NCBI GenBank assembly: GCA_005110385.1 | Contig: DUDT01000002.1 | Location: 27,854-91,853 of the forward strand | DNA from: Candidatus Melainabacteria bacterium | GTDB lineage: Bacteria > Cyanobacteriota > Vampirovibrionia > LMEP-6097 | Length of the DNA stretch: 64,000 bases | Direction: 5' to 3' | Shown here: piece after piece, positions 1 to 64,000 of the stretch | Numbering within the stretch: the first letter of the stretch is position 1 | Layout: each line of letters opens with the position of its first letter | Translations under genes and position numbers: made by a program | Notes under the pieces: generated by a model | The model's database searches: none | Told to the model about the DNA's origin: nothing | The model's input: the letters and a program-made list of their open reading frames with translations, nothing else

Positions 1-1
1 C

Positions 2-526
2 ATTTTAGTAGCTTTTCTATTATTTCTTTTTTTTAAACTTATAGTTCCTAATGATAATTATTTAAATGAAAGAGAAGGTATTACTGTTGTTGATGGCGAT
101 ACCGTTCGTAAAGAAATTCATAAAGATATTAAAAAATCTAAAGTAAATGAGATCCAGCAGATGCCTCTTTCTGAGAGTGATTTAAAAGTTGAAGATATTA
201 AAGTTGCTAGCCCTAAAACTTCTCAGGAAACGCTAAATAAAGTTAAAACCAGTAATGATCCTATTACTCAAATCGAAGCAGAAAGAGCAAAAGAGCTAGA
301 AGCCGCTAAAAAAATTGAAGCTCAGAATTTGCTGAATAAGCAAAATAGCACAAACAATCAAACTGGGACTAACACTTATACAGTACGCCGTGGAGACTCA
401 CTAGCCATCATTGCTCAGAGAGTTTATGGCTCAAGTAGCATAGCCAATATTGAAAAAATTAAAAAAGCTAACAAAATTAGAAATCCTCGCTCTCTTCAGG
501 TAGGGCAGAACTTAGTAACTCCATAG
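2..526 (+). CDS. LysM-domain protein, 5' partial. The frame is open from the window edge, with an N-terminal hydrophobic segment.
   Basis: C-terminal 'YTVRRGDSLAIIAQRVYG...LQVGQNLVTP' is a LysM motif. The reading frame has no stop back to position 2. Confidence 0.55.
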   Translation: MLVAFLLFLFFKLIVPNDNYLNEREGITVVDGDTVRKEIHKDIKKSKVNEIQQMPLSESDLKVEDIKVASPKTSQETLNKVKTSNDPITQIEAERAKELEAAKKIEAQNLLNKQNSTNNQTGTNTYTVRRGDSLAIIAQRVYGSSSIANIEKIKKANKIRNPRSLQVGQNLVTP

Positions 527-540
527 GAATACTGTAGATT

Positions 541-1140
541 TTATCCGTTAGAATTTTTATATGCATCAGCAGTTAACCTCTGCTTTAGGAACTCAAAAAT
601 CTCTTTTTCTAATTCCTTCGGTAATTTCATAGCTTTAATTTCATTAACTATTCTCTGATTATGGTCCGGTTCTTCACCTACTTTCGCTAGTTTAGTTTTT
701 AAAAGATAGCCCGCCCCCACGCCTAAAGCACCGACAGCCATAGCTAATTTTTTCCAACCTAAGCCCAAATAAAGTAGTCCAGCAAAGCCACCTGCGCCCC
801 ACATTAAAGTAGTACCAGCTTTATCCATAGCAGTTCTGCCTCTACCAATCATATTTTCAAAGGCATTTTCACCTGAAGCCTCATTGGGATTTTGATTGAA
901 ATTGGTTTGTGTTTGATTATTGGTAGGATTCGTATCTGCTGAGGGGTTAGTATTAGTGGTTCTGGAAAAACTCCGTCCAGTTTGGCGATTATCATCTGGA
1001 TTTTCAGTGGTAATATTTCTAGCGTTAATCCCTCTAGAGTCGCTAGGATCTAATACCTCGACGACTGAACGAGGCGACTCAACTCCTGGTGTAGAAGCTG
1101 ATGTAGACGAATTTCTTTGAGTAGTGCCTACTCTTGACAT
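541..1140 (-). CDS. Hypothetical membrane protein. The N-terminal half is Asn/Thr/Gln-rich and disordered, and the C-terminal half has Gly-rich TM helices.
   Basis: Low-complexity N-terminus, then 'GAGGFAGLLYLGLGW' and 'AVGALGVGAGYLL' hydrophobic segments. No recognisable family. Confidence 0.4.
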   Translation of the reverse strand: MSRVGTTQRNSSTSASTPGVESPRSVVEVLDPSDSRGINARNITTENPDDNRQTGRSFSRTTNTNPSADTNPTNNQTQTNFNQNPNEASGENAFENMIGRGRTAMDKAGTTLMWGAGGFAGLLYLGLGWKKLAMAVGALGVGAGYLLKTKLAKVGEEPDHNQRIVNEIKAMKLPKELEKEIFEFLKQRLTADAYKNSNG

Positions 1141-1244
1141 GGATAAATCTTATTTTAGCATAAATGTATATACTTATTTATGTTTTTATTATATTTTGTT
1201 TTGAGAAAATTTTAATACGTTTAAAACTGTATTAATCTCTCTCA

Positions 1245-4200
1245 TTATTTCTGCAGAACAGCCTGCCTGAGGTTTGCATTATTGGTTTGAGTTGGGACTA
1301 TATTATTAGCAACATCACGACTAGCTTTAACATGATGAATAACCTCTGATGGTTTATGGTATTTATCCCAATGATCTGTAGTATATCTGCCCGCTTGTCT
1401 CAAAGCATTAATAGCACCCATTTCTAAATCAGCATTTGCCTGCATGCCAACACCCAAGAGGTATGGACCTAATGAAGATGAAACTAATAACTGTCCAATA
1501 GGAGTACCCATAAATAAACTTGATGCTGCCATCATTTGGGCACCAATCTTCTGCCACATACCAGCCTCTTTAGGATTGATTTTCACTTGACGCCCAGCTA
1601 CATCAGTAAACATTTCTGGATAACCTTGTGCTTTTTGCTCTACATGCCTTGCTGCAGTCACCATACCGAATGTAGAAGCCAAAGTCTCTACCGAGTTAAG
1701 TACCATTTCTAATGCTTTAGTATTTGGCTTAATACCATGCAAGAAAACTGAAACGGCACTAAGACCTGTTGCGATCATACCAGAGGCAGCATAAGCATGC
1801 CCAACACTAGCTACATTAGTATAATCCATACCACTAGTCTGTGAAGTCTTAGTCACACCAGTATTTTTAAATAAACTTCCAAGGAAACCATGTCTAAAGC
1901 CTTTCACCTTAAGGAACTGAGCTGCCATCTCAGTCCCTTGTTTTAAATCCGCAACAGCAGTAGCGAAAAACTCACCCATAAATGGTTTGAGTTTCTTCAC
2001 CACATCTGCCCTTTTATTAGTAAGGTCAGCTGCAAGTGGTCTTAAATTACCATATTTTTTAAAATCCTCTTTACCAAAAACCTTCTCCTCAACCTCAGAT
2101 TTTGTACCTTTTTTAAAATCATCTAATATGGTATTTTCGCCTTGAATAGCAGCATTTCCTCTGCCTATCTGCAACATGCCATTTGCAAGAGCAAAAAGCA
2201 CCTTACGATTAAAACTAGTAGAAGGGAAGCGTGAAGCAGCGAAGCAAACTAACTCTCCAAGAGTCTGCAAAGGGTAAAGCATCGGTGATCTTAAACCACG
2301 AGCCACCCCAGAGACTAAATTATTAATACCAAAAATATTAGCTTGGACCCTATCCATTTTTTTGAATAAAGCTTCATTACCCGTTAATTTAGCACCAATA
2401 GCCGCAGCTCCAGATCCCATTAGAGCAATACCAACACCCTTAATGCCCGTAGCAAAAATCGGTCTTGAATTCTCCATCGATACAACTTTTTCAATCAATC
2501 CTCCAAGAATTGGAATCTTGCTAGTAATAGGCTTAAGCTTATCTACTAGCAAAGTTATAGGTGGATTATTTAAGCTATTTACGATACCTAACTCTTGCAT
2601 ACCAGCATCTGGTGTTTGTAAAGTTCTAGTTAAAGCAAAATCACGTACATCTTTTATCCAGTGAGCATTTGGATCAAACTTAAATTCACAACCTGGCTTA
2701 TCTTTAACAATCTCAGATATGACATGAGCGGCAAATGCATTATTCAAATGGATATTATCTATTTGAATAATTTGAGAAGCATATTTCTCCTGAAAAGACT
2801 CTGCCCACTGACTTTTAGACTTCACTTCTGCTGGATTAGAAGCTTTTGCGTATTGATTTTTCCCTAAATCAATAAGCTGATCTGGATGACCTGCATTCTT
2901 GGGCTGAGCTAAAAGCTCTACCATCCTATCTGCAATGTCAGCTGGTCCCATAAGACCTCGTACAATTACGGCAAGGCCACCACTTATAACGGCTTGTGCC
3001 TGTGCTGGAGAATCACTACCAGCACTATCCCCTAAATAAAGAGGATGTAAATTTTTCTGCTTCGCTTCAGAATAATTAGGAACTACATCCCCCTTAGAAT
3101 TAGCTGGGGCTATCTCTAAATAAAACTGCCTGTTATCAATTACATTAATTAACGTGTGTTCTTTTTTCGCAGTTGGACGTTGTTTTAAATCTTGAATAAA
3201 CTCCACGAAGCCAGCTTGAGTTGAGAAGCATGTATCCTCAAAGCTCTTTACGTGGCTAATACTTTTATTATTAATTGAAAATAAATCCTCACCGAGAGGA
3301 ATTCCATATTTTTCATTCGCCCATTTTTGAACTTCTGGATGCCTAGTAGCATTTAAAAGTAAGGTATAAAGTTTTCTCTGAACATCTAATCTTTCAACAT
3401 TTTTCCAATCTATCGCATGAGGGGTAAAACAAGCTGGTGAACCATCTCTTAATAATTCCGTTAATTTATGCTCAGCATATGGGTCACTTGGAATAAGGTT
3501 TTCTCTTAACTTCGATGTAAGCGGCAGATTTAACTTATCTAGCTCGTTAATAAAATTTCCAGTAGACCATTTAGCCTGCCTAGATTTTGTAGCTAAATCC
3601 ATATAAGCGATATATTGATTCAAGGTCAAATCAGGCATTAATGAAAAAGCTGCTGGAACTGACTTAATCTCTGCCGTTCGAATCGGTTCACCGTTATTAT
3701 CACGAATCTCTAAGAATTTCTGAAGAAAACCCTTCTCTAAGCCGGGTAGACTTACTTTATTCAAGAATTTCATTAATTCCATGAACCTACTAGTATCTTC
3801 ACTGATTTTTACTGGCTCACCAGGCTTGCTTGTAATGCCACCACTAAGACCATAGATTGCAATATTATTGGCAATAATCTTATCCTTAGGATTAGTTAAC
3901 GAATAAGGTATTTCTGCATTTTGGCCAACTACAGCAGATATTTCCTCTGAACTATTTAAGCCTGGTTCGCCTTCAGCTGTAACCATGCTGAGACCCGCTG
4001 CAATACCTGGCCTAGCAGTTAACATACCTAATTGAGCACCAAGAAAATATAAAGCTTGAGCTAATAATCTTCTATGATGCTTGTCCGGAAGAGAGGATTG
4101 TGAACTAGTACTTGCGACCATGGTCGGATTCTTATAACAAGCAGTACCGTCACCATCACTCCTATAGTCTATCTGTTTGCCATCTGCAAGAGCAGTTAAA

Positions 4201-4622
4201 ACATTAGTCCAGAGACGATGATGTATACCTAAAAGTCTAGTTTTATCAGCACCCTTCGCACCTAAAAGTGCTTCTGCTGGAACCAAGTCAGCAACTTGCT
4301 CTTTAGTTAATTTAAGAAGTTTTTTCGCCCTGTTCTGAATCTCTTCTCGAGATAATGGCTTCGGCATGCTTCCCAGATTAAGATTTCGATCTTGAACATG
4401 AAAACCCGCTTCCAGTTGCGCCTTCTGAGCCCTTAAATCTGGACTGCCAGCCGTCTTAGAATCTTCCAGAGCTGAAAACTTAGCAGCTCCGCTAGCACTA
4501 TTAGGAACAGTAACTTCTGGCAAACGATCTTGACGACCAGCACTAGGCTGTCCGCTCGACTGGCTATTTGGTTGAGGATTTAAATTTCTATTGGGGGGGT
4601 TGTCGGCACTGACAGGAGGCAT
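1245..4622 (-). CDS. Large hypothetical protein (1125 aa) with a Pro/Ser/Gln/Asn-rich N-terminus. Candidate secreted or surface protein.
   Basis: Long uninterrupted ORF. The first ~80 aa are low-complexity and no catalytic motif was recognised. Confidence 0.5.
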   Translation of the reverse strand: MPPVSADNPPNRNLNPQPNSQSSGQPSAGRQDRLPEVTVPNSASGAAKFSALEDSKTAGSPDLRAQKAQLEAGFHVQDRNLNLGSMPKPLSREEIQNRAKKLLKLTKEQVADLVPAEALLGAKGADKTRLLGIHHRLWTNVLTALADGKQIDYRSDGDGTACYKNPTMVASTSSQSSLPDKHHRRLLAQALYFLGAQLGMLTARPGIAAGLSMVTAEGEPGLNSSEEISAVVGQNAEIPYSLTNPKDKIIANNIAIYGLSGGITSKPGEPVKISEDTSRFMELMKFLNKVSLPGLEKGFLQKFLEIRDNNGEPIRTAEIKSVPAAFSLMPDLTLNQYIAYMDLATKSRQAKWSTGNFINELDKLNLPLTSKLRENLIPSDPYAEHKLTELLRDGSPACFTPHAIDWKNVERLDVQRKLYTLLLNATRHPEVQKWANEKYGIPLGEDLFSINNKSISHVKSFEDTCFSTQAGFVEFIQDLKQRPTAKKEHTLINVIDNRQFYLEIAPANSKGDVVPNYSEAKQKNLHPLYLGDSAGSDSPAQAQAVISGGLAVIVRGLMGPADIADRMVELLAQPKNAGHPDQLIDLGKNQYAKASNPAEVKSKSQWAESFQEKYASQIIQIDNIHLNNAFAAHVISEIVKDKPGCEFKFDPNAHWIKDVRDFALTRTLQTPDAGMQELGIVNSLNNPPITLLVDKLKPITSKIPILGGLIEKVVSMENSRPIFATGIKGVGIALMGSGAAAIGAKLTGNEALFKKMDRVQANIFGINNLVSGVARGLRSPMLYPLQTLGELVCFAASRFPSTSFNRKVLFALANGMLQIGRGNAAIQGENTILDDFKKGTKSEVEEKVFGKEDFKKYGNLRPLAADLTNKRADVVKKLKPFMGEFFATAVADLKQGTEMAAQFLKVKGFRHGFLGSLFKNTGVTKTSQTSGMDYTNVASVGHAYAASGMIATGLSAVSVFLHGIKPNTKALEMVLNSVETLASTFGMVTAARHVEQKAQGYPEMFTDVAGRQVKINPKEAGMWQKIGAQMMAASSLFMGTPIGQLLVSSSLGPYLLGVGMQANADLEMGAINALRQAGRYTTDHWDKYHKPSEVIHHVKASRDVANNIVPTQTNNANLRQAVLQK

Positions 4623-4844
4623 CTGTTTTCAAAACTCCCTTGTTTTGATAGGGTTAAAAGCTAATACGTGATCACGGTGTATTAACTCATTACATTATAA
4701 CTAAAAAAATCACAATTTGTTAATACTAAAAGTTAAAAAATTTTTAGAAAATCTATGGAACAAAGCATTTTTGCACTCAAATAATAAAAAAGTTATAGTT
4801 TTTAGAGGGACTTTAGACTTAATGAGTTCTATTTTCATTCTCAA

Positions 4845-5903
4845 ATGGTAATTTCTGCATCGAAAAAGATATCTATTTTAGGCTCAGGTTCTTGGGGTAA
4901 TACCCTTGCCTGCCACTTTTCTAAGGATTTTGAAGTTTTGCTCTGGGATTATAAACCCGAAAGAGTCGAAATAATGTCTAAATACCGAACGTTTAATAAG
5001 CCACAAGAAGGTATTTATCCTGAAAATATAAATTTCACCGCAGATTTAAGAGTCGCTTTAGAATTTAGTGACTTTATTTTCAGTGTTATACCTCTAAAAG
5101 GCATTAACGATTTAGCTGAAAATATCTCTAAGATCAATAATTTAAAAATTCTGGACCCTGCCAAAGACTCCTATTTAGATTTAAATCTTAAAAATCCCCT
5201 TAAGTTTTCAAAAAAAGTAATTATCAACTGCTCGAAAGGCATTGATCTAGTGAGTTTGAAGACACCTAGTGAAATTTTTACCGAAAAATTAAAGAATTTT
5301 CACATTGCGACTTTATCTGGGCCTAACCTTGCAATAGAGGTTTTAGCAGGTGAGCCAATGATATCGAGCATCGCAAGTTCAGAATTAACTGTAGCTGAGG
5401 GCCTTCAAGAAGTATTTTCCTGTACTCGCTTTCGCCTCTATCCCAGTAATGATATAGTTGGCGTAGAATTTTGTTCGGCCATCAAGAATGTAATCGCTAT
5501 CGCAGCAGGAGCTTCTGATGGACTAGGTTTCAGAGCTAGCACTAAAGCAAGTTTAATAACCCGAGCTTTAAATGAAATGCGTGAATTAATTAAGCTCAAA
5601 GGTGGTCTGGAAGAGACTTTATACTCAGCAGCTGGACTAGGTGATTTAATAGCAACCTGTAGTTCAGAGCTAAGTAGAAACTATCGTGTCGGTTATTTTC
5701 TGTCCCAAAATTACTCACTTGACGAGATTTACAAGAAAATCAATGCCACCGCTGAAGGAGTAAATACTGCCTTCGCTCTAAAAAAATTAGCCCAAACTGA
5801 AAACTTAAGAATTCCAATTTGCCTTGAAGTCGCAGATATGCTCTCTGGAAGCAAGAATCCAGCAGAAGTGGTCAACTCATTAATGTCAAGAAAAATAAAA
5901 TAA
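4845..5903 (+). CDS. gpsA: NAD(P)H-dependent glycerol-3-phosphate dehydrogenase
   Basis: 'KISILGSGSWGNTLA' Rossmann motif and a GpsA-like C-terminal domain ('SAAGLGDLIATCSS'). Confidence 0.85.
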   Translation: MVISASKKISILGSGSWGNTLACHFSKDFEVLLWDYKPERVEIMSKYRTFNKPQEGIYPENINFTADLRVALEFSDFIFSVIPLKGINDLAENISKINNLKILDPAKDSYLDLNLKNPLKFSKKVIINCSKGIDLVSLKTPSEIFTEKLKNFHIATLSGPNLAIEVLAGEPMISSIASSELTVAEGLQEVFSCTRFRLYPSNDIVGVEFCSAIKNVIAIAAGASDGLGFRASTKASLITRALNEMRELIKLKGGLEETLYSAAGLGDLIATCSSELSRNYRVGYFLSQNYSLDEIYKKINATAEGVNTAFALKKLAQTENLRIPICLEVADMLSGSKNPAEVVNSLMSRKIK

Positions 5904-5971
5904 AACTATTGTTTTATATACATATTGTTGTTATTATGAATCCTTACTAAAAGGATAAGTATGATATAGCG

Positions 5972-6430
5972 ATGTTTGGACCACACTTAGTAATGGAAGC
6001 CTATGGCTGCGATAGACGTCTTATGACGGATATAGAATCGATGATTGATCTCCTGGATTCGTTGCCCGAAAAGATGGATATGACGAAGATAATGCCCCCT
6101 TATGCATTTAAATATAAGGGTAAAGTTCCAGAAGAATGGGGCTTAAGCGGTGTGGTACTAATAGCAGAGAGTCATATAGCTCTTCATACTTTTCCAGACC
6201 AGAATGGCTTTCTGACTGTAGATATTTTTAGTTGTAAAGATTTCTGCATAGAGACAGCTATTTCTGAGATTGTTAAAGTTTATAATCCTACTCATTGGGA
6301 TCACCAGTTGTTCATGAGAGGTAGAGAATACCCTAGATCTATTGGTAAGGCTGGCCAGATTATTGAGACTGAAAGACTTCAGCATGCTCAGAATCTTCAC
6401 CAGTTTGGTAAAACTCTAGCTCTTAACTAA
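5972..6430 (+). CDS. speH: S-adenosylmethionine decarboxylase proenzyme, small prokaryotic (class 1B) type
   Basis: 'GVVLIAESHIALHTFPDQNGFLTVDIFSCKDF' matches the self-processing ESH(I/L)S(I)HTWPE region. Length about 150 aa. Confidence 0.7.
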   Translation: MFGPHLVMEAYGCDRRLMTDIESMIDLLDSLPEKMDMTKIMPPYAFKYKGKVPEEWGLSGVVLIAESHIALHTFPDQNGFLTVDIFSCKDFCIETAISEIVKVYNPTHWDHQLFMRGREYPRSIGKAGQIIETERLQHAQNLHQFGKTLALN

Positions 6431-6463
6431 AATGCGTAAGCATTTTTAGCTGGTGCTATTTAA

Positions 6464-7735
6464 GTGAGCTTAACTAATAATCCAAAAGAGTTCTTTCGGT
6501 GGCTAGAAACAGCCACTGAAGGAACTCTTTTTACTTTTATTTCCGAATGGCACACGAAAGGCGAGAGCAGTGAAGAACTAATTAAGTTTATAGAATTTCT
6601 TCGAGAAAAGGCGCCACCATTAAGCCTCAGGGATTTAGTTTACGACGAAAACGCAGGAATTGGAGTTTCGCTACACGCCCATCTTGCCTATGACTGTGCT
6701 GGTACCGGCGGCGATAAATCTCATAGCTTTAATATTTCTACCGGCACGGCCTTTCTTGCTGCTTACGCAGGCTTACCTGTAATTAAAAATGGCGGTCGCT
6801 CTGCTAGTAGTAAAGTAGGTTCAGTAGATGTACTTTATGAGCTAGGTTTAGATTTAGACATTAGTGAGGAAAGAAAACTAGAAGCCTTTCGAAAAGTAGG
6901 TTTAAGTTTTTTTTCTAGTAAAGTGTCTAGTGAATATCTACTGCCCGTAAAAAATTTAGCGAGGAAATATAAAGAATCCTGCTTTATAAATTTAATCGCT
7001 CCATTTCTCTCACCAATTGAGCTTCAGGGGCAGATCATTGGTATCGCTCAAGCTCGTTGGGTTCCAGTAATTAAAGAAATAGCTCAATACTTTATAAAAC
7101 AGGGCTACCGCCAAAAGTTTATCCTAGTACACTCAAACCAAGAGTTTTTAGAAAATTCTCTTAAAGAGCTAAGTGAGGGAAATACAGAGATTAGAGATTC
7201 CGAGCAGTCTCCTAACAGTACTAAGGCTGAGCTTATAAGTTCAATCTTAGATGAGTTTAATACAGCCCTGCCTTCTAAAATTATTTTCATTTCTTATAAT
7301 CCGCATTTTGACTTGTCTACAGAAAATGTACCTGTGAATAACTCTCCAACAGTAAACCTAAACGCTCAGCAAGCATATTATGAACAGGAATTTATACTCA
7401 ACCCAGCGAGCAAATCATTTTCAGAACTGGCATTAACAGCTGCAAAGCTTAAAGACCTAGAAGGCGGGAATACAAAAGAGAATGCTCAGATATTACTCAA
7501 AATCTTTAAAGGAGAGGCTCAAGACCCCAGATTAAGGATTAAAGCTGAGACTCTCGCCCTAAATACAGCCTTAATGCTTATGCTAAAAGAAGACTTTAGT
7601 CTTTTTTACGATGAAAGGAGCTTATTAAAAGAACTTACAGAGAATTACATAAAATTAAAAAAATTTCTTAAGACTCAGAATTTATATGAATTCCTAGAAG
7701 AATTACGCAAGTATTTCACAAAAGAAAAATTATGA
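6464..7735 (+). CDS. Anthranilate phosphoribosyltransferase-like (glycosyltransferase family 3) protein. It has a GTG start and carries an in-frame repeat insertion.
   Basis: 'CAGTGGD' and 'IKNGGRSASSKVGSVDVLYELG' match the TrpD GTGGDG and KHGNR..SS.SGSADVLEALG motifs. The insertion 'DENAGIGVSLHAH' lies immediately before GTGGD. Confidence 0.55.
   Translation: MSLTNNPKEFFRWLETATEGTLFTFISEWHTKGESSEELIKFIEFLREKAPPLSLRDLVYDENAGIGVSLHAHLAYDCAGTGGDKSHSFNISTGTAFLAAYAGLPVIKNGGRSASSKVGSVDVLYELGLDLDISEERKLEAFRKVGLSFFSSKVSSEYLLPVKNLARKYKESCFINLIAPFLSPIELQGQIIGIAQARWVPVIKEIAQYFIKQGYRQKFILVHSNQEFLENSLKELSEGNTEIRDSEQSPNSTKAELISSILDEFNTALPSKIIFISYNPHFDLSTENVPVNNSPTVNLNAQQAYYEQEFILNPASKSFSELALTAAKLKDLEGGNTKENAQILLKIFKGEAQDPRLRIKAETLALNTALMLMLKEDFSLFYDERSLLKELTENYIKLKKFLKTQNLYEFLEELRKYFTKEKL
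6641..6690 (+). repeat. Dispersed in-frame repeat element copy (core GACGAAAACGCAGGAATTGGAGTTTCGCTACACGCCCAT)
   Basis: Differs by about 2 mismatches from the copy at 9356-9410. Confidence 0.8.
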
Positions 7736-7751
7736 ATTAAGATGTATACAT

Positions 7752-8246
7752 ATGTTCTCTAAATTTCGCACTAGTCTATTTATAATTTTCGTATACATTA
7801 GCGTTTTTGCTAGCTCAATGTCCCTTTTAGCTCAAGAAGGAAAAGCACCTCAGGACTATGCCGCTGATAAATTAGCGAACGCTGACGCACAGCTTACTAA
7901 ATTAATCGAACAGAGAAATGCTTTAAATTCTTTAATTAAAGCAGTAAAGAAGGATCTTAAAGCTGCAAAGATAAGAGCCAAGGCAGAAGAAATTCAGATT
8001 AAAGCTAATATAGCCAAGCAAGACGCAGAATTTATGATTGAGCAATCTGGCGTAGCTATTGATCTTCCAGATTTAACAGCTAAAAAACCAATTCCTCGCA
8101 GCCCTCTTCTAGAAGATATTTCAGCAAAAGCACCTTCATCTAGCTTTGCCGAAGACAGTTTCGATAAAGTAGACTCTGTTTTCTTTCCAAGTAATAACAG
8201 TATTAACGTTAAATCTAAAAAAGACCTACCCTACTACATTAAATAG
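7752..8246 (+). CDS. Secreted coiled-coil protein (signal peptide plus Lys/Ala-rich heptads)
   Basis: N-terminal hydrophobic signal 'LFIIFVYISVFASSMSLLA'. No known domain recognised. Confidence 0.4.
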   Translation: MFSKFRTSLFIIFVYISVFASSMSLLAQEGKAPQDYAADKLANADAQLTKLIEQRNALNSLIKAVKKDLKAAKIRAKAEEIQIKANIAKQDAEFMIEQSGVAIDLPDLTAKKPIPRSPLLEDISAKAPSSSFAEDSFDKVDSVFFPSNNSINVKSKKDLPYYIK

Positions 8247-8248
8247 TT

Positions 8249-8701
8249 TTGAGCGACTTTAGAAAATACAGTTTAATCTCTCTCTATGCATTTCTAGTAT
8301 TTGCTTTGCAAATATCTTTTTTTTCTAGATTTACGAATATAGACCTTAACTTCATTCTAGTAAATATCGCTGTCTTCTCGGCTTTATTTAATTTAAAAGA
8401 AAATTTAGTATTCCTGTCTACAGCAACTATATTATTACAAGCTTTTACTTTTGATAAACAGTTTATCTGGTTTCTGCCATTACTATCTGTTCTACTAAAG
8501 CTTTTCTACACTAAAGAACTCAAAGATCCACTCTGGCTTTGTGTTTTTTATTCAGTATTGCTTAGCGTTATCTACTGTTTTATAAACCAAGATACTTACG
8601 GCTATTTTCATAAAATATTACTGAGCCTGCCTTTTAATGCATTATTTGCTGTAATATTATATTTTCTTTTGAAATCTCTGATTATCACTAAGGATAAATA
8701 A
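8249..8701 (+). CDS. Hypothetical integral membrane protein
   Basis: Several hydrophobic helices. The start lies 3 nt after the stop of the previous ORF. Confidence 0.4.
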   Translation: MSDFRKYSLISLYAFLVFALQISFFSRFTNIDLNFILVNIAVFSALFNLKENLVFLSTATILLQAFTFDKQFIWFLPLLSVLLKLFYTKELKDPLWLCVFYSVLLSVIYCFINQDTYGYFHKILLSLPFNALFAVILYFLLKSLIITKDK

Positions 8702-8704
8702 TTT

Positions 8705-9688
8705 ATGTCTTTAGAGACTATTATCAAAAAGTATGGAGCGGAAAATATATCTTTCGCTTTACTGAAAAGGACTGACAGCGAAAACGCAGAGACTGAAGTT
8801 GTACAAGGCTCCCTAGAATTCGAAAATATACTTGAACATAACCTAGACAGCTACTTTCATCCAGCTAGTCTTTTAAAATTATTCATAAGCCTGATGGCAA
8901 GTGAGCTTTTGCTACAAAATAATCAGCCAGAAGTCAAAGAAACTGACTATGAAAAAAATGAATTAAGCAGAGCTATTCAGGAAAGTATCTCTGCATCAGA
9001 TAACGATGCTCTCGCTTTCCTTATCGATTATTTAGCATCTTATCCTTGGGATTATAATCTCATTAATACAGGAAATACCCTAAAATTCACTCCAAATCAG
9101 CAATCCCAAGATGTTTTAAATAAAATACTTAATAGCCGCCTTGAAATTAATAAATTCTTTTTAGAAAAAGGTTTTTCCGAAAAAATAAACCTCGTAAATA
9201 AATGCTTTGGCTTTGATTACTACGGCAAAGAGAAACAGATCTATGAAGCTCTAGACCAGAATCAGATCAATAATCGAGATCTAATAAAACTGTTAATCCT
9301 TATAGAAAAGGACTTTCCCCTTATTTTGAATTCCATGAAACGGACACTTAAAAATAATGAGGATGACGAAAACGCAGAAATTGGAGTTCCGCTACACGCC
9401 CATATTCCTAGTGGCATAATCAATACTGAAGATTATCAAGCTCAAGCCTTCTCAGGAAAAGTGCTTGCTGAGGAATTTAAAGTAAAAAGCATTTATTCTA
9501 AAGCTGGCTGGAATTCTAAAGTTAGGCATGACGCTGTGCTATTTAGCATAAACAAGGATGATGAAAACACAGAAAATGGCGCTGTGCAGCAGTCTCAGTA
9601 TATTTTAACTGTACTAACTAAGAACCTCAGTCATGACGAAGAGATTTTACAAGAAATCGCACGAGAAGTAATCTTGACCTTAAATTAG
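8705..9688 (+). CDS. Serine beta-lactamase-like (class A-like fold) hypothetical protein carrying three in-frame repeat-element copies
   Basis: 'HPASLLK' (SxxK), 'SASDNDA' (SDN) and 'KAGW..VRHDAVLF' (KTG-like) motifs. Repeat peptides 'DSENAETEV', 'DDENAEIGVPLHAH' and 'DDENTENGAVQQ' are also present. Confidence 0.35.
   Translation: MSLETIIKKYGAENISFALLKRTDSENAETEVVQGSLEFENILEHNLDSYFHPASLLKLFISLMASELLLQNNQPEVKETDYEKNELSRAIQESISASDNDALAFLIDYLASYPWDYNLINTGNTLKFTPNQQSQDVLNKILNSRLEINKFFLEKGFSEKINLVNKCFGFDYYGKEKQIYEALDQNQINNRDLIKLLILIEKDFPLILNSMKRTLKNNEDDENAEIGVPLHAHIPSGIINTEDYQAQAFSGKVLAEEFKVKSIYSKAGWNSKVRHDAVLFSINKDDENTENGAVQQSQYILTVLTKNLSHDEEILQEIAREVILTLN
8771..8813 (+). repeat. Degenerate copy of the dispersed repeat (GACAGCGAAAACGCAGAGACTGAAGTTGTACAAGG)
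   Basis: Matches the 54735-54790 variant (GACAGCGACGAAAACGCAGAAA...GTTGTGCAGCGG). Confidence 0.6.
9356..9410 (+). repeat. Dispersed in-frame repeat element copy (AATGAGGATGACGAAAACGCAGAAATTGGAGTTCCGCTACACGCCCATATTCCTA)
   Basis: Best-conserved copy. It shares its 5' 'AATGAGGAT' with the copy at 22001. Confidence 0.85.
9554..9598 (+). repeat. Variant copy of the dispersed repeat (AAGGATGATGAAAACACAGAAAATGGCGCTGTGCAGCAGTC)
   Basis: Matches GAAAACGCAGAAAATGGAGTTGTGCAGCGGTC at 54755-54790. Confidence 0.7.
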
Positions 9689-9704
9689 GACTCTTCTGAA
9701 TTCA

Positions 9705-10203
9705 TCACCCTGCAACAGCTTCATCCAAAGCACTCTGTTTAGCACCAGTCTGCCCTTGATAATTACTCTTCGAATTCTTTTTCTTGCCGTAGGGATGAGT
9801 AACAGGTAAATTACGCATAAATATCATTTGAGCGATAGGCTTGCCCGCTATAAGCTTCAAAGGCGCCTTTCCTTGATTAGTTAACTCAACTACCCCTTCA
9901 CCCTCAAAACCACTGTCAAATAGCCCAGCAGACTCCACGTAGAGTCCTAAACGTGCCCATGAACTTTTCCCTTGAAGATAACCATGTATAGTATTCGGGA
10001 AATAAAAATATTCTCTAGTAGTGCCTAAGACAAAATCACCTGGTGCAAGAATCATTTCATCAGCATCAAACTCCTCAAAACTTCCATCTGAACGCTGCTT
10101 TGCAAAATGTCTACCGATATGTACATCTAGGCTATTAGGCTGTATCGCCTTCTCTTCTAAATTATCTATTCTCAGAAAACCTAATGCTAGATAGAGTCTC
10201 ATC
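9705..10203 (-). CDS. dcd: dCTP deaminase (short Dcd/dUTPase-fold). The true start is likely the internal Met 'MRLYLALGF...'. The ORF track runs on to 10313 with a hydrophobic non-homologous N-terminus.
   Basis: 'SSWARLGLYVES' and the C-terminal '...YQGQTG' are Dcd signatures. E. coli Dcd starts 'MRLCDRDI'. Confidence 0.7.
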
Positions 10204-10317
10204 TGCCAGTCTACTAAATTCCCTGGACTAAGAAACACTAAGTATAAGCCAAAAAGTATTATTGGACTGATTAATAGAGAGATGTAAAGAAGTATTAAAG
10301 GATATATGCTCATAAAA

Positions 10318-11382
10318 TTACGCCTTAAGTGCTGCTCCCACTAAATTTTTCAGTTCGTCTACCTTAGAGCTTCTTGACATAGCATCCTCTAGGCTGATGA
10401 CATCACGGTTATAAAGTTCTGCTAGAGCAGATTCCAAAGTCTGCATGCCAATATTTTTACCAGTCTGAATCGCTGAATAGATCTGCGAGGTTTTAGACTC
10501 TCTAATTAAATTAGCCACACCAGGTGTAACCAACATCGCCTCCATAGCGACTACCCTTCCTTGACCATCACGCCTAGCAAGCAGGGTTTGGCTAAGTACA
10601 GCTTTTAATGAATGACTAAGCTGAGTTCTCACCTGTGCCTGCTGCTCAGCTGGGAACACATCAATAAGCCTATCGATAGTACCCGCTGCTGATGAAGTAT
10701 GCAATGTCGCGAAAACTAAATGCCCCGTTTCAGCAGCACGCACAGCAAGTGAAATAGTCTCTAAATCACGCATCTCACCAATTAGAATAACGTCTGGATC
10801 TTCTCTCAAAGCAGCTCTAAGAGCATTAGAGAAAGAATGCGTATGATTACCTATCTCACGCTGATTAATAATACTCTGCTTAGAGGTGTGGATATACTCT
10901 ATCGGATCTTCGATAGTAAGTATATGTTCAGCACGATTAGTATTAATCCAGTCCACCATCGCCGCTAAGGTAGTAGATTTACCAGAACCAGTAGGACCAG
11001 TAACCAATACTAGACCGCGAGGTAGCATTACTAGTTTTTTTACTATCTCAGGTAATCCAAGTTCCTCTATGGATGGTATCTGATAACTTATCATCCTTAA
11101 AGCCACACTGTAACCGAGCCTATCTTTAAAAACATTTATTCTAAAACGACCCACGCCTTCTATACCATAAGCACAGTCGACTTCCCACTCATTCTCTAAA
11201 ACCTTTAGCTGATCCTGTGAGAGAAAACCATCACAGATACTCTTAATCTGCTCACTGGTCAGCTTCTGCATCTCGGTTCTTCTTAGGACACCATTGATTC
11301 TAAGTATAGGTGGCTCTTGTGGAGTAAGATGTAAGTCACTTGCCTTCGCTTTCTTTACTAAATCTAATAATTTATTAATCAT
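10318..11382 (-). CDS. pilT: Type IV pilus twitching-motility ATPase PilT
   Basis: 'LVLVTGPTGSGKSTTLAAM' Walker A and 'ILIGEMRDLETI' Walker B/Asp box, plus a PilT-type C-terminus. 354 aa. Confidence 0.85.
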   Translation of the reverse strand: MINKLLDLVKKAKASDLHLTPQEPPILRINGVLRRTEMQKLTSEQIKSICDGFLSQDQLKVLENEWEVDCAYGIEGVGRFRINVFKDRLGYSVALRMISYQIPSIEELGLPEIVKKLVMLPRGLVLVTGPTGSGKSTTLAAMVDWINTNRAEHILTIEDPIEYIHTSKQSIINQREIGNHTHSFSNALRAALREDPDVILIGEMRDLETISLAVRAAETGHLVFATLHTSSAAGTIDRLIDVFPAEQQAQVRTQLSHSLKAVLSQTLLARRDGQGRVVAMEAMLVTPGVANLIRESKTSQIYSAIQTGKNIGMQTLESALAELYNRDVISLEDAMSRSSKVDELKNLVGAALKA

Positions 11383-11397
11383 AGAGTACCTTTCATC

Positions 11398-12408
11398 TTA
11401 GCCTAAATGCTTAAACACCTTATATGCAGTATCTAAAAGTGGTGCATAATCTTTAGCTCTAGATTTTAAAAGTAAATAATTACCCTTAAACTCAGCGATT
11501 AAATACCAAACTGCTCCACTACTAATCAATGCCTGACAGACTTTCCCCGTACCAATAGCCTGCGATGCTTGGCTAGAATTTTTAAATACCGAGATAAGCT
11601 CGTCTTTATTACTGTCATCCCAGAAAAAAACAGATTTCTCTAATGAGGTAAAACTATCATCTAAGCACAATGCTGCCGTAATATCTTTATTAATATATTT
11701 AAGTAAAGCCTCTTCTAGACTTGAAAGCTTAACATTTGTATTACTATAACTCTTTGTTGAAAACTGTTCTAAATAAACATCAAAAATTTCACTAACTTCG
11801 TCTTTAAGCTCATTTGCCATTCTGCGAGACTTTAAAGCCTGCTGCTTATTTTTAATCTGTTCTTCTGGAACTTCTGCGATTAAATTAGAGAAATCAGCTT
11901 TTTTAAAACTATTTACCATAGTTTCCGAATCATCGAAAATAGTCTTCCAATGCAGTCTTTCCTTTAGATAAATTATCCCGAATACTAAAAGATTTATGAG
12001 AAGTAATACATAGGCATTCACTAAAACCGCTGTAGGAGACTGTCTTACACTGTTATCAGTAGCTACTTGGTTTACTAAAGGCTCTTTAAATATAAAGGCT
12101 GGCGTTCCCTCGCCAAGTGGGACGAAAACTAAAAGTAAAAAGAAAACAGCTATGATTACTAAAAATTCTGCTGAGAGCTTTATTACCTTTTTATTATCTA
12201 CCGCTGGAAACATAAAGCTAATACTTAAAAAAGCGAAAGCTAATTCACCCATTAGGAGATTTAGTATAGAGATCTCTGTCACCAAGCTGCTAAAAGCCGA
12301 GAGATATGAAAGCACTGTCATTAGAATTAAGACAGCCACAATTAATGAGACTATACGCCTACGCATTAATCCTCTTAAAACCGAATTTAAATCAAAACCT
12401 GAAAGCAA
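11398..12408 (-). CDS. Hypothetical polytopic membrane protein with a cytoplasmic C-terminal domain, located downstream of pilT
   Basis: Four to five hydrophobic helices in the N-terminal half. No recognised motif. Confidence 0.4.
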   Translation of the reverse strand: MLSGFDLNSVLRGLMRRRIVSLIVAVLILMTVLSYLSAFSSLVTEISILNLLMGELAFAFLSISFMFPAVDNKKVIKLSAEFLVIIAVFFLLLVFVPLGEGTPAFIFKEPLVNQVATDNSVRQSPTAVLVNAYVLLLINLLVFGIIYLKERLHWKTIFDDSETMVNSFKKADFSNLIAEVPEEQIKNKQQALKSRRMANELKDEVSEIFDVYLEQFSTKSYSNTNVKLSSLEEALLKYINKDITAALCLDDSFTSLEKSVFFWDDSNKDELISVFKNSSQASQAIGTGKVCQALISSGAVWYLIAEFKGNYLLLKSRAKDYAPLLDTAYKVFKHLG

Positions 12409-14956
12409 CTGATAATTCCTTTATTAAAAACTCTTTTAGCTTTACGACCTCAGCATCTATCTGTTCTCTAGAATACTCTTGCTCAGAATGCCATCTAAGC
12501 CTTAAAGTAAAACTACTCTGATAAAGATCTAATAATTTAATATCCTGCAGGTCTTTAGATTTAAATTTCTTAATACCATTCACGATCCCAGCATAAGTAT
12601 GTCCAGAACCAGCATCTACAGTAATATCCCTTTCTAATGGAGGGTTTTTAATAATCTTGCCGAATTTACTTTTCAGCTTACGTGGCAGTTCAAGCTCAAT
12701 AAAATAGAGCTTCGCTGGTAATTCTAGCTCTTCTACTTTCTGCGGATGAATCTTAGCGATATAGCCTATCTCTTTACCCTGATATATGACCTTAGCAGCG
12801 ATACCAGGATGCATTAAGTCTGTTAAAATACTTTCTGGATCTGAGTTAAGAGCTGTTTTTTTAATAATAGATTCCGCTTCTAAAGTCGTGAAACTTACAT
12901 TCTGATAAAGTCTTTCAATAATCGATTTAAATTCATAAAAATCCTTCTCTCTATGTAAGGGTTTCTGCTCATCAGTCCACGATTTCTCTAGCTTCGCCAT
13001 TACTATAGCGACTTTCTCTATTTCCACTGTGTCGCTTAAATCGTATTCTGCGTTTTTGTCACGCTTGTAAGAGTAAGTTTTACCAAATTCAAACAGCTTA
13101 ATATCAGTAGTTCTGTCATTAGCATAATTTCTGGAAACAGCCTTTATTAAAGAAGGTAATAATGAAGTCCTTAACACGGAATAGTCTTTAGATAATGGAT
13201 TTAACATTTTAATCGCTAACTCAGAAACAGATGTATCACTAACAAGGCTGCTTAAAATCACTTGATTAAAGCCTTCTGCGATTAATAAATTTTCTAACTC
13301 TTCTTTCGCGATGTTATCTTCTTTAGCTTCCAGACTAGCTTGCATAGATGGTAACTGAGCTGGAATATTATCATAGCCATAGATTCGAGCTATCTCTTCG
13401 ATAAGATCTATTTCACGCTGTATATCTTTAGTTCTAAAGCTAGGCACAGAAAATATATACAATAGCTGAGAAGCAATACTCTGATTAGATTCTACACCAT
13501 TACTAACAGCTGAGACCTCGTTTATTTCACCCACATAGCTGATACCCAAAGAAGCTAAAAGCTTCTGCACCTCTATAAGTGATAGATCTATTCCGATAAA
13601 TCTCTTTATCTGAGGTAATCTTAGCGAAACTTCTTTAGTCTCTAAAGTCTCATCTCCAGCCTTCGCTAAGTTACCTAAAACAGTAAGTTCTGTTTCAGTA
13701 GCTAAATTACTTAAAAGATCAAGAGACATTAATATCGCATTTAGGGTATTAAGTTTATCTACACCTCTCTCGAAGCGTTTCTTCGCTTCGCTATCTATAC
13801 CAGCAGCTCTAGCGCTGCGTCTTACTGTCGCTGGGTAAAACACGGCCGACTCGATAACTATATTATTTGTGGCAAGAGTAATCTGTGAATCAAAACCACC
13901 CATCACCCCAGCAATAGCCACTGGACCAGACTCATCAGCGATGACTAAATTAATTTCACTTAATTCATAAGTTTCACCATCTAAGGCTTTCATGCTCTCA
14001 CCTGAATTCGCTCTGCGGGAAACAAGTTTAGAACCCTTTAATTTATCTTTATCGTAAAAATGCAGCGGCTGACCTAAAGTTAACTGAACATAATTACTTA
14101 TATCCACTAAATTATTAATTGATTTCATACCCATCGCATTTAATCTATCTTTCAGCCACTGCGGGGAATCTTTAACTTTAAGCCCTGAAACATTTAAAGT
14201 ATAAAAAAGCGAAGTATCTTTAGTATCAGTTATCTCTGGCTCTATAAAATCTGCATTCTTACTAGAATAAGCCTGAATCCCTTTACTAGTAAGCTGTTTT
14301 AATGGACGCTGCAACAGAACAGATATCTCTCTTGCCTGCCCTTGCACAGAAAGTGCATCACCACGATTACTTCTAGCTCCTATATCTAAAACAGTATCCT
14401 CTTCTATGCCTAAAACCTTTCTGACGGTAGTTCCTAAAGGAAGATCTAAAGCCTTATTCTCTATATCCGCTCGATTCGGATCGAAAAATAAATATATACC
14501 ATCACCCTGTTTCGCTTTAATTTTCTCTACTTCATCTTCACTAAATCCTAGTTCCTCTACGCCGCAGAGCATCCCGAAGCTTTCTACATCACGAATTTTA
14601 CTAGGCTTAATTTGAGTAAAATCACCTTTAACACTTTTTAACTTCGCACCGATAGTCGCGACTGGTACTTTCTGCCCAACAGCTATATTTTTCGCTCCGC
14701 AGACTATTTGTTGAATATTTTTAGTACCATCAGCATTTAAGCCGATAGCCGTTTTAGTAACCTGTAATTTATCAGCATTCGGGTGAGGAGCTATCTCTAG
14801 AATCTCACCTAAAACTATACGCTCATCTATAGAATCATTAAAGGACTCATAGTCCTCAACCTCAAAGGCTCTCATAGTTAATTCGTGCACCAGATCTTTC
14901 AGCGGTACATCTTTAATATCAACGAACTCATTTAAGCAGTTTAAAGATACTCTCAT
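12392..14956 (-). CDS. pheT: Phenylalanine--tRNA ligase beta subunit
   Basis: 854 aa. N-terminal tRNA-binding domain ('GAKNIAVGQKVPVATIGA'), B3/4, B5 and C-terminal anticodon-binding domains are recognisable. Confidence 0.9.
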   Translation of the reverse strand: MRVSLNCLNEFVDIKDVPLKDLVHELTMRAFEVEDYESFNDSIDERIVLGEILEIAPHPNADKLQVTKTAIGLNADGTKNIQQIVCGAKNIAVGQKVPVATIGAKLKSVKGDFTQIKPSKIRDVESFGMLCGVEELGFSEDEVEKIKAKQGDGIYLFFDPNRADIENKALDLPLGTTVRKVLGIEEDTVLDIGARSNRGDALSVQGQAREISVLLQRPLKQLTSKGIQAYSSKNADFIEPEITDTKDTSLFYTLNVSGLKVKDSPQWLKDRLNAMGMKSINNLVDISNYVQLTLGQPLHFYDKDKLKGSKLVSRRANSGESMKALDGETYELSEINLVIADESGPVAIAGVMGGFDSQITLATNNIVIESAVFYPATVRRSARAAGIDSEAKKRFERGVDKLNTLNAILMSLDLLSNLATETELTVLGNLAKAGDETLETKEVSLRLPQIKRFIGIDLSLIEVQKLLASLGISYVGEINEVSAVSNGVESNQSIASQLLYIFSVPSFRTKDIQREIDLIEEIARIYGYDNIPAQLPSMQASLEAKEDNIAKEELENLLIAEGFNQVILSSLVSDTSVSELAIKMLNPLSKDYSVLRTSLLPSLIKAVSRNYANDRTTDIKLFEFGKTYSYKRDKNAEYDLSDTVEIEKVAIVMAKLEKSWTDEQKPLHREKDFYEFKSIIERLYQNVSFTTLEAESIIKKTALNSDPESILTDLMHPGIAAKVIYQGKEIGYIAKIHPQKVEELELPAKLYFIELELPRKLKSKFGKIIKNPPLERDITVDAGSGHTYAGIVNGIKKFKSKDLQDIKLLDLYQSSFTLRLRWHSEQEYSREQIDAEVVKLKEFLIKELSVAFRF

Positions 14957-14977
14957 GCAAGTTACAATATTAGCAAT

Positions 14978-15334
14978 ATGGCGTTTATGAAGAAATCATT
15001 TTCATCTTTTTTGGTTCTAATTAGCTTAATTAGCTACCCTTTAAGCTCCTCGGCCGCAAATAGCCCAGCAGAGCCACATGAATCTCTAGAATGGTTTGAG
15101 CTTATGCAAGACTGGTTAGATAGTAAAGTTGATGAAACTACTATAGAACTTCATGAAGAAATGGATAAAACTTTAGAAACAGCCGAGAAAACTAAAAAAG
15201 AAGTCCGCAAGGATATAGAAAAAACTAAAAAAAAGAATCAAGAAAAAAAGGCTGAGCTAAAAAAGAAAAAAGAAGCTCATAGGGAAAAACTAAAAAAAGA
15301 ACTAAATACTGGCAAAGAGCTTCGTGCCGACTAA
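14978..15334 (+). CDS. Small secreted Lys/Glu-rich coiled-coil protein
   Basis: Signal peptide 'SSFLVLISLISYPLSSSAA', followed by a KKEEK-rich region. Confidence 0.35.
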   Translation: MAFMKKSFSSFLVLISLISYPLSSSAANSPAEPHESLEWFELMQDWLDSKVDETTIELHEEMDKTLETAEKTKKEVRKDIEKTKKKNQEKKAELKKKKEAHREKLKKELNTGKELRAD

Positions 15335-15369
15335 GACAGAGAGTCTATAATTCGTTCGTAATTCCATTA

Positions 15370-16263
15370 TTAAACTTGATGATCTAATAGTGGAATTACT
15401 ATAAGATGGAACATATCTTCTAATGACTTCTGCATGAGATCTTCAATACTTTGATAATTCCTATCTTTCTTATGCTGTTTCCTCTCAGCTGCAGCTATCT
15501 CATTAAAAGCCTCATTTAATTCTAGTGACTGTCCTACAAGCCGTTTATAAATCTGTGAAACCCTTTCCTCTAATCTTGCCTGAAAAATATCGCTCTTAAT
15601 AAATGTTTCAAAATCTTTCTTTAATGGTGAATCACCCCACTTCTGATGATTCTGATTAAGACTCTTTTCTAAATGATTGCTTTGAAAAGCATTCTCTAAT
15701 TGTTTAATAGCGAAATCTTTTAAAATCCTCTCTGCTGGTTCAAAAAAATAAAACCTAAGGTTATCTTCATCCAGCATACTTTTAGAGAACCTCTCTTTAA
15801 TTTCTAAATAGCCATCTTTAAAGCTCTCTGCTCTCTGTAATTGCTCTTGAGCTTTAAGCATAAAATCTTGCTGAGCTTCTATCCCCTTCTCGTCAATGTT
15901 GTGCCTCATAAGCGTCCAAAGACGATGAACCATTGATAAAACACGGGGATGCGTATTAGAAAATTTCGAATAAGCCATTTCTCTAGCTAAATATCTTTTA
16001 ATTTCAGGTGAAGCAGTAGTTAATTCCCCATTCATCATTGAATTAGCTGGACCAACCTCAAACAATGGCTGCCCACCAGCTGCTTGGATACTATTATTAA
16101 ATGCAGTTAAAATCTTTACTGGATAAACTTTCATGCTTATTACCTTAAACTCCTGCAATGCTAGCAACTTTAATTGCCCCATGTAGTTATTATTAAAAAA
16201 GCTTAAAGGAATTTTATCTATCATAAGCAAATTATTGGACTCAGATTCCAAAAATTCTATCAA
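15370..16263 (-). CDS. Hypothetical protein
   Basis: 297-aa ORF with no recognisable family. Confidence 0.4.
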   Translation of the reverse strand: MIEFLESESNNLLMIDKIPLSFFNNNYMGQLKLLALQEFKVISMKVYPVKILTAFNNSIQAAGGQPLFEVGPANSMMNGELTTASPEIKRYLAREMAYSKFSNTHPRVLSMVHRLWTLMRHNIDEKGIEAQQDFMLKAQEQLQRAESFKDGYLEIKERFSKSMLDEDNLRFYFFEPAERILKDFAIKQLENAFQSNHLEKSLNQNHQKWGDSPLKKDFETFIKSDIFQARLEERVSQIYKRLVGQSLELNEAFNEIAAAERKQHKKDRNYQSIEDLMQKSLEDMFHLIVIPLLDHQV

Positions 16264-16336
16264 TTTTTCAGACTAGAACTCCAAAACACCCAAAAACTGG
16301 GTAAAATATTAATATTCAAGAAAGTATTTTAAAACC

Positions 16337-17476
16337 ATGGATATAAAAAGAGAAGTACAAATAGATAAACTTCTAAAAAAAGGCAAAGCCTTACTAATCT
16401 ATGGTGCAAGGCAGGTTGGAAAAACTACTTTAGTTAAAAACTTTCTTCTCAAGAATAAATCTAAATTCAGGCAGCGTACTGGAGAAGACATTCAGCTACA
16501 GATTTTATTTAAAGACCTTTCAATAACTGACTTAGACGAGTTTGTGGAAAATTTAGAAATTCTCATTATAGATGAGGCTCAAATTCTAGAGAATCTCGGC
16601 AGAGGAATTAAATTAATTTTAGATAGAAACCCAAAGCTAGCAATAATATTAACAGGTTCATCTTCATTTGAATTAGCAAATCAGCTCAGTGAGGCACTAA
16701 CTGGTAGGAAAAAAACTCAATCCCTCTTACCTCTTAGTATTAAAGAACTCTCTGAGCATTATGGTCGATATGAAATTAAACATAAACTAGAAGAATTATT
16801 ACTCTATGGCTCATACCCCGAAGTCATTACGACTGAAAATAAACATGAGAAGCGAGAACTGATCCTTGAGATAGCTAATAGCTATTTATTTAAAGATATT
16901 CTGAGTTTTTTAAATCTAAAAAAAGCTGATGTCCTTTATAAATTAACGAAATTACTTGCTTATCAAATCAGCTCAGAAGTGAATGTTAATGAGCTTGCGA
17001 GTAACTTACAAGTCGATAATAAAACTATTACTCATTACCTAGATATATTAGAAAAATCCTTTGTTATAAAAATGATTCCAGCCTTCAATAGTAATCAGAG
17101 AAACGAAATCAAAAAATCTAAAAAGATATATTTCTTAGATCTCGGTATTAGAAATGCTTTAATAAACCAGTTTCAAGACATAGAGTTACGAAATGACAAA
17201 GGAGCATTATGGGAGAATTTCGTTTTTCTGGAACTCTATAAGCGAATCGAATACGACAGAAGTTTTAAAACTATCTATTTTTGGCGAACCCATGAACAGC
17301 AGGAAATAGATTTTATCCTAGAAGCAGATGGTTTACTAGAACTCTATGAAGCTAAGTTTAATGCTAAAAAAAGCGCGAAGATCCCGCCGCAGTGGCTAAA
17401 ACATTATCCAGAATTTCAAGAATTAAAGCTGATTCATACTGGGAATTTTATGGATTATTTTACTAATACAGATTAG
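16337..17476 (+). CDS. AAA+ ATPase, COG1373/DUF4143 family (paralog 1)
   Basis: 'LLIYGARQVGKTTL' P-loop, 'ILIIDEAQ' Walker B and a C-terminal DUF4143-like region ('YFWRTHEQQEIDFIL'). Confidence 0.75.
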   Translation: MDIKREVQIDKLLKKGKALLIYGARQVGKTTLVKNFLLKNKSKFRQRTGEDIQLQILFKDLSITDLDEFVENLEILIIDEAQILENLGRGIKLILDRNPKLAIILTGSSSFELANQLSEALTGRKKTQSLLPLSIKELSEHYGRYEIKHKLEELLLYGSYPEVITTENKHEKRELILEIANSYLFKDILSFLNLKKADVLYKLTKLLAYQISSEVNVNELASNLQVDNKTITHYLDILEKSFVIKMIPAFNSNQRNEIKKSKKIYFLDLGIRNALINQFQDIELRNDKGALWENFVFLELYKRIEYDRSFKTIYFWRTHEQQEIDFILEADGLLELYEAKFNAKKSAKIPPQWLKHYPEFQELKLIHTGNFMDYFTNTD

Positions 17477-17582
17477 ATATTAAATGCATTAAAAATCATT
17501 AAAAGAATTTTATCTATTCGCTAATCTGCCCTTTAATACTGCTAAGATTATGAGCGTCTTATTTTAAACAAAGGAGTTTAAA

Positions 17583-18710
17583 TTGGATAGACGTAAGTTC
17601 CTAACATTAGCAGGAGCAGCAGGAGTTATGGCAGCATACCCCAGAGTAACTGCGGCTTCTGTACCTAAAATATCTGATAATGAAGAAGCCTTTCAAACTT
17701 CTGATAAAAGTGGTGCCAATAATACACCCCAAAAGCACCGCCCAAGAGCTTTACATGAAAAAGCTTTAGAAACATTAAATCCCACTACTACAGAAGCAGC
17801 CACCTCAATCTTTAGCCAGTTTCAAGAAGCTTCTCTATTGATCGAAAAAAATATAAAAGCTAATACAGTTGGTCGTTTAAACAAAGAAGAAACTATTTAC
17901 TCTAATGCTGATAAATGGGCATCTGCCACTATGGCTGCTCCTATATGGGCATTAAGCCTAGCAAGTCGCACACTCGGTGATTCTATTACAGCAGGAATTG
18001 AATTAAGTAAATCCGATAAATCCTCACTCAGCACCATGTTTGCATATAATGCTCAAACTTTTTCTATCACTTATATTAAAAACTTTCTTGTCGAATCATT
18101 ACGAAATTCACTCATAGAGCAGATGAAATTAAATAATGAACTAGACCCTCGTCGTATCAATGCTCAAGCTGTTTTTAAAGATCTAAATCAAAACAGAGAT
18201 TCTCTGAAAATAAAATTCTCAGAGAATCTTCAATCAATATATGAAATTCCTAAATCCTTTAAAGAGACTTCTCTTGATAGAAAAATCTTCGATAGCGGAT
18301 CAATCGTCATAGGTTTTCTACTAAGCCCTATTAATACTGGTCTTGGTAAATTTGCAAGTGCACTAGGTCGCCAAAGAATAGTCGGTGAGAATGCTTTAAG
18401 AAAAGAGCTGGGGTCTGAAAATTATAATAAACAAGCCAAAATAGCTGTGGCTAATGCAATTACTTACCCTTTTTTTAATTTAATTAATGGAATATGCCAA
18501 GAGCTAGTTAAGAAGACTATTACACTTGATAGCAGCTCACAGTTAGCTCAAACTAATTTCAGAGAATTAATCGGTAACCTATCAAGCTTTTTTGGATATA
18601 TGACTCTAAAAGTACCTATTCAAAATGAGCTTGAACATGCGATGCATAAGCAAGAAGAATTCAGGACACCTTTTAGGGAAATTGCTGTATTGATGGAGCC
18701 AAATAAATGA
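17583..18710 (+). CDS. Hypothetical exported protein with a twin-arginine signal peptide
   Basis: 'MDRRKFLTLAGAAGVMAAYP' is an RRxFL Tat motif. Confidence 0.5.
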   Translation: MDRRKFLTLAGAAGVMAAYPRVTAASVPKISDNEEAFQTSDKSGANNTPQKHRPRALHEKALETLNPTTTEAATSIFSQFQEASLLIEKNIKANTVGRLNKEETIYSNADKWASATMAAPIWALSLASRTLGDSITAGIELSKSDKSSLSTMFAYNAQTFSITYIKNFLVESLRNSLIEQMKLNNELDPRRINAQAVFKDLNQNRDSLKIKFSENLQSIYEIPKSFKETSLDRKIFDSGSIVIGFLLSPINTGLGKFASALGRQRIVGENALRKELGSENYNKQAKIAVANAITYPFFNLINGICQELVKKTITLDSSSQLAQTNFRELIGNLSSFFGYMTLKVPIQNELEHAMHKQEEFRTPFREIAVLMEPNK

Positions 18711-18731
18711 AGCTCAGATTTTATAAAACCA

Positions 18732-19853
18732 TTATAAATACAACCCCTCTAAAAACTCTTTTGCAACACAGACCTTAACCCCAGACTCGATTCTAGATTT
18801 ACCCATATTTTTCACGATCTGAAAAGCCTTATAACCATAATGCTCTTTAAAATTTAAAAGACTTTTAGAAATATTTTTATCACTTAATTTCGCTTCTAAA
18901 ATATACTCTAGCTCACCTTTATTAGCCACCGCGAAATCGACTTCCAGCCCATCTTTCGTCCTAAGATAATGTAATTCTTTTTCTTCTGCAAGATAATCAT
19001 TCTCAGCATAAATACTTTTAAGTAAGCTCAAAGCCACAAGATTTTCAAAAGCCGCTCCCTCACTGTGACTTACTAGAGCAGTGTCAAAAAAATAAATCTT
19101 TGGTTCTTTTAAAATACTTCTTGCAATATTTTTAGAATAAGGGGTCACCCTGAAAATAATGTATAGAGCTTCTAATATCTCAATATACTTTTTAACTGTA
19201 TTCGATGAAATTTTTAAATCTTCTGCAAGTGAATTAAATGAAATACTAGAACCAACTCGCAGCCTTAACATATCAAAAAGCAGCCTCATAGCTTTGATAT
19301 TCTGAATCGGCTCTAAATCAAATACATCAGTAGTAAGTAAACCATTAACATATTGCTGCCTCCACCTGCTTGCTTCTAAATCATCATCCGCTAGAAAGGG
19401 TTCAGGGAAACCACTTCTAAGCATTAACTGACCTAAAGAGACGGTCTCATTTATCTTCCTAAACTCCGCTAAGGAAAAAGGCATTAACCTATGCCTAAAA
19501 TACCTACCAGCTAGTGAGTCACCTAACTTATCGAAGACCTCTAACCTTGCACTACCAGTAACCAATATGCGTGTCCCACTTTCTTTAGTATCGAAAACAC
19601 CTTTAATAAAATTTTTCCATTCTGGTTTTTTATGCAGCTCATCAAAAATAATCAAATCTAAATCCCTGTCCCAGATTTGCTTATCAATTATTTCCTTATC
19701 TTCTAAAGAATCGTAATTTAAATAAAGCGAATTGCTATAGGCTTTAGCAATTTTCTTAGCTAGCCATGTTTTACCAGACTGTCTTGGACCTACCAAAAAT
19801 ACCATTTTTTTCTCCAAGTCTTTTTTAATAGGATCTAGCTGAAAGCGTTTCAT
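18732..19853 (-). CDS. AAA+ ATPase, COG1373/DUF4143 family (paralog 2)
   Basis: 'MVFLVGPRQSGKTWLAK' and 'LIIFDELHK', with a DUF4143-like C-terminus. Confidence 0.75.
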   Translation of the reverse strand: MKRFQLDPIKKDLEKKMVFLVGPRQSGKTWLAKKIAKAYSNSLYLNYDSLEDKEIIDKQIWDRDLDLIIFDELHKKPEWKNFIKGVFDTKESGTRILVTGSARLEVFDKLGDSLAGRYFRHRLMPFSLAEFRKINETVSLGQLMLRSGFPEPFLADDDLEASRWRQQYVNGLLTTDVFDLEPIQNIKAMRLLFDMLRLRVGSSISFNSLAEDLKISSNTVKKYIEILEALYIIFRVTPYSKNIARSILKEPKIYFFDTALVSHSEGAAFENLVALSLLKSIYAENDYLAEEKELHYLRTKDGLEVDFAVANKGELEYILEAKLSDKNISKSLLNFKEHYGYKAFQIVKNMGKSRIESGVKVCVAKEFLEGLYL

Positions 19854-19897
19854 TTATTAAATAATTCTACCCAAATTTTGACTTTTTCTCAAGCTAT

Positions 19898-19946
19898 TGC
19901 AAATTAGTCGCGACTTTTTTGCAACTTAATGCAAATTAGTCAGTTC
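19898..19946. promoter_or_regulatory. Direct repeat TGCAAATTAGTC x2 in the divergent promoter region between ATPase paralog 2 and leuC
   Basis: 'ttgcaaattagtcgcgac' and 'atgcaaattagtcagttc' lie about 31 bp apart. Confidence 0.35.
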
Positions 19947-20004
19947 ATTGGCAAAAAAATCACAAGATCATTTCCCATCAAACTTGCTAAAATAGCTTAT
20001 TAAT

Positions 20005-21357
20005 ATGGCTAAAACTCTCTTCGATAAAGTCTGGGATGCACACGTAGTGGAAGCACTTCCTGGAGATAATTACCTGATATTCATGGATAGAATAGTGGCT
20101 CACGAGATCACTACACCGCAGGGTGCGATTCAAATCGATGAAGAGTTCGCGGGCAGAATTTTTGATGCTAATCGTATTTTAGCGATTAATGACCATGTCG
20201 CCCCAGCAAAAGATACAGCGACAGCTATTCAAGCAAGTGTGCTTAGAAAATGGGCTAAAAAGCACGGTATTAGACACTTTGATATCGGTGAAAATGGTAT
20301 CTGCCACGTAGTCGCTCCAGAAAGAGGTTATGTTCAGCCAGGGATGACGCTTTGTTGTGGCGATAGCCACACCTGTACTAATGGAGCTTTCGCCTGTTTC
20401 GCTCTAGGAATCGGTACTACTGCTAATGCTGGAGCTATGCTCTCTCAGTGCCTATTACTGAAAAAGCCTAAAGTTATGCAGATTAACCTTACAGGGAAGC
20501 GTCGTCAAGGAGTTTATGCTAAGGATCTTATTCTAGCTATTATTAATAAAATCACCTTTAAAGGTGGTACTGGCTTCGTTCTAGAATACACTGGTGATGC
20601 TATCGCTGACCTAGACATGGAAGAACGCATGACTATCTGTAATATGGCTATAGAAGCTGGTGCTACTAGTGGCATGATAGCTGCTGATGAAGTGACTTTC
20701 GAGTATTTAAGAGGTAAAGAGCAGATAACTAAAGATTCTGCTGAGTTCGATACACTAAAAGCTAAATGGGCTAAATTCACTCCAGATGCGGGTGCTACTT
20801 ATGATGAAGTTGTGGAAATAGATGTTTCTGCACTAAAACCTACAGTTACTTGGGGAATTAATCCTGGTGAATCTAGCAGTTTCGATGGTGTAGTGCCTGC
20901 TGATGCAGATCCTAAGGCTTTAGAATATATGGGACTTAAAACTGGAGATAAATTAGCTGATCTAGACATAGACCAAGCCTTTATTGGTAGCTGTACTAAC
21001 GCTAGAATTTCCGATCTTAGAATCGCTGCGAGCATTTTAAAAGGTCAGAAAGTTTCTATCCCAACTATTATTACTCCGGGGTCTCAAGAAGTTAAACGCC
21101 AAGCGGAACGTGAAGGTTTACATGAAATATTTCAAGATGCTGGAGCACTCTGGACTCACGCTAGCTGCGGACCTTGCCTCGGAATGAGCATGGGCGTAGT
21201 TGCTCCACAGGAAAGATGCATCTCTAGTACTAACCGTAATTTCCCAGGGCGCATGGGAGCTGGAGCGAGAACACATCTAGCTAGCCCTGCGATAGTGGCT
21301 GCGACAGCAATTAAGGGTAGGATTACTTCGCCTGAGCTTTTGCTCGCTGGAGTATAA
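20005..21357 (+). CDS. leuC: 3-isopropylmalate dehydratase large subunit (aconitase family), with no adjacent leuD
   Basis: 'MAKTLFDKVWDAHVV' is a canonical LeuC start. Fe-S cysteine ligands are present in 'GSCTNAR' and 'SCGPCLG'. Confidence 0.8.
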   Translation: MAKTLFDKVWDAHVVEALPGDNYLIFMDRIVAHEITTPQGAIQIDEEFAGRIFDANRILAINDHVAPAKDTATAIQASVLRKWAKKHGIRHFDIGENGICHVVAPERGYVQPGMTLCCGDSHTCTNGAFACFALGIGTTANAGAMLSQCLLLKKPKVMQINLTGKRRQGVYAKDLILAIINKITFKGGTGFVLEYTGDAIADLDMEERMTICNMAIEAGATSGMIAADEVTFEYLRGKEQITKDSAEFDTLKAKWAKFTPDAGATYDEVVEIDVSALKPTVTWGINPGESSSFDGVVPADADPKALEYMGLKTGDKLADLDIDQAFIGSCTNARISDLRIAASILKGQKVSIPTIITPGSQEVKRQAEREGLHEIFQDAGALWTHASCGPCLGMSMGVVAPQERCISSTNRNFPGRMGAGARTHLASPAIVAATAIKGRITSPELLLAGV

Positions 21358-21407
21358 AAAGCTAAACTTCAACTCAAATATCATTAATAGTAAAAAACTA
21401 AACGAAA

Positions 21408-21461
21408 GTATACTTTAAAATGGTAGAACTAAACTAAAATATACTTTAGAATAGTTCTAAG
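21408..21461. promoter_or_regulatory. Pair of ~24-bp repeats (TATACTTTARAATRGT..ACTAA), containing the inverted half-sites TAGAACT/AGTTCTA, upstream of ATPase paralog 3
   Basis: 'gtatactttaaaatggtagaactaa' and 'atatactttagaatagttctaag'. Confidence 0.35.
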
Positions 21462-21508
21462 TTGTGGAATATATAATTTGGCTCATCCACTAAATAAAAG
21501 ATAAACCT

Positions 21509-22798
21509 ATGTTCCCTAGAGAATTCTGGATCACAAAAATACAAAAAGCTTGGAGACTGAGGTCTATCATCTGGCTAGTCGGCGTAAGGCGTATAGGTAA
21601 AACCACCTTAGTAAAGTCATTATCTGAGGGTGATAAGGCGGGTAAAAACGCAAAAAATGGAATTGCGCATGGGTCTCTTCTGTATTATGACTGTGAGTTA
21701 AAAAGAAACCGTGATCTTATTGAAAGCGATGTAGAAGAATTTTGGCAGGGAAAAGAAAATAAGATCGTAATCCTAGACGAGATTCATCGTTTAGAAAATC
21801 CTTCTGAAGTCCTGAAAATAGCTGCTGATCATTATTCTAATGTTAAGGTGATAGCTACGGGCTCATCTACTCTAGCTGCTAGTAAAAAATTTAAAGACAC
21901 TCTAAGTGGACGAAAAATCGTCATAGAGCTAAGACCATTAATAGAAGCTGATCTTCTTGCTTTTGCTCAGAATAAAAATCCCAAAATAATAGAACCTATA
22001 AATGAGGATAACGAAAACGCAGAAATTGGAGTTCGGCAACAGTGCCATAATACACTTTTAGAAAAACGCTTTCTCTACGGTGGCATGCCCGAGAATTATC
22101 TCAGTGACGAACTGCCTGAATACGCCTTTGAAGAATGGATTGACTCTTACTGGTCTAAAGATATTCAAGAACTTTATGAGCTGCGTAGTAAATTTGCTTT
22201 TCAGAAATTTATGGAATTGCTCTTTATACAGAGTGGCGGAATCTTTGAAGCTAGTAAATTTGCCACTGACTGTAAAGTTAGTAGTCCGACTATTAGTAAT
22301 TTTTTACACGTACTAGAAGAAACCTTTGTTATAGATGTTCTTCGTCCTTATCATAAACGAAAAAATTCTGAAATCGTTTCAGCACCTAAGGTTTATGCTT
22401 TTGACACTGGGCTTGCTTGTTATTTAAAAGGCTGGTCATCACTCAGGAACGAGGATTTAGGTATATTCTGGGAACACTTCGTTTTAAATGAACTAAAAGC
22501 TCAGCTCCAAAACAATGCAGACATACTATACTGGCGAAACAAAAAAAAGCAAGAAGTCGACTTTATAATTAAGAAAAAACGCTCACAGACTGTTATAGCT
22601 ATAGAAACTAAATGGCAAGCTAAAAATTTCAGCCCAGACAATCTACAAGCTTTTCGTGAACTACATCCAGAAGGAGAGAATTTTCTTATCGCCAATGATA
22701 TCCAAGAATCATATACAAAAAACTATACTGACCTGAAAGTAAAATTCATTAGTTTAAGAGAATTTATCTTGCAGATTACTCTTGGCACAGCTCCTTGA
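21509..22798 (+). CDS. AAA+ ATPase, COG1373/DUF4143 family (paralog 3), carrying an in-frame repeat-element insertion
   Basis: 'WLVGVRRIGKTTLVK' and 'IVILDEIHR'. The inserted peptide is 'NEDNENAEIGVRQQCHN'. Confidence 0.75.
   Translation: MFPREFWITKIQKAWRLRSIIWLVGVRRIGKTTLVKSLSEGDKAGKNAKNGIAHGSLLYYDCELKRNRDLIESDVEEFWQGKENKIVILDEIHRLENPSEVLKIAADHYSNVKVIATGSSTLAASKKFKDTLSGRKIVIELRPLIEADLLAFAQNKNPKIIEPINEDNENAEIGVRQQCHNTLLEKRFLYGGMPENYLSDELPEYAFEEWIDSYWSKDIQELYELRSKFAFQKFMELLFIQSGGIFEASKFATDCKVSSPTISNFLHVLEETFVIDVLRPYHKRKNSEIVSAPKVYAFDTGLACYLKGWSSLRNEDLGIFWEHFVLNELKAQLQNNADILYWRNKKKQEVDFIIKKKRSQTVIAIETKWQAKNFSPDNLQAFRELHPEGENFLIANDIQESYTKNYTDLKVKFISLREFILQITLGTAP
22001..22051 (+). repeat. Dispersed in-frame repeat element copy (AATGAGGATAACGAAAACGCAGAAATTGGAGTTCGGCAACAGTGCCATAAT)
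   Basis: Shares 'AATGAGGAT.ACGAAAACGCAGAAATTGGAGTT' with 9356-9410, and 'EIGV.(Q/E)QC' with the guaA copy. Confidence 0.8.
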
Positions 22799-22870
22799 TT
22801 TATCCTAGATAAGCGAATAAAACTTGCCAGGAGACATTTTAGAATATAGCGAGAAGCCAGAAGATCCAAA

Positions 22871-22972
22871 AAATTAGCTCTTATTTAGTCTATCTATAAT
22901 AGAGTAAATAAGGGTATAATTCTATTATCAATAGAGTAAATAAAAAATTAGCTCTATTACCAATAGAATAAA
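22871..22972. promoter_or_regulatory. Array of three palindromic operator-like sites, TCTATT-N3-4-AATAGAGTAAATA, immediately upstream of ATPase paralog 4
   Basis: 'tctataatagagtaaata', 'tctattatcaatagagtaaata' and 'tctattaccaatagaataaat', spaced about 30 bp apart and ending at the ATG. Confidence 0.45.
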
Positions 22973-22973
22973 T

Positions 22974-24278
22974 ATGGTCTTCAAAGTCAACGATATCAAA
23001 GAATTATTAGTATTGCAGATGAAGAGATTCTGCTCAGCAGAACTAAACGTCATCAGAGAAGATGCATTAAAACTAGTAGAAAAACACGTGAAAGCCCCTC
23101 AAGCAGTGGTTATTAGTGGCTTAAGAAGAGCTGGAAAATCTACATTTCTGCATCAAATCGCTCATAAATACTATGAAAAAAATGCTTACTACTATATTAA
23201 TTTTGATGATGATAGATTTTCAGACTTCACAGCTAGTGACTTTAACGCATTACTTGAAATTCTAATCGAACTATTTTCAGAAAGAAAAGTAATCTTTTTC
23301 GACGAAATCCAAAACATTGATAAGTGGGAAACCTTCTGTAGAAGGCTTATAGATAATGGTTTTAAACTTTACATCACTGGATCTAACGCTTCATTACTGA
23401 GTAAAGAGCTTGGTACTAGGCTTACAGGGCGTTATTTTCCATTAGAGCTTTTTCCTTTTAGCTTCGAGGAGTTTTTACGTTATCGAAAAATCGATATTAA
23501 AGAGATAATGAAAGAGAGCCGAAACGTTTTAGACACTAAGACACGAGCCTTATTAAAAAACAAGCTTAAAGAATATATTTTAAAAGGCTCTATCCCAGAG
23601 GCTTTAAGATATCCAGAGCTACCTGTATTAAAAAGCCTCTACCGAGATATTCTCTACCGAGATATAGCTACACGTTACAGAATAGAAGCTGATAGAACCC
23701 TGCGTGAGCTTTCTCTGCGAGTTTTCACTGATATTACTAGCCCTATACAGTTTTCTAAAATTAAACAGCAGCTCGGCATCGGTAATGTAACTACTGTCAC
23801 TAATTACATTTCATATTTAGAAAACTCTTGGTTAATTTTTGCTATAAATATCTTCGATATTTCGATTAAAAGGCAGCAAATCGCCCCTAAAAAAATCTAC
23901 GCCATAGATACAGGTCTAATACATGAGATAACTTTTAAATTTAAAGAAAAACAGGGAGTCCTATTAGAGAATCTAGTTTTTTTACATCTACGTAAAAAAT
24001 ATCAAGAGGTTTTTTACTATAAAACTAAATCTAACTATGAAGTAGATTTTTTCATTCCCGAAGCAGCTTTGCTAGTGCAGGTTTCTTACGACATTTCAGA
24101 TTTAGAAACCAAGGAAAGAGAAATTAGATCACTTATAGAAGCTAAATCTGAATTAGAGATGGATAAAAAATTTAAAATTAAAAAACTCCTAATAATAAAC
24201 TTCGAGCTTAAAGATCAGGAAAAAATCCAAAAAAATACTATAGAAATTATTCCAGCTTACGAGTTTTTACTTTCTTGA
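22974..24278 (+). CDS. AAA+ ATPase, COG1373/DUF4143 family (paralog 4)
   Basis: 'VVISGLRRAGKSTFL' and 'VIFFDEIQN', with a DUF4143-like C-terminus. Confidence 0.75.
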   Translation: MVFKVNDIKELLVLQMKRFCSAELNVIREDALKLVEKHVKAPQAVVISGLRRAGKSTFLHQIAHKYYEKNAYYYINFDDDRFSDFTASDFNALLEILIELFSERKVIFFDEIQNIDKWETFCRRLIDNGFKLYITGSNASLLSKELGTRLTGRYFPLELFPFSFEEFLRYRKIDIKEIMKESRNVLDTKTRALLKNKLKEYILKGSIPEALRYPELPVLKSLYRDILYRDIATRYRIEADRTLRELSLRVFTDITSPIQFSKIKQQLGIGNVTTVTNYISYLENSWLIFAINIFDISIKRQQIAPKKIYAIDTGLIHEITFKFKEKQGVLLENLVFLHLRKKYQEVFYYKTKSNYEVDFFIPEAALLVQVSYDISDLETKEREIRSLIEAKSELEMDKKFKIKKLLIINFELKDQEKIQKNTIEIIPAYEFLLS

Positions 24279-24337
24279 AATATGCTAAAGTTTTCCATGT
24301 AATACACGATAGACTTTCTAACTACTAATTAACAAAG

Positions 24338-25651
24338 ATGTTAAATATATCTCCAGAGCATCCAAGGATGGGCACAACAGCTCCAATAAATGATAATACT
24401 GCGACTGCCGTAAATAGGCAGACTCCGCTAGCAAAAGATATTCCGCCTACTACTCAACAACGCAACTCTTCACCAGATACCCGCAGTACTGAAACCCAGT
24501 CCCTATCAAAACCACAAGAAGACTTTAGCTGGCAAACTGTTAATTTAGAAAATTTAAAAACTGCTGGAATGCTCTCCACTGAAACTAAAAAAGTCGCAGG
24601 TAAAGATATCACTATACAAAGTTTCTCCCTGAGGGATCAATCAGCCAAAGTAAGTATCAGCCCTGAATTAGGAGCAAATGTATTAAATCTGGAATTAGCA
24701 GGTGAAAAAATTATCAGCTCGCCAGTCTTAGAAAGTAAAGCAGGAGGAAATAAAGTCCATGAAATGGAAGGCATGCCTTTAATTAGCCCGCCTAACAGAA
24801 CTAATAAAAGCAAGATTTATTATTCTGATGCTAAAGGTAAAACACGAGAAATTAAACTAGCTAAGCCAAAGCAAGATGAGGGAAATGGAAACTTTGAGTT
24901 TAATGAAGGAAATATGATTCATGGCAGAATGCATAAAGAACTATGGTCATTGCAAAAAGCCGAAACCAATAACACTGGTGATCTTAGACTTACTTATAAC
25001 TTTAATACTCAAGATGACCTCATTTTAAGTAGGAAACTCGGCTCTGCCAAGTTCTCTATGACCTATACTTTAAGTAAAAATCCTGAAACAGGCGTACCGA
25101 GCTTAAAGACAGAAGTCACTGTAACTAATACTGGTGATGAAAGATCTCCTAATGGTGGACTGTATCCATTAGTAGGTCTAGGTTTCCATCCATATTTCAA
25201 TGTCGATGAAGCAGCTAGCTTCACTGCAGCAGTAGGCAAAGAATTAAAACTAGGTGAAAAGGGTATACCTACTGGTAAATTAGAAAATCCTAGTAACGAT
25301 TTAACTACTGGCAGAAAAGCTTCTAAGGCAGATGGGCAGATAGACGCTACTTATACCGTTAAACCTAATGCACAAGGTGAAGTAAGATCGACTATCACCC
25401 AAGGAAACGGTACTAAAATACATATAGACCAAAGCCGTGAAATGGGCTTTATAACTATCTATAACGGCGAAACAGATAAGCGAGCTGGTCAGAATAAGCT
25501 CTGCATAGAACCACTTACCTGCCCGCCTAATGCTAGTGAATTACAGTTTAATAATAAAGGCACAGACGCAGCATTAACACCTAATGCCATAACTTTAAAA
25601 CCAAAAGAAAGCCAGCGAGCTAGCTTCATTATTAGCGTAGAAAAAACTTAA
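24338..25651 (+). CDS. Aldose 1-epimerase (galactose mutarotase-like) family protein with an ~80-aa disordered N-terminal extension
   Basis: 'GLGFHPYFNV' and the C-terminal 'LCIEPLTCPPNA' match the mutarotase HPYFN and catalytic-Glu motifs. Confidence 0.55.
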   Translation: MLNISPEHPRMGTTAPINDNTATAVNRQTPLAKDIPPTTQQRNSSPDTRSTETQSLSKPQEDFSWQTVNLENLKTAGMLSTETKKVAGKDITIQSFSLRDQSAKVSISPELGANVLNLELAGEKIISSPVLESKAGGNKVHEMEGMPLISPPNRTNKSKIYYSDAKGKTREIKLAKPKQDEGNGNFEFNEGNMIHGRMHKELWSLQKAETNNTGDLRLTYNFNTQDDLILSRKLGSAKFSMTYTLSKNPETGVPSLKTEVTVTNTGDERSPNGGLYPLVGLGFHPYFNVDEAASFTAAVGKELKLGEKGIPTGKLENPSNDLTTGRKASKADGQIDATYTVKPNAQGEVRSTITQGNGTKIHIDQSREMGFITIYNGETDKRAGQNKLCIEPLTCPPNASELQFNNKGTDAALTPNAITLKPKESQRASFIISVEKT

Positions 25652-25891
25652 CTTAACACATTTATTAATTTAAGATAATCAGAACATCTATGTTTCTAAG
25701 TACCCCTGCGACGCCCATGTCAAACTATAGACGACCGATAATTACTGAGGCAAAAGCCGCTTTAGTAACCACTGGCGGCACCATCGGCTCAAGCCGAGAA
25801 AAAAAGGTGGTTCAATAGATGTAATCGAGGGAGGGAAAGATTTTTTTATAAGTAGAAACCAGTCGACTTTTTCTGTGCATAAAATATAGGC

Positions 25892-27388
25892 ATGGATATT
25901 TTTAAATTCACTAAAAAAATACAAGAGAATATTTTTTTTAGCAATGGTCAGAAAGAAAGTGACAAAGATGGACCTATCAAATTTCCAGCTAACTTCACTT
26001 GGGGGACAGCTACAGCAGCCTTTCAGATAGAAGGTCACCCCGATGAATATCGTGAAAAGCTCTCTGATTGGGCAGAGTGGCTAGATAAACCAGAGAAAGT
26101 AAAATCTCCGAATGGTGCTGGGCTAGCAGTTAAGCATTATGAAAAATTAGAAGAAGATTTAACTCTAATAAATGACTTGGGAGCTGATGCTTACAGATTC
26201 TCCTTTAACTGGGCAGCTTTACATAGGGGGCCTGATGATTTTCATGAAGAGACTTTAGCTTTCTATGAAAGACTTTTAGATGAGTTAAAGGTTAAACCAT
26301 TTGCGACACTGGTTCATTTCGTTCTGCCTAACTGGCTAGCTAAAGAAGGTGGCTGGGAAAATCCTAACACTGCCTGTGAGTTTAATAACTTCGTAAAATT
26401 CTTATTAGAAAATTTCGGTGAGAAAATCCAATACTGGATTACCTTTAATGAGCCTAATATTTTTCTTGGTTTCGGTTATGAAAGCGGCATCTGGCCGCCT
26501 GGTAAAACGAATGATCTAAATGGTTATTTTAAAGCCTATCAAGGTATGCTCACGGCTCATGAACTAGCTTATAAAAGCATAAAAGAGTTTAACCCGAGTC
26601 ACCAAGTAGGTTTTTCGCAAAATATGTACTATTTTCAGTCATATCAAGAATCCCAAGAAGGAGAAGCTGAAGATACTAACAAGCCTAAGATAAAGCTAGG
26701 AACTACATCAGATACATCTCATATCAGCCCTTATAAACGAAGAGTCGATTTAGACCTGATTCCAGCCGTAATTAGAGATCAATTACATAACTACAGCTTT
26801 ATAGAATCATGTTTAGATATGGGCAGTCTAGATTTTTTAGGTGTGAATTACTACACTAGATTCATTTATAAATTTTCGACGCAAGCTAAAGATCCAGCTA
26901 ACCCTGACCTAGATTCACTTCTATGGGGACAGTTACAAAGTACACTTAAGGGGTTGAAGAACGAAGAAAGTCCTGTAACTAGAGTTCGTGAACAGTCACA
27001 TAATTCACTTGGCTGGGAAATATACCCTGAAGGTCTATATAAAGTCCTAAGCAGCGAAAAATTTAAAAAGCTATTAGGGAATAAACCTGTATTTATCACT
27101 GAGAACGGCTATTCACATATAGAGACTAATCCTGAAAACAAAGATTTAGAAGATAAATATCGCATAGATTTTATTAAAGGCCATCTAGAGGCCATTCATA
27201 AAGCGATTCAAGAAAATGTAAATATTCAAGGTTATTTCTATTGGAGTTTAATAGATAATTTCGAGTGGGCATTAGGCATGGAGCCAAGATTTGGGCTTAT
27301 CCATGTAGATCATGAAACTTATAATAGAACTCCGAAAGCGAGTTATTACTATTATTCAGATATCTGCAAAACTAATCAAGTTATTTAA
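25892..27388 (+). CDS. Glycoside hydrolase family 1 beta-glucosidase
   Basis: 'FTWGTATAAFQIEGH', 'ITFNEPN' (acid/base Glu) and 'FITENGYS' (nucleophile Glu). Confidence 0.85.
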   Translation: MDIFKFTKKIQENIFFSNGQKESDKDGPIKFPANFTWGTATAAFQIEGHPDEYREKLSDWAEWLDKPEKVKSPNGAGLAVKHYEKLEEDLTLINDLGADAYRFSFNWAALHRGPDDFHEETLAFYERLLDELKVKPFATLVHFVLPNWLAKEGGWENPNTACEFNNFVKFLLENFGEKIQYWITFNEPNIFLGFGYESGIWPPGKTNDLNGYFKAYQGMLTAHELAYKSIKEFNPSHQVGFSQNMYYFQSYQESQEGEAEDTNKPKIKLGTTSDTSHISPYKRRVDLDLIPAVIRDQLHNYSFIESCLDMGSLDFLGVNYYTRFIYKFSTQAKDPANPDLDSLLWGQLQSTLKGLKNEESPVTRVREQSHNSLGWEIYPEGLYKVLSSEKFKKLLGNKPVFITENGYSHIETNPENKDLEDKYRIDFIKGHLEAIHKAIQENVNIQGYFYWSLIDNFEWALGMEPRFGLIHVDHETYNRTPKASYYYYSDICKTNQVI

Positions 27389-27626
27389 AACTATCTCAAA
27401 AATTTCCCAAGCCCGCTTCATAGAAATTGATCCTTATAATCTCGATAATTTCAAGTGAAAATTTCCTTACTAAGATTATTATTTTTTCATCAAGAAAGTT
27501 TGCTTTGCCTGTCTCGGAGAATAACTTTGATGATATATTAGAAGGACACGAGAATTTTAGCGTTTTTCAAATAACTAAGAGTGGTAAAACCACTATATAT
27601 GGTTTTTTGAGCTATAAAAGGAACAC

Positions 27627-28673
27627 ATGACGACTACAACTACTACGGAGAACTCAATTAAAGTGAATGAAATTAGTAAACTCGATGAGACTAGTAAAAT
27701 CAGTGAGATGGCTAAAAGCAATCAAAGAAGCATGCTAACGCCAAGAGATCATTACAAGCCCTTTGAATATCCTCAGTTTTTTGAATATTTTAAATTACAG
27801 CAGCAGGCACACTGGCTACCAACAGAAGTTCCCATGGCTGATGACTTAGTCGACTTTAAAACTAAACTTACTCCCCAAGAATCTAATTTAATTATCCAAG
27901 TACTTAGATTTTTTACTCAAGGAGATATAGAGGTACAGAATAACTATAATAGTCATCTAATACCAGTCTTCCCTAAACCTGAAATAGCTATGATGCTTAC
28001 AGCTTTTGCTTCTATGGAAACAGTGCATGTGTGGGCCTACTCTCATTTAAACGATACGCTAGGCTTGCCAGAAGTAGAATACAGCGCCTTCCGTGAATAT
28101 GAAGCGATGAAGAATAAATATGAATATCTTCAAAACTTTAAAACGGAAAATAAATACGAGATAGCTAAAAACTTAGCTGTATTTGGTGGATTTATGGAAG
28201 GAATAGCATTATTTGCGAGCTTCGCTATCCTTATGAATTTCCCAAGACGTGGGTTATTGAAGAATGTTGGACAGATCATTACTTGGTCTATTCGTGATGA
28301 ATCTCTGCATTCAGAAGGTGTCTGTGCTTTATTTAGACAGTTCATTAAAGAAAATCCTGATATCTGGACTCCTGAATTTAAAGATGAAATTTATAAAGCC
28401 TGCGATGAAATGATTCGCTTAGAGAATAATTTCGTCGATACCTGCTTTACTTTAGGATCAGTCGAAGGCTTACAGCCAGAGGATGTTAAGAAGTATTTAA
28501 AATATATAGCGAATAAAAGACTCTCAGACCTAGGACTAGAAGGACTTTATGATATTAAAGAAAATCCTCTACCTTGGATGAACCTTATGGTTAACGGAAA
28601 AGAACACGCTAATTTCTTTGAAACCCGCGCGACTGACTACGCTAAGGGCGTAATCGTTGATGACTGGGAATAG
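27627..28673 (+). CDS. nrdB: Ribonucleoside-diphosphate reductase beta (R2) subunit, class I. No nrdA is adjacent.
   Basis: Di-iron ligand pairs 'SMETVHVWAYSH' and 'SIRDESLHSEG', plus an R2-type C-terminus 'ETRATDYAKG..DDWE'. Confidence 0.8.
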   Translation: MTTTTTTENSIKVNEISKLDETSKISEMAKSNQRSMLTPRDHYKPFEYPQFFEYFKLQQQAHWLPTEVPMADDLVDFKTKLTPQESNLIIQVLRFFTQGDIEVQNNYNSHLIPVFPKPEIAMMLTAFASMETVHVWAYSHLNDTLGLPEVEYSAFREYEAMKNKYEYLQNFKTENKYEIAKNLAVFGGFMEGIALFASFAILMNFPRRGLLKNVGQIITWSIRDESLHSEGVCALFRQFIKENPDIWTPEFKDEIYKACDEMIRLENNFVDTCFTLGSVEGLQPEDVKKYLKYIANKRLSDLGLEGLYDIKENPLPWMNLMVNGKEHANFFETRATDYAKGVIVDDWE

Positions 28674-28710
28674 CCGCCTACTAATTGCCACGCTGGCCAA
28701 ACGTGCAAGT

Positions 28711-29562
28711 TCAAGGCTTTGGCAACAGAGTGCTAACAGCTAGACTCTTTTTCCTAGCTAAGACTCCCCCGTTACGACGATTTAGTTTAGGTCCTTCAAA
28801 CAGCTCACAGCCAGCCTTGCTGAAACTATCTTTGGCTATACGTGCTGAACTGTAGGTAGAGATATAAGCTTTAGGCTTAGCTTTACTAACTACAGCTGCG
28901 ATAAATTCTTCTGTCCATAATACTGGACAGGTTTTAGGACTAAAGGGATCAAAAAAAATCGCATCAAAATAGTCATCTTCGATCTCAGTAACTGCATTTC
29001 GAGCATCATTTATTAAAATCCTCATATTAAGATTTTCTGTAAGTAAATTTAACTCACCGATGGTAGACGGCTGTAATACTTCACTTTCTACTTTTTCGTC
29101 ATCCTGATGTACAGCGCCACGACCAGAAGCAACTAATAATTTCTTTGCTTGCTCTGCAAGCGGCTTCATAATTGAGTCTCTAATAAATAGATAATCCTCA
29201 GGTACTTCTATATTCGGCAGTTCTGCGATAATCGCCGCATCATTTTCTAAACCTATTATCTCTATTCTCTGAGCTGGATTAATTTCCCATATTTTTTGAA
29301 TAGCGACGCCTGAATTATAAGCAAGACCGAAGCAGACATCTAGAATTCTTATTACTGGAAAACTTAAAATTGCAGGTTCCACAGAGGTCTCCGCAAGGGA
29401 AGAATTCGCAAGCTCATCTAATTTACAAGCCAGCACATGCTTATATAAGGCTTCCGTGTATGCCCCTATACTAGAGTGATAAGTCTCATTATATTCAAGA
29501 TTTTTATAAGTAGAACTACCATCTAGAGTAGTTTCCCTCACGAAAGGAGAATTAATATCCAT
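28711..29562 (-). CDS. MnmC/DUF752-type SAM-dependent methyltransferase (tRNA mnm5s2U methyltransferase-like)
   Basis: The 'AIFFDPFSPKTCPVLWTEEF' motif is characteristic of the MnmC methyltransferase domain. Confidence 0.5.
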   Translation of the reverse strand: MDINSPFVRETTLDGSSTYKNLEYNETYHSSIGAYTEALYKHVLACKLDELANSSLAETSVEPAILSFPVIRILDVCFGLAYNSGVAIQKIWEINPAQRIEIIGLENDAAIIAELPNIEVPEDYLFIRDSIMKPLAEQAKKLLVASGRGAVHQDDEKVESEVLQPSTIGELNLLTENLNMRILINDARNAVTEIEDDYFDAIFFDPFSPKTCPVLWTEEFIAAVVSKAKPKAYISTYSSARIAKDSFSKAGCELFEGPKLNRRNGGVLARKKSLAVSTLLPKP

Positions 29563-29563
29563 C

Positions 29564-29980
29564 TTAAAGCGGGTTTATAACTGAATCGCCTGTTATAAAA
29601 TAAAGAACTATATTACTAAAAGCAGTTATCAGAACGACTATTATAGTAAGAGCCGTGGCGAGCATTCTTAGTTTCGTGGTATTTAAAATCTTCTCCACGA
29701 AAAGTAAACTAATAGAATGCAAAATCCTTGATATACAGAGCAATCCAGCAAGAACATTAAAATAAATCATGTTCGGCTCCTGCATTTCAAGAAGAATTAA
29801 AAGAATTAAAGGGAGTGGAACATATTCAGAAAAATTAGCATGTGCTTTAACAGCGTAAGCTAAATTTTTACTTTCAGGTCCCTGAACCTTCCCCTTAATA
29901 CCCATGCGCACTCTAATAACTTGAGAGACGAGAAAAATATACCAGAAACCAAGGAGGGCGGCGTATACCGTAATAACCAT
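29564..29980 (-). CDS. Small 4-TM membrane protein, possibly MAPEG-like
   Basis: 138 aa with four hydrophobic helices. 'RAHANFSEYVPLPL' resembles the MAPEG loop. Confidence 0.3.
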   Translation of the reverse strand: MVITVYAALLGFWYIFLVSQVIRVRMGIKGKVQGPESKNLAYAVKAHANFSEYVPLPLILLILLEMQEPNMIYFNVLAGLLCISRILHSISLLFVEKILNTTKLRMLATALTIIVVLITAFSNIVLYFITGDSVINPL

Positions 29981-30003
29981 GCTTGCATTTTAACATGAGG
30001 GGG

Positions 30004-30160
30004 ACTGCTCGCAAACTTCAATTTCTGCGTTTTCGTCGTCCTCATGATCCTCATGTACCTTGAGTACACTGCGGTCATTCGTCCTCCTCAGCCTTGAACT
30101 TGTACGTTTGCAAGCAGCCCACGTGAATTGCTCGCAAACTTCAATTTCTGCACCACTCTC
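30004..30160 (-). repeat. Long intergenic copy of the dispersed repeat. It is palindromic and flanked by a direct duplication of GCAGAAATTGAAGTTTGCGAGCA.
   Basis: On the minus strand it reads ...GAGGACGACGAAAACGCAGAAATTGAAGTTTGCGAGCAG.... It contains an internal hairpin, GTTTGCGAGCA-N12-TGCTTGCAAAC. Confidence 0.75.
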
Positions 30161-31493
30161 ACTCTACTGGCACAGTATCAGTTTTTTTTTGGCTAATTTT
30201 AACTTTCAGTACCCTATTATCACGGCATTCTAATACTTCTAAAATAAAACCATTCGCCTCTAACTGAGCACCGATTACTGGGTCAGTACCTAAAAGACCA
30301 TAAATGAAACCACCGATAGTATCATAATGCTCAGACTCAAACTCAGAACCCAGTTCCTCATTAATTTCTCTCAGAGTCAGCTTACCATCTACTTTATAAA
30401 CACCTTTCGTGAGTTCCAGTAAAGGAACCTGTGAATGATCCTCAAACTCATTACTAATTTCACCGAAGACCTCTTCAACTATATCTTCAATAGTAACTAA
30501 TCCACTAGTACCACCATACTCATCAATAAGAATCGCTATCTGTTTTTTCTTCTGCTGCATCATCGACATTAAATCTATAATGTACATTCCATCAGGGACT
30601 TTTAAAACTTCTTTCACTATCGATTCTATAGGATCGTGCACCCCACCTCGTTCATAGGCACGCAACATCTCTTTAATGCTCACATAGCCGATGATCTTAT
30701 CTAATCTTTTCTGGAATACGGGAAATTTAGAAAAGGGATGCTTATTAGTAATCTTCATCGCCTCTTCGATACTAATACCAGCCTCAATACAGATCATATC
30801 TGTTCTCGGGTGCATTATATCTCTTGCGATAGTATCGTTAAACTGAAACACGTTCTGAATAAGCTTCTCTTCCTCTTCTTCGATAATCCCCTCTTCTTGA
30901 GAGGTACTCAGAATCAGCTTCAGCTCATCTTCAGAATGAATCGCATCAGTGGAATCCATATCTATTCCTATTAGCTTAAGAATAGAGTTAGAACAGAAAT
31001 TTAAAAGCATCACTGGTAATTTAAAAATCGTATGAATAAACTCTAAAAAGAAAGCTAATCTCAGACCAGTCTTCTCTGGATTAATTAAAGCTAAATTTTT
31101 AGGAATTAATTCACCAATTATGACATGAATAAACGTTACTAAAGCTATCGCACAGGCTAGAGAAATAGCATGAGGATCTATACCTAGATCTTGAATTTGA
31201 GAAATATAAGGAAGGAGTATCTCCTCTAATTTAGATTCAGCTAATGCACCAAGCACTAAACTCGCTACTGTAATACCTACTTGGCAGGCAGAGATATAAT
31301 CATTTATATTCTCTAATATTTTTTGTAAAATTTTTGCTGCCGCTAATTTTGGCAGATTCTTAGGGTTTCGAGAGTTTACGATGTGGTCTACTTGTGACTT
31401 TCTGAGTCTAGCTATCGCAAATTCTGCTGCAACGAATGTACCATTGAGAAGAATAATCCCGAAGATTAAAAGTAAAGACGAATAGTCTTCCAT
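30159..31493 (-). CDS. CNNM/DUF21-CBS-CorC_HlyC family transporter (hemolysin C / CorC-like)
   Basis: N-terminal DUF21 TM domain, a tandem CBS pair and a C-terminal 'transporter-associated' domain. Confidence 0.75.
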   Translation of the reverse strand: MEDYSSLLLIFGIILLNGTFVAAEFAIARLRKSQVDHIVNSRNPKNLPKLAAAKILQKILENINDYISACQVGITVASLVLGALAESKLEEILLPYISQIQDLGIDPHAISLACAIALVTFIHVIIGELIPKNLALINPEKTGLRLAFFLEFIHTIFKLPVMLLNFCSNSILKLIGIDMDSTDAIHSEDELKLILSTSQEEGIIEEEEEKLIQNVFQFNDTIARDIMHPRTDMICIEAGISIEEAMKITNKHPFSKFPVFQKRLDKIIGYVSIKEMLRAYERGGVHDPIESIVKEVLKVPDGMYIIDLMSMMQQKKKQIAILIDEYGGTSGLVTIEDIVEEVFGEISNEFEDHSQVPLLELTKGVYKVDGKLTLREINEELGSEFESEHYDTIGGFIYGLLGTDPVIGAQLEANGFILEVLECRDNRVLKVKISQKKTDTVPVE

Positions 31494-31630
31494 TTTGAGT
31501 ATAAGTGTAATATACCACGTTTAAAGCTCTGTTAAGTAAATTCACTTTCAAACTCAGCGATTACACCTAAGAAATAGCTCATTTACTCTATAAAAACAGA
31601 CTGTAATTAAGGAATAAAAATCCTATATAA

Positions 31631-32476
31631 ATGTTTAAATACAGAGCAAAGCACGAAAGAAAACTTGTATCAATAGTTTTGATACTGAGTCTTACGTGCT
31701 TGCAAAGCTCTGTATGTTTTGCCGCCAAGCCCAAAGGAAATCCAACGGTGGACCCGAATAAGCTTTCTGGCGGTCTTATAAAAACTAATGGTTATTATTT
31801 ACCGCGAGGTTTAAAAATCCCTGTAGAGCTTAGAACTCCCGTCGATACTCGTATGAGCCAGCAGGGAGATCAAGTCACAGTCCAAGTAATGCAGGATGTA
31901 GTTATTAATGATTATGTGATAATTCCGACTAATAGCTTTATGCATGGCTTTATTTCTAAATTAGATAAACCAGGAAAATTCTATAAAAATCCGACTCTCG
32001 AAATTAATTTCGATCGCATAGCGATACCACAGACTAATTTAAATCGTGAACTCAGCATAAAAGGTCTAATTCGCCAAAAAGAGCTGATGGCTCATACTGA
32101 GAAAGTAAATTTCGGCGACAGTTATAAAAAACGAGCAGCGTTAGCTGCTGGTATAGGTGGAACAGTAGCTGGCAGTGGTGCCTATGCCTTTTTAGCCTTA
32201 GCTAACCCCTACGATACTTTCGGGATAGCTAAAATTTTAGATTTTATTACCTTTGGCAGTGTCGTAGCTGGTGGAGCAGTATTAGGAGCAGCACTAGTAA
32301 CCCGTGATGATGTAAGAATGGAGCCGGGCACTAAACTAGATGTACTATTAGAAGAATCCACTTATGATAACTTCACTCCAGAACATGCTTTATCGCAGCA
32401 TAAGCTTGAGGATAAACCTATGAGTTTAAGTGAAGAGTACGATAGGCTTTCGACTATGCAGGCTGAGAAATTATAG
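31631..32476 (+). CDS. Hypothetical secreted protein
   Basis: Signal peptide 'LVSIVLILSLTCLQSSVCFAA'. No recognised domain. Confidence 0.4.
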   Translation: MFKYRAKHERKLVSIVLILSLTCLQSSVCFAAKPKGNPTVDPNKLSGGLIKTNGYYLPRGLKIPVELRTPVDTRMSQQGDQVTVQVMQDVVINDYVIIPTNSFMHGFISKLDKPGKFYKNPTLEINFDRIAIPQTNLNRELSIKGLIRQKELMAHTEKVNFGDSYKKRAALAAGIGGTVAGSGAYAFLALANPYDTFGIAKILDFITFGSVVAGGAVLGAALVTRDDVRMEPGTKLDVLLEESTYDNFTPEHALSQHKLEDKPMSLSEEYDRLSTMQAEKL

Positions 32477-32584
32477 ATCTAATTTTCAATAAATCTCTGA
32501 GTATTAACTCAAGTTAATGCACTTATCGTTAATCTAAGAGTAATTTTAATTTCTGTGATGGGAATTAGATTAGGATGTTAGTTT

Positions 32585-33106
32585 ATGAATTTATCATTAG
32601 ATACTACTACATCACCTGCTTTAACCTCTTCTCAGATAATCAATGATATTGGGCAAGGTACACAAGCAGCAATCACAGGAACTAGAACTGCTGACCCAAG
32701 AACAGAAGGAGTTCAATTAGCCCAAGCACCTTTTAATATAAATCAGGCTGCAGTTTTAATATCGAGCCTCTCTCAAAATAATGGAAAAGTAGAAGGCTTG
32801 CAGATAACTAAAAAAGATACTCAGCGAGATTTAACACAAAACAATAATGGAAAAGAAACTGATATTTTTAACGCTACATTTCAAGGAACCCCTATAACTA
32901 TACGCATAGAGAAATATTTAATAAATACTGCCTATGGTAGTAACGATGAGAAAATCGGCATTCCAAATAGCATAACTATTGAATCAGCTTCTGGCAATGT
33001 AACCCGTAGCAGTGAAGATCTTGGTACGTCTGCCTATATCGGTGAAGGCAAGCTTAATACCATAAATTTCAATTTAAATAAATTAGTACCCAAAGAAACT
33101 AAATAA
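32585..33106 (+). CDS. Hypothetical protein
   Basis: 173-aa ORF followed by a strong terminator. Confidence 0.35.
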   Translation: MNLSLDTTTSPALTSSQIINDIGQGTQAAITGTRTADPRTEGVQLAQAPFNINQAAVLISSLSQNNGKVEGLQITKKDTQRDLTQNNNGKETDIFNATFQGTPITIRIEKYLINTAYGSNDEKIGIPNSITIESASGNVTRSSEDLGTSAYIGEGKLNTINFNLNKLVPKETK

Positions 33107-33147
33107 AACTATCAAGCCAAGAGCTTCCTCGCAATCACAAAAATAAA

Positions 33148-33190
33148 AAAGCCCCGTCAAAATATTTCTGACGGGGCTTTTTTATTTTAA
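33148..33190. terminator. Bidirectional rho-independent terminator (AGCCCCGTC-loop-GACGGGGCT flanked by A/T runs)
   Basis: 'aaaaaagccccgtcaaaatatttctgacggggcttttttatttt' between convergent genes. Confidence 0.8.
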
Positions 33191-33205
33191 ATCTTCAAGC
33201 GCTAT

Positions 33206-33775
33206 TTACTTCTTAGCCTTAGCAGCATCAAGATCAGCTTGAGTAAGAACTTTAGTTCTATCATCGAAAGGCTTAACATCGACTACTTTAACTTTAAACT
33301 TTAATTCCTCGCCGGCAAGCGGGTGATTATAATCGATAGTCACTTTAGAATCAGTAAAACTAACTATTTTTAGTGGAGTAGAAACATTATTACCTTTAGC
33401 ATCTTTATTTACAGCATAGATAGTAGAACCATTTTTAAGTTCCACACCCGTAAATCTTTTATCTCTATCAATTTCTACAACTTTTTTAGGGTCACGAGCG
33501 CCATAAGCCTCTTCTGGCTTAAGCACAAAAGACTTACTAGAACCTTTACGCATACCTAATAATTTATCTTCAAACGCTTTTAATAACTGTTTATTACCGA
33601 TAACGATCTCAAGCGGTTTTTTACCTTTAGTCGTATCAAACTCTTCACCAGACTTCTTGAAAGTACCAGTATAGTCAAAAGTAACTATGGAACCTAAATC
33701 CGCTTTAGGACCAGTACAAGCAAAACTCGTAAACATTACGAACGCTAAGACTAAAAAACTTATTCTTTTTGACAT
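33206..33775 (-). CDS. FKBP-type peptidyl-prolyl cis-trans isomerase lipoprotein (SlyD/FkpA-like, with an IF-domain insert)
   Basis: Lipoprotein signal 'FVMFTSFAC'. 'DYTGTF..GEEFD' and 'DYNHPLAGEELKFKVKVVDV' are FKBP motifs. Confidence 0.75.
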   Translation of the reverse strand: MSKRISFLVLAFVMFTSFACTGPKADLGSIVTFDYTGTFKKSGEEFDTTKGKKPLEIVIGNKQLLKAFEDKLLGMRKGSSKSFVLKPEEAYGARDPKKVVEIDRDKRFTGVELKNGSTIYAVNKDAKGNNVSTPLKIVSFTDSKVTIDYNHPLAGEELKFKVKVVDVKPFDDRTKVLTQADLDAAKAKK

Positions 33776-33798
33776 CAGAAACTAAATTGTAGCCAATT

Positions 33799-34506
33799 TC
33801 AACCTGTCAAATCAATGTTTTCGTAACCATTTTCACGTTTTAAGTAATCTTTCATAATGGTACTGACATAATTTTTAGTTTCACTGTAAGGTGGAATGCC
33901 TTTATATTTCGCCACTGCTTCTGGCCCTGCATTATAAGCCGCTAGTGCCTTCTGAACATTTCCATCGAAACGACTTAACATCTGAGCTAAATATTTAACA
34001 CCACCTTTAACATTCTGATAAGGATTCCAACTATTAAAAACACCCATATCACGTGCAGTTCCTGGCATAAGCTGCATCAGCCCTTCAGCCCCCACCGCAC
34101 TTTTCGCATTAGGATCGAAACCTGATTCCTGTTTAATAACACTTTTCACTAAATTGGGCGAAAGATCTACCTTATAGTAAGTCGCAAGCTCAGCGGTCGT
34201 CGTATTAATGTAATCCTCGAAGCCCTCAGGGAGCTGACTGTAAGCATCTGCATTTTTTACAGCTTGCCGAATATTAAGATCACTCTGGCTTACAGCATTA
34301 ACACTGTTACCTACAAACTGATGACCCTCTGTTTTAGAAGTCACTGGCTTACTCGGGTCTATAAATTTATTTAAAACATTAGCGAAGCTAGCTCTCTCAC
34401 CGAACTTTTGATCTAAAATTCTAGTCTTAGCCTCAACCTGAGACTCTAGCCCCTTTAAGTAGCTGTTCATCTGGGCTATACGCTGTTCTATGAATGATAA
34501 AGCCAT
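33799..34506 (-). CDS. Lytic transglycosylase (SLT domain)
   Basis: 'ESGFDPNAKSAVGAEGLMQLMPGTA' is the SLT catalytic motif. Confidence 0.75.
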   Translation of the reverse strand: MALSFIEQRIAQMNSYLKGLESQVEAKTRILDQKFGERASFANVLNKFIDPSKPVTSKTEGHQFVGNSVNAVSQSDLNIRQAVKNADAYSQLPEGFEDYINTTTAELATYYKVDLSPNLVKSVIKQESGFDPNAKSAVGAEGLMQLMPGTARDMGVFNSWNPYQNVKGGVKYLAQMLSRFDGNVQKALAAYNAGPEAVAKYKGIPPYSETKNYVSTIMKDYLKRENGYENIDLTG

Positions 34507-34573
34507 GACCCCTACTTTATCCCACGTATAAAGCCTAAGCTCTATCGTGTTAATGTAGTATATTTAGTCTTGT

Positions 34574-34795
34574 ATGCTACCTTTTGGTCTAGGTCTTCCA
34601 GAGTTAATAGTCATCCTTTTCGTGGCTTTAATTATATTTGGCCCTAAGAAGCTCCCCGAATTAGGTAAAAACCTAGGTAAAGGGCTTAAAAGCTTTAAAA
34701 AAGGCATAGAAGAGGCTGGCGAAGAGTTTAAAAAAGCTACTGATTCTGAAATAGAGAATCCTATGAAGCCTAATGATGATAAGGCTCAGCCATAA
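34574..34795 (+). CDS. tatA: Twin-arginine translocase subunit TatA/E
   Basis: '[27 protein letters not shown]' is a typical TatA TM plus amphipathic helix. 73 aa. Confidence 0.75.
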
Positions 34796-34826
34796 CTAAA
34801 GTCTGACATTAGATTTAGCTGCTAAT

Positions 34827-35894
34827 CTAGACCCCAGCAGCCTGAGACTCTTCAGTAACAGTCCAAGTATCACTAGAATAAATAAGTTTTTTAAGAATAC
34901 CAACACCTCTCTGCGCCTTAGCTTGAGCTTCTTGTTCATAAAGAACCTCATCATAGGTAGGCTTTCTAACCGCTCTTAAAACACCCATCGCAGTAGGAGT
35001 GCCTTCTAGGCTAACACCTAACTGACTGATTAAATAAGAAAGTGTGTGGTCTTCGTTTTTCGGATCATGGACTAGGAATTTTTTTCCAGTTATTGACACA
35101 GAAGTATCAGTAGCATTAACTTCTTCTACTATCAGCCTTGGATGAGAACCTTCTAAGCTCATAACTATACCCTGAGTATCGTTATTAAATAATAGTGGCT
35201 TACCCTCTTCTAAAATGAGATTCTCTTCTGCCTTAGTTTCTTTATCTAAATACTTAGCGAAAGCACCATCATTAAAGATATTACAGTTCTGAAGTATCTC
35301 TACGAAAGCAGTGCCTTTATGATCAGCAGCAGCTTTTAGGATCTCTTGCATGTGCTTAGGATTAGCAGCATTAGTTCTAGCAGCGAATGTCGCACCAGAA
35401 GCGATAGCGAAAGCTACAGGGTTTAAAGGATTATCAATAGAACCATAGACAGAAGTTTTAGTTACCTTACCCTTCTCAGATGTCGGTGAATACTGACCTT
35501 TAGTAAGACCATAAATTCTGTTATTAAACAGTAGAACTTTAAGATCCATATTTCTTCTGATCATATGCACTGTATGATTAGCACCAATGCTAAGGCCATC
35601 TCCATCACCAGTAACTACCCAGACTGATAAATCTGGATTAGCCATTTTAACACCAGAAGCTACTGTAGGAGCGCGTCCATGAATAGTATGAAAACCATAA
35701 GTATCCATGTAATATGGAAAACGGCTAGAGCAGCCTATACCAGAAACGAAACAGAATTTTTCTTTAGGTATACCTAGAGTAGGAAGCACTGTCTGAACTG
35801 AAGATAGAATCGCATAGTCTCCACAACCTGGACACCATTTAACATCACCTTCACTAACGAAATCCGCTTTAGTTAACTCTTGAGTCTGAGTCAT
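34827..35894 (-). CDS. korB: 2-oxoglutarate/2-oxoacid:ferredoxin oxidoreductase beta subunit (TPP-binding)
   Basis: 'WCPGCGDY' and the TPP motif 'VTGDGDGLSIGANH'. Confidence 0.8.
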   Translation of the reverse strand: MTQTQELTKADFVSEGDVKWCPGCGDYAILSSVQTVLPTLGIPKEKFCFVSGIGCSSRFPYYMDTYGFHTIHGRAPTVASGVKMANPDLSVWVVTGDGDGLSIGANHTVHMIRRNMDLKVLLFNNRIYGLTKGQYSPTSEKGKVTKTSVYGSIDNPLNPVAFAIASGATFAARTNAANPKHMQEILKAAADHKGTAFVEILQNCNIFNDGAFAKYLDKETKAEENLILEEGKPLLFNNDTQGIVMSLEGSHPRLIVEEVNATDTSVSITGKKFLVHDPKNEDHTLSYLISQLGVSLEGTPTAMGVLRAVRKPTYDEVLYEQEAQAKAQRGVGILKKLIYSSDTWTVTEESQAAGV

Positions 35895-35895
35895 C

Positions 35896-37746
35896 TTATT
35901 TATCTCCTATAAGCTCTTTAGCTCTACTAACTAGATCTGAAACCGCAAACGGCTTAGTATTAACCTGATTAATACCCTTAATATCTATCAAGAATTTAGC
36001 TCTTAATATCATTAAAAGCTGACCTGAATTCAGCTCTGGAACTACTATATGTTTAAATCTGCTGAAAATCTCTCCTAAATCATTAGGTAAAGGATTGATA
36101 TGTCTTAAATGCACTTGCCCAACTTTATAACCACTTGCAAGGAGCTCATCTGCAGCGGTTCTTATAGCACCGTAAGTACTACCCCAACCTAAAAATAATA
36201 AATCTCCAGACTGCTCACCATAAACCTCTAATGGCGGAAGTTTATCAGCGATACCTTTAACCTTCGCCGCTCTGATTTTAACCATCTCTTCATGAACTTC
36301 AGCACTAAGATTTACTTTACCAGTAATATTTTCTTTCTCTAGACCACCTATAGTATGCTCACAACCCGGTGTTCCAGGAATAGCCCACTGCCTAGCTAAA
36401 TCATCATTACGCCTGTAAGGAGCGAATGTGTCTATATCTTCATGAATTCTAGTATGAATTGGTTTAAGAGTCTCTAAATCTGGTAACTTCCACGGTTCTG
36501 AACCGATAGCTATCTGTGTATCACTCAATATCACTACTGGTGTCATATACTCCATAGCTATTCTACAAGCCTCAATAGCAGCTAAGAAGCAGTCAGATGG
36601 ACTACGAGCAGCCACCACTGGAATAGGGCTTTCACCATTTCTTCCATAGAGGACTTGAAGTAAATCAGTCTGTTCAGTTTTCGTAGGTAAGCCAGTAGAA
36701 GGGCCACCACGCTGAATATCAGCAATAACTACTGGAAGCTCTGTTATAACCGCTAAATTCATAAACTCAGATTTAAGAGCGATACCAGGACCAGAAGTCG
36801 TAGTAATAGCTAACTGTCCAGCGAAAGCAGCTCCTATAGCAGATCCTATCCCTGCGATTTCATCTTCAGCTTGGAAAGTTTTAACTCCGAAATTTTTATA
36901 CATAGAAAGCTCTTGAAGTATTTCCGTAGCTGGCGTTATAGGGTAAGAACCAATAAACAAAGGCTTACCAACAAGCTCACTTGCTGCGACGAAACCCAAG
37001 GAAATAGCTTGGTTACCAGTAATATTACGGTAAACACCAGGAACTATTTTAGCTTTCGGCACCTCATAAGTATTCTGGAATATCTCAGTGGTATTACCAT
37101 AGTTATAACCAGCTTTTAAAGCTCTTACATTAGATTCGAATAAATCTGGTTTCTTGCCAAACTTACTCTCTAACCACTCTAGGGTAGGGTCTAAAGATCT
37201 AGAATAAATCCAGTAAGTAAGACCTAAAGCAAACATATTCTTACAACGCTCTTTAGCCTTAGCCATCATATCTAAGCCGTCTAAAGCTCCTAGGGTCATT
37301 TTCGTAATAGGTACTTTATATATTCTGAATTTATTCAAATATTTAGAAAAAACGTCTTCGTCTTCTTTAAAACCAGCTTTCTTTAGATTACTTGCGCTGA
37401 AAGCATCTTCATTAATAATCAAAATACCGTTCTGCCTTAGATCATTTATATTCGTTTTAAAAGCAGCTGGATTCATCGCTACAAGAACATCTAGATGATC
37501 ACCTGCAGTGTGAATATTATTCGAGCTAAAGTGAATCTGAAAACCAGAAACCCCAGCTAGCGTACCTTGTGGGGCTCTAATCTCAGCAGGGAAATTAGGA
37601 TAGGTACTGGTATCATTTCCAAAAAGAGCACTGGTATTCGTAAACTGAGTACCTGTAAGCTGCATTCCATCACCACTATCTCCGACAAATCTTATCGTAA
37701 CGGAAGATAGAGTTTCTTTAGGCTTTTCTTGTGTGACCATTTGCAA
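35896..37746 (-). CDS. korA: 2-oxoglutarate/2-oxoacid:ferredoxin oxidoreductase alpha subunit (fused gamma-alpha)
   Basis: 'GDSGDGMQLTG' gamma-domain motif and a pyruvate-flavodoxin-oxidoreductase-type core. Adjacent to korB. Confidence 0.8.
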   Translation of the reverse strand: MQMVTQEKPKETLSSVTIRFVGDSGDGMQLTGTQFTNTSALFGNDTSTYPNFPAEIRAPQGTLAGVSGFQIHFSSNNIHTAGDHLDVLVAMNPAAFKTNINDLRQNGILIINEDAFSASNLKKAGFKEDEDVFSKYLNKFRIYKVPITKMTLGALDGLDMMAKAKERCKNMFALGLTYWIYSRSLDPTLEWLESKFGKKPDLFESNVRALKAGYNYGNTTEIFQNTYEVPKAKIVPGVYRNITGNQAISLGFVAASELVGKPLFIGSYPITPATEILQELSMYKNFGVKTFQAEDEIAGIGSAIGAAFAGQLAITTTSGPGIALKSEFMNLAVITELPVVIADIQRGGPSTGLPTKTEQTDLLQVLYGRNGESPIPVVAARSPSDCFLAAIEACRIAMEYMTPVVILSDTQIAIGSEPWKLPDLETLKPIHTRIHEDIDTFAPYRRNDDLARQWAIPGTPGCEHTIGGLEKENITGKVNLSAEVHEEMVKIRAAKVKGIADKLPPLEVYGEQSGDLLFLGWGSTYGAIRTAADELLASGYKVGQVHLRHINPLPNDLGEIFSRFKHIVVPELNSGQLLMILRAKFLIDIKGINQVNTKPFAVSDLVSRAKELIGDK

Positions 37747-37799
37747 TAATTATATCCCAATAGAAGGCTTATACCCAAGGTTAAAACTTTATAAGAACT

Positions 37800-40700
37800 T
37801 TAAGTAATACTCGAATGTGAGCTTAACTGATTTAAAATCTTCTCCATCTCGGCATCAGGGTTTTTAACCCAATCTCTAGACCAGACTTTACAAACATTCC
37901 ACCCTAAAGACTGCATAACCTGCTTTCTAAGACGCTCTCTATCTCTAATACTTTTAGCGGATTTATAGAAGTAACCGTCAAGTTCTATGCCTAAACTGTA
38001 GTGTTCAGGGTTTTCTCTGTCCCTGACTGCCAAATCCACCTTATATGCTGAAGAGCCTAGGAATTGGTCTACTATAAAGCCCTTCGCCTCAAGTGCCTTC
38101 GCAATTATCTTATGTATATCACCACTTTCATTTAGTGAGGTTTTTAAATAAGCTTTCGCTGTACTTAAAAATTGCGTTTCAGCATATTTTAAATACTCCT
38201 TAAGCATTCGCACTCCTCTAGCGTTAGATCTGCTTAAATCTATATCTGCTGAATTAATTGAGCTAAAGATTTTAATTTTATTTCTCGCACGAGTAATAGC
38301 TACATTCAGCCTTCTATGACCACCTTCACGATTTAAAGGTCCGAAATTATGAGAAAGATTCCCTTTTTTATCACGAGCGTAGCCTACGCTAAAGAAAATA
38401 AAGTCTCTTTCATCACCCTGAACATTTTCCAAGTTCTTTATAAATAAATCATTTGCGATAATAGCTTCACTAATTTCAGCATCTTTTCTAAGAACATTTA
38501 ATAATTCTCTCTCTATGGCCATCTGCTGCGCTTCAGAAAAGGCGATAACTCCTAAAGTGTAATTTCTATATGGGCCAGAATAGTGATTAACAATAGCTTC
38601 AGCCACCGTCCTAGCTTCTTTCTTATTAAACCTAGCCCCCTTCTCAAATTTGCCATCTGGAACCAATTCAAAGTGAACCCCAAACTCCTCACTCTGCTTA
38701 ACTGGCGAAGGAAAAGTAATTAATTGACCATCGTAAATATAATGATTTGAAAATTGAATTAAATCCTCATGTTTACTTCTGTAATGCCAGACTAAATCCT
38801 TTTTCGGTAAAAATACTGCACACTCATCAAGTACACTTTCAAAATTTCTTTTCTCAGTATCATCGTCATCATCTTCTTCATTCGCAAAAGAATTAAAGAA
38901 ATTAGTCGGTGGTAACTGATTAGTATCTCCAGCTAAAATAAGCTGCTTGCCTCGATAAATAGCAGGTATCGCATCCTCAGTACGGATCTGCGAAGCCTCA
39001 TCAAATATAATTAAATCAAATCTAAAAGTCTTATCAATAAGCTCATTATCTATCTCTCCTTCAGTATTTAAAAGCTGACTTACTGAAAGAGGACTCATCA
39101 TCCAACAAGGCTTTAAAGTTTGTAAAAGATTAGGAATCTCACGAATTAAGACTCTAACTGGCTTATGTCTTTTCTTTTTATTAATTTCTAAATTAAAAAT
39201 ATCTAAAGCACGTTGGTTAATAGGATTAGCATAATATTCAAGCCAATTTAAAGCTAATCTCTCACAGAGTTTTCGTCTAACATTCTCTATCTGATCTTTA
39301 TCTAATTTTATAAACTTCTCAGTAAGCAGTGCCTGAGCAGAACCACTAAACTTACGAATATTCGGATTCTCTATCTCTATCTTATCTATCCATGACTGAT
39401 AGAACTTACTTAAGAAAATCTTTTCTAAAATCTCGCTACTAAAGTTATTTACACCTAGATCAGCACTATAAACCCCGTTGTATAAAGCTTCGCCATCGGT
39501 ATTAGAATTTACTATAGCTTCAAAAAGCTGACCTAAACCTAAATCTATAGCTCTATTTTTTAAATTTCTAAATTCCAGCCAGTCCTCTATCTGCACTATG
39601 TTTTTAATCAGATCATCAAAATGCTCATCAAATTCTTTAAAAGAAAGGTTTTCTATATCGACGTTAGGTACGGGAAAAAGCTTATAGTAAAAATCCACAT
39701 GCCCTTTAAATAATTCAAAAGCTTTCAGGAACTCATAAGCAGCTGTTTGAAAATTTTTAAAAGCTTCTTCATTATCACTCTCAGCTAAAATTTCAGCTAA
39801 ATTCTTAGGTAATTCATCTAACTCTAATTTTCCAATAATTTTCTTAACCCAGTTAATTGCTGTTAAAGTCTCTTGCCAGTTAGTATTATATTTTTTGTAA
39901 AAATTTCCCAGATTATAAGAGAGATCTGTATCCTGCTTCGCGAGCTGATCCTGCTTCTTATCTAATTCAGCAGCTTGCTCTAGATCTCTAATTAAAGAAT
40001 GTAAACCTTTAACTTGGTCATACAGGGCGAGTTCTTTAATACGCTTCATATCTTTCCAGTAATTTATATTTAAAAACCTGAAAATATTATCATCACTGTA
40101 ATCAGACCTAAATTTAGCTAAAAGATCAAAATGATCTAGATTTAAGAATTCACTACTATACTGACTGAGTAGATTTTCTTTTATAGAATAATATTCTTCA
40201 TATTTATCTTTAGCCTTAAGAGTAGCTGACTCTATTTCTTTAATCTTAGTCTTAGATAACCAGCTCTCCTGCGGGAATGGTGAATCTATAGCTAAGCGTG
40301 TCGCCTCAGCTAACCATTTAAGCTCATTTAAAGAATTTATTTTTCTATTGAAATACCTTTCAGCTATAGGACCAGCTAATTGAAATAGTTTCTGAGCAAG
40401 GCTTCTAGCTTCTATAAGATTAGATCTAATCTCATTTTCCAGTTCATAATTAATCTGTTCTATACGAACGTTACGCCAGATAAATTTATGATAATTATTT
40501 ATGATAAAAGACTTTCTACCGAAATCTTCAAAGAAAAATCTAAGATCATAAAGCTCTTTCTCGCCGATTCTTTCGATATTTCTAATAGTAAATTCAAGCT
40601 GCGGATAAGCTCTTAAATCCCAATTAATTAAACTTACTTTAGAATACAGCTGATAAAGAGAAAGATTAACGGGATATCTAACCTTATGAAACTCATTAAG

Positions 40701-42011
40701 GTTCTGGTCTAATTCCTCTTTTAGCCTATCTAATGGTTCTACATAAAGCTCTGGATCAGCTTTTAAAGCTAATTTTTTAACTTCCTCATTAGAGCTAGCC
40801 AGCTTCTGCATAATACTAGCTTTGCTCTGCTGTGAACCATGAAGATCTAAACAGAACTGATCGAGATTAGCTAATTTAAGCCTTTCATAGACTACATCTA
40901 GAGCTGCTTTCTTTTCACTAACGAATAATATTTTCTTGCCTTGGGCTAATGACTCAGAGATTATATTTGCGATAGTCTGTGATTTACCAGTACCAGGCGG
41001 TCCTTGCAAAACAAAGCTCTGCCCTTCCCTAGCACTATAAATCGCAGCCTGCTGGCTGCTGTCAGCATCTAGAATCTGAAAAGACTCTAGAGATTTATAT
41101 TTCTGATCTATATTTTCTGGCTTAACATCTGCATAATTCTGCGTCAGACTAAATGAGGTAGAGCTTAATCCATGCCCCGAAACCCTTTTAACAATCGGAT
41201 GCTCTTCTATAAGCTTCTGATTAGTCTCTAAATCCTGATACATAGAGAGCTTCGCAAAAGAAAAAAGACTTAGATAATTCTCGTCGACTAGTTTCCATGA
41301 TTTGGTAAGATCACCATACACATCTAATATTTTCTGTAACTCACTAAATAGCTCAGTTATTGGAAGATTTTCACTAATAATCTCTTCTAACTTATCTTCT
41401 AAAGGACTTAAATCAATAGCAAAATCTCTTTTAAATTTATAAGCGAGCGTAGGATTCACTCTGAGCTCATCTTGCAAAATTTCTAATCGATAAGAACCAC
41501 TGAGTCCCTTACGTGTCAAACAAGCTGGTACTAACAATACTGGTGATTCAAAGACCGAATCTTCATCCGAGGATTTATCCTGCCAGTGTAAAAAATTTAA
41601 AGCAACAAAAAGTATATTCACGCCCTGATCGCTAAGACTATCTCTAGAACGAGAACGCAGCCTAGATAACACTAGCTCAAGCTCTCTATCATCTTTATCT
41701 GTAAGTAAAATATTTGCCGTATCCTCATCTAATATCGTAGTAATACTCGACATATCGAAGATGCTCTCATCGAAAGCCATTTCATCTTCAGCTTCTAGCC
41801 CAAGTCCATCATCTAAGCTCTCTATCGGAGCTGCCTGCGGCTTAGATTTAAAACCTAAGTCCTTCTGTTCAAGAACAAATTTTCTGAAAACTTCTTCAGC
41901 TGATTCTATAAGATTTACAGAGGGGCCTAAATTTTTCTTAAAGTGCAGAAGTTTATTTCTGCGACTAAAATCTATTAGACTGTTTTTCCATCTGTCAAAA
42001 GAAATTGACAT
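37800..42011 (-). CDS. DUF4011-like N-terminal region, Upf1/DNA2-like SF1 helicase and C-terminal Vsr/DUF559-like PD-(D/E)xK nuclease-like domain (1403 aa)
   Basis: 'LQGPPGTGKSQTIANII' Walker A, 'LIIFDEASQI' Walker B, 'VAITRARNKIKIFSS' motif VI. The C-terminal end 'DLAV..E....LGIELDGYFYKS...DRERLRKQVMQSLGWNV' resembles a DUF559/Vsr fold. Confidence 0.7.
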   Translation of the reverse strand: MSISFDRWKNSLIDFSRRNKLLHFKKNLGPSVNLIESAEEVFRKFVLEQKDLGFKSKPQAAPIESLDDGLGLEAEDEMAFDESIFDMSSITTILDEDTANILLTDKDDRELELVLSRLRSRSRDSLSDQGVNILFVALNFLHWQDKSSDEDSVFESPVLLVPACLTRKGLSGSYRLEILQDELRVNPTLAYKFKRDFAIDLSPLEDKLEEIISENLPITELFSELQKILDVYGDLTKSWKLVDENYLSLFSFAKLSMYQDLETNQKLIEEHPIVKRVSGHGLSSTSFSLTQNYADVKPENIDQKYKSLESFQILDADSSQQAAIYSAREGQSFVLQGPPGTGKSQTIANIISESLAQGKKILFVSEKKAALDVVYERLKLANLDQFCLDLHGSQQSKASIMQKLASSNEEVKKLALKADPELYVEPLDRLKEELDQNLNEFHKVRYPVNLSLYQLYSKVSLINWDLRAYPQLEFTIRNIERIGEKELYDLRFFFEDFGRKSFIINNYHKFIWRNVRIEQINYELENEIRSNLIEARSLAQKLFQLAGPIAERYFNRKINSLNELKWLAEATRLAIDSPFPQESWLSKTKIKEIESATLKAKDKYEEYYSIKENLLSQYSSEFLNLDHFDLLAKFRSDYSDDNIFRFLNINYWKDMKRIKELALYDQVKGLHSLIRDLEQAAELDKKQDQLAKQDTDLSYNLGNFYKKYNTNWQETLTAINWVKKIIGKLELDELPKNLAEILAESDNEEAFKNFQTAAYEFLKAFELFKGHVDFYYKLFPVPNVDIENLSFKEFDEHFDDLIKNIVQIEDWLEFRNLKNRAIDLGLGQLFEAIVNSNTDGEALYNGVYSADLGVNNFSSEILEKIFLSKFYQSWIDKIEIENPNIRKFSGSAQALLTEKFIKLDKDQIENVRRKLCERLALNWLEYYANPINQRALDIFNLEINKKKRHKPVRVLIREIPNLLQTLKPCWMMSPLSVSQLLNTEGEIDNELIDKTFRFDLIIFDEASQIRTEDAIPAIYRGKQLILAGDTNQLPPTNFFNSFANEEDDDDDTEKRNFESVLDECAVFLPKKDLVWHYRSKHEDLIQFSNHYIYDGQLITFPSPVKQSEEFGVHFELVPDGKFEKGARFNKKEARTVAEAIVNHYSGPYRNYTLGVIAFSEAQQMAIERELLNVLRKDAEISEAIIANDLFIKNLENVQGDERDFIFFSVGYARDKKGNLSHNFGPLNREGGHRRLNVAITRARNKIKIFSSINSADIDLSRSNARGVRMLKEYLKYAETQFLSTAKAYLKTSLNESGDIHKIIAKALEAKGFIVDQFLGSSAYKVDLAVRDRENPEHYSLGIELDGYFYKSAKSIRDRERLRKQVMQSLGWNVCKVWSRDWVKNPDAEMEKILNQLSSHSSIT

Positions 42012-42060
42012 AAGTAGATTATATAGGTCTTATGGCGTGCATTCAATGGGGTAAATCGAA

Positions 42061-42450
42061 TTATTCAGCTTTAATAGCCGCAGCAGCTTCTGCTTCTTTC
42101 TCTTTACGCTTTTTCTCAGCCTTGCCTATTTTAGTATTCTTCTCTTTAAGCTTAGCTTTCTTTTCTAATTTAGCTGCTTTAGTTTCAGCGATAAACTTAA
42201 ATGGCCCTTCAGCTAAGTTATGAGTAATTTCCTTAGTCATAAGCTTAGAGAGCGTTTCAGACATCTGAGCACCTACTTTAATCCAGTGTTCAAACTTTTC
42301 TTTATTAACTACTAACTCTTTAGTATGTGGGTTATAAAAGCCTATTCTGTCAACGGGCTTACCGTCTCTCTTAACAGTACTGTGCATGACAGATATTCTG
42401 TATATTGGGAATTTTTTCTTACCGAATCTTTGAAGCCTAATTTTAAGCAT
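42061..42450 (-). CDS. rpsP: 30S ribosomal protein S16 with a Lys/Ala-rich C-terminal extension
   Basis: 'MLKIRLQRFGKKKFPIYRI' is the canonical S16 N-terminus. Confidence 0.85.
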   Translation of the reverse strand: MLKIRLQRFGKKKFPIYRISVMHSTVKRDGKPVDRIGFYNPHTKELVVNKEKFEHWIKVGAQMSETLSKLMTKEITHNLAEGPFKFIAETKAAKLEKKAKLKEKNTKIGKAEKKRKEKEAEAAAAIKAE

Positions 42451-42518
42451 AGGGAACTTATTTTACATTACTTAGGATAATTCTGCAAGGGAGAATTTCA
42501 ATTAACTATTAATTAAAA

Positions 42519-42989
42519 CTAAACAGTAGCTTTAATTAAATTCTCAGCTTCAGCACTAGGACTTACAATCACAGAAAACTTCGCCTCTGGGAAATGAAGC
42601 TTAATTTCATTTTCAGCTGTTTCGGGAGCATCACTACCATGAATAGCGTTATCACCGATGCTCTTTGCAAAAGCTTTACGGATAGTACCTTCAGCAGCTT
42701 GCTCTGGATTAGTCGCTCCCATTAACTCACGAGCTTTCTCTATAACATTTTCACCTTCCCAAACCATACCAAGAATAGGGCCGGAAGTGAAAGATGAAAT
42801 AAGCTCACCGAAGAAAGGTCTTTCTTTATGCACAGCATAATGAGCTGCTGCTAATTCTTTAGAAGGAGTGTAAGCCTTCATCGCTAAACACTTAGCATCT
42901 AATTTTTCTTCAAGCATTTTAACGATGCCCACTGTATCGTGACGTTTAAAAGATTCTGGTTTAACTGCTAAAAAAGTTTTTTGTGACAT
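42519..42989 (-). CDS. ndk: Nucleoside diphosphate kinase. The true start is at the internal Met 'MSQKTFLAVKP'. The ORF track runs on to 43187 without homology.
   Basis: 'ERTFLAVKPD' and the 'NAIHGSD' active-site His motif. Confidence 0.85.
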   Translation of the reverse strand: MSQKTFLAVKPESFKRHDTVGIVKMLEEKLDAKCLAMKAYTPSKELAAAHYAVHKERPFFGELISSFTSGPILGMVWEGENVIEKARELMGATNPEQAAEGTIRKAFAKSIGDNAIHGSDAPETAENEIKLHFPEAKFSVIVSPSAEAENLIKATV

Positions 42990-43027
42990 AGATACTGAGT
43001 ATAGCAAAAAATATTTACTGAGGCTTT

Positions 43028-43062
43028 TGGACAAATCAAGGATTATATCCCTGATTTGTCCA
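43028..43062. promoter_or_regulatory. Near-perfect 15-bp inverted repeat, TTGGACAAATCAAGG-N8-CCCTGATTTGTCCAA, between the divergent ndk and ATPase paralog 5
   Basis: Read directly: 'tttggacaaatcaaggattatatccctgatttgtccaaaa'. Confidence 0.5.
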
Positions 43063-43083
43063 AAACTGTGGTATAAGATTAAC

Positions 43084-44280
43084 GTGATCAAAAGAGAAAT
43101 AGAAGGACATTTAGAAAGAATTTCCTCCCAATATCCCGTAATCACCCTAACTGGACCAAGACAGACGGGGAAAACTTTTCTTGCCAAAAATTATTTTAAA
43201 AATAAACCCTACTTTAATTTAGAAGATTTAGAGTTACGTGAATTCGCATTAAATGATCCAAAAGGATTTCTCGGTCAAATGAAAGATGGTGGCATCATAG
43301 ATGAAATACAGCATGTACCCGAATTAATATCCTACATCCAAGTCATAGTCGATAAACATAGAGATAAAAAAGCTCAATTTATTCTCACTGGCTCACAACA
43401 ATTCGCTTTAATGAAAAGCATTAGCCAATCTTTAGCAGGTAGAACCAGCGTTATAAACCTTTTACCATGTAGTATTCAAGAAATATATAATTCAAAACGT
43501 ACTAATGAAATAAAAGACTTTAAAACAGAAATCAATGATAAAAATTTCTTTATTTACTATGGCTTTTACCCTGCTATCTACAAAGATAAAATCAACCCTA
43601 GTCATTTCTATGCTGACTACGTAAAAACTTACCTCGAAAGAGACTTAAACCAGTTACAGCAAATTCAAAACATCAGCCTATTTAGAAAATTTCTACGCGC
43701 CTGTGCAAGCAGAATAGGGCAGGTTTTAAATAAAGAGAGCCTTGGTAATGATATAGGCATCGATGCTAGTACCGTAGAGAGATGGCTTACTGTTCTAGAA
43801 ACCAGTTACATACTGTTTCGTCTAGAGCCTTATTTCGCTAATATTAATAAGCGCCTGATTAAATCACCCAAATTATATTTTTATGACGTCGGCTTAGCCA
43901 CTTATCTACTAAATATCAAAAGCCAATCACAGATTGATACACACCCCCTAAAAGGGTATCTTTTTGAAAATATGATAGTTATGGAGTTTTTAAAATCTAG
44001 ATTCAATCAAGGAAAAAATAATAATCTGAATTTTTATCGCGATAAAACTAAAGAAGTGGATCTCATAATGCGTGAGTCAGCTCATTTTACAGCTGTGGAG
44101 ATTAAATATGCAGAAACCATAAAAAATAATCTCTGGGAATCTTTAGACTATGTTTCTAAACTCTTCCCGAAAGAGTGTAATAAAAGAATCTTAGTTTATG
44201 GTGGAGCTGAAGAGCAGAATAGGACTGGGTTAAGAGTGATTCCATTTAATGAAGTTGGCAATCAAAATTCTGACAGCTAA
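43084..44280 (+). CDS. AAA+ ATPase, COG1373/DUF4143 family (paralog 5). The likely GTG start aligns with paralog 1 ('IKREIEGHL' vs 'IKREVQIDKL'). The ORF track starts at a TTG at 43027.
   Basis: 'ITLTGPRQTGKTFLAK' and 'GGIIDEIQH', with a DUF4143-like C-terminus. Confidence 0.7.
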   Translation: MIKREIEGHLERISSQYPVITLTGPRQTGKTFLAKNYFKNKPYFNLEDLELREFALNDPKGFLGQMKDGGIIDEIQHVPELISYIQVIVDKHRDKKAQFILTGSQQFALMKSISQSLAGRTSVINLLPCSIQEIYNSKRTNEIKDFKTEINDKNFFIYYGFYPAIYKDKINPSHFYADYVKTYLERDLNQLQQIQNISLFRKFLRACASRIGQVLNKESLGNDIGIDASTVERWLTVLETSYILFRLEPYFANINKRLIKSPKLYFYDVGLATYLLNIKSQSQIDTHPLKGYLFENMIVMEFLKSRFNQGKNNNLNFYRDKTKEVDLIMRESAHFTAVEIKYAETIKNNLWESLDYVSKLFPKECNKRILVYGGAEEQNRTGLRVIPFNEVGNQNSDS

Positions 44281-44295
44281 TGCCTAATTTATACT

Positions 44296-45531
44296 TTACC
44301 TAGCCATGCCTATCTTCTGAGCACGCTGATAAACCTTACCTTCAGTAAGTATCCCAGGAGCTACTATAACTTCAACTTCCTGCATCTCTTTTATAGTATG
44401 GGCTCCAAGCGTCGCCATAGAAGTTTTTAAAGCTCCTACTAAATTTTGACTGCCATCATCATATATAGCTGGACCGTGTAAAAGCTCTTTAGTAGTGCAT
44501 TCTGTGCCTACTTGGATTCTAGTACCACGTGGCAGTACTGGACTAGGTGTCGCCATACCCCAATGAAAACCTCTACCCGGTGCTTCTTTAGTCCTAGCAA
44601 AAGGTGAACCAATCATAACGCCATCAGCACCACAGGCTATCGCCTTACAGATATCACCACCAACAGCCATACCACCATCAGCGATAACTGGAATATATTT
44701 ACCAGTCTGTTTAAAATACTCTATCTGAGCAGCTTTACAGTCAGCTATAGAAGTAGCCATCGGTACACCAATACCAAGTACCCCCCTCGACGTACAGGCT
44801 GCACCAGGTCCTATTCCTATAAGCAAACCTGAAATCCCTGTGTCCATAAGCTTTAAAGCCACATTATAATCAGTGCAGTTTCCTAATATGACTGGTACAG
44901 ATCTTTCACTACAAAACTTCTTAATATCAAGAATGGTTTCAGGATTCGCATTAGCTTTAGATTCTAGAGAATGATGTTCTAAACCTACCACCGTTACCTG
45001 CATAAATATCATGTCTACGCCAGCTTCCTCTAGAATAGGGGCATATCTATTAGCATTAAATGGGGCTAAAGCTACGGCTGCGACAGCACCAGAAGCTTTT
45101 ATTTTTTTAACAGCTGCATAAATCAGCTCATCTTTAATCGGCTCTTGATATATCTTTCGCATTAAAGACACGTATTCTTCTCTAGAAGAAGCTGCTATCT
45201 GATCTAAAATCGCATTATAATTTTCATAACGAGTGTATATCCCTTGTAGATTTAAAACGGCAAGAGCATGATTCTCAGAAATCACTCCTGCATTATCAGG
45301 GCTGACTACACTATCCATAGCACTTGCGATAATAGGCGTACTTAAATTTAACCCACCTATCTGCCAGCTAGTATCACAAAGCTCTATGTCCAAAGTATTT
45401 CCGTTAGGTACTAAAGAAATCTCATCGAAACCATATGTCCTTCTTGCCTTCTTGGCTCTGCCTATACTGACATAATCATATTCAAATCCAGTCTCTGTAT
45501 ATATTTCGTTCATACCTATTCCTCTAATCAT
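44296..45531 (-). CDS. IMP dehydrogenase / GMP reductase family protein lacking the CBS subdomain
   Basis: '[24 protein letters not shown]' (catalytic Cys loop) and '[28 protein letters not shown]'. Confidence 0.75.
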
Positions 45532-45589
45532 TTTCCCTATTTCCTTAATTCCCTAATTAATCTATTCAACTAACTTATTTTAATTAAAA

Positions 45590-47308
45590 CTACTCCCACT
45601 CTATAGTCGCTGGTGGCTTACTGGTTATGTCATAGACCACTCTATTGACGCCATCTACTTCATTAATAATGCGATTACTAATTTTCGCTAAAAGTTCATA
45701 AGGCATTCTTGCCCAATCTGCGGTCATAGCATCTTCACTGGTAACGGCTCTTAAGACTATCGGATGTGCGTAAGTTCTTTTATCACCCATCACACCGACG
45801 GATTTAACTGGTAAAACCGCTGTAAATATCTGCCAAACAAAATCATAGGCATTAGCTTTTATTAACTCTTCACGCACTATAAAATCTGAATCAGCGACCA
45901 TCTTAAGTTTATCTTCAGTAAGTTCACCTAGAACTCTTATAGCTAAACCTGGTCCAGGAAAAGGATGTCTGCGTACGATATATTCTGGGACGCCTAAAGC
46001 TTTAGCTAACTCTCTAACCTCATCTTTAAAGAGAGTCTTTAAAGGCTCTATGAGAGTGAATTTCAGGTCATCAGGCAAACCACCTACATTGTGGTGTGAC
46101 TTAATACTTGCAGCCACTCTTTTACCAGTTTTACTGTCTATGCGAACCCCTGAAGATTCTATTAAGTCAGAATAGAGAGTACCCTGTGCTAAAAATTTTA
46201 TTTCCATTTCACTGCACTGCTTATGCATAACAAGCTCTGCTTTTTCGCTATCACTACTAATAGATGCAGCTGAAAGAGCAAGGGTTGGGGCTTTCAATTT
46301 CGTAACTTCTTCCTGAAAAGTATAGATAAACTCTCTACCAATAATTTTCCGCTTCTGCTCAGGATCAGAAACACCAGCTAAAGCATTCATAAATTTTTCT
46401 TTAGCATTTATATACAATATCTGAATGCCAAAATCCTGCTTAAAGCTCTGCATTAGCTCCTCTGGCTCATTTTTACGCATAAAACCATGATCGATAAACA
46501 TGCAGATTAACTGATCGCCTACAGCTTCTTTCAGAAGAAAAGCCAGCGTAGAACTATCTACACCACCTGAAAGAGCCAGTAAGACTTTCTGTTCCCCCAC
46601 TGTATTTCTAATACTCTCTATTTGATCATTTATAAAAGACTGCATATCCCAGTCCTGAGAACATTTACAGATATTTAAAATAAAATTACTGATAATCTCA
46701 GTCCCGAATTCACTATGAGTAACCTCTGGGTGGAACTGTACTCCATAAAGCTTTCTAGCCGTATCTTCAAAAGCTGCTATCGCTGTATTGGCTGTTCTAG
46801 CAGAAATTTTAAAATGGCACTGCTCTGAGACATAATCACAGTGGCTCATCCACACAGAAATAGCTACTTCATCGCACTGCTCATGAACTCCAATTTCTAC
46901 GTTTTCGTCGTCCTCATACTTAATGCCATAAAACAATGAATTTTTATCGCCTTGAAAGCCAGTATTAATAAACAACTCAGCCTTACCATATTCTCTTGTA
47001 TCACTGCGCAGAACTTTAGCACCAAAATGATCTGCTAGAAGCTGCATCCCGTAACAGATTCCTAAAATAGGCACTGGTAAATCTAAAATAACTAAATCAC
47101 AGAGCAAAGCTTCTGAATCATAAATACTATTAGGACCACCCGAAAGAATAATCCCTTTTAAAATACCAGCCTCATAATCTTTCTTGATAAACTCAAATGA
47201 ATAATCAAAAGGTTTAACTTCACTATAAACTCGCAGCTGCCTTATTCGCTTAGCGATTAGCTCTGTATATTGAGACCCAAAGTCTAGAATAAGAATTTTT
47301 TCTTGCAT
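45590..47308 (-). CDS. guaA: GMP synthase (glutamine-hydrolysing), with a repeat-element insertion in the GATase domain
   Basis: GATase '[11 protein letters not shown]', PP-loop 'LSGGVDSST' and the C-terminal 'KPPATIEWE'. Inserted peptide '[17 protein letters not shown]'. Confidence 0.9.
46871..46917 (-). repeat. Dispersed in-frame repeat element copy inside guaA (minus strand: ATGAGGACGACGAAAACGTAGAAATTGGAGTTCATGAGCAGTGCGAT)
   Basis: Same orientation as the host gene. Shares 'ATGAGGA.GACGAAAACG.AGAAATTGGAGTT' with the other copies. Confidence 0.8.
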
Positions 47309-47505
47309 TTATTTTAGATTTAGCTTTACTTCTGCTAAATTTTCAAGATCTCAAAGATAGGAGTAACCCCTTCTCCAAATCAGTGTTCTATGAATTTAAG
47401 TAAAATATTTTTTTAATTTATAAAAAAATATTGGATAGAAGTATAGCTAAAATTAAATAAAAAGTAAAGTCTTTCTAAACTATTTAATTTAAAGTAATCT
47501 CTACG

Positions 47506-48813
47506 TTAAACCAAAATTTGACTCAAAAATAAAATAGAATCCTTATGTGCTTCTATAGTCCTATCTAAATCTTCATAACTATGAGCAGCGCTCATAAAGA
47601 AAGCTTCAAAAGCCGATGGTGCTAAATAAATACCACGCTGAAGCATTTCCATATAATACTTTTTAAAAAACTCTACATTAGAGGCTTTCGCCTCATCGAA
47701 ATTTTTAACCACAGTCTTCGAGAAGAACATACCGAACATACCAGCAGCTTCCACGAACTGAACTGGAATATCTCCACTAGCCATTTTTAAACCTTTAATT
47801 AAATACTGCGTCTTAGCAGTTAAATCATCATAAAAACCAACTCTCTGTAATTTTTTAAGAGCAGTAAGCCCAGCTGCCATAGCTACAGGATTACCAGAAA
47901 GAGTACCAGCTTGATACATAGCTCCTGCTGGAGCGACTAATTCCATGATCTCACGGCGTGCACCATAAGCACCTACAGGAAAGCCACCACCAATAACCTT
48001 ACCAAGTGTAGTAATGTCTGGCATTACAGAATATTTCTCCTGTGCTCCGCCTAAAGCAACTCTAAAACCAGTCATTACCTCATCAAAGATTAATAGAGAT
48101 TCATATTTATCACAAACAGTTCTTAAAGCCTCTAGGAAACCAGCCTCTGGCAGTATACAACCACCATTACCAATAATAGGCTCAACGATAATCGCGGAAA
48201 TCAATTCGCCTTCTTTTTTGAAAACCTCTTTTAATCCGAGAAAATCATTAAAATTAAGCACTATAGTATCTTGAGTTACATTACTATTAACCCCTAAACT
48301 ATCTGGTAAACCTAATGTCGCCACACCAGAACCAGCTTGCACTAAAAGTGCATCTACATGCCCGTGGTAACAGCCTTTAAATTTAATAATTTTATTTTTC
48401 TTAGGATTTAGCTTACTGGTAAAAGCTCTCGCTAACCTAATAGCTGAAAGCACTGCTTCAGTACCAGAATTCACCATACGTACCATCTCTATAGATGGCA
48501 CTAATTTAATAACTTCTGCCGCCATTAAATTCTCAAGCTCAGTAGGCGCCCCGAAACTGGAGCTACTCTTTAAAGCCTCAATAGCAGCAGCTTCTATCTC
48601 TGAATCTGCATGACCATGTATCATCGGTCCCCAAGAACCTATATAATCTATATATTCATTTCCATCAACATCATAAAGCTTCGAGCCTTTCGCTGATTTA
48701 AAAAAAACAGGGTGTGCTGCACCTACAGACCTAAAAGCCCTAACGGGTGAATTTACTCCACCTGGCATTAGGGCTTTTGCGGTATTAAATAATTCCTCGG
48801 ATCTTAAGAACAC
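47506..48813 (-). CDS. hemL: Glutamate-1-semialdehyde 2,1-aminomutase
   Basis: 'ALMPGGVNSPVRAF' and the PLP lysine region 'DITTLGKVIGGGFPVGAYG'. Confidence 0.9.
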   Translation of the reverse strand: MFLRSEELFNTAKALMPGGVNSPVRAFRSVGAAHPVFFKSAKGSKLYDVDGNEYIDYIGSWGPMIHGHADSEIEAAAIEALKSSSSFGAPTELENLMAAEVIKLVPSIEMVRMVNSGTEAVLSAIRLARAFTSKLNPKKNKIIKFKGCYHGHVDALLVQAGSGVATLGLPDSLGVNSNVTQDTIVLNFNDFLGLKEVFKKEGELISAIIVEPIIGNGGCILPEAGFLEALRTVCDKYESLLIFDEVMTGFRVALGGAQEKYSVMPDITTLGKVIGGGFPVGAYGARREIMELVAPAGAMYQAGTLSGNPVAMAAGLTALKKLQRVGFYDDLTAKTQYLIKGLKMASGDIPVQFVEAAGMFGMFFSKTVVKNFDEAKASNVEFFKKYYMEMLQRGIYLAPSAFEAFFMSAAHSYEDLDRTIEAHKDSILFLSQILV

Positions 48814-48817
48814 GAAA

Positions 48818-49069
48818 TTAGTTAGCAGCTGTAGCTTTACCTACTACATAGTCTACGGCAGCAGCTACAGTAGTGATTTTCTCTGCATCTTCATCTGGGA
48901 TTTCTACACCAAACTCATCTTCAAACGCCATAACTAATTCAACTGTATCTAAAGAATCAGCACCCAAATCAGCTGTGAAACTTGAAGATTCCTGAATCTC
49001 ACCCTCGTCTAAGCTTAGCTGACCAGCCACAACCTTAGATATTCTCTTTAACGCTTCGTCTCTATTCAT
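48818..49069 (-). CDS. acpP: Acyl carrier protein
   Basis: '[16 protein letters not shown]' phosphopantetheine attachment site. 83 aa. Confidence 0.85.
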
Positions 49070-49136
49070 TTTACTTTTATTCCTTTTTAACTCAACAAAA
49101 AATTCTACTTAAAAATAGTAACAAGAATCAAGGATA

Positions 49137-49928
49137 CTACATAAATAAGCCACCATCAACCTGTATTACCTGTCCTGTGATGTAATTAGCAGAAGCTGCT
49201 AAAAATAAGGCTGTTTCTGCGATATCTCTAGCCATTCCCATATCACCTAATGGAATATTTTCTTTATATTTAGCCTGTACATCTTCAGGAAGTTCTGCTG
49301 TCATATCAGTCTTAATAAAACCAGGAGCTATACAGTTAGCTCTAATACCACGACGCCCATATTCCTTAGCTAAAGCTTTTGTAAAAGCTATCATCCCACC
49401 CTTACTAGCTGAATAATTACACTGAGCTGGATTGCCATGTAGACCTACTACAGAAGTCATATTAATAACCACACCTGATTTCTGTTTAGACATAACTTTA
49501 ATCGCAGACTGGCAGATATAAAATAAACTATTTAAGTTCGTGTCTATAACATCGTTCCACTCTTCTTCTTTCATACGAATAAAAAGATTATCCTTAGTGA
49601 TACCGGCATTATTAACTAAAACGTCTAACCTTTGATGCTCAGAAACCACAGTCTCAATTAAGCTCTTTACCTGCTCTTTATTAGACATTTCACATGACTT
49701 ATAAAAAGCTTCACCCAAACTCATCTCAGCAGCAGCACTCTGAGCTGCTTTCTGAATATTTAAATTAATTTCTACAGCAGCAGTACTCTCTACTGAGCGT
49801 CCAGTAATTATAACCTTAGCTCCTTCACTGACGAAAAGCTCTGCTATAGCCTTTCCTATGCCTCTAGTTCCACCTGTAATTATCGCTACTTTATTTTTCA
49901 GCGAACCTGTAAATTTAAAATCCTGCAT
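49137..49928 (-). CDS. fabG: 3-oxoacyl-[ACP] reductase (SDR). The likely start is the internal Met 'MQDFKF'. The ORF track runs on to 49988.
   Basis: 'ITGGTRGIGKAIA', 'NNAGI' and 'YSASKGGMIAFTKALA'. Adjacent to acpP. Confidence 0.8.
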   Translation of the reverse strand: MQDFKFTGSLKNKVAIITGGTRGIGKAIAELFVSEGAKVIITGRSVESTAAVEINLNIQKAAQSAAAEMSLGEAFYKSCEMSNKEQVKSLIETVVSEHQRLDVLVNNAGITKDNLFIRMKEEEWNDVIDTNLNSLFYICQSAIKVMSKQKSGVVINMTSVVGLHGNPAQCNYSASKGGMIAFTKALAKEYGRRGIRANCIAPGFIKTDMTAELPEDVQAKYKENIPLGDMGMARDIAETALFLAASANYITGQVIQVDGGLFM

Positions 49929-50042
49929 CGTGCTTATTTCCAGACTGTTTTTCTCTAATATTTCTAGCATAGAAAGGTATTTTAGCAAACCAACTCTTCA
50001 TGACTAGAAAAATTATAAGGATTTTTCAATTAAAGACTATAG

Positions 50043-50534
50043 CTAAGCCCAATTACTAGCATCTCTAGCAAGCTCACGCTGCATATCTTTCTTCTTGATA
50101 GCCTCACGCTTATCGCCCTTCTGCTTACCTTCGGCTAAATGGAGAAGAACCTTCGCATAATTTCTTTTAAAGAAGATTTTACTAGCGACAAGTGTCTGAT
50201 TATTTAATTTTATTTTCTGCTCTAATTTAGAAATTTCGTCTTTATTTAAAAGCAGCTTTTTCGCTCTAAGTGGCTCATGGTTATATCTATTACCGAAAGC
50301 ATACTCAGCTATATGACAATTAAATAAAAACACCTCCCCGTCTATAACCTTGGCGTAAGCGCCTTTAAGCTGCACCTGACCATTCCGTACGGATTTAACT
50401 TCAGTTCCCTGAAGCACTATACCAGCTACGAACTCTTTACCTAAATGAAAATCAAAACTAGCCTTACGGTTTCTAGCTACAGTAGCCGAACCTGGTAAAT
50501 TATCTTTTTTCTTTTTTTTAGATTTTTTAGACAT
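50043..50534 (-). CDS. smpB: SsrA-binding protein, with a poly-Lys N-terminal extension
   Basis: 'ARNRKASFDFHLGKEFVAGIVLQGTEVKSVR' and 'FFKRNYAKVLLHLAEGKQKGDKRE'. Confidence 0.85.
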   Translation of the reverse strand: MSKKSKKKKKDNLPGSATVARNRKASFDFHLGKEFVAGIVLQGTEVKSVRNGQVQLKGAYAKVIDGEVFLFNCHIAEYAFGNRYNHEPLRAKKLLLNKDEISKLEQKIKLNNQTLVASKIFFKRNYAKVLLHLAEGKQKGDKREAIKKKDMQRELARDASNWA

Positions 50535-50594
50535 TCTTTATCTATTCACGAAATTTTTTAATCTATAAAATGATTATGGAGAACTATTCGTAAA

Positions 50595-52943
50595 TTATGG
50601 TAGCAAGTCGACAGCTTTTCGGGGATTAGCAATCTGTATATTAATATTACTAGCGTTAAAATAACCACCCAAATTTAAATCAACAGCTGATTTTCTATCT
50701 TTTAAGATATTCATCTTATCGTCAATTCTACCTAAAGAGTTCGAAACTCTCTTGACCATGGACTTAAGACTGGCTTCCATGCGTATTAGATTAGATTCTA
50801 TTTGATCAATATCCACTAAAGACTGGTCATTAACTAAACCTGTCGAACCTCCTAGGGATGCGACATTAGTTGATACTGTGAGATTATTTAATGCACTAGA
50901 AGATTTAGCTCCGAGAGTCGCGGATTTAGTAGCGCCAGTATTTATATCTAAACCGTTAGTAGGTGCGCCTAAAATAGAAGAAAAATCATATTCTTGAATC
51001 GTAGTACCTGAAACTCCTTGATAGAGCTTCTCACCAGCCGCAGCATGATAATTAATACCATCAGCCTTAGTCACAAACTCACCAGTAGTAATATCAAAAA
51101 CATAAGTAGCACCTCCATTCACTGCAGTAGAATCATCATAACGAGCGTGAATAATAGCATTAGTTCCATCTAACTTAACTTTATAGCCAAAATCATCTTG
51201 CCTATCAAGATCCAATCCCTGAGCTGCTAATGTAGCCTTATCAAAACTTCTAATATAACCTTCTGAACTTGTAGAACTAATCGCATTAGTCGCAGTAGTT
51301 TCTGCTTGACTAACAGTCTGCCCAGCTGTAATAGCAGCGTTATAAACGGCGTCATACTCTGTCATCAGTTTATCTATATCATAAACATGTACTGCTCCAC
51401 CGAAACCTTCAATTCCTCCGCCATTATTCTGAATAGTATTCCAAGTAGCGGCATCCACGTATCCGTCTGCTGTAGATACACCAATCATAGTAAGACCCGA
51501 GTGAACAGCAGCCACGTACCCACCTGATTCACCAACAATTAGCTGATTACCCTGAGCATAAACACTGTGCCCAAAAGACTTAAAAGAAGCTTGATTTGAC
51601 GATTTAAGGGTTCTTACAGTTTCAGTATTCCTGTCAATAAGCGTAACTCTACCATCACGGGTAAAACCTGGGTTACCGCTCCAACCAGTCCCTACTATTA
51701 TGTAATCATCAGTGACCTGAAAAGCATCTGTTGACCAGATATCTATATCAATACCAGTAGAATCATACTGCTTAACGAAAGTGCCGTCTAAAGTAAATTC
51801 CTGTATTCCTCCTACAGCTAAGGCCCCCTGTCCGCCAGGACGGTTATCCTGTCCAAGATTTCCAGCTCGGTTCTGTTGAGCAATAAATACGCTATTACCC
51901 TTAATTTTCACAGCTTCACCAAAGGAGCTATATTTATTTACACTACTAAGATTAGTGCTAACATCATTTTCACTTCTCAGACCAAGATCAACTAAAGGAT
52001 TTTTAGCAGCTAAAGCATCCTTCGTAAAAGAAGTAATTAAATTTCCAGAAGGAATATCATAAAGGAAAGCTCCCCCCGAAAAATCCCTATCATACTCAGG
52101 CCAATCATTATTCCCGTCTCCATTGGGATCCCAGTAACCTTGAATTCTCGTCCCGATCAAAATATTATCTCCATCTACACTTACCGCATAACCGAATCTT
52201 TCATTATCTATGCTTGTAAGCGGAGATTTAATCTCTCGAATTAAATTTTTAGTTACTGCATCATAAATCTGCACACTGCCGTTATTACCGAAATCTATAG
52301 GATTGGCCTCTCCATTAGCATCATTCTGAGTAGAAGCCACTATATATTTAGAATCAGAATAAAGCACTTGAAGGCTATTTTCATGATCATTAATAGGCGT
52401 CAAGGAAGCTGTAACCGCAAGTGGTCGACTAATGTCAGAGGCTCTAGTGAAATCTACAGTTAAGGTCGAATTACCAGATAAGTCTTCTTGTAGCTGCTGT
52501 TTAAAAGCTCCATCAAAAATTTTCTTTCCACCTACAGTAGTGGTACTCACGAGTCTATTTATCCCAGCGACTAATTCATTAATCTCTTCCTGTGCGTCAT
52601 CTAAGGCCGTACCAGTTAAAGTACCATCATGAGCAGACTTTAGTAAAGACTTAATTTCTCCAACTTTACCCTTAATACTATTAAAATTATCTTGGGCTGC
52701 TTGATATTCAACTAAATCATTACTCACAGATTCCCTGATACTAGAATAATTTTTATATTGATAAGCTGCATTTTTACTTGCTATGACATTCGAAATATTG
52801 TAATCATCATTAGTATACTGCTGCACAAAACCACTAATAGTGGTTTTTAAAACAGACTGCTTGACCTTAGAATCCAGATTGTTTATAAGTCCAGTCTGAT
52901 CTATGACGTGAATGTTGCGCCCATTAAGACGTGCATATCGCAT
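50595..52943 (-). CDS. Flagellin/FlgL-family protein (N- and C-terminal helical domains) with a central FG-GAP beta-propeller-like repeat region. 782 aa.
   Basis: N-terminal 'DGTLTGTALDDAQEEINELVAGINRLVSTTTVGGKKIFDG' resembles the FlgL/flagellin D1 region ending '..FNG/FAG'. C-terminal '...RMEASLKSMVKRVSNSLGRIDDK' is flagellin_C-like. The middle carries repeated 'FGYAVSVDGDNILIG', 'FGEAVKIKGNSVFIA', 'FGHSVYAQGNQLIVG' and 'DPNGDGNND'. Confidence 0.5.
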   Translation of the reverse strand: MRYARLNGRNIHVIDQTGLINNLDSKVKQSVLKTTISGFVQQYTNDDYNISNVIASKNAAYQYKNYSSIRESVSNDLVEYQAAQDNFNSIKGKVGEIKSLLKSAHDGTLTGTALDDAQEEINELVAGINRLVSTTTVGGKKIFDGAFKQQLQEDLSGNSTLTVDFTRASDISRPLAVTASLTPINDHENSLQVLYSDSKYIVASTQNDANGEANPIDFGNNGSVQIYDAVTKNLIREIKSPLTSIDNERFGYAVSVDGDNILIGTRIQGYWDPNGDGNNDWPEYDRDFSGGAFLYDIPSGNLITSFTKDALAAKNPLVDLGLRSENDVSTNLSSVNKYSSFGEAVKIKGNSVFIAQQNRAGNLGQDNRPGGQGALAVGGIQEFTLDGTFVKQYDSTGIDIDIWSTDAFQVTDDYIIVGTGWSGNPGFTRDGRVTLIDRNTETVRTLKSSNQASFKSFGHSVYAQGNQLIVGESGGYVAAVHSGLTMIGVSTADGYVDAATWNTIQNNGGGIEGFGGAVHVYDIDKLMTEYDAVYNAAITAGQTVSQAETTATNAISSTSSEGYIRSFDKATLAAQGLDLDRQDDFGYKVKLDGTNAIIHARYDDSTAVNGGATYVFDITTGEFVTKADGINYHAAAGEKLYQGVSGTTIQEYDFSSILGAPTNGLDINTGATKSATLGAKSSSALNNLTVSTNVASLGGSTGLVNDQSLVDIDQIESNLIRMEASLKSMVKRVSNSLGRIDDKMNILKDRKSAVDLNLGGYFNASNINIQIANPRKAVDLLP

Positions 52944-53165
52944 AAATTACTCCCCCAGAGGCTCATAATGCTATTCAAGCTCACAATACTGATCCATTAG
53001 TAGTACCTTTCTCAGATAATATTATCCTTTAGTTAAAAAACTGATATTCAAGTCCATTTTCTTCAAAAGTACTAAAAAATTATTAAAGTAGCTTAGTACT
53101 GAATGTTAAAATCTTTAGTATAAAGTGGTCTAATTAAATTAAGATCATATTTTCTATAAACTTCT

Positions 53166-53918
53166 ATGAGTAAAACAGTTAAATTCTCAGTAAAAAGACA
53201 GGACGAACCGAGTTCTAAGCCATACTTAGATGAGTTCGAAGTTCCATATGAGGAGGGCATGAACGTCACGACCTTGTTAATGGCGACTAGGCAGTTTCCT
53301 ACCACTTGTGATGGTAAAGCTACTACACCAGTGTCATTTGAAAGTGCTTGTTTAGAGGAAGTCTGCGGTTCTTGTACTATGATAGTTAACGGAAAAGTAA
53401 GACAGGCTTGTACCGCTCTTGTAGACAAGCTTTCTCAGCCGATTAAATTAGAACCTATGACTAAATTCCCAGTCAGAAGAGACCTAGTCGTCGATAGATC
53501 GCAGATGTTTAAGGCTCTTAAAAAAGTAAAAGCCTGGATAGAAATAGACGGTGTCTATGACTTAGGCGAAGGACCTAAAGTCTACCCTCATGAACAAGAA
53601 AAGAATTACGTGCTTAGTAGATGTATGACCTGTGGCTGCTGCTTAGAAGCCTGTCCGCAGTGGACTAATGATTTAGAGTTTATCGGCCCTCAAGCGATTT
53701 CTCAAGCTGTATTATTTAACAGCCACCCTAACGGCGTTAGCACTAAAGGTGACAGAATAGAAGCCTTAGTAGATAATGGTTTAAATAACTGTGGTAACGC
53801 ACAGAACTGTGTAAAAGCCTGCCCTAAAGAGATTCCTCTTACTGATAGTATCGCTAGAGCGAATAGGGAAGCCACTGTTTATACGGTTGAAAAATGGTTA
53901 ATCGACGCAGTAAGCTAG
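53166..53918 (+). CDS. sdhB: Succinate dehydrogenase / fumarate reductase iron-sulfur subunit. No sdhA/C/D are adjacent.
   Basis: 2Fe-2S 'CLEEVCGSCTMIVNG', 4Fe-4S 'CMTCGCCLEACP' and 3Fe-4S 'CGNAQNCVKACP'. Confidence 0.8.
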   Translation: MSKTVKFSVKRQDEPSSKPYLDEFEVPYEEGMNVTTLLMATRQFPTTCDGKATTPVSFESACLEEVCGSCTMIVNGKVRQACTALVDKLSQPIKLEPMTKFPVRRDLVVDRSQMFKALKKVKAWIEIDGVYDLGEGPKVYPHEQEKNYVLSRCMTCGCCLEACPQWTNDLEFIGPQAISQAVLFNSHPNGVSTKGDRIEALVDNGLNNCGNAQNCVKACPKEIPLTDSIARANREATVYTVEKWLIDAVS

Positions 53919-54733
53919 ATAAATTTCAGACTTCGCTGTTCTTTATATTTCCATGGTTTTTTGGGTTTCTCTGTTTTTTCCTAGGGCCTTTACTCGCGAG
54001 TCTCTGCCTATCTTTCACTAATTATGATGGCTTAAATATTCCCGACTTTATCGGGCTTACGAATTATTCTAGGCTTCTTAGCGATGATAGCCTTTATACC
54101 TCTTTACGAGTGACTCTCAGTTTCGCTATCATGAATCTCTCTCTAGGAACTATAGTTGCTATCGCTCTAGCTATACTCTTAAATCAAGAAGATATAAAAG
54201 GCTCTAGCTTTTTCCGCACACTATTCTATATTCCGACTATCATTCCTATTGTCGCTTCTAGTGTTACCTGGATATGGTTATTTAAAAAAATTCACACTCC
54301 TAGCCTTCTCTCAGATGAAAACTTAGCGCTGCCAGCTTTAGTTATAATTAGCCTCTGGTCATTAGGAAACCCTATGCTGATCTACTTAGCAGGGCTTAAA
54401 AATATCCCGACCTATCTTTATGAATCTGCTGAAATCGACTCTGCAAGCGAATGGCAGAAATTCTGGCATATCACCTTACCTTCACTGAGCCCAGTCATAC
54501 TATTTAATGTCGTTATAGGTATCATCCAAGTCTTTCAATATTTCGTCCCAGCTTATGTTATGACCTCTGGTGGACCTAAAAATGCGACTCTTTTCTATTC
54601 ATTGTACATATATCAAAAAGCCTTCGAGGATTTCGAAATGGGCTATGCGAGTGCCTTAGCGTGGGTTTTATTTTTAATTATTACGGGTTTTACTTATCTC
54701 GCTTTTCGAGTTTTACCAAAATCGGAGCATTAA
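53894..54733 (+). CDS. Carbohydrate ABC transporter permease (MalF/UgpA type) with no partner ABC genes nearby
   Basis: EAA motif region 'YESAEIDSASEWQKFWHITLPSLSPVI'. Six TM helices. Confidence 0.7.
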   Translation: MVNRRSKLDKFQTSLFFIFPWFFGFLCFFLGPLLASLCLSFTNYDGLNIPDFIGLTNYSRLLSDDSLYTSLRVTLSFAIMNLSLGTIVAIALAILLNQEDIKGSSFFRTLFYIPTIIPIVASSVTWIWLFKKIHTPSLLSDENLALPALVIISLWSLGNPMLIYLAGLKNIPTYLYESAEIDSASEWQKFWHITLPSLSPVILFNVVIGIIQVFQYFVPAYVMTSGGPKNATLFYSLYIYQKAFEDFEMGYASALAWVLFLIITGFTYLAFRVLPKSEH

Positions 54734-54734
54734 G

Positions 54735-54790
54735 ACAGCGACGAAAACGCAGAAAGACGAAAACGCAGAAAATGGAGTTGTGCAGCGGTC
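54735..54790 (+). repeat. Intergenic copy of the dispersed repeat with an internal tandem duplication (GACGAAAACGCAGAAA x2), then ...AATGGAGTTGTGCAGCGGTC
   Basis: 'gacagcgacgaaaacgcagaaagacgaaaacgcagaaaatggagttgtgcagcggtc'. It overlaps the last codon of the permease gene. Confidence 0.75.
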
Positions 54791-54793
54791 TTA

Positions 54794-55996
54794 CTAAACC
54801 TGCAAAGCAAGTGGGTGGCTCTTACAAAAAGCTTCTATACCATCACAAGCTCTCTCCAATGCCTGCACGTCCTGTACCATCGCTATACGAATATGACCTT
54901 CACCATTAGCTCCAAAAGTCACTCCGGGAACCACGGAGACACCAGTCTCTTTTAAGAGTTTAGTTGCAAACTCCAGTGAAGTTACGTTAATCGGCACCCA
55001 AACATACATAGCACCTTTCGGATTCATAGGTTTAAAACCAATATTTCTTAAGCGTGGGACTAAATAATCTCGCCTTCTTTCATACTCTAAACGAATTTCT
55101 TCTCTGTAATCATCACCTAGATTGAGTGCTGCGATACCAGCTTCCTGAATACCCATACAGACGCCATAATCTAAATTAGTCTTAAGTTTATAAAGAGTAT
55201 GAATTATCTCTGGGTTACCACAAGCAAACCCCAACCTCATTCCAGCCATATTATAAGTTTTAGAAAAAGTATGAAACTCTATCGCTACATCCATAGCTCC
55301 CTCGACTTCTAAAATTGAACATGATTTATGCTCATCGAACCAAATCTCAGAATAAGCTAAATCATTAAGCAAGATGATGTTATATTTCTTACAAAGATCC
55401 ACAGCTTTCTTAAGGTAAGCCTTATTCACAGAGGCTCCTGTAGGATTATGCGGATAGCTAAGAATCAGAATCTTAGCTCTAATTAAAACATCTTCTGGAA
55501 TAGCGTCTAAATCACCGACATACTGGTTTTCTGGCTTTAAAGGTAATTCATAGACATGCCCGCCAGATAAAACTGTCGCACGCATATGTACTGGATAGTA
55601 AGGACTTGGTGTAATAGTTATATCACCTTCCTGAATATAGGCGAAGGCTAGGTGCCCGATCCCTTCCTTAGAACCTATTAACGGTAAAACATGAGTAGCT
55701 GGATCAAGCGTAACTGCAAAACGGCTGGAAAACCACTCACAGATACGTTCTTTAAAAGCAGGTAAACCACTGAAAATAGGATACTGCTGATTACGCAGCT
55801 TATGCATACCATCGTATAAAGCTTTAAGTACAGTCGGATGCGTAGGACGATCTGGCGAACCTAAACTTAAATCTATAAGCTCTTTACCCTCGGCAGCGAC
55901 TTCCATTTTTAGCTCATCTAACTGTCCAAACGCGTATGGAGGCATGTCTACGAGCCTTAAAGATGGGAGTACCCTATAATCCGAGTAAAGTTTCAT
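54794..55996 (-). CDS. PLP-dependent aminotransferase, class I/II (AspAT/LL-DAP-AT-like)
   Basis: PLP-lysine region 'FHTFSKTYNMAGMRLGF'. About 400 aa, fold-type I. Confidence 0.75.
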   Translation of the reverse strand: MKLYSDYRVLPSLRLVDMPPYAFGQLDELKMEVAAEGKELIDLSLGSPDRPTHPTVLKALYDGMHKLRNQQYPIFSGLPAFKERICEWFSSRFAVTLDPATHVLPLIGSKEGIGHLAFAYIQEGDITITPSPYYPVHMRATVLSGGHVYELPLKPENQYVGDLDAIPEDVLIRAKILILSYPHNPTGASVNKAYLKKAVDLCKKYNIILLNDLAYSEIWFDEHKSCSILEVEGAMDVAIEFHTFSKTYNMAGMRLGFACGNPEIIHTLYKLKTNLDYGVCMGIQEAGIAALNLGDDYREEIRLEYERRRDYLVPRLRNIGFKPMNPKGAMYVWVPINVTSLEFATKLLKETGVSVVPGVTFGANGEGHIRIAMVQDVQALERACDGIEAFCKSHPLALQV

Positions 55997-56328
55997 TATT
56001 AAGATAATTATAGAGCTAGAAGCTTGAACAAGTTTTTAAAAAATTCTGTGAAAGACCGATTTTATCTGTAAGTCTCTGTTTTCATTTTAGAATAAAGGTT
56101 AAACCATAGAGCAGCTTTCTCAGCACTCGCATTAAGAGAAATAGATTTAGACGAAAGATTCTCAGACTCTTTATTTTGTTTATAAACTGGTCTTATTAAT
56201 CCTAAATTCATTTTTCTATTCCCTTTGCTTAATCTCTCTGAATATATAAAGAAAACTCTTTGATATTTTTGATATTTATTTTGAAAATTTTTTAATTTAA
56301 ATAAAATATCAGTAAATTCCTGAAAAAT

Positions 56329-56625
56329 CTAAACTAACTGAGACATAAAGGATACAGATTTTACGAACTCTTTACTAGTTCTTTCATTTAAAGACTTATA
56401 AGTCCCAGCTGCTCCGCGATCATAATTACCCCAGAAACGATTCCCTTGCTTTAACCAAGCATCATTTCTACGTTTTTGATAAGACTTGTTTTGTATTTTT
56501 AAAAATGAATTAAACCAGAGAGCGAATTTTTCAAATTCTGGATTTCTTTCAAAGGATTTAACGCCTCTATCTCTGCTATCTTCTTCTAGCTGGTGATAAA
56601 CTGGTCTTAATAATCCTAGTGACAT
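56329..56625 (-). CDS. Small hypothetical protein (98 aa). A truncated paralog lies just downstream on the same strand, at about 56064-56213.
   Basis: 'MSLGLLRPVYHQ...FEKFALWFNSF' versus the downstream 'MNLGLIRPVYKQ...AEKAALWFNLY'. The 5' DNA is also similar ('ataaactggtcttaataatcctag' versus 'ataaactggtcttattaatcctaa'). Confidence 0.4.
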   Translation of the reverse strand: MSLGLLRPVYHQLEEDSRDRGVKSFERNPEFEKFALWFNSFLKIQNKSYQKRRNDAWLKQGNRFWGNYDRGAAGTYKSLNERTSKEFVKSVSFMSQLV

Positions 56626-56705
56626 CTTGAATCTCCCTAATTCATAGCATTTTAGCTTTGACTATATAAAGTAATAGCCTGCTATAATTTGATAGGAAGT
56701 ATTCC

Positions 56706-56855
56706 ATGACTGACACAGATTACTTAATTTACGGTTCTGTAGTTACTTTTATAGTGTTAATACTGAATTTTGCGGCCTTCTTTTTACTACCGCTGGTGTT
56801 AAGACAAGTTATGCAATACAAATTATTTGATAATAAAAATTTAGAGAAAGCTTAG
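56706..56855 (+). CDS. Possible small single-TM membrane protein (49 aa), upstream of etfB
   Basis: Hand-translated 'MTDTDYLIYGSVVTFIVLILNFAAFFLLPLVLRQV...'. Below the ORF-track size cutoff. Confidence 0.25.
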   Translation: MTDTDYLIYGSVVTFIVLILNFAAFFLLPLVLRQVMQYKLFDNKNLEKA

Positions 56856-56877
56856 TTTTGGGTATATCCTAAATAAT

Positions 56878-57621
56878 ATGAAAATAGCTGTAATCGTTAG
56901 CCAAGTACCAGACACTACAACTAAAATAGAGATCGGAGCAGACGGAAAATCTATCAGTGAAACAGGTATAGAATGGATTTTAAATCCTTATGCTGAATTC
57001 GCTGTAGAAAAGGCTTTAAAGCTTAAAGAAGCTAATGATGCGGTCTCTGAAATTATATTAATAGCCTTAGGTCCAGAGAGAACCGTCTCTGCCATTCGTT
57101 CAGGATTAGCGATGGGAGCAGATCAGGGAGTTTTACTTAAATCAGATAAATTAAATGCTAAACCTTTAGCCGAAAAAATAAAAGAACTAGGTGTAGATCT
57201 TATTCTCGCTGGCAAAAAAAATATAGATATAGAAGCAGTATGGCTAGAAGCTGGAGTAGCAGCGCATTTAGATATACCTATGCTAGCTAATGTAAATAAA
57301 ATCGAATGGGAAAATGGGAAATTAATCGCTGAAAGAGAAGTGCCTAGTGGCGTAGAGAAATTCGAATTAAGCCTGCCAGCCTTAATAACCTGCGATAAAG
57401 GTAAAGATGAACCAAGATACGCATCGGTAATGGGTTTAATGAAAGCTAAGAAAAAACCCTTAGAAGAAATAGATGTGAGCATAGAAAGTGCTACTGGGCT
57501 AACTCCAGTGGAAGCTAAGCTGCCAGCAGCTCGTACTGGTGTGAAGATTTTTGAGGGACCTGCTCAAGAGACGGCTAAGCAGCTTTTAGAAGCTCTGAAA
57601 AATGAAGCTAAGGTGCTTTAA
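56878..57621 (+). CDS. etfB: Electron transfer flavoprotein beta subunit, with no adjacent etfA
   Basis: 'MKIAVIVSQVPDTTTKIEI' and 'NPYAEFAVEKALKLKE' are typical EtfB/FixA. Confidence 0.8.
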   Translation: MKIAVIVSQVPDTTTKIEIGADGKSISETGIEWILNPYAEFAVEKALKLKEANDAVSEIILIALGPERTVSAIRSGLAMGADQGVLLKSDKLNAKPLAEKIKELGVDLILAGKKNIDIEAVWLEAGVAAHLDIPMLANVNKIEWENGKLIAEREVPSGVEKFELSLPALITCDKGKDEPRYASVMGLMKAKKKPLEEIDVSIESATGLTPVEAKLPAARTGVKIFEGPAQETAKQLLEALKNEAKVL

Positions 57622-57638
57622 GTTGCATCGTTAGCAGT

Positions 57639-59090
57639 TTACATATTAGTCGCTGTAGAAATTTCTGAATTAGTTGTCTGTGAATTAGTTGTCGCAGCTA
57701 ATTCAGAAATTAAAAACCTTAAACTTGCTGAGTCCTTAAGCTTATAATTTATCCCTTCACCGGAAACAGCGTTTCCGACTAAAACGAAATTACTCTGATG
57801 ATTAACATTATCCATAGCTCTAGCAGCTTCGTATTCTACAGGCTGATCCCCAAAAATATAAATATCTTGTTCCTTCGCTTTACCCTTTTCATGGTTCTCC
57901 ATAAGAATTTGAGCTAATGGTTTAAATTTATCTGCATTAAAGCTTTGATGGCGCAATTCTATAAAACGACCGTATTGTTTTACTTTCCAGTCACGGTTAG
58001 CAGAAGTAAAATTCTCAAGATCCTTGATTAGAGACTCTTTTAACCCAGTATAATCATTAGCTTTAATACCAAAGCAGACTGAACCAGGAAGGGTAAATAT
58101 ATCCGTAATTGGAGACTCTGCTGCTTGTTTATTAGATGATTTCTGAGAATTAGAAGTTGTATAATTCAATCTTATATATTTCTCTATAGATGCTTTCATG
58201 CTCGCTGTCGCCCGAGATAAGCTTAAATTTGCATCCTGCACAATTTTCTCTGTTGCACCTCTTTCATTAATCTTCACACGCCCATTTTCACAGAAAACTG
58301 GAATCCCAGCCCCTGGAACATTTGATTTTCTTATTTCGCTTGCTGGACGAGTAGTAACGAAATATATTTGATAACGAGTATCTTTTTTAAGTTCCTTTAA
58401 GTCTGCTATTAGCTTGTCATCTAAATTAGGGGTGATATGCCCTGCGCTACCAGCCTCCGATGGGCGCAAAGTGCCGTCTATGTCAAAAATCAATATCTTA
58501 GGCTTAGCTGAATTTAATCTATCAAAGAGAATCTCCGTCTCATTAGCTCTTTCTTGATTACTAATCGCTTTACTAATTTCTGGTAATTTCTGTAATGCCC
58601 AGCCCTGAGCAGTATTAAACAATTTACTTGCAATATTCTTAACCTCCTCTAATACTGGTGAAATAAAAAACTTACTTCGCGATAAAGGTTGAAAACGACT
58701 AGTAATCGACTCCCTTGAGTCAATTACAGAATCTAAATGCTTAGCTAAATTTAGAGGATTTTGAATATTTTCCTTAGACGCTTGGTAATCTTGATCAGCA
58801 GCGGCTTCAAAAGTCTTCTGCAAATCTTCATCACTTGAATAAGCAGCATCTTTCATCTGGTGACTGTGCAGTAGGTTTATAAAGTCTACTGAATTATCGG
58901 TGGAAAGCTTATGTTTACGACCTTTTACAGCAAGACCGATGAATGTATCTAAATAATGAAAAAGTGCTTTTAACTGTTTATCTTTGTCTGTAACCGCACC
59001 CATTGCATGCGTGAAAACTGATGAATTTAATGCTGATAGCGCCAAAGACATACTTAAAATAATAGCAAGAAAGTTGTTATCAAAAATCAA
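57639..59090 (-). CDS. Secreted HAD-superfamily-like hydrolase (hypothetical)
   Basis: Signal peptide 'FLAIILSMSLALSALNSSVFTHA', a HAD motif I-like 'ILIFDIDGTL' and a late 'IYIFGDQ' (motif IV-like). Confidence 0.3.
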   Translation of the reverse strand: MIFDNNFLAIILSMSLALSALNSSVFTHAMGAVTDKDKQLKALFHYLDTFIGLAVKGRKHKLSTDNSVDFINLLHSHQMKDAAYSSDEDLQKTFEAAADQDYQASKENIQNPLNLAKHLDSVIDSRESITSRFQPLSRSKFFISPVLEEVKNIASKLFNTAQGWALQKLPEISKAISNQERANETEILFDRLNSAKPKILIFDIDGTLRPSEAGSAGHITPNLDDKLIADLKELKKDTRYQIYFVTTRPASEIRKSNVPGAGIPVFCENGRVKINERGATEKIVQDANLSLSRATASMKASIEKYIRLNYTTSNSQKSSNKQAAESPITDIFTLPGSVCFGIKANDYTGLKESLIKDLENFTSANRDWKVKQYGRFIELRHQSFNADKFKPLAQILMENHEKGKAKEQDIYIFGDQPVEYEAARAMDNVNHQSNFVLVGNAVSGEGINYKLKDSASLRFLISELAATTNSQTTNSEISTATNM

Positions 59091-59160
59091 GATGATTGAG
59101 ATTTAATCTCCAGATAAAGCCCGACTTCAACAGTTAACAATAATTGATATTATCTAATAT

Positions 59161-60204
59161 ATGTCCTTCTTTAAAAAGATTTTAAGTAAGATACCTTTTC
59201 TAAAAGGCAATGAGAAAACTGAAAGCAAAGAACAACTCAATTTAGCTGAAAGCGGAATCTTAGCTAATATATCGGAAACAGATTCAATACCAAGTAATTC
59301 TTTAAATGCAGTACTAGAGAGAGTTTTAATCAAAAAAGCAGAGCTAGATGATCTAGAAGAAGAACTTATTCGCTCTGATTTAGGTGTAGATTTAGCTATG
59401 GATTTCACCGAGCTTTTACGTAAAGAGCTTAAAGCCCAAAAAGAAATTTATAAAGATGACTTACAAGACAAGCTCAAAGAATTTCTGCTAGGAGCTTTTA
59501 CGGAAGTTAAAATCCATAGAAATAGAGCACAGCTAAGCCCAGTTAGCGAAAAATTAGACCCCTTTAAATTTAGCTGTCCTGAAAATGTACTTACTGTAGT
59601 TATGATACTTGGCATTAATGGTGTCGGAAAAACTACTAGCATAGCTAAACTTGCCTATAAATACAGAAACTTAGAGAATAAAAGAGTATTAATCGCAGCT
59701 GGAGATACTTTCAGGGCAGCAGCAGAAGACCAACTGCGTACTTGGGCAGAGAGAACTGGTGCTGATCTAATCGAGATGCCGCATGGCTCTAAATCTAGTG
59801 CTGTCGTCTATAAAGCGATAGAGAAGGCTAAGAATGAAAATTATGATCTTGTACTTATAGATACCGCTGGTAGATTACATAACAAGAAAAATTTAATGGA
59901 AGAATTATCTAAAATTCAAGAAGTAGTGAAAAAAAATCTAAATGGTCAAGCTTACCATTTGGAAACCATGCTGGTTTTAGATGCCTCTATGGGGCAGAAT
60001 TCTCTGATACAAGCTCAAACTTTTAATGAGCTTTGTGAAGTGGACTCTATCATTCTGACTAAGTTTGATGGCTCTTCTAAGGCTGGGACTGTCTTTTCTA
60101 TCGCCCATAAACTTAAAATCCCAGTCAAGTTCTTAGGTGTGGGAGAAAAGATGGAAGATCTAGAAGAGTTTAGTCCAGAGGCTTTTACTAAGAAGTATTT
60201 TTAG
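59161..60204 (+). CDS. ftsY: Signal recognition particle receptor FtsY
   Basis: 'ILGINGVGKTTSIAKLA', 'DTAGR' and an SRP-GTPase NG domain. Confidence 0.85.
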   Translation: MSFFKKILSKIPFLKGNEKTESKEQLNLAESGILANISETDSIPSNSLNAVLERVLIKKAELDDLEEELIRSDLGVDLAMDFTELLRKELKAQKEIYKDDLQDKLKEFLLGAFTEVKIHRNRAQLSPVSEKLDPFKFSCPENVLTVVMILGINGVGKTTSIAKLAYKYRNLENKRVLIAAGDTFRAAAEDQLRTWAERTGADLIEMPHGSKSSAVVYKAIEKAKNENYDLVLIDTAGRLHNKKNLMEELSKIQEVVKKNLNGQAYHLETMLVLDASMGQNSLIQAQTFNELCEVDSIILTKFDGSSKAGTVFSIAHKLKIPVKFLGVGEKMEDLEEFSPEAFTKKYF

Positions 60205-60238
60205 AATTCTTAAACGACGAGAAGCAGTTAATAAGACC

Positions 60239-60337
60239 TATACCCAACAGGGTATAAAGTAGGCTAAAGTAGTGATATTTATACCCTATCAGGTGTAAAT
60301 ATCACTTAAGTGAAGGGATTATACCCAATGTGGTATA
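60239..60337. promoter_or_regulatory. Array of three TATACC-N6-GGTATA palindromic operators (plus a fourth half-site near 60372) upstream of the hipB-like gene, spaced about 40 bp apart
   Basis: 'tatacccaacagggtata', 'tataccctatcaggtgta' and 'tatacccaatgtggtata'. Comparable to the E. coli HipB operators (TATCC-N8-GGATA). Confidence 0.55.
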
Positions 60338-60380
60338 ATTTTGCTATAAAACACTTAAATTAGACCCGAAAAGGTATAAA

Positions 60381-60587
60381 ATGCTGTTATCTATTTTCAT
60401 AAAACAAAAAAGAAAAATCGCTAAACTCACGCAAATAGAACTCGCGGAGAAAGCTGGAGTGGGCTTAAGATTTCTTAGAGATTTAGAGCAGGGTAAAGAA
60501 ACTTTAAGGTTAGATAAGGTAAATCAAGTACTGAGTTTATTTGGTTATGAAATGGGACCAGTTAAGTCTCAGCTAGGTGATAGTTAG
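60381..60587 (+). CDS. hipB: XRE-family HTH protein (HipB-like)
   Basis: 'LTQIELAEKAGVGLRFLRDLEQGK' is an HTH_XRE motif. First gene of the three-gene operon. Confidence 0.55.
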   Translation: MLLSIFIKQKRKIAKLTQIELAEKAGVGLRFLRDLEQGKETLRLDKVNQVLSLFGYEMGPVKSQLGDS

Positions 60588-60915
60588 AATGAGAAAAGCT
60601 GAGGTCTTAATGCACGAGGAACTTGCAGGCTGGCTAAGTCAAGATGAGCTGGGATATCACTTTCAGTATGCAGAAGAGTACCTTAAGTCAGAAAACCCTG
60701 TACCAATAAGCTTTACACTACCGATTAAAAAAGAAGCCTTTAACAGCTCTGTGTTATTTCCTTTTTTTGATGGGTTGATACCCGAAGGTTGGCTTTTAAA
60801 TATAGCTGAAAAAAACTGGAAACTTAAGCCTAGAGATCGCATGGGCTTGTTAATGGCTTGCTGCCTGGATTGTATTGGGGCGGTGAGTATTAATCCATTA
60901 ATAGAAGAATCATGA
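60577..60915 (+). CDS. hipS: HipA N-terminal subdomain-like protein (HipS-like)
   Basis: 'LPIKKEAFNSSVLFPFFDGLIPEGW' matches the HipA_N motif (..FF.NLLPEG). Its stop overlaps the next start (ATGA). Confidence 0.55.
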   Translation: MIVRMRKAEVLMHEELAGWLSQDELGYHFQYAEEYLKSENPVPISFTLPIKKEAFNSSVLFPFFDGLIPEGWLLNIAEKNWKLKPRDRMGLLMACCLDCIGAVSINPLIEES

Positions 60916-61859
60916 GTAATCGCTGCTTATACTGCTATTTAGCTTTAGCTGACGGTGAAATTGATTTTCATCCGAGCTGTAGTAAAAAAATATTTGGAAC
61001 TGCTGTTCCGCCTCTAATGCCTTATTCAGAAGAGAATCTAGATGAACTAGCTGAGCAAATTATCCAGTCACAGACCACTGTAACTGGAGTTCAGCCGAAA
61101 CTATCTCTACATTTAGCCTCGGCAGAAAATCCAAATCAAGTCAAACGTTTTACTATAGTAGGAATGTGGGGAAATTATATTTTAAAACCAGCATCACCAC
61201 ACTATCCTGAATTAGCAGAGATAGAGGATTTGACTATGCACCTCGCTGAGATCGCTAAGATTAAAACAGTACCTCATAGCTTAATTCGCTTATCCTCAGG
61301 TAATCTTGCGTATATTACTAAAAGAATTGATAGATGGAAAGGGGGGAAGCTCCATATGGAAGATATGTGTCAGCTCACTGAAAGGCTTACAGAAGATAAA
61401 TACCAAGGTTCTTACGAGCAGATCGCTAAAGCAATTTTAAAATATTCTGTAAATCCAGGACTTGATTTAGTTAATTTCGCGGAATTGATTTTATTTTCAT
61501 TTATAACTGGAAACGCTGATATGCACCTGAAAAATTTCTCTTTAATTTACCAAAGAGATACGGGGCCTGTGTTTTCACCTGCTTATGATTTACTCTCTAC
61601 AGTCTTAGTAAATCCTAATGATGACGAAGACTTAGCTTTAACTCTTAGTGGCAAAAAGAAAAAAATTAATTGTGATGATTTTAATAAAGCTTTTAATACC
61701 ATGGGCTTAGAGGGAAAACAGCAGAAAAATATTTTTAAGAAAATGGAGAAAGCTCTACCTAAATGGTGTGAATTTATAGAGCTGAGTTTTTTAAGTAGGG
61801 AGATGAAAGGTGCTTATGTAAAGCTGTTGGAGGAGAGGTTTGGGCGTTTGGGGTGTTGA
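60912..61859 (+). CDS. hipT: HipA C-terminal-like Ser/Thr kinase (HipT-like toxin)
   Basis: 'VTGVQPKLSL' and 'GNADMHLKNFSL' are the HipA signature motifs (GVQPKFS and DDHLKNFS). Confidence 0.7.
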   Translation: MSNRCLYCYLALADGEIDFHPSCSKKIFGTAVPPLMPYSEENLDELAEQIIQSQTTVTGVQPKLSLHLASAENPNQVKRFTIVGMWGNYILKPASPHYPELAEIEDLTMHLAEIAKIKTVPHSLIRLSSGNLAYITKRIDRWKGGKLHMEDMCQLTERLTEDKYQGSYEQIAKAILKYSVNPGLDLVNFAELILFSFITGNADMHLKNFSLIYQRDTGPVFSPAYDLLSTVLVNPNDDEDLALTLSGKKKKINCDDFNKAFNTMGLEGKQQKNIFKKMEKALPKWCEFIELSFLSREMKGAYVKLLEERFGRLGC

Positions 61860-61901
61860 AGTTATAAATTCAAGCTAGGGATCAAGCTGACCTACTAGTA
61901 A

Positions 61902-61941
61902 AGAGATGCCCAAAAGCTTGAGCCTTTGGGCATCTCTTTTT
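61902..61941. terminator. Bidirectional rho-independent terminator between hipT and rpoC
   Basis: 'agagatgcccaaaagcttgagcctttgggcatctcttttt'. Confidence 0.8.
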
Positions 61942-61960
61942 AATCTTTACACTTATTAAC

Positions 61961-64000
61961 TTAAGCTACTGAAAGCCCAGCCATAAGCTGCTCTTTCTCT
62001 GGGTGAGCAGCAATAAGACTTTCTTCACTATCCACCACAGCATCAAAGCCTGAACCAGATGGGATAAGACGTCCGATAATAACGTTCTCTTTAAGACCGT
62101 GTAACCAATCCGTTTTACCTTTAATCGAAGCTTCTGCAAGAATTCTAGTAGTCTCTTGGAAAGAAGCTGCTGATATAAAGCTCTCCGTATTTAAGCTAGC
62201 CTTAGTTAAACCAAGTAGAACGTGTTTGTATTGAGCAGTAATCTTACCTTCTTCCTCAGCTGCTTTATTAATAGTTCTTACATAATTAATATCATGTAAT
62301 TCACCTTGAAGAAGCTCAGTATCACCGGGATCATCGATTCTTACTTTACGAGTCATCTGTCTAACTATAGTCTCAATGTGTTTGTTTGCAATTTCAACAC
62401 CTTGAGAGACATATACTGACTGAACTTCATCGACTAAGAACTGTTGTAAATGCTCTACACCCTTATACTCAAGAAGATCATGCGGATTAGGCTGACCATC
62501 TGTAAGAAGGTCTCCTACGTTAATCTTATCACCATCATTAACGACGATGTTCTGACCAACAGGAATAACGAACTCTTTACGCTCATCCGCAGTTTTAATA
62601 AATATAGTCTCAGCACCATCTTCATTAAGAACTTCAGCGACACCAGATACATCAGAAATAATCGCTGGCTCTTTAGGCTTTCTACCTTCAAGTAATTCTT
62701 CTACTTTCGGAAGACCCTGAACTATGTCACCAGTCTTAACTTTCTCATAAATAATAGTAGCGAGCTGATCACCCTGCTGAACTAAAGAATGGTTATCGAC
62801 GTGTAATCTAGTACCAGAGCTTACAAGGAAAGGACGCGCCTTTCTAATCACGACTGTGTTTCCTTTCACTTCCGTTACTATACCTGGCTCCTCAAGCGGC
62901 TCTGAATTACCTATCGAATCACCTTTAAGAACGTAGTCCCCTGCTTTAACTTTAGGAGCGACCTTAGAAGTAACAGTAAAACTAGAAGCATCATCTAGAA
63001 TTAGGATTCTAGATTTATCTACTTGATTTACGAAAACCTCACCAGAAGTCTGTGCAATAGACTGAACTTTTGCTACAGCTTGATTAGCTTCAACAAAGTC
63101 ACCTGGCTGAACAAGAATCTCAGTAATAGTAGATGATGTTCTCTCAGACCTTAGAATAATATTTTCTTGGAAAATAATATTTAATGTCTCAGCTTCAGTA
63201 TCGAATTCTACGATTCCCTTAGAATCTTGGTATTGATCTTCACAAGACAGTATCAAACTAGTCTTAGTGAGTGCTCCACCATTAAAGTTACGAACTTTAT
63301 CACCGTCTCTGTAATGCATTTGCGTTACAGGGTAAATATTAATCGCAGCATCAGTAGTTTCAGCGGTAAACTCGACTTCACGTGGCTTAATATCATACAG
63401 CTGAACATCTCTAAGCAGGAGCTTAGTTTCACCAGTTTCTTCATGACTAAAGAGAGTAATCATACTTGGCTTAGTAGTCTTAACCTTAGGCATAATCTCT
63501 ACACCTTCTTTAACGATGTCTCCATCAGCATACTTAAGAAGCTCTGGATCTTCTATGTCGAAAAGCTGTCCAGGAGTCACTGTTACTTCATGAATAATAT
63601 TATTTTCAATAGTAACTCTAACTATACCGTCAATATTCGCATAAACGTCTTTAACAACTTCCGTTCCAGCTTTAACGTGAGTACCAGTCTCAATTATCGC
63701 AAGACTTGCATCTTTAGAAAGAGAATGAATCTCCTCTGGAATAAAAATTACTCTTCCATGCTTAGTAACAATCTTTCTATCATCTATTTCTAGATCATCG
63801 TATCTGATTTCACCCGAGCAAGGTAAGTGTAGTGAAAGCTCGTCATCAACAAGCTCTGCTAATATCTTACCATTCTCAATGGTCTCACCATTTACCATCT
63901 TAAGAACATACTTTTCATTAGCAAGAACCCAAAGATTACCTTGTTGATTCTGCTGTAATTTAGCATTAGAAGAACCTATCGAAGCGTTAATTACATTAAG
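61961..64000 (-). CDS. rpoC: DNA-directed RNA polymerase beta' subunit, C-terminal part. The gene continues beyond the window end.
   Basis: 'GLKENVIIGRLIPSGSG' near the C-terminus. The frame remains open from 63898 to 64000. Confidence 0.85.
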   Translation of the reverse strand, partial: LNVINASIGSSNAKLQQNQQGNLWVLANEKYVLKMVNGETIENGKILAELVDDELSLHLPCSGEIRYDDLEIDDRKIVTKHGRVIFIPEEIHSLSKDASLAIIETGTHVKAGTEVVKDVYANIDGIVRVTIENNIIHEVTVTPGQLFDIEDPELLKYADGDIVKEGVEIMPKVKTTKPSMITLFSHEETGETKLLLRDVQLYDIKPREVEFTAETTDAAINIYPVTQMHYRDGDKVRNFNGGALTKTSLILSCEDQYQDSKGIVEFDTEAETLNIIFQENIILRSERTSSTITEILVQPGDFVEANQAVAKVQSIAQTSGEVFVNQVDKSRILILDDASSFTVTSKVAPKVKAGDYVLKGDSIGNSEPLEEPGIVTEVKGNTVVIRKARPFLVSSGTRLHVDNHSLVQQGDQLATIIYEKVKTGDIVQGLPKVEELLEGRKPKEPAIISDVSGVAEVLNEDGAETIFIKTADERKEFVIPVGQNIVVNDGDKINVGDLLTDGQPNPHDLLEYKGVEHLQQFLVDEVQSVYVSQGVEIANKHIETIVRQMTRKVRIDDPGDTELLQGELHDINYVRTINKAAEEEGKITAQYKHVLLGLTKASLNTESFISAASFQETTRILAEASIKGKTDWLHGLKENVIIGRLIPSGSGFDAVVDSEESLIAAHPEKEQLMAGLSVA

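What the first reader, a model, noticed from the sequence alone, without database searches (positions are those of the whole stretch)
9356..9410. Family of short dispersed repeat elements inserted in-frame into unrelated protein-coding genes (RPE-like selfish DNA)
The element has the consensus (A)ATGAGGAYGACGAAAACGCAGAAAWTGGAGTT plus a variable 3' part such as CCGCTACACGCCCAT. At least nine copies occur in this 64-kb window. They are at 6641, 8771, 9356, 9554, 22001, 46871 (minus strand), 54735 and 30004 (intergenic), with a possible degenerate copy at 21636. Every genic copy is read in the same frame and the same orientation relative to its host gene. Each adds a 'D(D/S)ENAE(I/T)GV...' peptide to proteins as different as a TrpD-like enzyme, a beta-lactamase-like protein, a DUF4143 ATPase and GuaA. 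This mirrors the Rickettsia palindromic elements (RPEs), which colonise ORFs. The rest of the gene content (korAB, GH1 beta-glucosidase, pilT, hipBST-like operon) is not Rickettsia-like. This may therefore be an independent or undescribed ORF-invading repeat family.
Basis: seen in the sequence. Interest (0 to 1): 0.85.

Follow-up and report, generated by a model that had tools for sequence, protein, structure and literature searches.

The report
Translatable mini-transposon colonising genes in-frame
The repeat is the worn-down tail of a 121-base mobile DNA element that has inserted hundreds of times, almost always in one readable frame, into ordinary protein genes of non-photosynthetic relatives of cyanobacteria; this is a second clear case of the behaviour known from Rickettsia.

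Summary
The roughly 45-nt repeat at 9356-9410 is the 3' end of a 121-bp element. That element has complementary 16-nt terminal arms, a conserved core and a 5-bp target-site duplication (121+5 = 126 nt = 42 codons). One full copy lies at window 30001-30121(-).

The family occurs only in five Vampirovibrionia/Caenarcaniphilales MAGs and in lake-type metagenome contigs. I found 455 copies at about 210 sites in 1.4 Mb. Of 86 sites inside long ORFs, 83 are read in the same sense frame (…HEDHEDDENAEIGV…). A reverse frame is also open, and intergenic copies show no orientation bias, so the genic bias reflects selection on the translated peptide.

Orthologue comparisons of GuaA and of the beta-lactamase-like host show sites that are absent, short, short plus full, or tandem among close relatives. 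More distant orthologues lack the inserts. Four clean empty sites each carry a single copy of the 5-mer.

No transposase partner, Rfam match or literature record was found. Three features remain unexplained:
- the arms vary between copies but stay complementary;
- 45% of full copies abut a resident 3' fragment;
- 3' remnants greatly outnumber 5' remnants.

Verdict: a new coding-MITE family, RPE-like in behaviour.

The parts
9354..9402 (+). The focal copy. It is a 3' remnant (profile positions 73-121) of the 121-nt element, read as NEDDENAEIGVPLHAH inside the beta-lactamase-like ORF 8705-9688. It is followed by the AT-rich 5-mer ATATT (9403-9407).
   Evidence: Orthologues show this site as absent (P0147), short, or short plus full (P0141).
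30001..30121 (-). Full-length 121-nt element, intergenic between the CNNM (30159-31493) and MAPEG (29564-29980) genes. It has a 5' arm, a conserved core with a central hairpin, and a 3' arm.
   Evidence: (E=3.7e-36)
30128..30151 (-). 3' fragment (GCAGAAATTGAAGTTTGCGAGCA) lying directly upstream of the full copy, the recurrent 'short plus full' arrangement. It is absent in L029.
6642..6681 (+). 3' remnant in the TrpD-like (Glycos_transf_3) ORF 6464-7735, read as DENAGIGVSLHAH. The orthologue in L100 keeps 21 nt more of the element's 5' side.
7181..7246 (+). Degenerate copy (NTEIRDSEQSP…) in the same ORF. It is a 66-nt in-frame indel, present here and in L100 and absent in L066.
8774..8813 (+). 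Degenerate 3' remnant (SENAETEVVQGSL) in ORF 8705-9688. The 36 nt at 8780-8815 are absent in L062, and L066 carries a longer variant.
9555..9596 (+). 3' remnant (DDENTENGAVQQS) in ORF 8705-9688. Its arm differs from the orthologous copies in L062 and L066 at clustered positions, although the flanks are identical.
21621..21677 (+). Weak, degenerate copy (GKNAKNGIAHGS) in the AAA_14/DUF4143 ORF 21509-22798.
   Evidence: E=0.01
22002..22047 (+). 3' remnant (NEDNENAEIGVRQQCH) in the AAA_14/DUF4143 ORF.
28671..28733 (+). 63-nt two-armed mini form with an internal deletion, at the stop codon of the ribonucleotide reductase small-chain gene. It is absent in L029.
   Evidence: (weak)
29066..29109 (-). 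Weak 3' remnant inside the methyltransferase ORF 28711-29562.
   Evidence: (E=0.0067)
46874..46917 (-). 3' remnant in GuaA ([17 protein letters not shown], residues about 129-146), here called site 1.
46205..46288 (-). GuaA site 3: a degenerate 27-aa insert (…[16 protein letters not shown]…). It is present in some close relatives and absent in others.
46814..46822 (-). GuaA site 2: a 'QCH' scar at a position where relatives P0039 and P0041 carry element copies.
54735..54792 (+). Intergenic 3' remnant with a 16-nt internal duplication, between the convergent ABC permease and aminotransferase genes.

Best explanation
The repeat belongs to a family of non-autonomous mobile DNA elements of the miniature inverted-repeat type.

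Anatomy. The standard unit is 121 bp. It consists of a 16-nt 5' arm, a highly conserved core with a 6-bp central hairpin, and a 16-nt 3' arm complementary to the 5' arm. Insertion duplicates 5 bp of AT-rich target (consensus A-W-R-A-W), so each insertion adds 126 nt, or 42 codons. A 202-bp variant carries an 81-nt branched insert in the central hairpin and adds 207 nt, or 69 codons.

Why genic copies share one frame. The element is open in one sense frame (G-R/T-V-A-E-R-T-S-S-R-L-R-R-T-N-D-R-S-V-L-R-V-H-E-D-H-E-D-D-E-N-A-E-I-G-V-…). Insertions that land in a gene in that frame and orientation become an extra, probably disordered, loop and survive. Other insertions are purged.

After insertion. 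Copies are reshaped in place by tandem gain, by recombination between adjacent repeats, by internal deletion and by sequence exchange with other copies. What usually remains is a 12-20-codon 3' remnant, (E)DDENAEIGV plus the arm. The feature at 9356-9410 is such a remnant.

Shown here: the element's structure, the target duplication, empty sites, the frame bias, the lack of orientation bias outside genes, and presence/absence among orthologues. Inferred: mobilisation in trans by an unidentified enzyme that makes a 5-bp staggered cut, translation of the inserts, and deletion as the origin of the short forms.
For: - Structure and copy number: 74 full copies align end to end. The profile search finds 298 copies in the genome loci and 214 in the metagenome loci. 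146 of 159 distinct full copies are exactly 121 nt.
- Target duplication: 32 perfect and 67 with at least 4 of 5 matches among 159 copies, against 3-4 in offset controls.
- Empty sites with a single 5-mer: L043/L166 TAGAA, L053/L164 CTAAA, L038/L178 CTTAG, L058/L195 ATGTA.
- Frame: 152/155, 101/106 and 83/86 sites in frame +0. Of 70 distinct full copies, 60 are open in +0 and 53 in one reverse frame. In ORFs the sense:antisense counts are 44:2 for full copies and 84:1 for 3' partial copies. Intergenic full copies between co-directional genes are 6 sense and 9 antisense.
- Orthologues: GuaA lengths range from 548 to 634 aa at 81% or higher BLASTP identity (91% or higher over aligned columns, A1), with variation at three sites. 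Relatives at 74-78% identity have no inserts. The beta-lactamase-like host shows absent, short and short-plus-full states at the focal site and at least four other insertion sites. DNA indels of 36, 66, 63 and 26 nt coincide with element copies.
- Loop location: the AF2 model of GuaA has only one segment with pLDDT below 50 in its N-terminal 340 residues, and it is the insert at 132-145.
- Arms and hairpin: 14 of 15 arm pairs and 2 of 6 hairpin pairs covary, 96% of cells are paired, and 0 of 500 shuffles reach the observed values.
Against: - No autonomous partner or transposase was found in the window or in about 1.4 Mb of related loci.
- The outer 12 nt of the arms vary between copies while staying complementary. 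That is not expected if a protein reads the arm sequence.
- 3' remnants outnumber 5' remnants about 9:1, even among copies not used for ascertainment. Simple random deletion does not predict this.
- 45% of full copies abut a resident 3' fragment at a fixed 18-nt spacing, and they often share its rare variants. Plain random insertion does not predict this either.
- Translation of the inserts has not been shown.
- All sequences are MAG or metagenome assemblies.
Confidence: 0.78

Rival explanations
1. A retro-mobile, SINE-like element. A structured RNA is reverse-transcribed at the target starting from its 3' end, which would give copies with a constant 3' end and variable 5' truncation. Copies longer than one unit would arise from multimeric or circular templates.
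For: - 3'-anchored partial copies dominate, 71 against 8 among bystander copies.
- The 'partial plus full' arrangement is polar: 69 upstream 3' fragments against 3 downstream 5' fragments. Neighbours share rare variants.
- The fold is stable, and helices covary.
Against: - No target duplication flanks the 5'-truncated copies: 4 of 110, against 9 and 4 in controls.
- Full copies have a fixed 5-bp duplication and terminal inverted repeats, typical of DNA transposition.
- G.U and A.C wobble cells in the terminal helix are about equal (about 33 against 25), so there is no strand-specific RNA signature.
- Orthologous copies differ stepwise in 5' extent (L100 against the window at 6629).
- No reverse transcriptase was seen.
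Confidence: 0.07
2. A host-functional module rather than selfish DNA. The element would be a structured RNA motif acting within mRNAs, for example in processing, stability or localisation. Alternatively, the acidic peptide would be a shared functional tag recruited into many proteins.
For: - The core is far more conserved than the arms.
- Structure is preserved by covariation.
- Sense-strand restriction within genes is near absolute.
- Remnants that can no longer transpose stay close to the family consensus.
Against: - Intergenic copies are antisense to neighbouring genes as often as sense, 9 against 6.
- Inserts are gained and lost among close relatives in housekeeping enzymes, with no conserved position.
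- Inserts decay to heterogeneous remnants.
- There is no Rfam match, even at E up to 10.
- The target duplication and empty sites indicate transposition.
Confidence: 0.08
3. An ancient shared protein motif or domain present in the host proteins, not an insertion.
For: The same peptide frame is seen in all genic copies.
Against: - Unrelated hosts share nucleotide-level identity, including at synonymous positions.
- More distant orthologues lack the segments.
- The same sequence occurs intergenically in both orientations.
- Empty sites exist.
Confidence: 0.01

Closest known systems
Rickettsia palindromic elements (RPE), described in Ogata et al. 2000 Science 290:347 and summarised in PMC2229807 and PMC10969869
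   Same: Both are palindromic repeats of about 100-150 bp with terminal inverted repeats and a contiguous open frame. In both, roughly half the copies are fused in-frame into unrelated genes, often housekeeping ones, and the rest are intergenic. No transposase is known for either. In both cases the inserts are thought to form tolerated surface loops.
   Different: - The host phylum is unrelated: Vampirovibrionia, GC about 37%, in lake-type metagenomes.
- A 5-bp target duplication and empty sites are demonstrated here. For RPE the duplication is listed as '?' in PMC2229807, Table 1.
- Here the arms vary between copies in a compensatory way.
- There are frequent head-to-tail 'fragment plus full' arrangements and tandem arrays inside ORFs.
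- Most genic copies are 3' remnants.
- Sequence homology to RPE was not testable.
Other bacterial MITEs with open frames found intragenically: ERIC/IRU, the 107-bp Correia element and YPAL (PMC2229807)
   Same: These are small TIR elements that produce target duplications, fold into a long stem-loop, and are occasionally fused in-frame to host ORFs.
   Different: Those families are mainly intergenic, and most have TA termini or TA duplications. Here about 40-50% of sites are genic, frame fidelity is 97%, the duplication is 5 bp (AWRAW), and the termini are GG…CC.
REPINs/REP elements mobilised by RAYT transposases (Bertels & Rainey 2011; cited from my own knowledge)
   Same: The two inverted arms keep complementarity through correlated changes. 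That implies a hairpin in single-stranded nucleic acid matters for persistence.
   Different: REPINs are extragenic, produce no target duplication, and are linked to a single-copy RAYT gene. No arms-only palindromes and no RAYT-like multicopy gene were seen here.
Head-to-tail IS dimers or circle junctions of copy-out-paste-in insertion sequences (IS30, IS911, IS256 types), and Tn3-derived miniature elements with 5-bp AT-rich duplications (from my own knowledge)
   Same: The 3' end of one copy abuts the 5' end of the next across a spacer equal to the duplication length (5 nt). Insertion occurs next to resident ends. The duplication is 5 bp and AT-rich, and the termini start with GG(G).
   Different: No cognate transposase or matching IS ends were found. 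This is a resemblance only, and none of these families was tested for membership.

Membership tests
MITE (miniature inverted-repeat transposable element) | Small size (under about 300 bp) with no coding capacity for a transposase | tested here: met
   Units are 121 nt, with variants of 202 nt and about 76-85 nt.
MITE (miniature inverted-repeat transposable element) | Terminal inverted repeats | tested here: met
   The 16-nt arms are 94% paired across 70 copies. Imperfect similarity extends to about 26 nt.
MITE (miniature inverted-repeat transposable element) | Target-site duplication of fixed length | tested here: met
   The duplication is 5 bp. 67 of 159 copies match at 4 or more of 5 positions, against 3-4 in controls. 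Four empty sites carry one copy of the 5-mer.
MITE (miniature inverted-repeat transposable element) | Many dispersed copies with presence/absence polymorphism between relatives | tested here: met
   455 copies at about 210 sites in 1.4 Mb. Polymorphisms are shown.
MITE (miniature inverted-repeat transposable element) | A cognate autonomous element with the same ends | tested here: not met
   No element longer than 260 nt lies between matched arms. No multicopy ORF was found, and no transposase in the window. Only about 1.4 Mb was sampled, so absence from whole genomes is not established.
Rickettsia palindromic elements (RPE) | Sequence homology to one of the RPE families, and occurrence in Rickettsia | not testable with these tools
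The hosts here are Vampirovibrionia MAGs, so family membership is unlikely.
Rickettsia palindromic elements (RPE) | In-frame fusion of a conserved element-encoded peptide into unrelated host ORFs | tested here: met
   This is a likeness in behaviour, not membership.
REP/REPIN | Extragenic location, no target duplication, and an associated RAYT gene | tested here: not met
   About 40-50% of sites are genic. A 5-bp duplication is present. No arms-only palindromes were found.
Any described RNA family (Rfam 15), including self-cleaving ribozymes | A match to a covariance model | tested here: not met
   No hit at gathering score in the window. The only hit at E up to 10 is a chance snoRNA match on the standard form, with none on the long form.
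Non-LTR/TPRT-type retroelement (SINE-like) | 5'-truncated copies flanked by target duplications | tested here: not met
   4 of 110 truncated copies have the downstream 5-mer at their 5' junction, against 9 and 4 in controls.

The most novel reading that the evidence does not exclude
The element may be a new kind of hairpin-defined coding transposon. Its ends would be specified by complementarity rather than by sequence. An unknown structure-specific enzyme would move it and would preferentially integrate it against the 3' end of resident copies, building in-frame tandem arrays. If so, it would act as a lineage-wide generator of loop-length variation in essential enzymes across an order of bacteria.
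Probability: 0.2. Interest if true: 0.8.

Novelty: new member of a known kind. Interest (0 to 1): 0.62.

Why it matters
In-frame colonisation of protein genes by selfish DNA at high frequency has essentially one textbook example, the Rickettsia RPEs, and their mobility mechanism remains unknown. This family offers an independent case in a free-living, uncultured lineage that is sister to the photosynthetic cyanobacteria.

It has much cleaner transposition signatures than RPE: a fixed 5-bp duplication, empty sites, and full, long, short and remnant forms. It also provides many polymorphic sites in housekeeping enzymes such as GuaA, a TrpD-like protein and a beta-lactamase-fold protein.

Three questions become directly testable:
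- how compact genomes tolerate such insertions;
- how the insertions decay;
- whether they fuel protein loop evolution.

There is also a practical consequence. The inserts lengthen ORFs and push domain hits below annotation thresholds. The focal host loses its Pfam call, while insert-free homologues keep it.

Tried and rejected
- **Core inserted into pre-existing REP-like palindromes, to explain the variable complementary arms.** Rejected. No arms-only palindromes exist in the sample, and the duplications lie outside the arms.
- **Short forms as TPRT-like 5'-truncated insertions.** Not supported. There is no duplication at the truncated junction.
- **Short forms made by slippage between the left target duplication (ATGAT-like) and the internal CATGAGGA repeats.** The arithmetic fits (deletions of 72 or 81 nt). 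However, short forms are not enriched for ATGA/ATAA flanks (17% against 13%, p=0.44), and their 5' ends are spread over profile positions 66-87.
- **Known RNA families or ribozymes.** No Rfam match. A hammerhead-like CUGANGA…GAAA reading by eye lacks a stem II.
- **Integron attC-like sites.** The AAC/GTT motifs sit at the inner end of the stem, not the outer end. I rejected this by inspection.
- **Search for an autonomous partner.** I looked at 5' ends followed by matched 3' arms within 5 kb, multicopy ORFs within genomes and Pfam hits for window ORFs. Nothing was found.
- **Phage vector.** The single 'viral' contig hit (L106) is 85-90% collinear with a chromosomal MAG contig (L069) and carries only large ORFs. 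It is probably not a phage.
- **Protein-level profile to find more degenerate copies in the window.** It added little beyond the DNA profile.
- **Literature.** Neither the sequence strings nor Melainabacteria/Caenarcaniphilales repeat elements appear in the held library.

Full report
**1. Observation**

Its 17-nt core occurs ten times, against 0.54 expected. All listed coordinates are recovered. Every genic copy lies on the sense strand of its host ORF and reads D(D/S)ENAE(I/T)GV….

The hosts are:
- a Glycos_transf_3 (TrpD-like) protein;
- an ORF with a sub-threshold Beta-lactamase2 match, whose insert-free homologues carry PF13354;
- an AAA_14/DUF4143 ATPase;
- GuaA.

The copy at 54735-54792 lies just after a stop codon and is intergenic.

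**2. The repeat is the tail of a larger element**

BLAST of related loci against the window showed that the intergenic copy at 30001-30121(-) is full length. Seventy-four full copies align end to end. Each consists of:
- a 16-nt 5' arm;
- a conserved core, GAACAAGTTCAAGGCTGAGGAGGACGAATGACCGCA, then a 6-bp hairpin, then TGAGGATCATGAGGACGACGAAAACGCAGAAATTGGA;
- a 16-nt 3' arm complementary to the 5' arm.

146 of 159 distinct full copies are exactly 121 nt. A 202-nt variant carries an 81-nt branched insert in the hairpin loop. It folds at -81 kcal/mol with z = -6.7 and is open in the same frame. Two-armed forms of about 76-85 nt arise by deletion between GGACGAA repeats.

**3. Where it occurs**

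The exact 21-mer in the genome collection hits more than 105 stretches. All are in five MAGs labelled Vampirovibrionia, Caenarcaniphilales or Cyanobacteria; one is mislabelled Proteobacteria. Three of them are about 91% identical to the window over syntenic stretches. A 24-mer from the 5' core hits more than 117 metagenome contigs.

The one 'viral' contig is collinear with a chromosomal MAG contig. No Rfam family matches. No paper in the library contains the sequence or describes repeats in this lineage.

**4. Evidence that it is mobile DNA**

The 5 nt either side of full copies are identical in 32 of 159 copies. They match at 4 or more of 5 positions in 67 of 159, against 3-4 in offset controls. 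The consensus is A-W-R-A-W.

Four orthologous empty sites carry a single copy of the 5-mer. A fifth empty site shows an insertion abutting a resident short copy that has a different arm type.

Window-versus-relative alignments show in-frame indels of 36, 66, 63 and 26 nt that coincide with element copies.

**5. In-frame colonisation**

121+5 = 126 nt gives 42 codons, and 202+5 = 207 nt gives 69 codons.

Counts of copies in the one sense frame, among copies inside open frames of at least 150 codons:
- 152 of 155 in genome loci;
- 101 of 106 in the independent metagenome set;
- 83 of 86 after collapsing orthologous and adjacent copies into sites.

Stop codons alone do not explain this. Of 70 distinct full copies, 60 are open in that frame and 53 are open in one reverse frame. 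For the 3' 48 nt, four frames are usually open.

Insertion orientation does not explain it either. Intergenic full copies between co-directional genes are 6 sense and 9 antisense. The bias therefore reflects selection on the translated product. The sense peptide is charged and hydrophilic, whereas the reverse one (…[31 protein letters not shown]…) is hydrophobic and basic.

As a rough inference, about half of full copies being genic is close to what a gene-dense genome would give if most insertions in the right frame and orientation were tolerated. I did not measure coding density.

**6. Orthologue tests**

*GuaA.* Relatives at 81% or higher BLASTP identity (91% or higher over aligned columns, A1) range from 548 to 634 aa. 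Relatives at 74-78% identity are 528-559 aa and have no inserts.
- Site 1 carries one short copy, two short copies, short plus full, or two short plus full in different relatives.
- Site 2 carries copies in P0039 and P0041 and only a 'QCH' scar in the window.
- Site 3 is present in one group of relatives and absent in another.

*The host of the focal copy*. The site is a short variable loop in distant orthologues. It reads EDDENAEIGVPLHAH in the window and its close relatives. It is deleted in P0147. In P0141 it is short plus full (…EDYENAEVCTERQSDVGRVAERTSSRLRRTNDRSVLPVHEDHEDDENAEIGVPLHAH…). At least four other sites in this roughly 300-aa protein carry copies in one relative or another.

*Structure.* In an AF2 model of the window's GuaA, the only low-confidence stretch in the first 340 residues is the insert at 132-145. 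Site 3 (341-368) is also low, although the C-terminal half is poorly modelled overall.

**7. Structure and covariation**

In 70 distinct full copies, 14 of 15 terminal-helix pairs and 2 of 6 hairpin pairs show double changes. 96% of cells pair, no shuffle in 500 reaches the observed values, and slid controls pair at only 24-55%.

The core is about 95% conserved, while the outer 12 nt of the arms fall into several types that always match their partner, including chimeric types. G.U and A.C wobble cells are about equally frequent, so nothing points to a strand-specific RNA. The pairing could act in single-stranded DNA, or it could simply reflect a requirement for identical ends.

This is the least conventional feature, because protein-read terminal repeats are normally the conserved part of a MITE.

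**8. Origin of the short forms**

3' remnants outnumber 5' remnants about 9:1, even among copies not used to fetch the loci. They carry no duplication at their 5' junction, which argues against truncation during insertion.

Orthologous copies differ stepwise in how much of the 5' side is left, as in L100 against the window at 6629. Short-only states can be derived from short-plus-full states by recombination between the direct repeats, as in GuaA P0010 against P0029. A specific slippage model was tested and not supported.

I therefore favour in-place deletion and recombination. The polarity remains unexplained.

**9. An unexpected arrangement**

69 of 155 full copies are preceded by a 3' fragment. 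The distance from GGAGTT to the element start is 18 nt (13 nt of arm plus 5) in 34 cases, and otherwise mostly differs from 18 by multiples of three. Only 3 full copies have a downstream 5' fragment.

In 19 cases the neighbour's arm matches 8 of 8 positions, against 2 expected, and neighbours share rare core variants. In many other cases the arms differ, and one such case has an empty-site control (L082 against L041).

Two processes therefore seem to operate. New copies insert preferentially against the 3' end of resident copies. Local duplication or gene conversion also occurs.

Clustered differences within otherwise identical orthologous DNA at 9555-9596 also point to sequence exchange between copies. 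So do the different arms of the orthologous full copies at 30001-30121 and in L029.

**10. Comparison and verdict**

In behaviour this matches the Rickettsia palindromic elements and, more loosely, the ERIC, Correia-107 and YPAL intragenic fusions (PMC2229807, PMC10969869).

It meets the structural definition of a MITE except that no autonomous partner was found in about 1.4 Mb. It is not a REPIN, not a known RNA family, and shows no retroelement signature.

I file it as a new family of a known kind, a coding MITE, with three unexplained features that could indicate an unusual mobilisation mechanism:
- compensatory variable arms;
- end-adjacent insertion;
- 3'-polar remnants.

Noticed in passing
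L001:833-1034(-); also L056, L017, L022, L018, L102, L006, L041, L026, L042: A 202-nt long form of the element has an 81-nt insert replacing the central hairpin loop. The insert forms two extra hairpins (MFE -81 kcal/mol, z = -6.7). It stays open in the same frame and is found inside long ORFs.
   Followed up: partly
window 30128-30151 plus 30001-30121; L008, L024, L072, L080, L099, L192 and others: 45% of full copies sit exactly one arm plus 5 nt downstream of a 5'-truncated copy, and often share its rare variants. Tandem arrays of 2-4 units occur (L072, L024, L099), including inside GuaA.
   Followed up: partly
window 9555-9596 against L062/L066; window 30001-30121 against L029:4365-4485: Orthologous copies in otherwise near-identical DNA differ at clustered positions in the arm, switching between arm types. 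This suggests gene conversion between dispersed copies or re-insertion at the same site.
   Followed up: partly
window 16337-17476(+), 18732-19853(-), 21509-22798(+), 22974-24278(+), 43027-44280(+): Five AAA_14/DUF4143 ATPase paralogues lie in 64 kb. The 16-25 kb stretch differs from the L087 relative by indels of 200-1238 nt, so it is a variable region.
   Followed up: no
window 37800-42011(-): A 1403-aa ORF combines DUF4011, an SF1 helicase (AAA_11/AAA_12) and a C-terminal REase_MTES_1575 nuclease domain. The architecture looks defence-like.
   Followed up: no
window about 9678 (end of ORF 8705-9688) against L062 and L066: Relatives carry an extra 50 nt here containing a perfect hairpin (GATGAAAAAC…GTTTTTCATC). 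It changes the C-terminus (…TSLPESP). This may be a different small insertion or a terminator.
   Followed up: no
window 8705-9688(+): The element inserts push this beta-lactamase-fold protein below the Pfam threshold (17 bits against a cut-off of 22), while insert-free homologues are annotated PF13354. Such inserts can therefore hide domain annotations.
   Followed up: partly
L106 (IMGVR_UViG_3300042866_002883): This contig is filed as viral, but it is 85-90% collinear with the chromosomal MAG contig L069. It carries only very large ORFs and several element copies, so it is probably misclassified.
   Followed up: partly
window 50595-52943(-) and 1245-4622(-): One ORF of 782 aa has a flagellin N-terminal region plus an FG-GAP repeat. 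Another ORF of 1125 aa has no Pfam match.
   Followed up: no

Follow-up and report, generated by a model that had tools for sequence, protein, structure and literature searches.

Three in-frame segments of a class A beta-lactamase-like gene are probably 3' remnants of a palindromic, MITE-like element in a Vampirovibrionia lineage

Introduction

What does an open reading frame (ORF) that holds three similar peptides, DSENAETEV, DDENAEIGVPLHAH and DDENTENGAVQQ, represent: a functional gene that tolerates copies of a repeat element, or a gene in decay? The question is raised by a locus in a 64-kb window of Candidatus Melainabacteria DNA (the window being the whole stretch of 64,000 nucleotides that was analysed). 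In a preliminary description made from the sequence alone, the three peptides were placed in one serine-hydrolase-like ORF of 327 aa and interpreted as copies or variants of one DNA repeat, and the gene was proposed to be either an insertion hotspot or a decaying gene kept open by in-frame elements. The ORF was confirmed at 8705-9688 (+) and does contain all three peptides, with DSENAETEV at residues 24-32, DDENAEIGVPLHAH at residues 220-233 and DDENTENGAVQQ at residues 285-296 of the 327-aa protein. The results presented here suggest that the three segments are very probably solo 3' remnants of a non-autonomous, MITE-like palindromic element that were trimmed in tolerant loops. The gene and the three sites, as we read them, are the following.

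8705..9688, + strand: host gene, 327 aa, Pfam Beta-lactamase2-related class A beta-lactamase-like serine hydrolase homologue, intact, under purifying selection
8774-8812, + strand: site 1, degenerate short 3' remnant, GACAGCGAAAACGCAGAGACTGAAGTTGTACAAGGCTCC, corresponding to DSENAETEVVQGS
9357-9401, + strand: site 2, well-preserved short remnant, ATGAGGATGACGAAAACGCAGAAATTGGA plus right arm GTTCCGCTACACGCCC, corresponding to (N)EDDENAEIGVPLHA, in loop 220-234
9554-9595, + strand: site 3, short remnant from a different subfamily, AAGGATGATGAAAACACAGAAAATGGC plus arm GCTGTGCAGCAGTCT, corresponding to KDDENTENGAVQQS

An example of a peptide that would be diagnostic of the inserts in the 327-aa protein is NNEDDENAEIGVPLHAHIPSGIINTEDYQAQAFSGK.

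Results

Relatedness of the three segments

The 33-nt intergenic copy at 54759-54791 matched the ORF at three places with 29/33, 25/33 and 24/33 identities; across 500 ORFs simulated with a first-order Markov model, the best match averaged 17 identities and peaked at 21. Two more external copies used as queries gave the same outcome against simulated ORFs. All three sites were likewise recognized by an nhmmer profile built only from full-length copies outside the host gene (9357-9401, E 4e-14; 9555-9595, E 0.005; 8774-8805, E 0.008; search space of 1.5 Mb). The segments are thus more alike than chance predicts, and their interpretation as variants of one DNA repeat is borne out. Site 1 is the most degenerate of the three and is weakly similar when taken alone (E ~0.008); its identity is supported by the orthologues L106 and L066, since these have a canonical copy, GGCGAAAATGCAGAAAATGGAGCTGTGCAGCGGTCT, at the same position.

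The host gene

Homologues of the host protein (n = 47, none of them named) vary widely in length (256-360 aa). When 25 homologues were aligned, these length differences proved to be confined to five places, which are variable loops, and 39 columns are invariant, among them those of the SxxK, SDN and KAG motifs: SLLK 55-58 (S55/K58), SDN 98-100 and K266-A267 are invariant and G268 is nearly so (≥90%). The order of the SxxK, SDN and K(T/A)G motifs is correct for a class A beta-lactamase. With the Pfam family PF13354 (Beta-lactamase2), the intact 327-aa protein scored 17.1 bits, below the cut-off of 22. When SENAETEVVQGSLE, EDDENAEIGVPLHAH and KDDENTENGAVQQ were deleted in silico, a test suggested in the preliminary description, the resulting 285-aa version scored 26.8 bits (E 4e-6) and passed this cut-off, and insert-poor homologues also scored above it (P0032, 22.6; P0045, 35.7).

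An AlphaFold2 model with the homologue alignment as input reached a pLDDT of 80.4 and a pTM of 0.82. Its low-confidence segments are, in full, 26-36, 73-78, 116-129, 220-234 and 286-292. Three of them (26-36, 220-234 and 286-292) are the element sites, with pLDDT<50, and lie between secondary-structure elements: site 1 in the loop that joins strands 15-22 and 39-45, and site 3 in the beta-hairpin loop 284-296. The two further low-confidence loops, 73-78 and 116-129, carry extra element copies in the homologues P0025 and P0019. Since a profile of the host protein family found no match among PDB sequences, a fold comparison was needed. The best Foldseek match of the model was 4hes (E 6e-8), with class A beta-lactamases and relatives among the matches, and the probability was 1.00 to 4hes, TEM-1, PER-2 and BlaC. 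Together with the motifs conserved in the 25 homologues, this agrees with the earlier assignment of the ORF to serine-hydrolase-like proteins. The host protein shares the motifs and the predicted two-domain fold, alpha/beta plus all-alpha, with class A beta-lactamases, whereas the identity to the solved enzymes is only 10-14%. Inspection of the N-terminus by eye revealed no obvious signal sequence. The protein is best referred to as class A beta-lactamase-like, and the name beta-lactamase should be avoided.

Outside the elements, comparison with seven orthologues gave dN/dS values of 0.09-0.19 at dS 0.39-0.62, and the reading frame is open in all seven. The synteny of the locus is conserved, and 21 contigs from independent samples encode the identical 327-aa protein. 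The score of the intact protein below the Pfam gathering score and the wide spread of homologue lengths could point to a decaying pseudogene or a hypervariable gene that is open only through its in-frame elements. However, this explanation is already refuted by the dN/dS values together with the motif conservation; the length variation is restricted to five loops, and the invariant columns, the confident fold prediction, the conserved synteny and the identical proteins on 21 contigs also argue against it, which leaves it with hardly any probability. Judged by these data, the host gene is functional and shows no decay. The purifying selection lends indirect support to the notion that the inserts are kept in the mRNA and translated, and that the host protein would still be active. 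Of the two readings proposed in the preliminary description, that of a gene in decay therefore falls, and that of a hotspot stands: the orthologues carry between zero and five copies, always in the same five variable loops, and we regard the host gene as a tolerated insertion hotspot.

Anatomy of the element

The segments in the host gene correspond to the final 39-45 nt (13-15 codons) of a unit of 121 nt, that is, to its 3' module and right arm. That they might be mere 3' remnants of a longer, 121-nt element had been missed in the preliminary description. The element is composed of a 16-nt left arm (e.g. GGCACTGTTGCCGAAC), an 89-nt core, GAACAAGTTCAAGGCTGAGGAGGACGAATGACCGCAGTGTACTnnnnGTACATGAGGATCATGAGGACGACGAAAACGCAGAAATTGGA, with a small hairpin at its centre, and a right arm, again of 16 nt, that can pair with the left one. 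Among the both-armed long-form copies obtained by pattern-based capture, 54/57 measure exactly 121 nt, and a broader search for both arms added classes of 75 nt and of roughly 190-202 nt. The element is accordingly small (<300 bp, with variants of 75-202 nt) and contains no transposase gene.

The arms pair at 92% in the terminal stem, and over both helices the value is 94%; the central hairpin covaries as well. Pairs altered on both sides account for 14/16 of the terminal stem, and 0/500 shuffles reached the observed values. The core is 90-100% conserved, and the arms are the most variable part, being subfamily-specific yet complementary. Exact 5-bp direct repeats flank 18/57 copies, and in 13/57 more the repeats agree at 4/5 positions; the consensus, ATGAT, is A/T-rich. 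Mismatched flanks, which served as control, were identical in 0.8% and agreed at 4/5 positions in 6.9%, and no duplication signal was found among the 57 copies at lengths other than 5 bp. CRISPR repeats, REP/BIME, IS200/IS605 ends, group II intron fragments and Tn3-type ends were set aside on anatomy, because the element has a 16-nt TIR and a 5-bp duplication and shows neither an array nor subterminal-hairpin-only ends.

As 121 + 5 = 126 nt, each insertion adds 42 codons and therefore cannot shift the frame. The sum of element length and duplication (L+5) is divisible by 3 for the 121-, 130-, 190-, 199- and 202-nt classes, the last four of which are rarer. For the 75-nt class it is not (75+5), and this class is absent from ORFs. 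In the consensus, read by eye, 2/6 frames are open in the full element and 5/6 in the short module; one of the two fully open frames of the element reads GTVAERTSSRLRRTNDRSVLRVHEDHEDDENAEIGVxQQx.

The element could also be primarily a functional structured RNA or DNA motif under selection, acting in mRNA stability, termination or regulation, with mobility being secondary. The strong covariation of the two helices, the almost invariant core across five genomes, the further covarying stems gained by the 200-nt variants, and the distribution of intergenic copies (15 in convergent vs 3 in divergent gaps) would all be in line with such a role. However, complementary arms are expected of any inverted-repeat transposon, and most copies are truncated and lack one arm, and therefore the structure, with the majority of copies being located inside coding sequence. 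Rfam gave no match in the whole window at gathering thresholds, and a permissive search (E<=1) with one 200-nt copy yielded nothing but a chance match to a snoRNA. We therefore consider a primary role as a structured motif quite improbable. No tRNA or tmRNA genes were found in the 64-kb window.

Copies in the window and in related genomes

About 14 copies or fragments of the element are present in the window, on both strands. The core 13-mer GAYGAAAAYRCAG occurs 12 times with at most one mismatch, compared with 0.57 expected occurrences. Repeat families D1-D3 and the inverted pairs I1-I4 tie the host-gene segments 9356-9404, 9551-9599 and 8779-8805 to other copies in the window (6635-6683, 22001-22049, 54747-54795, 30001-30045, 46871-46917 and 29067-29108). 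The copies outside the host gene are listed here.

30001..30121, - strand: the sole full-length copy in the window, 121 nt, with left arm TGGGCTGCTTGCAAAC, core with central hairpin, and right arm GTTTGCGAGCAGTCCC; intergenic, between a CNNM/CorC gene and a MAPEG gene
30129..30151, - strand: partial short copy lying closely upstream of the full one (short-then-long) and immediately following the stop codon of gene 30159-31493
6639..6682, + strand: short copy, DENAGIGVSLHAH, read in frame by the neighbouring TrpD-like gene, with a weaker second fragment at 7180-7212
22002..22048, + strand: short copy, NEDNENAEIGVRQQCH, read in frame by an AAA_14/DUF4143 ATPase gene, with a weaker fragment at 21645-21670
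29065..29108, - strand: short copy, degenerate, QDDEKVESEVLQPS, read in frame by a Methyltransf_30 gene
46872..46917, - strand: short copy (16 protein letters), read in frame by the GMP synthase gene
54739..54793, + strand: partial-tandem short copy, intergenic, filling the gap of the convergent genes 53894-54733 (+) and 54794-55996 (-)

In the genome collection, the exact 21-mer GAAAACGCAGAAATTGGAGTT was found in 105 genome stretches, all of which come from five MAGs of the Vampirovibrionia/Caenarcaniphilales type (JBMOEX, JBJTTW, RFQS01, CANHDW and JAGWWP). Their labels are Vampirovibrionia, Candidatus Caenarcaniphilales, Cyanobacteria, 'bacterium' and Proteobacteria, the last of which is probably wrong. 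Most copies at these loci extend upstream into the longer unit. At least 258 non-redundant copies were counted in 0.77 Mb, and 168/258, or about two thirds, are intragenic, lying in open frames of at least 150 codons. Of these 168, 152 are in sense orientation and frame 0 (..HEDDENAEIGV..), 106 being short and 46 long. Complete 121-nt copies are in frame within ORFs of at least 150 codons in 33/59 cases. A second count gave 129 co-oriented vs 4 anti-oriented copies within genes, and 14 co-oriented vs 14 anti-oriented copies in the intergenic gaps of tandem genes, where orientation is thus unbiased. The host proteins are unrelated to each other (TrpD-like, GMP synthase, methyltransferase, ATPase, HsdR). 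Scans of viral contigs recovered a single short copy, which is in frame in an HsdR-like gene, and full elements were absent; these contigs therefore give no sign of a phage vector.

Turnover at orthologous sites of the host gene

The fate of the copies at the three sites was read from a codon alignment of the orthologues. At site 1, L066 and L106 have the canonical copy, which belongs to the GTTGTGCAGCGGTCT subfamily, L110 and L062 retain just 9-nt scraps, GAAAACGCA or GACAACGAA, and nothing is present in L108. At site 2, most orthologues carry a short copy. In L110 (P0021), a degenerate short copy precedes a complete 121-nt element, and both are in frame; this full copy is not flanked by a matching 5-bp duplication (ACGTT vs ATGAT). 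In L106, the element and eight native codons are gone from between GAGGAT and GAAGAT repeats. At site 3, the arm in the window, GCTGTGCAGCAGTCT, differs at many positions from the orthologue arm GTTTGCGAGCGGTCT despite flanks that are 85-90% identical, which argues for replacement or conversion of the arm, and only a 9-nt scrap, GAGCGGTCT, remains in L113. Taken together, the aligned orthologous sequences document that copies were gained, trimmed, replaced and lost at the same loops.

These data also bear on the possibility that (D/E)DENAEIGV is a module under selection at the protein level, for instance as a linear motif or flexible acidic linker, and was acquired for its function rather than as selfish DNA. 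A single frame and orientation strongly predominate inside genes; at orthologous sites the 22-nt 3' module is 90% conserved vs 83% for the flanks; and at site 2 a NAEIGV- or DDEKAEI-like sequence persists even in the distant homologues P0034 and P0035 (~47% identity), as would be expected of such a module. However, close orthologues lose, truncate or swap their copies and the gene persists; this DNA is also found between genes, in either orientation, and the element has inverted arms and target duplications. As the host proteins are moreover unrelated and the segments are predicted to be disordered, we regard acquisition for a protein function as very improbable.

Origin of the short copies

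In the window, 3' remnants exceed 5' remnants by about 8-11 to 1. The short copies have a sharp 3' boundary, formed by the end of the right arm and a target-like pentamer, and ragged 5' boundaries, and many of them start just 3' of the central hairpin. About a third of the full copies are located 3-10 nt downstream of an older short copy. The orthologous sites, sorted into roughly 28 groups, include pairs of long and short copies. Compared with the long copy of L061, the short copies of L024 and L060 show a clean deletion of 99 nt (33 codons) at an ACGA microhomology. Where L104 has a short and a long copy, L031 has a single short copy in which the old 5' marker GCGGGC is joined to the arm of the new copy, as would be expected of recombination across the shared GAAAACGCAGAAATTGGAGTT. 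Internal deletions with both arms kept were also observed, in L030 (4383) vs L105 and in the 75-nt copies.

A different origin is conceivable for the short copies, which may never have been full: each could be an independent insertion that started at the right arm and stopped early, by one-ended transposition or by an RNA-templated, 5'-truncating process. The sharp 3' and ragged 5' ends, the excess of 3' remnants, an imbalance that also holds in intergenic DNA, and the frequent start just 3' of the central hairpin are all features that such a process would leave. However, the clean deletions and recombinants in orthologous long/short pairs and the existence of internally deleted copies with both arms argue against it; intergenic copies have no orientation bias, counter to a coupling to transcription, and no reverse transcriptase was seen. 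Truncated insertion is thus unlikely, and the trimming of full copies remains the preferred origin; the excess of 3' remnants could be accounted for by deletion together with selection as well as by truncated insertion. Insertion beside a remnant followed by collapse would explain why it is 3' modules that remain, how arms come to be swapped at fixed sites, and why conservation of the 3' module somewhat exceeds that of its flanks.

Search for a mobilizing partner

No autonomous partner was found among pairs of left and right ends up to 6 kb apart in the 0.77 Mb of related draft MAG sequence, and the genes located between such ends were unrelated ones only (HisS and others). No transposase was found among the multi-copy ORFs of the loci in the same sequence. 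AAA_14/DUF4143 ATPases are the only expanded protein family in the loci, and they are not a known transposase. As this search yielded neither a partner nor a transposase, we infer the mobility of the element from its anatomy and its polymorphism.

Discussion

Our results are best explained by a life cycle in which a full copy would insert with a 5-bp A/T-rich target duplication and add 42 codons. Copies would land in either orientation, and inside genes selection would spare only the sense, in-phase copies in tolerant surface loops. The lack of an orientation bias outside genes suggests that insertion itself is orientation-neutral and that selection clears the other copies from genes. Full copies are then trimmed: orthologous sites show in-frame deletions at microhomologies as well as recombinants of an old remnant with a newer copy inserted a few nucleotides further on. 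The residue of this trimming would be the acidic, hydrophilic 3' module with the right arm. Since the host gene offers several permissive loops, remnants could be collected, trimmed and exchanged there repeatedly while the gene stays functional, so that a gene with three copies is an ordinary outcome of this element family meeting a protein with several permissive loops.

More speculatively, and with rather low probability, the mover may recognize the terminal stem and the invariant core rather than the terminal sequence, and the family may be adapted to coding sequence. A stem-recognizing mover would fit because the arms vary freely yet stay complementary, because older remnants repeatedly have a new copy inserted 3-10 nt downstream of them, and because no transposase was found. 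An adaptation to coding sequence would fit because the major length classes plus 5 bp are multiples of three and one open frame is benign.

The findings also matter for annotation: the inserts drive real domains below curated HMM thresholds, here that of PF13354, and they make proteins from Vampirovibrionia MAGs look more divergent than they are.

Among known systems, the Rickettsia palindromic elements (RPEs) come closest to the present element. RPEs are the extreme case of selfish DNA inside protein-coding genes, and to our knowledge their mode of spread is still unknown. They measure 105-146 bp, have terminal inverted repeats and are fused in frame into conserved genes (PMC2229807, PMC10969869). 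At least one RPE-bearing enzyme, a guanylate kinase, continues to be translated and retains its activity (PMC2229807, PMC10969869), and the target duplication of RPEs is given as '?' (PMC2229807). The present element is likewise palindromic with a long stem-loop, occurs in frame in unrelated conserved genes as well as between genes, and contributes a conserved peptide that is tolerated. In contrast to RPEs, whose host is the obligate intracellular Rickettsia, it is found in Vampirovibrionia MAGs, an unrelated lineage; it also has a clear 5-bp target duplication and variable, compensated arms around an invariant core, and it persists mostly as 3' remnants of 30-48 nt.

The Correia 107-bp form, ERIC, YPAL and the Coxiella QMITE are small non-autonomous elements with TIRs, target duplications and high copy numbers that are occasionally fused in frame to ORFs (PMC2229807, PMC10969869, PMC5896051). 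However, these are found chiefly between genes, and their ends or duplications are mostly of the TA type, whereas the present element is about two-thirds intragenic, has a 5-bp duplication, and has major classes with (L+5) divisible by 3. The pattern of a typical transposase-driven MITE is reversed here, the arms being variable and the core conserved. The inverted repeats of the Tn3 family are ~38 bp long and begin with GGGG. Tn3-derived miniature elements (TIMEs) share the 5-bp A/T-rich target duplication with the present element, but its inverted repeats are 16 nt long and variable in sequence and no Tn3-type transposase was seen, so that there is no evidence of membership.

In a search of the literature linking Melainabacteria, Vampirovibrionia or Caenarcaniphilales to MITEs or palindromic elements, nothing relevant was found. 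We propose that the element works like an RPE, to which it is likened by described features and not by sequence, and we do not file it as a member of that group. On this comparison, the RPE-like element family of the Vampirovibrionia lineage would be new: an independent family in an unrelated lineage without a known obligate intracellular life, in which orthologous sites are caught at many stages, from the full copy through the trimmed copy, the swapped arm and the scrap to loss. Beside the RPEs, it would provide a second natural system in which to ask how such elements move, why proteins tolerate them, and whether they seed new enzyme loops.

Longer variants and tandem arrays of the element

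Element variants of approximately 190-202 nt were found at L022 (4476-4675) and at the loci L056, L017, L018, L001, L102, L041, and L006. These variants carry an additional module of ~80 nt within the central hairpin, consisting of GTAATTTCC...GGAAATAC plus AAGCTTGATTTATCAAGCTT, whose own stems covary (GGAT/ATCC versus GCAT/ATGC). Three of the four 202-nt copies remain in frame within long ORFs. The module could be a second, nested element; alternatively, the variant carrying it may be nearer to the parent form.

Head-to-tail arrays in the order short-long-long were observed at two loci, L099 (5526-5760) and L072 (1787-2164), where a right arm and the left arm that follows it, together with the 2-6 nt separating them, make up a perfect palindrome. 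In the window, the 60-nt gap between two convergent genes (54734-54793) consists entirely of the element's 3' module, partially duplicated in tandem, with GACGAAAACGCAGAAA present twice and followed by the arm.

Intergenic placement

Among the intergenic copies at loci L001-L105, 15 lie in gaps between convergent genes versus 3 in divergent, promoter-containing gaps. In the window region 30122-30158, the stop codon of a CNNM/CorC gene (30159-31493) is followed 8 nt later by the start of a partial short copy; the C-terminus of this gene may have been reshaped by element insertion.

Distribution among MAGs and viral contigs

The MAG 'Proteobacteria bacterium WB4_1_1465' (L003, L066, and other RFQS01 loci) carries the same element as the Vampirovibrionia MAGs and shares with them the syntenic bla-like/dcd/pilT locus; its taxonomic label is probably wrong. 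In the viral-contig collection, the sole match was an in-frame short copy, YLEDDENAEIGVRQHCQ, at 3620-3665 of L118 (IMGVR_UViG_3300042866_002883), hosted by an ORF of 1086 aa that appears HsdR-like as judged by eye. This contig is probably a host fragment or a prophage region from the same lineage.

Protein families

The sole expanded protein family seen in the window and the sampled loci is an AAA_14 + DUF4143 ATPase, for which BLAST clustering gave 11-14 members over the sampled loci and four paralogues in the 64-kb window:

16312-17473, AAA_14 + DUF4143 ATPase paralogue
21493-22795, AAA_14 + DUF4143 ATPase paralogue
42942-44277, AAA_14 + DUF4143 ATPase paralogue
44147-45266, AAA_14 + DUF4143 ATPase paralogue

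Both domains were confirmed by Pfam in three of these four ORFs, and one member of the family holds two element copies. AAA_14 + DUF4143 ATPases are not known to be connected to transposition.

At the start of the beta-lactamase-like protein (8705-8770; MSLETIIKKYGAENISFALLKR...), a signal peptide or lipobox was not obvious on inspection by eye. Absence of both features would be atypical of a class A beta-lactamase or PBP.

Follow-up and report, generated by a model that had tools for sequence, protein, structure and literature searches.

Five genes of the COG1373 type lie in the 64,000-nucleotide stretch of Candidatus Melainabacteria DNA analysed here (the window), and the locus raises the question of how these copies came to lie together, what they may do and how each of them is controlled. 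We confirmed the five paralogs listed in an earlier note on this DNA as open reading frames: A (16337..17476, 379 aa), B (18732..19853, minus strand, 373 aa), C (21509..22798, 429 aa), D (22974..24278, 434 aa) and E (43084..44280, 398 aa); other features are on the plus strand unless stated otherwise. For E, the mechanical reading frame opens at TTG 43027, and GTG 43084 is the better start because from there E lines up with the N-terminal ends of the other paralogs and because a 15+15-nt palindrome fills 43027-43063. All five proteins have Pfam matches to AAA_14 (E 1e-38 to 3e-24) and DUF4143 (E 4e-48 to 9e-21), well above the gathering cut-offs (86-133 bits against 27 for AAA_14 and 75-164 bits against 28.1 for DUF4143). 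AAA_14 is N-terminal to DUF4143 throughout, which is the order of COG1373 and agrees with the N-terminal P-loop NTPase and nuclease-fold-like C-domain described earlier. The same note was right that the paralogs are deeply divergent, with pairwise identities of 23-29% among A-E, and that A-D share 8 kb with a lone leuC and an ORF with a Tat signal.

Profile HMMs of the PADLOC collection place the five paralogs in the candidate defence family PDC-S01, a single-gene system. The best scores are 443 bits for A, 193 for B, 205 for C, 340 for D and 318 for E, and different paralogs are led by different sub-models (PDLC04789 for A, PDLC04787 for D and PDLC04790 for E). The literature describes PDC-S01 as a fusion of an ATPase and a PD-(D/E)xK domain (PMC12988326; make-up also PMC3424549), and the family ranks fourth among the commonest defence calls in prokaryotes, with validation pending (PMC12988326). 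The earlier description of the family's function as unknown is therefore outdated, since PADLOC catalogues it as a candidate that is still unvalidated. With 29,494 calls in 40,000 genomes, PDC-S01 occurs about 0.74 times per bacterial genome (PMC12988326), and five genes in 64 kb are a genuine local excess. About 1 kb separates E from a PDC-S37/Hhe-like helicase-nuclease gene. No R-M, BREX or DISARM genes are found within the 8-kb cluster. At the same site in L011, a 98%-identical relative, a type II R-M pair and an IS66 transposase adjoin A. Together with the PDC-S01 listing, this fits the defence- or mobile-related role that had been suggested.

The two other genes in the cluster are cargo, outside the family. 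The ORF at 17583..18710 (375 aa) has no family match and begins with a twin-arginine signal motif (...DRRKFLTLAGAAGVMAAYP). The leuC-type large subunit of the aconitase family (20005..21357, divergent from B) is supported by Pfam (E 1e-141) and by NCBIfam NF004016 (531 bits, cut-off 510). Its GC content is 0.41, compared to about 0.33-0.34 in adjacent windows, and a domain search found no leuD small-subunit domain in any window ORF of at least 110 aa. Both genes had been counted as part of the cluster, but relatives 96-98% identical reveal no conserved partnership: the Tat ORF is absent from L011, in L010 only fragments of it are left, relocated to the opposite side of B, and leuC is present in L009 and L011 and missing from the equivalent position in L010.

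The full-length AlphaFold model of paralog A (pLDDT 91, pTM 0.90) has its best fold matches in Orc1/Cdc6 (2qby_A, E 1.7e-6), RuvB and Apaf-1, and also matches resistosome NTPase modules. From the N-terminus, the predicted architecture comprises an initiator/STAND-like AAA+ core, a lid, a winged helix and a PD-(D/E)xK nuclease. The core carries Walker A, Walker B, sensor 1 and a conserved Arg, and its invariant residues are G23, R25, G28, K29, D79, E80, T106, G107, S108, G123 and R124; the Arg of the invariant GR motif is a candidate Arg finger. In the related STAND and ORC ATPases the winged helix can have a structural role only, which counts against reading this domain as an operator-binding one. 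In the model of the C-terminal domain (pLDDT 88), Foldseek matches to McrC, Cdn1/Can2, AF1548, Hjc, AvaII/HincII and Avs4 are individually weak (best E 9e-3), yet all have the PD-(D/E)xK fold. The modelled core has the order alpha-beta-beta-beta-alpha-beta (helix 288-307, strands 312-317, 323-330 and 333-339, then a helix and a strand). The check for PD-(D/E)xK residues proposed earlier, run here by structure prediction, thus yielded both the core fold and a predicted catalytic E...D...ExK set in A (E293, D325, E338 and K340), invariant or nearly so in alignments. Of 67 B orthologues, 65-67 retain Walker A and B, the GR-motif Arg and the nuclease E/D/ExK residues, and only 19% of columns are invariant in this set. 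Paralog D departs from the canonical motif, with QVS instead of ExK at motif III. An IQV[C/S/T] motif and a downstream RE are conserved across the whole D-like subfamily, which suggests a stable variant and not decay. The modelled protein ends about 40 residues past the nuclease core, with no STAND C-terminal repeat sensor. Pfam nSTAND matches are below their cut-offs, and Pfam finds no HTH_3/Xre domain in the paralogs, whose lengths are 373-434 aa.

The putative operator of B (19880..19941, minus strand) consists of two tandem 30-nt palindromes with a 32-nt period (2 x 32 nt), containing four quarter-sites GACTWWTTTGCA in the arrangement -> <- -> <-. This array and the one upstream of D are the top two tandem repeats found by TRF in the 64-kb window (scores 89 and 97, respectively). 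The predicted promoter TTGAGA-17-TAGAAT (19864..19892, minus strand) is the best sigma-70-like site in an 8.3-kb region, with 10/12 matches. Its -35 box falls within the proximal operator arm, and 10 nt separate the end of its -10 box from the ATG, so that only a very short leader is possible. The 62-nt double palindrome recurs in 76 of 80 B-orthologue loci, and in 55 of these 76 the ATG follows 2-4 nt past the element. TTGACT stands at the palindrome junction in 48/68 loci, with a -10-like box in the last arm. Arm positions are complementary in 81% of cases, compared to 37-42% with the partner slid, and 128 cells are changed on both sides, compared to 61 ± 6 after shuffling (0/500 shuffles reach the observed value).

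The repeat or palindrome arrays reported earlier upstream of several paralogs are present for B, C, D and E; that of A is weak in the window. The C operator-like region (about 21396..21456) has two tandem units AACTAAAC-NAAA...TTTA-GAATAGTT (2 x 31 nt), similar in design to those of B and different in the inner bases; the half-site has no other occurrence in the window. The D array (about 22885..22974; 2.8 x 32 nt) contains three palindromes TCTAT-N5-ATAGA at 22889, 22921 and 22953 with a 32-nt period. TATAAT lies between the first and second palindromes and the last one abuts the ATG. The TCTATT..AATAGA core recurs upstream of D relatives that are 35-42% identical, and among D-like relatives each helix variant pairs with its own palindrome. 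Upstream of E, the palindrome TTGGACAAATCAAGG-N7-CCCTGATTTGTCCAA (43027..43063) is followed by the extended -10 box TGGTATAAG, which ends 6 nt before the GTG start. For C and E we use the term operator-like on the window sequence by itself. In the A region (16235..16307), the palindrome TTGGACTCAGATTCCAA (16235-16251) recurs in degenerate form at about 16264-16286, and a TAAAAT -10-like box is also present. This region becomes convincing as an operator-like element only through orthologues: in L163, an 84%-identical A orthologue, the palindrome is a clean TTTTGGACT-CTA-AGTCCAAAA accompanied by a second copy, and in orthologues of about 40-50% identity the palindromes are again paired and of this design, with variant half-sites. 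Distant family members also have paired palindromes upstream. Tandem palindrome pairs precede 25-42 of 144 family genes, compared to 1-2 of 668 neighbour genes (p 7e-18 to 4e-33). Each half-site is found in the window only upstream of its own gene, except for one chance D-like match in pheT, and the analysis supports five operators that are distinct from each other.

We then consider how the proteins may read these elements. Residue 218 of B lies beside an invariant Thr at the N-terminal end of helix 3, the predicted recognition helix of the winged helix, and the identity of this residue follows operator positions 10-11. N or H occurs with GC in 26/26 cases, M, I or V with AT or AA, T mostly with CC, and A with GA; N218 of B itself pairs with TGCA-type operator arms. 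Residue 218 tops about 370 protein columns, with an adjusted MI of 1.16 (z = 14.4) compared to 0.49 (z = 5.4) for the runner-up, and it switches about 26 times independently on the tree. The suggestion that these genes have their own operators has thus gained protein-DNA co-variation across dozens of orthologues, and sequence analysis supports recognition of each operator by the winged helix of its own protein.

The origin of the cluster can be judged from relatives. A is about 50% identical to Omnitrophota, Anaerolineae and Aquificales proteins among the matches listed (E ≤ 1e-20), and B is 55-68% identical to proteins of many phyla. The cluster thus appears to be an accretion from separate lineages and not the product of duplication in place, since A and B are closer to orthologues in other phyla (50-68%) than to their neighbours (23-29%). 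This contradicts the local expansion proposed in the earlier note, and the idea of the cluster as a unit was largely refuted by the synteny comparison, in which copies outside the species group are mostly single and scattered. Among the B-orthologue loci outside the group, 68/77 have a single copy within ±10 kb and no conserved neighbours, and all five A orthologues (5/5) stand alone, with housekeeping genes around them. Such a setting, outside defence islands, is that of most orthologues and counts against a defence reading. The cluster itself is confined to this species group and already varies among near-identical relatives: those with a B that is 96-99% identical differ by insertions, and one carries an extra divergent paralog at the cluster site. 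A domain search of the ORFs found no transposase or integrase in the 64-kb window, and B lacks matching end repeats; a transposon or integron cassette was rejected for B on these grounds. Second quarter-site copies do not flank the B orthologues, with sporadic single matches in 10/76 loci.

The explanation that we favor, with reasonable but far from full confidence, is that the five genes are independent, self-contained, autoregulated single-gene modules, gathered by separate acquisitions in a variable Vampirovibrionia stretch. In the mechanism that we infer from sequence, each gene would have its own control region, with tandem palindromic operators overlapping or adjoining the promoter. Dimers would bind both palindromes cooperatively, and this repression would keep an ATP-dependent nuclease that could harm the cell transcribed at a low, set level. 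Most B orthologues would have a leaderless message. With less confidence, we suggest that an invader-derived cue may trigger an ATP-dependent assembly that switches nuclease activity on, and that this assembly may pull the protein off its operator, so that expression rises. If this is true, each module is a compact, portable defence gene. With operators that differ, several modules could coexist in one genome without repressing each other. A defence role is plausible but unproven. An AAA_14/DUF4143 gene of Thermus is up 6.6-fold with plasmid DNA present (PMC4406477). One PDC-S01 gene was challenged in E. coli B with T4, T5 and T7, and the four candidates that protected did not include it (bioRxiv 10.1101/2024.09.26.614923); anti-phage activity has been reported for none of the family's members.

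A more modest explanation is that the family is merely large and that the proximity of its members marks an insertion-tolerant hotspot with no functional meaning, which would be silent on defence. The family comprises 46,268 clusters at 50% identity (E ≤ 1e-3), and the mostly solitary orthologues with unrelated neighbours, as well as the differences between near-identical genomes, are what this explanation predicts. This explanation and the module view can both hold, but the former leaves the function of the genes unexplained and sits poorly with the strong excess over the genomic average, with the R-M genes and transposase at the same spot in a relative and with the helicase-nuclease gene near E. 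We consider it unlikely. Less probable again is that the genes are selfish or addictive elements of no gain to the host, retained either because the cell suffers when the repressor-nuclease is lost or diluted, or because they aid their own transfer. B-type genes 55-60% identical occur in unrelated phyla, each with a portable promoter and operator, one B-type copy is on a Rhabdochlamydia plasmid, 399 plasmid records have family members, relatives are frequent in host-associated reduced-genome bacteria, and the single heterologous phage test was negative. Against this stand the lack of an antitoxin-like partner gene and of flanking repeats, transposase or integrase accompanying the gene, strong purifying selection on both active sites across many lineages, and the rarity of the family on viral contigs (9 loci in 2.9 million).

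Two further explanations have very little probability. Tandem duplication in place, recent or ancient, followed by divergence would account for four members in 8 kb with a common domain architecture. Neighbours are 23-29% identical to each other, however, compared to 50-68% for A and B with orthologues in other phyla, the paralogs score best on different PADLOC sub-models, and the additional divergent member at the cluster site of a related genome also speaks against this origin. Equally improbable is that the palindromes are RNA leaders (attenuator- or riboswitch-like) or sites of an unrelated host regulator. RNA folding is possible for long inverted repeats, and the complementarity of the arms co-varies, but the B arm mismatches (91 G-T compared to 92 A-C) have no G-U-compatible bias, which argues against a sense-strand RNA hairpin. 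Inside the element lies a near-consensus -35/-10 pair, 6-8 nt from the ATG, which would place most of the element outside the transcript, and the upstream palindromes match no Rfam family. The variable bases follow a single recognition-helix residue through its independent changes, and one host factor could not stay constant over at least eight phyla.

Comparison with known systems places the modules as follows. All five paralogs match PDC-S01, a 'guilt-by-embedding' phage defence candidate (AAA_14 + DUF4143; COG1373), with 193-443 bits and no difference in membership. The PDC-S01 literature that we searched contains no mechanism, regulation or validated activity, and we found neither the self-operator architecture nor the recognition code there. 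Like Avs4-type STAND proteins and McrBC, the paralogs couple an AAA+/STAND NTPase to an effector of the restriction-endonuclease fold. Unlike Avs, they are without a C-terminal repeat sensor (TPR or similar), and unlike both Avs and McrBC they have a C-terminal nuclease that is preceded by a predicted sequence-specific winged helix. They are also single-chain, in contrast to the two-protein McrB/McrC, and much smaller (about 400 aa). The AAA+ core, lid and winged helix reading repeated DNA elements beside the protein's own gene resemble Orc1/Cdc6, but those initiators are without a nuclease domain, and here one genome carries five copies and there is no sign of an origin in the form of replication genes nearby. 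The C.PvuII, C.AhdI and C.Esp1396I circuits have tandem palindromic operators before their own gene, with the proximal site overlapping the promoter; their transcripts are leaderless or nearly so, the nuclease is controlled, and the sites vary between systems (PMC2632904). The paralog operators are likewise tandem and promoter-overlapping, with a site that differs per gene; the likeness is one of layout only, and we regard it as analogy and not homology. C proteins are small (about 80 aa) Xre-type HTH proteins encoded apart from the nuclease and upstream of it, with operators of about 35 bp. Here the winged helix is predicted to lie inside an ATPase-nuclease of 370-430 aa with a 62-bp element and no methyltransferase, and repressor and effector would be one and the same polypeptide.

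The window carries five genes of one family, each encoding Pfam AAA_14 followed by DUF4143 with matches well over the gathering cut-offs: A (16337-17476, plus strand), B (18732-19853, minus strand), C (21509-22798, plus strand), D (22974-24278, plus strand) and E (43084-44280, plus strand). E has a GTG start; the mechanical ORF call begins at TTG 43027, and the GTG at 43084 agrees with the paralog alignment and leaves a palindrome upstream. Pairwise identities among the five proteins are 23-29%, confirming the ORFs, domains and divergence described in the earlier note. All five match the PADLOC family PDC-S01, the leading sub-model varying by paralog. PDC-S01 was put forward as a single-gene phage defence candidate in a guilt-by-embedding survey (bioRxiv 10.1101/2024.01.29.577857). 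One account (PMC12988326) portrays it as a fusion of an ATPase with a PD-(D/E)xK domain, still awaiting validation, and ranks it as the fourth commonest prokaryotic defence call: among bacteria 29,494 calls came from 40,000 genomes, and among archaea 9,986 from 7,747. DUF4143 had already been classed among the PD-(D/E)XK families in 2012 (PMC3424549). In a test on E. coli B, one PDC-S01 representative gave no protection from T4, T5 or T7 (bioRxiv 10.1101/2024.09.26.614923), and the Payne et al. preprint says nothing specific to PDC-S01 in its text. At E <= 1e-3 the family comprises 46,268 clusters at 50% identity. Its members occur in 399 plasmid records and are rare on viral contigs, where single-protein scans with A, C and E as queries found none and a profile scan found nine loci. 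The genes are members of an already known, uncharacterised family; what is new is the regulatory architecture and a readable code.

The structural model of A, built from 44 sequences (pLDDT 91, pTM 0.90), places an AAA+ core at residues 1-130, a helical lid up to about 192, a winged helix (helices 197-209, 217-224 and 228-240 plus a beta wing) and a C-terminal alpha-beta-beta-beta-alpha-beta domain with E293, D325, E338 and K340. The top Foldseek matches of full-length A are Orc1/Cdc6 on origin DNA, RuvB and Apaf-1, and a sequence search of the PDB with A returned P-loop matches only, to TnsC and a Rab. Modelled separately (pLDDT 88), the C-terminal domain gives fold matches that are weak one by one, yet all have the PD-(D/E)xK fold: McrC, Cdn1/Can2, AF1548, Hjc, XisH, Bax1, AvaII/HincII and the nuclease domains of DdmD and Avs4. 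Walker A, Walker B and sensor 1 do not vary among the five paralogs, nor does the Arg of their invariant GR motif, which is a candidate Arg finger. Both active sites are retained in 65-67 of 67 B orthologues, in which just 19% of columns are invariant. In D and the entire D-like subfamily (loci L089-L149 from other genomes), IQV[C/S/T] replaces ExK, with a conserved RE downstream. Judged from its sequence conservation, this motif is a stable variant and not decay; an active-site residue may have been relocated or the activity altered.

The earlier note saw in the grouping of A to D a local expansion of paralogs, which the relatives of these genes contradict. The nearest relatives of A beyond its own species, among the matches listed, are about 50% identical (Omnitrophota, Anaerolineae, Aquificales and others), those of B are 55-68% identical (Melainabacteria, Babeliales (TM6), Legionellales/Berkiella/Francisellaceae, Rickettsiales/Finniella, Chlamydiae, Patescibacteria and more), and those of D stand at 96% and 81% before dropping to 42% or less. 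Each is thus much nearer to foreign orthologues than to its own neighbours. Nor does the cluster behave as a functional unit. Among 77 B loci outside the species group, 68 have one family member within +/-10 kb and no neighbours in common with the window, and five of five A orthologues are solitary amid housekeeping genes. Two unrelated genes are interspersed among A to D: an ORF of 375 aa with a twin-arginine signal (DRRKFLT...; 17583-18710, plus strand), which matched no family in Pfam, PADLOC and NCBIfam profile searches, and a leuC-type large subunit between B and C (20005-21357, plus strand). A multi-gene system that includes these two was rejected, as these genes are not conserved beside the paralogs even in near-identical relatives. 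The interior of the cluster varies even among genomes whose B is 96-99% identical. Locus L011 (B 98% identical) lacks the Tat ORF; its D and C are separated by an HTH/DUF2975/beta-lactamase-like insert and its C and leuC by a 336-aa ORF, and beside A lie genes for an EcoO109I-type restriction enzyme, for an N6/N4 methyltransferase and for an IS66 transposase (L011 10138-12350). L009 has a split beta-lactamase-like insert, and L010 holds the A-B pair in other surroundings, where a sixth divergent paralog and pieces of the Tat ORF are also present. These differences indicate that the locus is a hotspot at which, as gene content suggests, independent modules and other cargo arrive and leave.

Exact B copies lie on 21 metagenome contigs in the same gene order as in the window, and the nearest genome records are Vampirovibrionia/Melainabacteria MAGs with B 97-99% identical. 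The leuC ORF is retained at 98% identity in L009 and L011, and the equivalent position of L010 is without it. GC is 0.41 in the 2-kb interval holding most of this ORF and about 0.33-0.34 in the adjacent intervals; no window ORF of at least 110 aa contains a leuD-type domain. Inside the Tat ORF, a 15-bp stem with a 3-nt loop (18197-18229, 93% complementary) scores as terminator-like on the minus strand. In the window, hypothetical ORFs and then pheT lie on the side of A that holds the restriction genes in L011. The 55-68% identical B orthologues (L012-L088) belong chiefly to host-associated or episymbiotic lineages, and one B-type copy is on a Rhabdochlamydia plasmid; this spread suggests gene exchange inside a protist-associated community. 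PDCs are enriched in Chlamydiota and Patescibacteria (PMC12988326).

The remainder of the window (GC about 36%) is chromosomal housekeeping, with gpsA, pheT, pilT, dcd, nrdB, PFOR, rpsP, ndk, guaA, a guaB-like gene, smpB, ftsY and a split rpoC2; the window holds no tRNAs and no Rfam matches. About 1 kb from E, with rpsP and ndk intervening, lies a gene for a 1403-aa protein (37800-42011, minus strand) with DUF4011, SF1 helicase (AAA_11/AAA_12) and MTES_1575 restriction-endonuclease-like domains. It scores 1149 bits with PADLOC PDC-S37 and 521 bits with Hhe, and is under the cut-offs of the NCBIfam ProA and Hhe anti-phage models. At 60577-61859 (plus strand) a 112-aa ORF is overlapped at its end by a HipA_C kinase-domain ORF of 315 aa (Pfam E 5e-44), and the two may form a HipBA-like or split HipA toxin-antitoxin module. 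Two large minus-strand ORFs, of 1125 aa (1245-4622) and 483 aa (57639-59090), have no Pfam match, and the former has no PADLOC match. The spacer that separates an ABC permease gene from an aminotransferase gene contains GACGAAAACGCAGAAA, a perfect tandem repeat of 2 x 16 nt (54740-54771; TRF score 64, third-highest in the window).

An element with the consensus GACTATTCTGCA-N6-TGCAGAATAGTC-TT-GACTTTTCCGCA-N6-TGCAGAATAGTC lies directly upstream of the B gene in 76 of 80 B-orthologue loci and is exactly 62 nt long in 72. It consists of two 30-nt palindromes, that is, four quarter-sites (-> <- -> <-) with a period of 32 nt. The junction of the two units reads TTGACT in 48 of 68 loci; after a 16-nt spacer, positions 21-26 of unit 2 read TAGAAT, CAAAAT, CAGAAT, CATAAT or TATAAT. 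The ATG follows the element after 2-4 nt in 55 of 76 loci, 6-8 nt past the -10 box, which implies that the message there would be leaderless. In L051, a B-orthologue locus, a promoter scanner picks this site. The B operator of the window lineage has lost the junction and -10 hexamers; its promoter is instead TTGAGA-17-TAGAAT, the best sigma-70-like site of the 8.3-kb region, which begins in the last arm and stops 10 nt short of the ATG. With the loops counted in, unit 2 in part matches the reverse complement of unit 1 (0.52 vs about 0.27). Arm complementarity is 81%, compared to 37-42% for slid partners, and two-sided arm changes fill 128 cells, compared to 61 +/- 6 in shuffles (0 of 500 attain the observed value). 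The symmetry could in principle reflect one long RNA hairpin. Arm mismatches show no bias, with 91 G-T and 92 A-C; both the missing G-U bias and the promoter inside the element speak against a role as RNA, and the symmetry appears to act at the DNA level. Transposon ends as another reading of the palindromes were rejected, since second copies flanking the genes were looked for and not found. In L071 a second full palindrome of the locus's own B-type quarter-sites, the sole such case in 76 loci, lies about 3 kb downstream of the B orthologue (around 3288-3320) and may mark another regulated gene.

Within the quarter-site the outer GACT is invariant and positions 8-11 vary between genomes. We scanned every alignable B-protein column against operator positions 10-11; normalised mutual information (MI) was swamped by near-invariant operator positions and was replaced with raw and shuffle-adjusted MI at variable positions. 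Residue 218, the X in S-P-X-T-V-K-K-Y-I, stands out. Directly after it comes the invariant Thr with which helix 3 of the winged helix begins. Raw MI for residue 218 reaches 1.91 bits, the column mean being 0.40 +/- 0.38, and its shuffle-adjusted MI is 1.16 (z = 14.4), compared to 0.49 (z = 5.4) for the next column. N or H at this position goes with GC in 26 of 26 cases, M, I or V with AT or AA (10 cases), T mostly with CC (8 of 17), A with GA (3, plus 2 as GN) and G with TG or AA (3). On a tree built with the winged-helix region left out, the residue and the operator bases each switch about 26-27 times, so the link is not explicable by one clade. Within a palindrome about 10 bp separate the two variable positions, and the two palindromes are offset by about three helical turns, a spacing that would fit two dimers on one face of the DNA.

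The repeat or palindrome arrays that the earlier note placed upstream of several paralogs are confirmed for B, C, D and E and weak for A; those of D and B are the top two tandem repeats of the whole window. The five half-sites are mutually distinct, and each occurs upstream of its own gene only, apart from one chance D-like half-site match inside pheT. D-like relatives carry tandem TTTCTATT-N3-AATAGAAA palindromes, whose core is shared with the three D sites of the window, and their lineage variants follow the same helix position: Q-SVIDY with TCTATT, N-SVISF with TTCAYT..AATGAA and I-SVRDY with ATATTGnCAATAT. Many have, 25-30 nt ahead of the ATG, a TTTATAAA box that resembles a promoter of the archaeal type. 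In A-like orthologues the palindromes are paired and read TTTTGGAnT-N3-AnTCCAAAA or variants of it, and more distant family members likewise show repeats. With a palindrome detector run at looser settings, identical for family genes and controls, tandem pairs are found upstream of 25-42 of 144 family genes and 1-2 of 668 neighbouring genes (p 7e-18 to 4e-33); an earlier detector, which demanded perfect 7-nt arms, proved overly strict and picked up 5 of 144. The idea that the paralogs have their own operators is strongly supported and extends family-wide, as a prediction from protein-DNA co-variation and upstream palindromes.

The comparisons show a module of a predicted promoter-operator and a gene for a putative ATPase, winged helix and nuclease, in which the recognition helix appears to co-evolve with its own operator and both enzyme sites are conserved. 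Cooperative binding would give negative autoregulation, perhaps activation and then repression; expression would be leaderless, and a hazardous nuclease would be kept at a low steady-state level. More speculatively, an invader cue could trigger ATP-dependent assembly, with nuclease activation and derepression. A hint in this direction comes from Thermus, in which an AAA_14/DUF4143 gene rises 6.6-fold when plasmid DNA is present (PMC4406477). It is possible, if rather doubtful, that the whole DUF4143/PDC-S01 family consists of plug-and-play modules, one polypeptide acting as repressor, sensor and nuclease and its winged helix reading a private operator. The inner operator bases would then be set by a single residue, placed where the recognition helix begins, in a simple and evolvable code; the protein leaving its operator, through activation-driven assembly or competing DNA, would turn the gene on; and leaderless or TATA-proximal promoters would let the cassette work across phyla, possibly in both domains. 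In a bolder version, winged-helix specificity may also pick the nuclease targets, which would make the enzymes sequence-programmable, methylation-independent restriction-like nucleases. The defence role raised in the earlier note remains a candidate: the lack of validated activity, the mostly solitary orthologues and the rarity on viral contigs speak against it, though the family does occur on plasmids.

For a family that is so common a defence call and still lacks a mechanism and validated activity, the window locus and about 150 related loci offer a concrete, cheap handle: a defined 62-bp operator, a predicted specificity residue whose code can be read, and a promoter predicted to be leaderless. 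It could show how to reach native-level expression in phage assays, which may account for the failure of a heterologous test. Distinct operators would allow several autoregulated nuclease copies to coexist in one genome. The modules would resemble the C-protein circuits of R-M systems, which have two palindromic operators and leaderless transcripts (PMC2632904); unlike those circuits, they would fuse regulator and effector.

Follow-up and report, generated by a model that had tools for sequence, protein, structure and literature searches.

A probable remnant of a MITE-like palindromic element in the GMP synthase gene of a Caenarcanales genome

The guaA gene and its insert

The intact open reading frame at 45590..47308 on the minus strand of the window (the whole 64-kb stretch of DNA analysed here) is guaA, the host of the insert, and encodes a glutamine-hydrolysing GMP synthase of 572 amino acids. 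Comparison with PDB gave matches up to E 1e-154 (PDB 5tw7), and the Pfam domains GATase (PF00117), NAD_synthase/ATP_bind_3 (PF02540) and GMP_synt_C (PF00958) were identified in the product. The Cys-His-Glu triad of class-I amidotransferases, the SGGVDS loop of the ATP-pyrophosphatase and the C-terminal dimerisation domain are all present, and C85, H193 and E195 along with the P-loop residues S247-S252 are invariant in 40 orthologs. Pairwise comparison with five orthologs of the clade gave dN/dS values of 0.06-0.12. The gene order hemL-guaA-IMPDH-like is kept across independent assemblies. Because the identical GuaA protein is recorded on 13 contigs (NCBI, JGI, Logan, ENA, MetaClust), an error peculiar to one assembly is improbable. 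The genome is metagenome-derived and repeats often cause mis-assembly, which would fit a decaying pseudogene or an assembly chimera that says nothing about tolerance; against the full-length frame, the invariant residues, the low dN/dS, the shared synteny and the 13 contigs, this explanation is hardly credible. The sequences thus support a guaA which, insert included, still looks functional, with an uninterrupted and constrained reading frame and intact catalytic residues, and the proposal of the first-pass annotation that a core enzyme tolerates the insert holds well.

The insert, termed site 1, is a 48-nt segment at 46871..46918 on the minus strand. It encodes residues Y131-D146 of GuaA (16 amino acids) in frame, with the conserved blocks SLFYGI and SVWMSHCD of the GATase domain on either side. 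An nhmmer profile built from 69 full-length copies of a dispersed element matched it at profile positions 81-128 (E 5e-8). The stretch 46871..46917 is 83% complementary to 22002..22048 over 47 nt, 94% complementary to 9357..9389 over 33 nt and 88% identical to 30004..30045 over 42 nt. The first-pass annotation had placed a repeat at 46871-46917 within the GATase domain, in the minus-strand orientation of guaA itself; the dispersed matches and the profile score bear out the repeat, and the sense strand of the element is indeed the coding strand of guaA. Its description as an inserted repeat element is right as to the origin of the DNA but not as to its extent, since the insert corresponds to no more than the 3' third of an element of 121 nt and has no 5' arm with which a terminal stem could form. 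Folding of this remnant is nothing unusual (z -0.24), compared with z -6.4 for a full copy. Alignment and the predicted GuaA structure, the means suggested for locating the insertion, agree on a loop between two confident strands, in which residues 133-145 have pLDDT below 50.

Two more segments of guaA deserve description. Site 3, at 46814..46825 on the minus strand, is a 10-nt footprint (GAGCAGTGCCAT, encoding EQCH), in which the end of another copy's 3' arm survives. Site 2 is an insert of 27 amino acids (T342-M368) in the ATP-pyrophosphatase domain, encoded at 46205..46285 on the minus strand and found in part of the clade only. Residues 340-367 around it have pLDDT below 50 in the predicted structure. 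The site 2 peptide resembles the element peptide, with 29 of 42 ungapped identities to site 1 by hand count, while neither nhmmer nor local alignment gave a significant match of site 2 to element DNA (score 35.5 vs 32.9 +/- 5.0 for shuffles). An element origin of site 2 is possible, and guaA was invaded at two or three sites.

Copies of the element in the window

The profile matched 11 places within the window, consisting of one full-length element, the guaA site 1 remnant and nine other fragments. The sole full-length element, used as reference of the family, is situated at 30001..30121 on the minus strand (121 nt; E 2.8e-38, profile positions 7-130), in the intergenic region flanked by a CNNM/CorC and a MAPEG gene, and shows 85-98% identity to copies at dozens of loci. 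Just upstream of it, in head-to-tail arrangement, lies the 3'-end fragment of another copy (30126..30148, minus strand). An ORF for an unknown protein at 8705..9688 contains a 3'-third copy in frame (9354..9406, plus strand) and two further copies (8774..8818 and 9555..9601). The AAA_14/DUF4143 ATPase gene carries a short in-frame copy between its two domains (22002..22051, plus strand) and a second, weaker one at 21621..21681. Short in-frame copies were also found near the N-terminus of a Glycos_transf_3 (TrpD-like) gene (6642..6686, plus strand) and, in diverged form, directly before the domain of a Methyltransf_30 (MnmC-like) gene (29064..29109, minus strand; E 0.002). One short copy occupies the 60-nt spacer of two convergent genes, after a 16-nt partial duplication (54756..54796, plus strand). 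In total, five genes of the window carry in-frame copies, and in most of the intragenic copies the 5' arm is missing, so that no terminal stem can form.

Structure and distribution of the element

The element is 121 nt long in 60 of 66 long copies. It is composed of terminal inverted repeats of about 16 nt, in which columns 1-16 pair with columns 106-121, and a conserved, purine-rich core of 89 nt with one small hairpin. A full copy folds with a minimum free energy of -47 kcal/mol. The arms are paired in 95.6% of cells in 30 copies and by Watson-Crick pairs in 91% in 60 copies; they show only 65% identity between copies, yet are 91-97% complementary. Compensatory changes were found at 12 of 15 arm pairs, with 48 arm haplotypes among 60 copies, and the covariation score of the arms was 0.444 vs 0.174 (0 of 500 shuffles as high). 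Among arm mismatches, G.U and A.C, which bear on RNA versus DNA folding, numbered 29 vs 19 (p 0.19). Arms that covary and are not conserved are unusual for inverted repeats recognised by a protein, and hint at a single-stranded or hairpin intermediate.

The target-site duplication is 5 bp long and A/T-rich. Perfect 5-bp direct repeats flank 35% of the long copies, compared with 1.8% in permutations, and flanking pentamers matching at 4 or more of 5 positions were observed in 59% vs 19%. Short copies show no such excess (5/5 match in 7.5% vs 5.4% in permutations), and their interpretation as retroelement-like 5'-truncated insertions was rejected on this ground. They probably arise by deletion, as suggested by the guaA alleles and by internally deleted forms of medium length. 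A longer class, family B, measures 198 or 201 nt counting the duplication. Copies are frequently nested head-to-tail at a spacing of 5 nt, and split pairs of 5' and 3' element parts occur 0.2-6 kb apart. The small size, the lack of its own transposase gene, the terminal inverted repeats, the target-site duplication, the large number of dispersed copies and the allelic variation in guaA (occupied or empty at site 3, one unit against two or three at site 1) are all features of a MITE.

The profile gave 258 matches in 773 kb (104 loci and the window), and the element was found in six Caenarcanales (Melainabacteria) MAG assemblies. Its occurrence is confined to one clade of Caenarcanales (Melainabacteria/Vampirovibrionia), of about the rank of a genus. 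Matches of 21-mers in Alphaproteobacteria, Clostridia, Cytophagales, Flavobacteriaceae and Selenomonadaceae were due to chance, with a profile E of at least 0.003 or none. Searches of plasmid, phage and viral collections gave no match to the full element. No Rfam 15 family matched the window at gathering score, and the full element returned only a chance snoRNA (E 7.9). Two resemblances to known RNAs were also discarded. A tmRNA-tag-like origin of 'DEN...' finds no tRNA or tmRNA gene in the window and no Rfam match, and in the hammerhead-like CUGAGGA...CGAAA stem II cannot form when checked by hand, with nothing in Rfam.

Reading frame of the intragenic copies

About half of the copies are intragenic. 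Only the frames (+,0) and (-,0) of the element are open, and they encode peptides of 40 amino acids. Within ORFs of at least 120 codons, 106 of 108 copies use the frame (+,0); the two exceptions were chance 21-mer matches in Selenomonadaceae contigs and were removed. The true intragenic copies therefore share one orientation and frame at all 61 independent loci. This shared frame encodes ...HEDHEDDENAEIGV.QQC; being free of stops, it gives a charged, hydrophilic peptide, GTVAERTSSRLRRTNDRSVLGVHEDHEDDENAEIGVRQQC, and peptides across full copies include SSRLR / TNDR / SVL.VHEDHEDDENAEIGV... The orientation bias inside genes reflects selection and not insertion, because intergenic copies occur both ways. 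With the 5-bp duplication the element adds 126 nt, or 42 codons, without a stop, so that an insertion in frame in a surface loop or linker only lengthens the protein. Family B likewise keeps a multiple of three and is open in the same frame.

These frame statistics bear on whether the inserted DNA is translated at all. If the element were taken out like an intron or bypassed by the ribosome, the strong covarying terminal stem with its conserved core and the identical pentamers around full copies could serve as take-off and landing sites. Removal of either kind would leave frame and stop codons free, whereas both are constrained at 61 of 61 intragenic loci and both size classes keep a length of three n. 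The copy in guaA and most intragenic copies of the window have no 5' arm and hence no stem, and no Rfam family was matched. An untranslated element is accordingly very improbable, and the 16 residues at site 1 are probably translated, as the frame statistics and the length divisible by three indicate.

The insert may instead be seen as an adaptive peptide module retained for function, such as a metal-binding or regulatory acidic patch of His, Asp and Glu or a shared tag. Its retention in guaA throughout the clade, the same acidic motif in several proteins of the window and a raw excess of synonymous changes in frame (0.40 vs 0.22 expected) speak for it. The excess disappeared when unique variants were used, the hairpin was excluded and transitions and transversions were matched (14 vs 15.0 expected). 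Moreover, this DNA is also frequent in spacers, in either orientation, the copy number at the guaA site changes among close relatives, disorder is predicted for the segment and the element has the hallmarks of a transposon, all of which make such a module improbable. The insert at site 1 is probably neutral, though it may have a beneficial role.

Alleles of guaA in related genomes

The site 1 insert is present in every GuaA ortholog with at least 81% identity to the window protein. It is absent from P0047-P0049 (69-72% identity), from other Melainabacteria, from cyanobacteria and from E. coli. Orthologs of unrelated taxa with the same extra segment, which the first-pass annotation had named as evidence against its reading, did not turn up in the alignment. 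The complete element stands at the exact site 1 position in the orthologs P0010, P0016, P0025 and P0044, and in the DNA of P0010 the full copy has the duplication ATGAA on both sides. The short copy of P0029 is a recombinant of two repeats of a P0010-type allele, and one to three units occupy the site among close relatives. Site 3 still holds 45-77 nt of the element in P0041 (nt 554-630, E 2e-18) and P0039 (nt 520-563, E 1.5e-10), and P0013 represents the empty site.

Loop length varies among GuaA orthologs in general, the E. coli loop being about 8 residues longer than that of P0047-P0049, and an ordinary lineage-specific expansion by slippage or indel, with a likeness to the repeat by chance or composition, could be considered for site 1. 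The 83-94% nucleotide identity to copies in unrelated genes and spacers, synonymous positions included, the profile score and the entire 121-nt element with its 5-bp duplication at the very same site in orthologs leave almost no room for it. The site 1 insert is probably what decay has left of a palindromic, non-autonomous and MITE-like element of Caenarcanales, namely its 3' third. Judged from the sequences, it is an old remnant common to the whole clade and not the product of a recent event.

According to the proposed course of events, the clade's ancestor would have received a copy in the guaA loop flanked by SLFYGI and SVWMSHCD, presumably mobilised by a DDE-type transposase acting in trans. 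The ribosome would read through the inserted copy, and the insertion would be tolerated. A later deletion, for which short direct repeats like the target duplication ATGAA and the ATGAGGA inside the element are plausible endpoints, would have removed the 5' two-thirds of the guaA copy. Re-invasion or re-expansion at the same 5-bp site may have followed in some lineages.

It is unlikely that the element is instead a functional folded RNA or ssDNA, either a ribozyme or a substrate of hairpin-dependent transposition, or that dozens of proteins have come to use the shared HEDHEDDENAEIGV peptide as a tag. The folded-element reading rests on the invariant asymmetric core, the freely covarying stem and the peripheral hairpin which is expandable in family B. 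A candidate pathway of hairpin-dependent transposition would also make 5-bp duplications and target the ends of resident copies.

Comparison with known elements

The Rickettsia palindromic elements (RPE) are documented as in-frame MITEs in PMC10969869, which summarises Ogata et al. 2000. The Melainabacteria element resembles them in being palindromic, about 100-150 bp in size and present in many copies per genome with no transposase known, with a large share of copies in frame in unrelated housekeeping genes, where the host protein tolerates a conserved peptide. The likeness is one of behaviour only, and the host belongs to Melainabacteria and not to Alphaproteobacteria. Unlike RPE, it has a clear 5-bp target duplication and covarying arms around an asymmetric conserved core, nests head-to-tail at 5-nt spacing, and is represented within genes mostly by its 3' third. 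We regard it as a new family of RPE-like MITEs tolerated in frame.

Bacterial MITEs with intragenic ORF fusions include the QMITEs of Coxiella burnetii (PMC5896051) and the ERIC, BOX and Correia elements (PMC10969869). Small size, non-autonomy, inverted ends, target duplications and occasional in-frame ORF fusion are shared with these families, while about half of the Melainabacteria copies are intragenic and all are in one frame. In-frame intragenic copies are generally a minority in the QMITE, ERIC, BOX and Correia families, and their duplication is often TA. The Tn3-derived TIMEs have a 5-bp target duplication, A/T-rich targets and ends starting with GGG, all found here as well. Tn3-family ends are conserved over about 38 bp (GGGG...TAAG), unlike the present arms of about 16 nt, which are variable but complementary. 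REPINs and REP sequences, mobilised by RAYT transposases, are extragenic and not known to duplicate their target, and a REPIN is built from a pair of REPs in inverted orientation. The element shares with REPINs the long hairpin-forming repeats, compensatory stem changes, high copy number and clade specificity, but its stem closes a large asymmetric core. The byps of Magnusiomyces mitochondria and the insert of T4 gene 60 are skipped in translation and need be neither open nor a multiple of three in length. Byps are also short mobile inserts in essential coding sequences and are flanked by matching triplets; the open frame, the three n length and the single frame of the Melainabacteria elements point to read-through translation.

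To our knowledge, translation-compatible selfish DNA at high frequency in genes has been reported mainly in Rickettsia. The same strategy of gene colonisation appears here independently in a different phylum, with clean signatures, namely a length of three n including the duplication in two size classes and one stop-free frame at every intragenic locus. An essential enzyme has been struck repeatedly, and among close relatives its alleles continue to segregate as full, short, empty and footprint forms. The guaA alleles thereby offer a natural series for how proteins absorb loop insertions of 16-42 residues and how the inserts decay from them. The stem that covaries around the conserved core gives a lead towards a mechanism of mobilisation as yet uncharacterised. 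When Melainabacteria MAGs are annotated, the element can inflate gene lengths, break contigs and give rise to spurious 'novel domains'. Among the papers searched, none ties Melainabacteria or Caenarcaniphilales to MITEs or such repeats. The sample names of the MAGs bearing the element suggest lakes and reservoirs.

A repeat-derived insert in GMP synthase

The peptide quoted in the first-pass annotation is encoded within guaA, an ORF of 572 aa at 45590..47308 (-). The product, glutamine-hydrolysing GMP synthase, has matches among solved structures of GuaA with E values of 1e-154 to 1e-138, and the identical protein, with Pfam GATase, NAD_synthase/ATP_bind_3 and GMP_synt_C domains, is recorded on 13 contigs. 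The gene order hemL - guaA - IMPDH/FMN_dh-like (44296..48813 (-)) is kept in all relatives compared, and in the outgroup also for guaA and the IMPDH-like gene.

The annotation had placed a repeat element at 46871..46917, inside the GATase domain. The presence of repeat DNA there was borne out by pairing with other copies in the window. The 47 nt are 83% complementary to 22002..22048, 33 nt of the region are 94% complementary to 9357..9389 and 42 nt are 88% identical to 30004..30045. The repeat is indeed dispersed; however, the segment is not a whole element but part of one of 121 nt. At this site (site 1), 46918..46871 matches positions 81-128 of the element profile (E 5e-8), corresponding to GuaA residues Y131-D146. 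With no 5' arm and an unremarkable fold (z -0.24), the segment represents an immobile remnant.

Orthologs were compared using the ortholog listing and alignments of 27 and 40 sequences. Every ortholog of at least 81% identity (548-634 aa) carries element-derived sequence at site 1. Among the aligned orthologs, the insert is absent from the nearest relatives beyond the clade (P0047-P0049, 69-72% identity) and from other Melainabacteria, cyanobacteria and E. coli; the extra segment is therefore not shared by unrelated taxa. The alignment and an AlphaFold2 model (mean pLDDT 78) place it in a loop with pLDDT below 50 at residues 133-145, as also at 340-367, flanked by the confidently modelled strands 106-114 and 148-156. 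In the alignment the length of this loop varies in other bacteria too, including E. coli. C85, H193, E195 and SGGVDS are invariant in both alignments, and dN/dS against five clade orthologs is 0.06-0.12. Taken with the low-confidence loop, these values indicate that the element is probably tolerated inside a core enzyme, as had been proposed. A guaA pseudogene or an assembly artefact is contradicted by this sequence constraint and by the independent assemblies. Site 1 probably records an ancient event in which a translation-compatible MITE entered a permissive surface loop of GuaA in frame, the insert then decaying by deletion and occasionally re-expanding.

Structure of the element

Ten copies in the window were recovered by a fuzzy search for the 24-nt core, and all are open in the same frame, (E)DDENAEIGV.(Q)QC. 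Of these, eight sit within ORFs, on the strand and in the reading frame of the host, and two lie just beyond stop codons. Dozens of loci resemble the intergenic copy at ~30001..30121 (-), with 85-98% identity along 95-150 nt, which shows the 45-nt repeat to be part of a longer element. Alignment of 69 long copies gave the consensus GGGACTGTTGCCAAACGAACAAGTTCAAGGCTGAGGAGGACGAATGACCGCAGTGTACTGGGGGTACATGAGGATCATGAGGACGACGAAAACGCAGAAATTGGAGTTCGGCAACAGTCCC, with a length of exactly 121 nt in 60 of 66 long copies.

The first 16 nt pair with the last 16 nt. Between copies these arms are only 65% identical (48 haplotypes in 60 copies), yet 91% Watson-Crick paired. Across 30 copies, 96.7% of cells were paired (81.4% in shuffles), and changes on both sides were seen at 14 of 21 paired positions. 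The covariation score was 0.444 against 0.174, and none of 500 shuffles scored as high as 0.444. The signal was lost when partners were slid by 1-3 columns. A small internal hairpin (GTGTAC...GTACA) likewise covaries. The 89-nt core has a mean pairwise identity of 90%, and the predicted fold of a full copy has an energy of -47 kcal/mol (z -6.4). No matching family was found in Rfam. The core also holds, at positions ~33-47, GGAGGACGAATG, which combines a Shine-Dalgarno-like motif with an out-of-frame ATG; the window has a 72-aa ORF (30078..29860 (-)) that starts there and overlaps the next gene.

Long copies are bordered by 5-bp A/T-rich direct repeats which differ from copy to copy and are perfect in 35% of long copies against 1.8% in permutations. 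These are target-site duplications. In 'medium' forms, deletion has taken place between the internal direct repeats TGAGGAnGACGAA. A longer size class, family B (~193-196 nt), has an expanded internal hairpin, the small hairpin being replaced by an insert of ~85 nt with its own covarying hairpins (L069 6823-7010, L001 850-1036, L008 ~7340-7560; also L025, L049 and L021). Nesting is frequent: 24 of 73 long copies come directly behind the 3' end of a neighbouring copy in the same orientation, and the commonest spacing is 5 nt, the duplication length. Head-to-tail arrays (L091 1733-2127, three units, period 127; L027 2505-2769, two units, period 126; window 30001-30148) suggest insertion beside resident ends or a tandem intermediate.

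Distribution

Scanning the 21-mer GAAAACGYAGRAATTGRAGTT against one genome per species gave at least 104 stretches. Among the matches listed, nearly all came from six MAG assemblies: Vampirovibrionia Deming_bin.154, 'Cyanobacteria' REEB446, samp_4445_VAMB_679, 'Proteobacteria' WB4_1_1465, Caenarcaniphilales RE-15aug16-7 and Caenarcanales CTOTU1255. Their lineage is Melainabacteria > Vampirovibriophyceae > Caenarcanales. In three of these assemblies, syntenic regions have 87-94% nucleotide identity to the window, which hence comes from a sister genome. WB4_1_1465 carries the element with 88-94% nucleotide synteny to the Caenarcanales window (L004, L007, L011 and other RFQS01 contigs); judged from this sequence, its 'Proteobacteria' label is probably wrong.

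Searching these 104 stretches together with the window (773 kb) with the profile gave 258 matches, of which the window holds 11. About 100 are full length, ~35 are 5' fragments and ~140 start at positions 60-100, some of the latter being family B copies without truncation. Searches of plasmid, phage and viral collections gave no match to the element.

Reading frame and host genes

Element and duplication together measure 126 nt, or 42 codons. Family B with its 5-bp duplication measures 198 or 201 nt with the same frame open, and its copies also occur inside long ORFs. Only two of the six frames are free of stops, (+,0), which reads GTVAKRTSSRLRRTNDRSVLGVHEDHEDDENAEIGVRQQS, and (-,0). Among the matches listed, (+,0) is used by 106 of 108 copies in ORFs of at least 120 codons; the two others are Selenomonadaceae contigs, rejected as chance 21-mer matches. 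After clustering by flanks, all 61 independent intragenic loci listed use (+,0). Copies between genes point either way with respect to the adjoining genes, so the uniformity inside genes reflects a selective filter and not insertion bias. This frame exclusivity and the 3n design contradict any removal of the insert from RNA or bypass of it by the ribosome.

An unlikely alternative is that the insert is a selected peptide module. With variants counted once and transitions and transversions matched, core substitutions showed no synonymous excess (14 against 15.0 expected), so the raw excess is no evidence of a selected peptide. This substitution pattern, the copies in spacers and the varying copy number do not support such a module. 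Conservation of the core is at the nucleotide level.

Hosts in the window besides guaA are a TrpD-like gene, an AAA_14/DUF4143 ATPase (copy between its domains), an MnmC-like methyltransferase (copy just ahead of the domain) and a 327-aa ORF at 8705..9688 (+) with three segments (8774, 9354, 9555). The latter has no Pfam match, and a sizeable share of this 'protein' is repeat-derived.

Relation to known elements

Apart from a known autonomous partner, the element has the structural features that define a MITE. The 5-bp duplication and head-to-tail copies at 5-nt spacing would be compatible with a DDE transposase, possibly a copy-out/paste-in one. It does not resemble a Tn3-derived miniature element, although the 5-bp duplication is present. 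It is likened to Rickettsia palindromic elements by behaviour alone, with no claim to RPE family membership (PMC10969869), and more loosely to intragenic QMITE/ERIC-type MITEs (PMC10969869; PMC5896051). A literature search found no paper tying Melainabacteria or Caenarcaniphilales to such repeats. The finding is sound and instructive, and not categorically new.

Alleles at the guaA insert sites

Orthologs differ in their site 1 content. One short unit is present in the window, P0026 and P0029, two partial units in P0035 and P0045, a short and a full copy in P0010, P0025 and P0044, and three units in P0016. Chance expansion of the loop is contradicted by these full copies and by the nucleotide identity among repeats. 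In P0010 DNA, ATGAA stands on either side of the full copy (GGCACGGTTGCC...GCAACCGTGC). The short copy of P0029 combines the 5' part of the upstream unit with the 3' arm of the downstream one and is thus a recombinant deletion product. The left junction in the window (...AAGT|ATGAGGAC...) matches the product expected of a deletion between an ATGAA duplication and the internal ATGAGGA, which may be how it arose.

Site 2 is a 27-aa insert, T342-M368, in the ATP-pyrophosphatase domain (46205..46285 (-)). It is polymorphic, occurring in part of the clade only, and is predicted to be disordered. Its peptide resembles that of the element; DNA similarity to the element was not significant.

At site 3, element stretches of 77 nt (P0041, E 2e-18) and 44 nt (P0039, E 1.5e-10) were found, and P0013 is empty. 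In the window, P0010 and P0029 the site is reduced to GCAGTGCCAT, translated as 'EQCH'; in the window (46814..46825 (-)) these 10-12 nt are the footprint left by a further copy's 3' arm. Occupied, empty and footprint alleles thus occur among orthologs, and native LEPVSILNN residues were also lost there by deletion.
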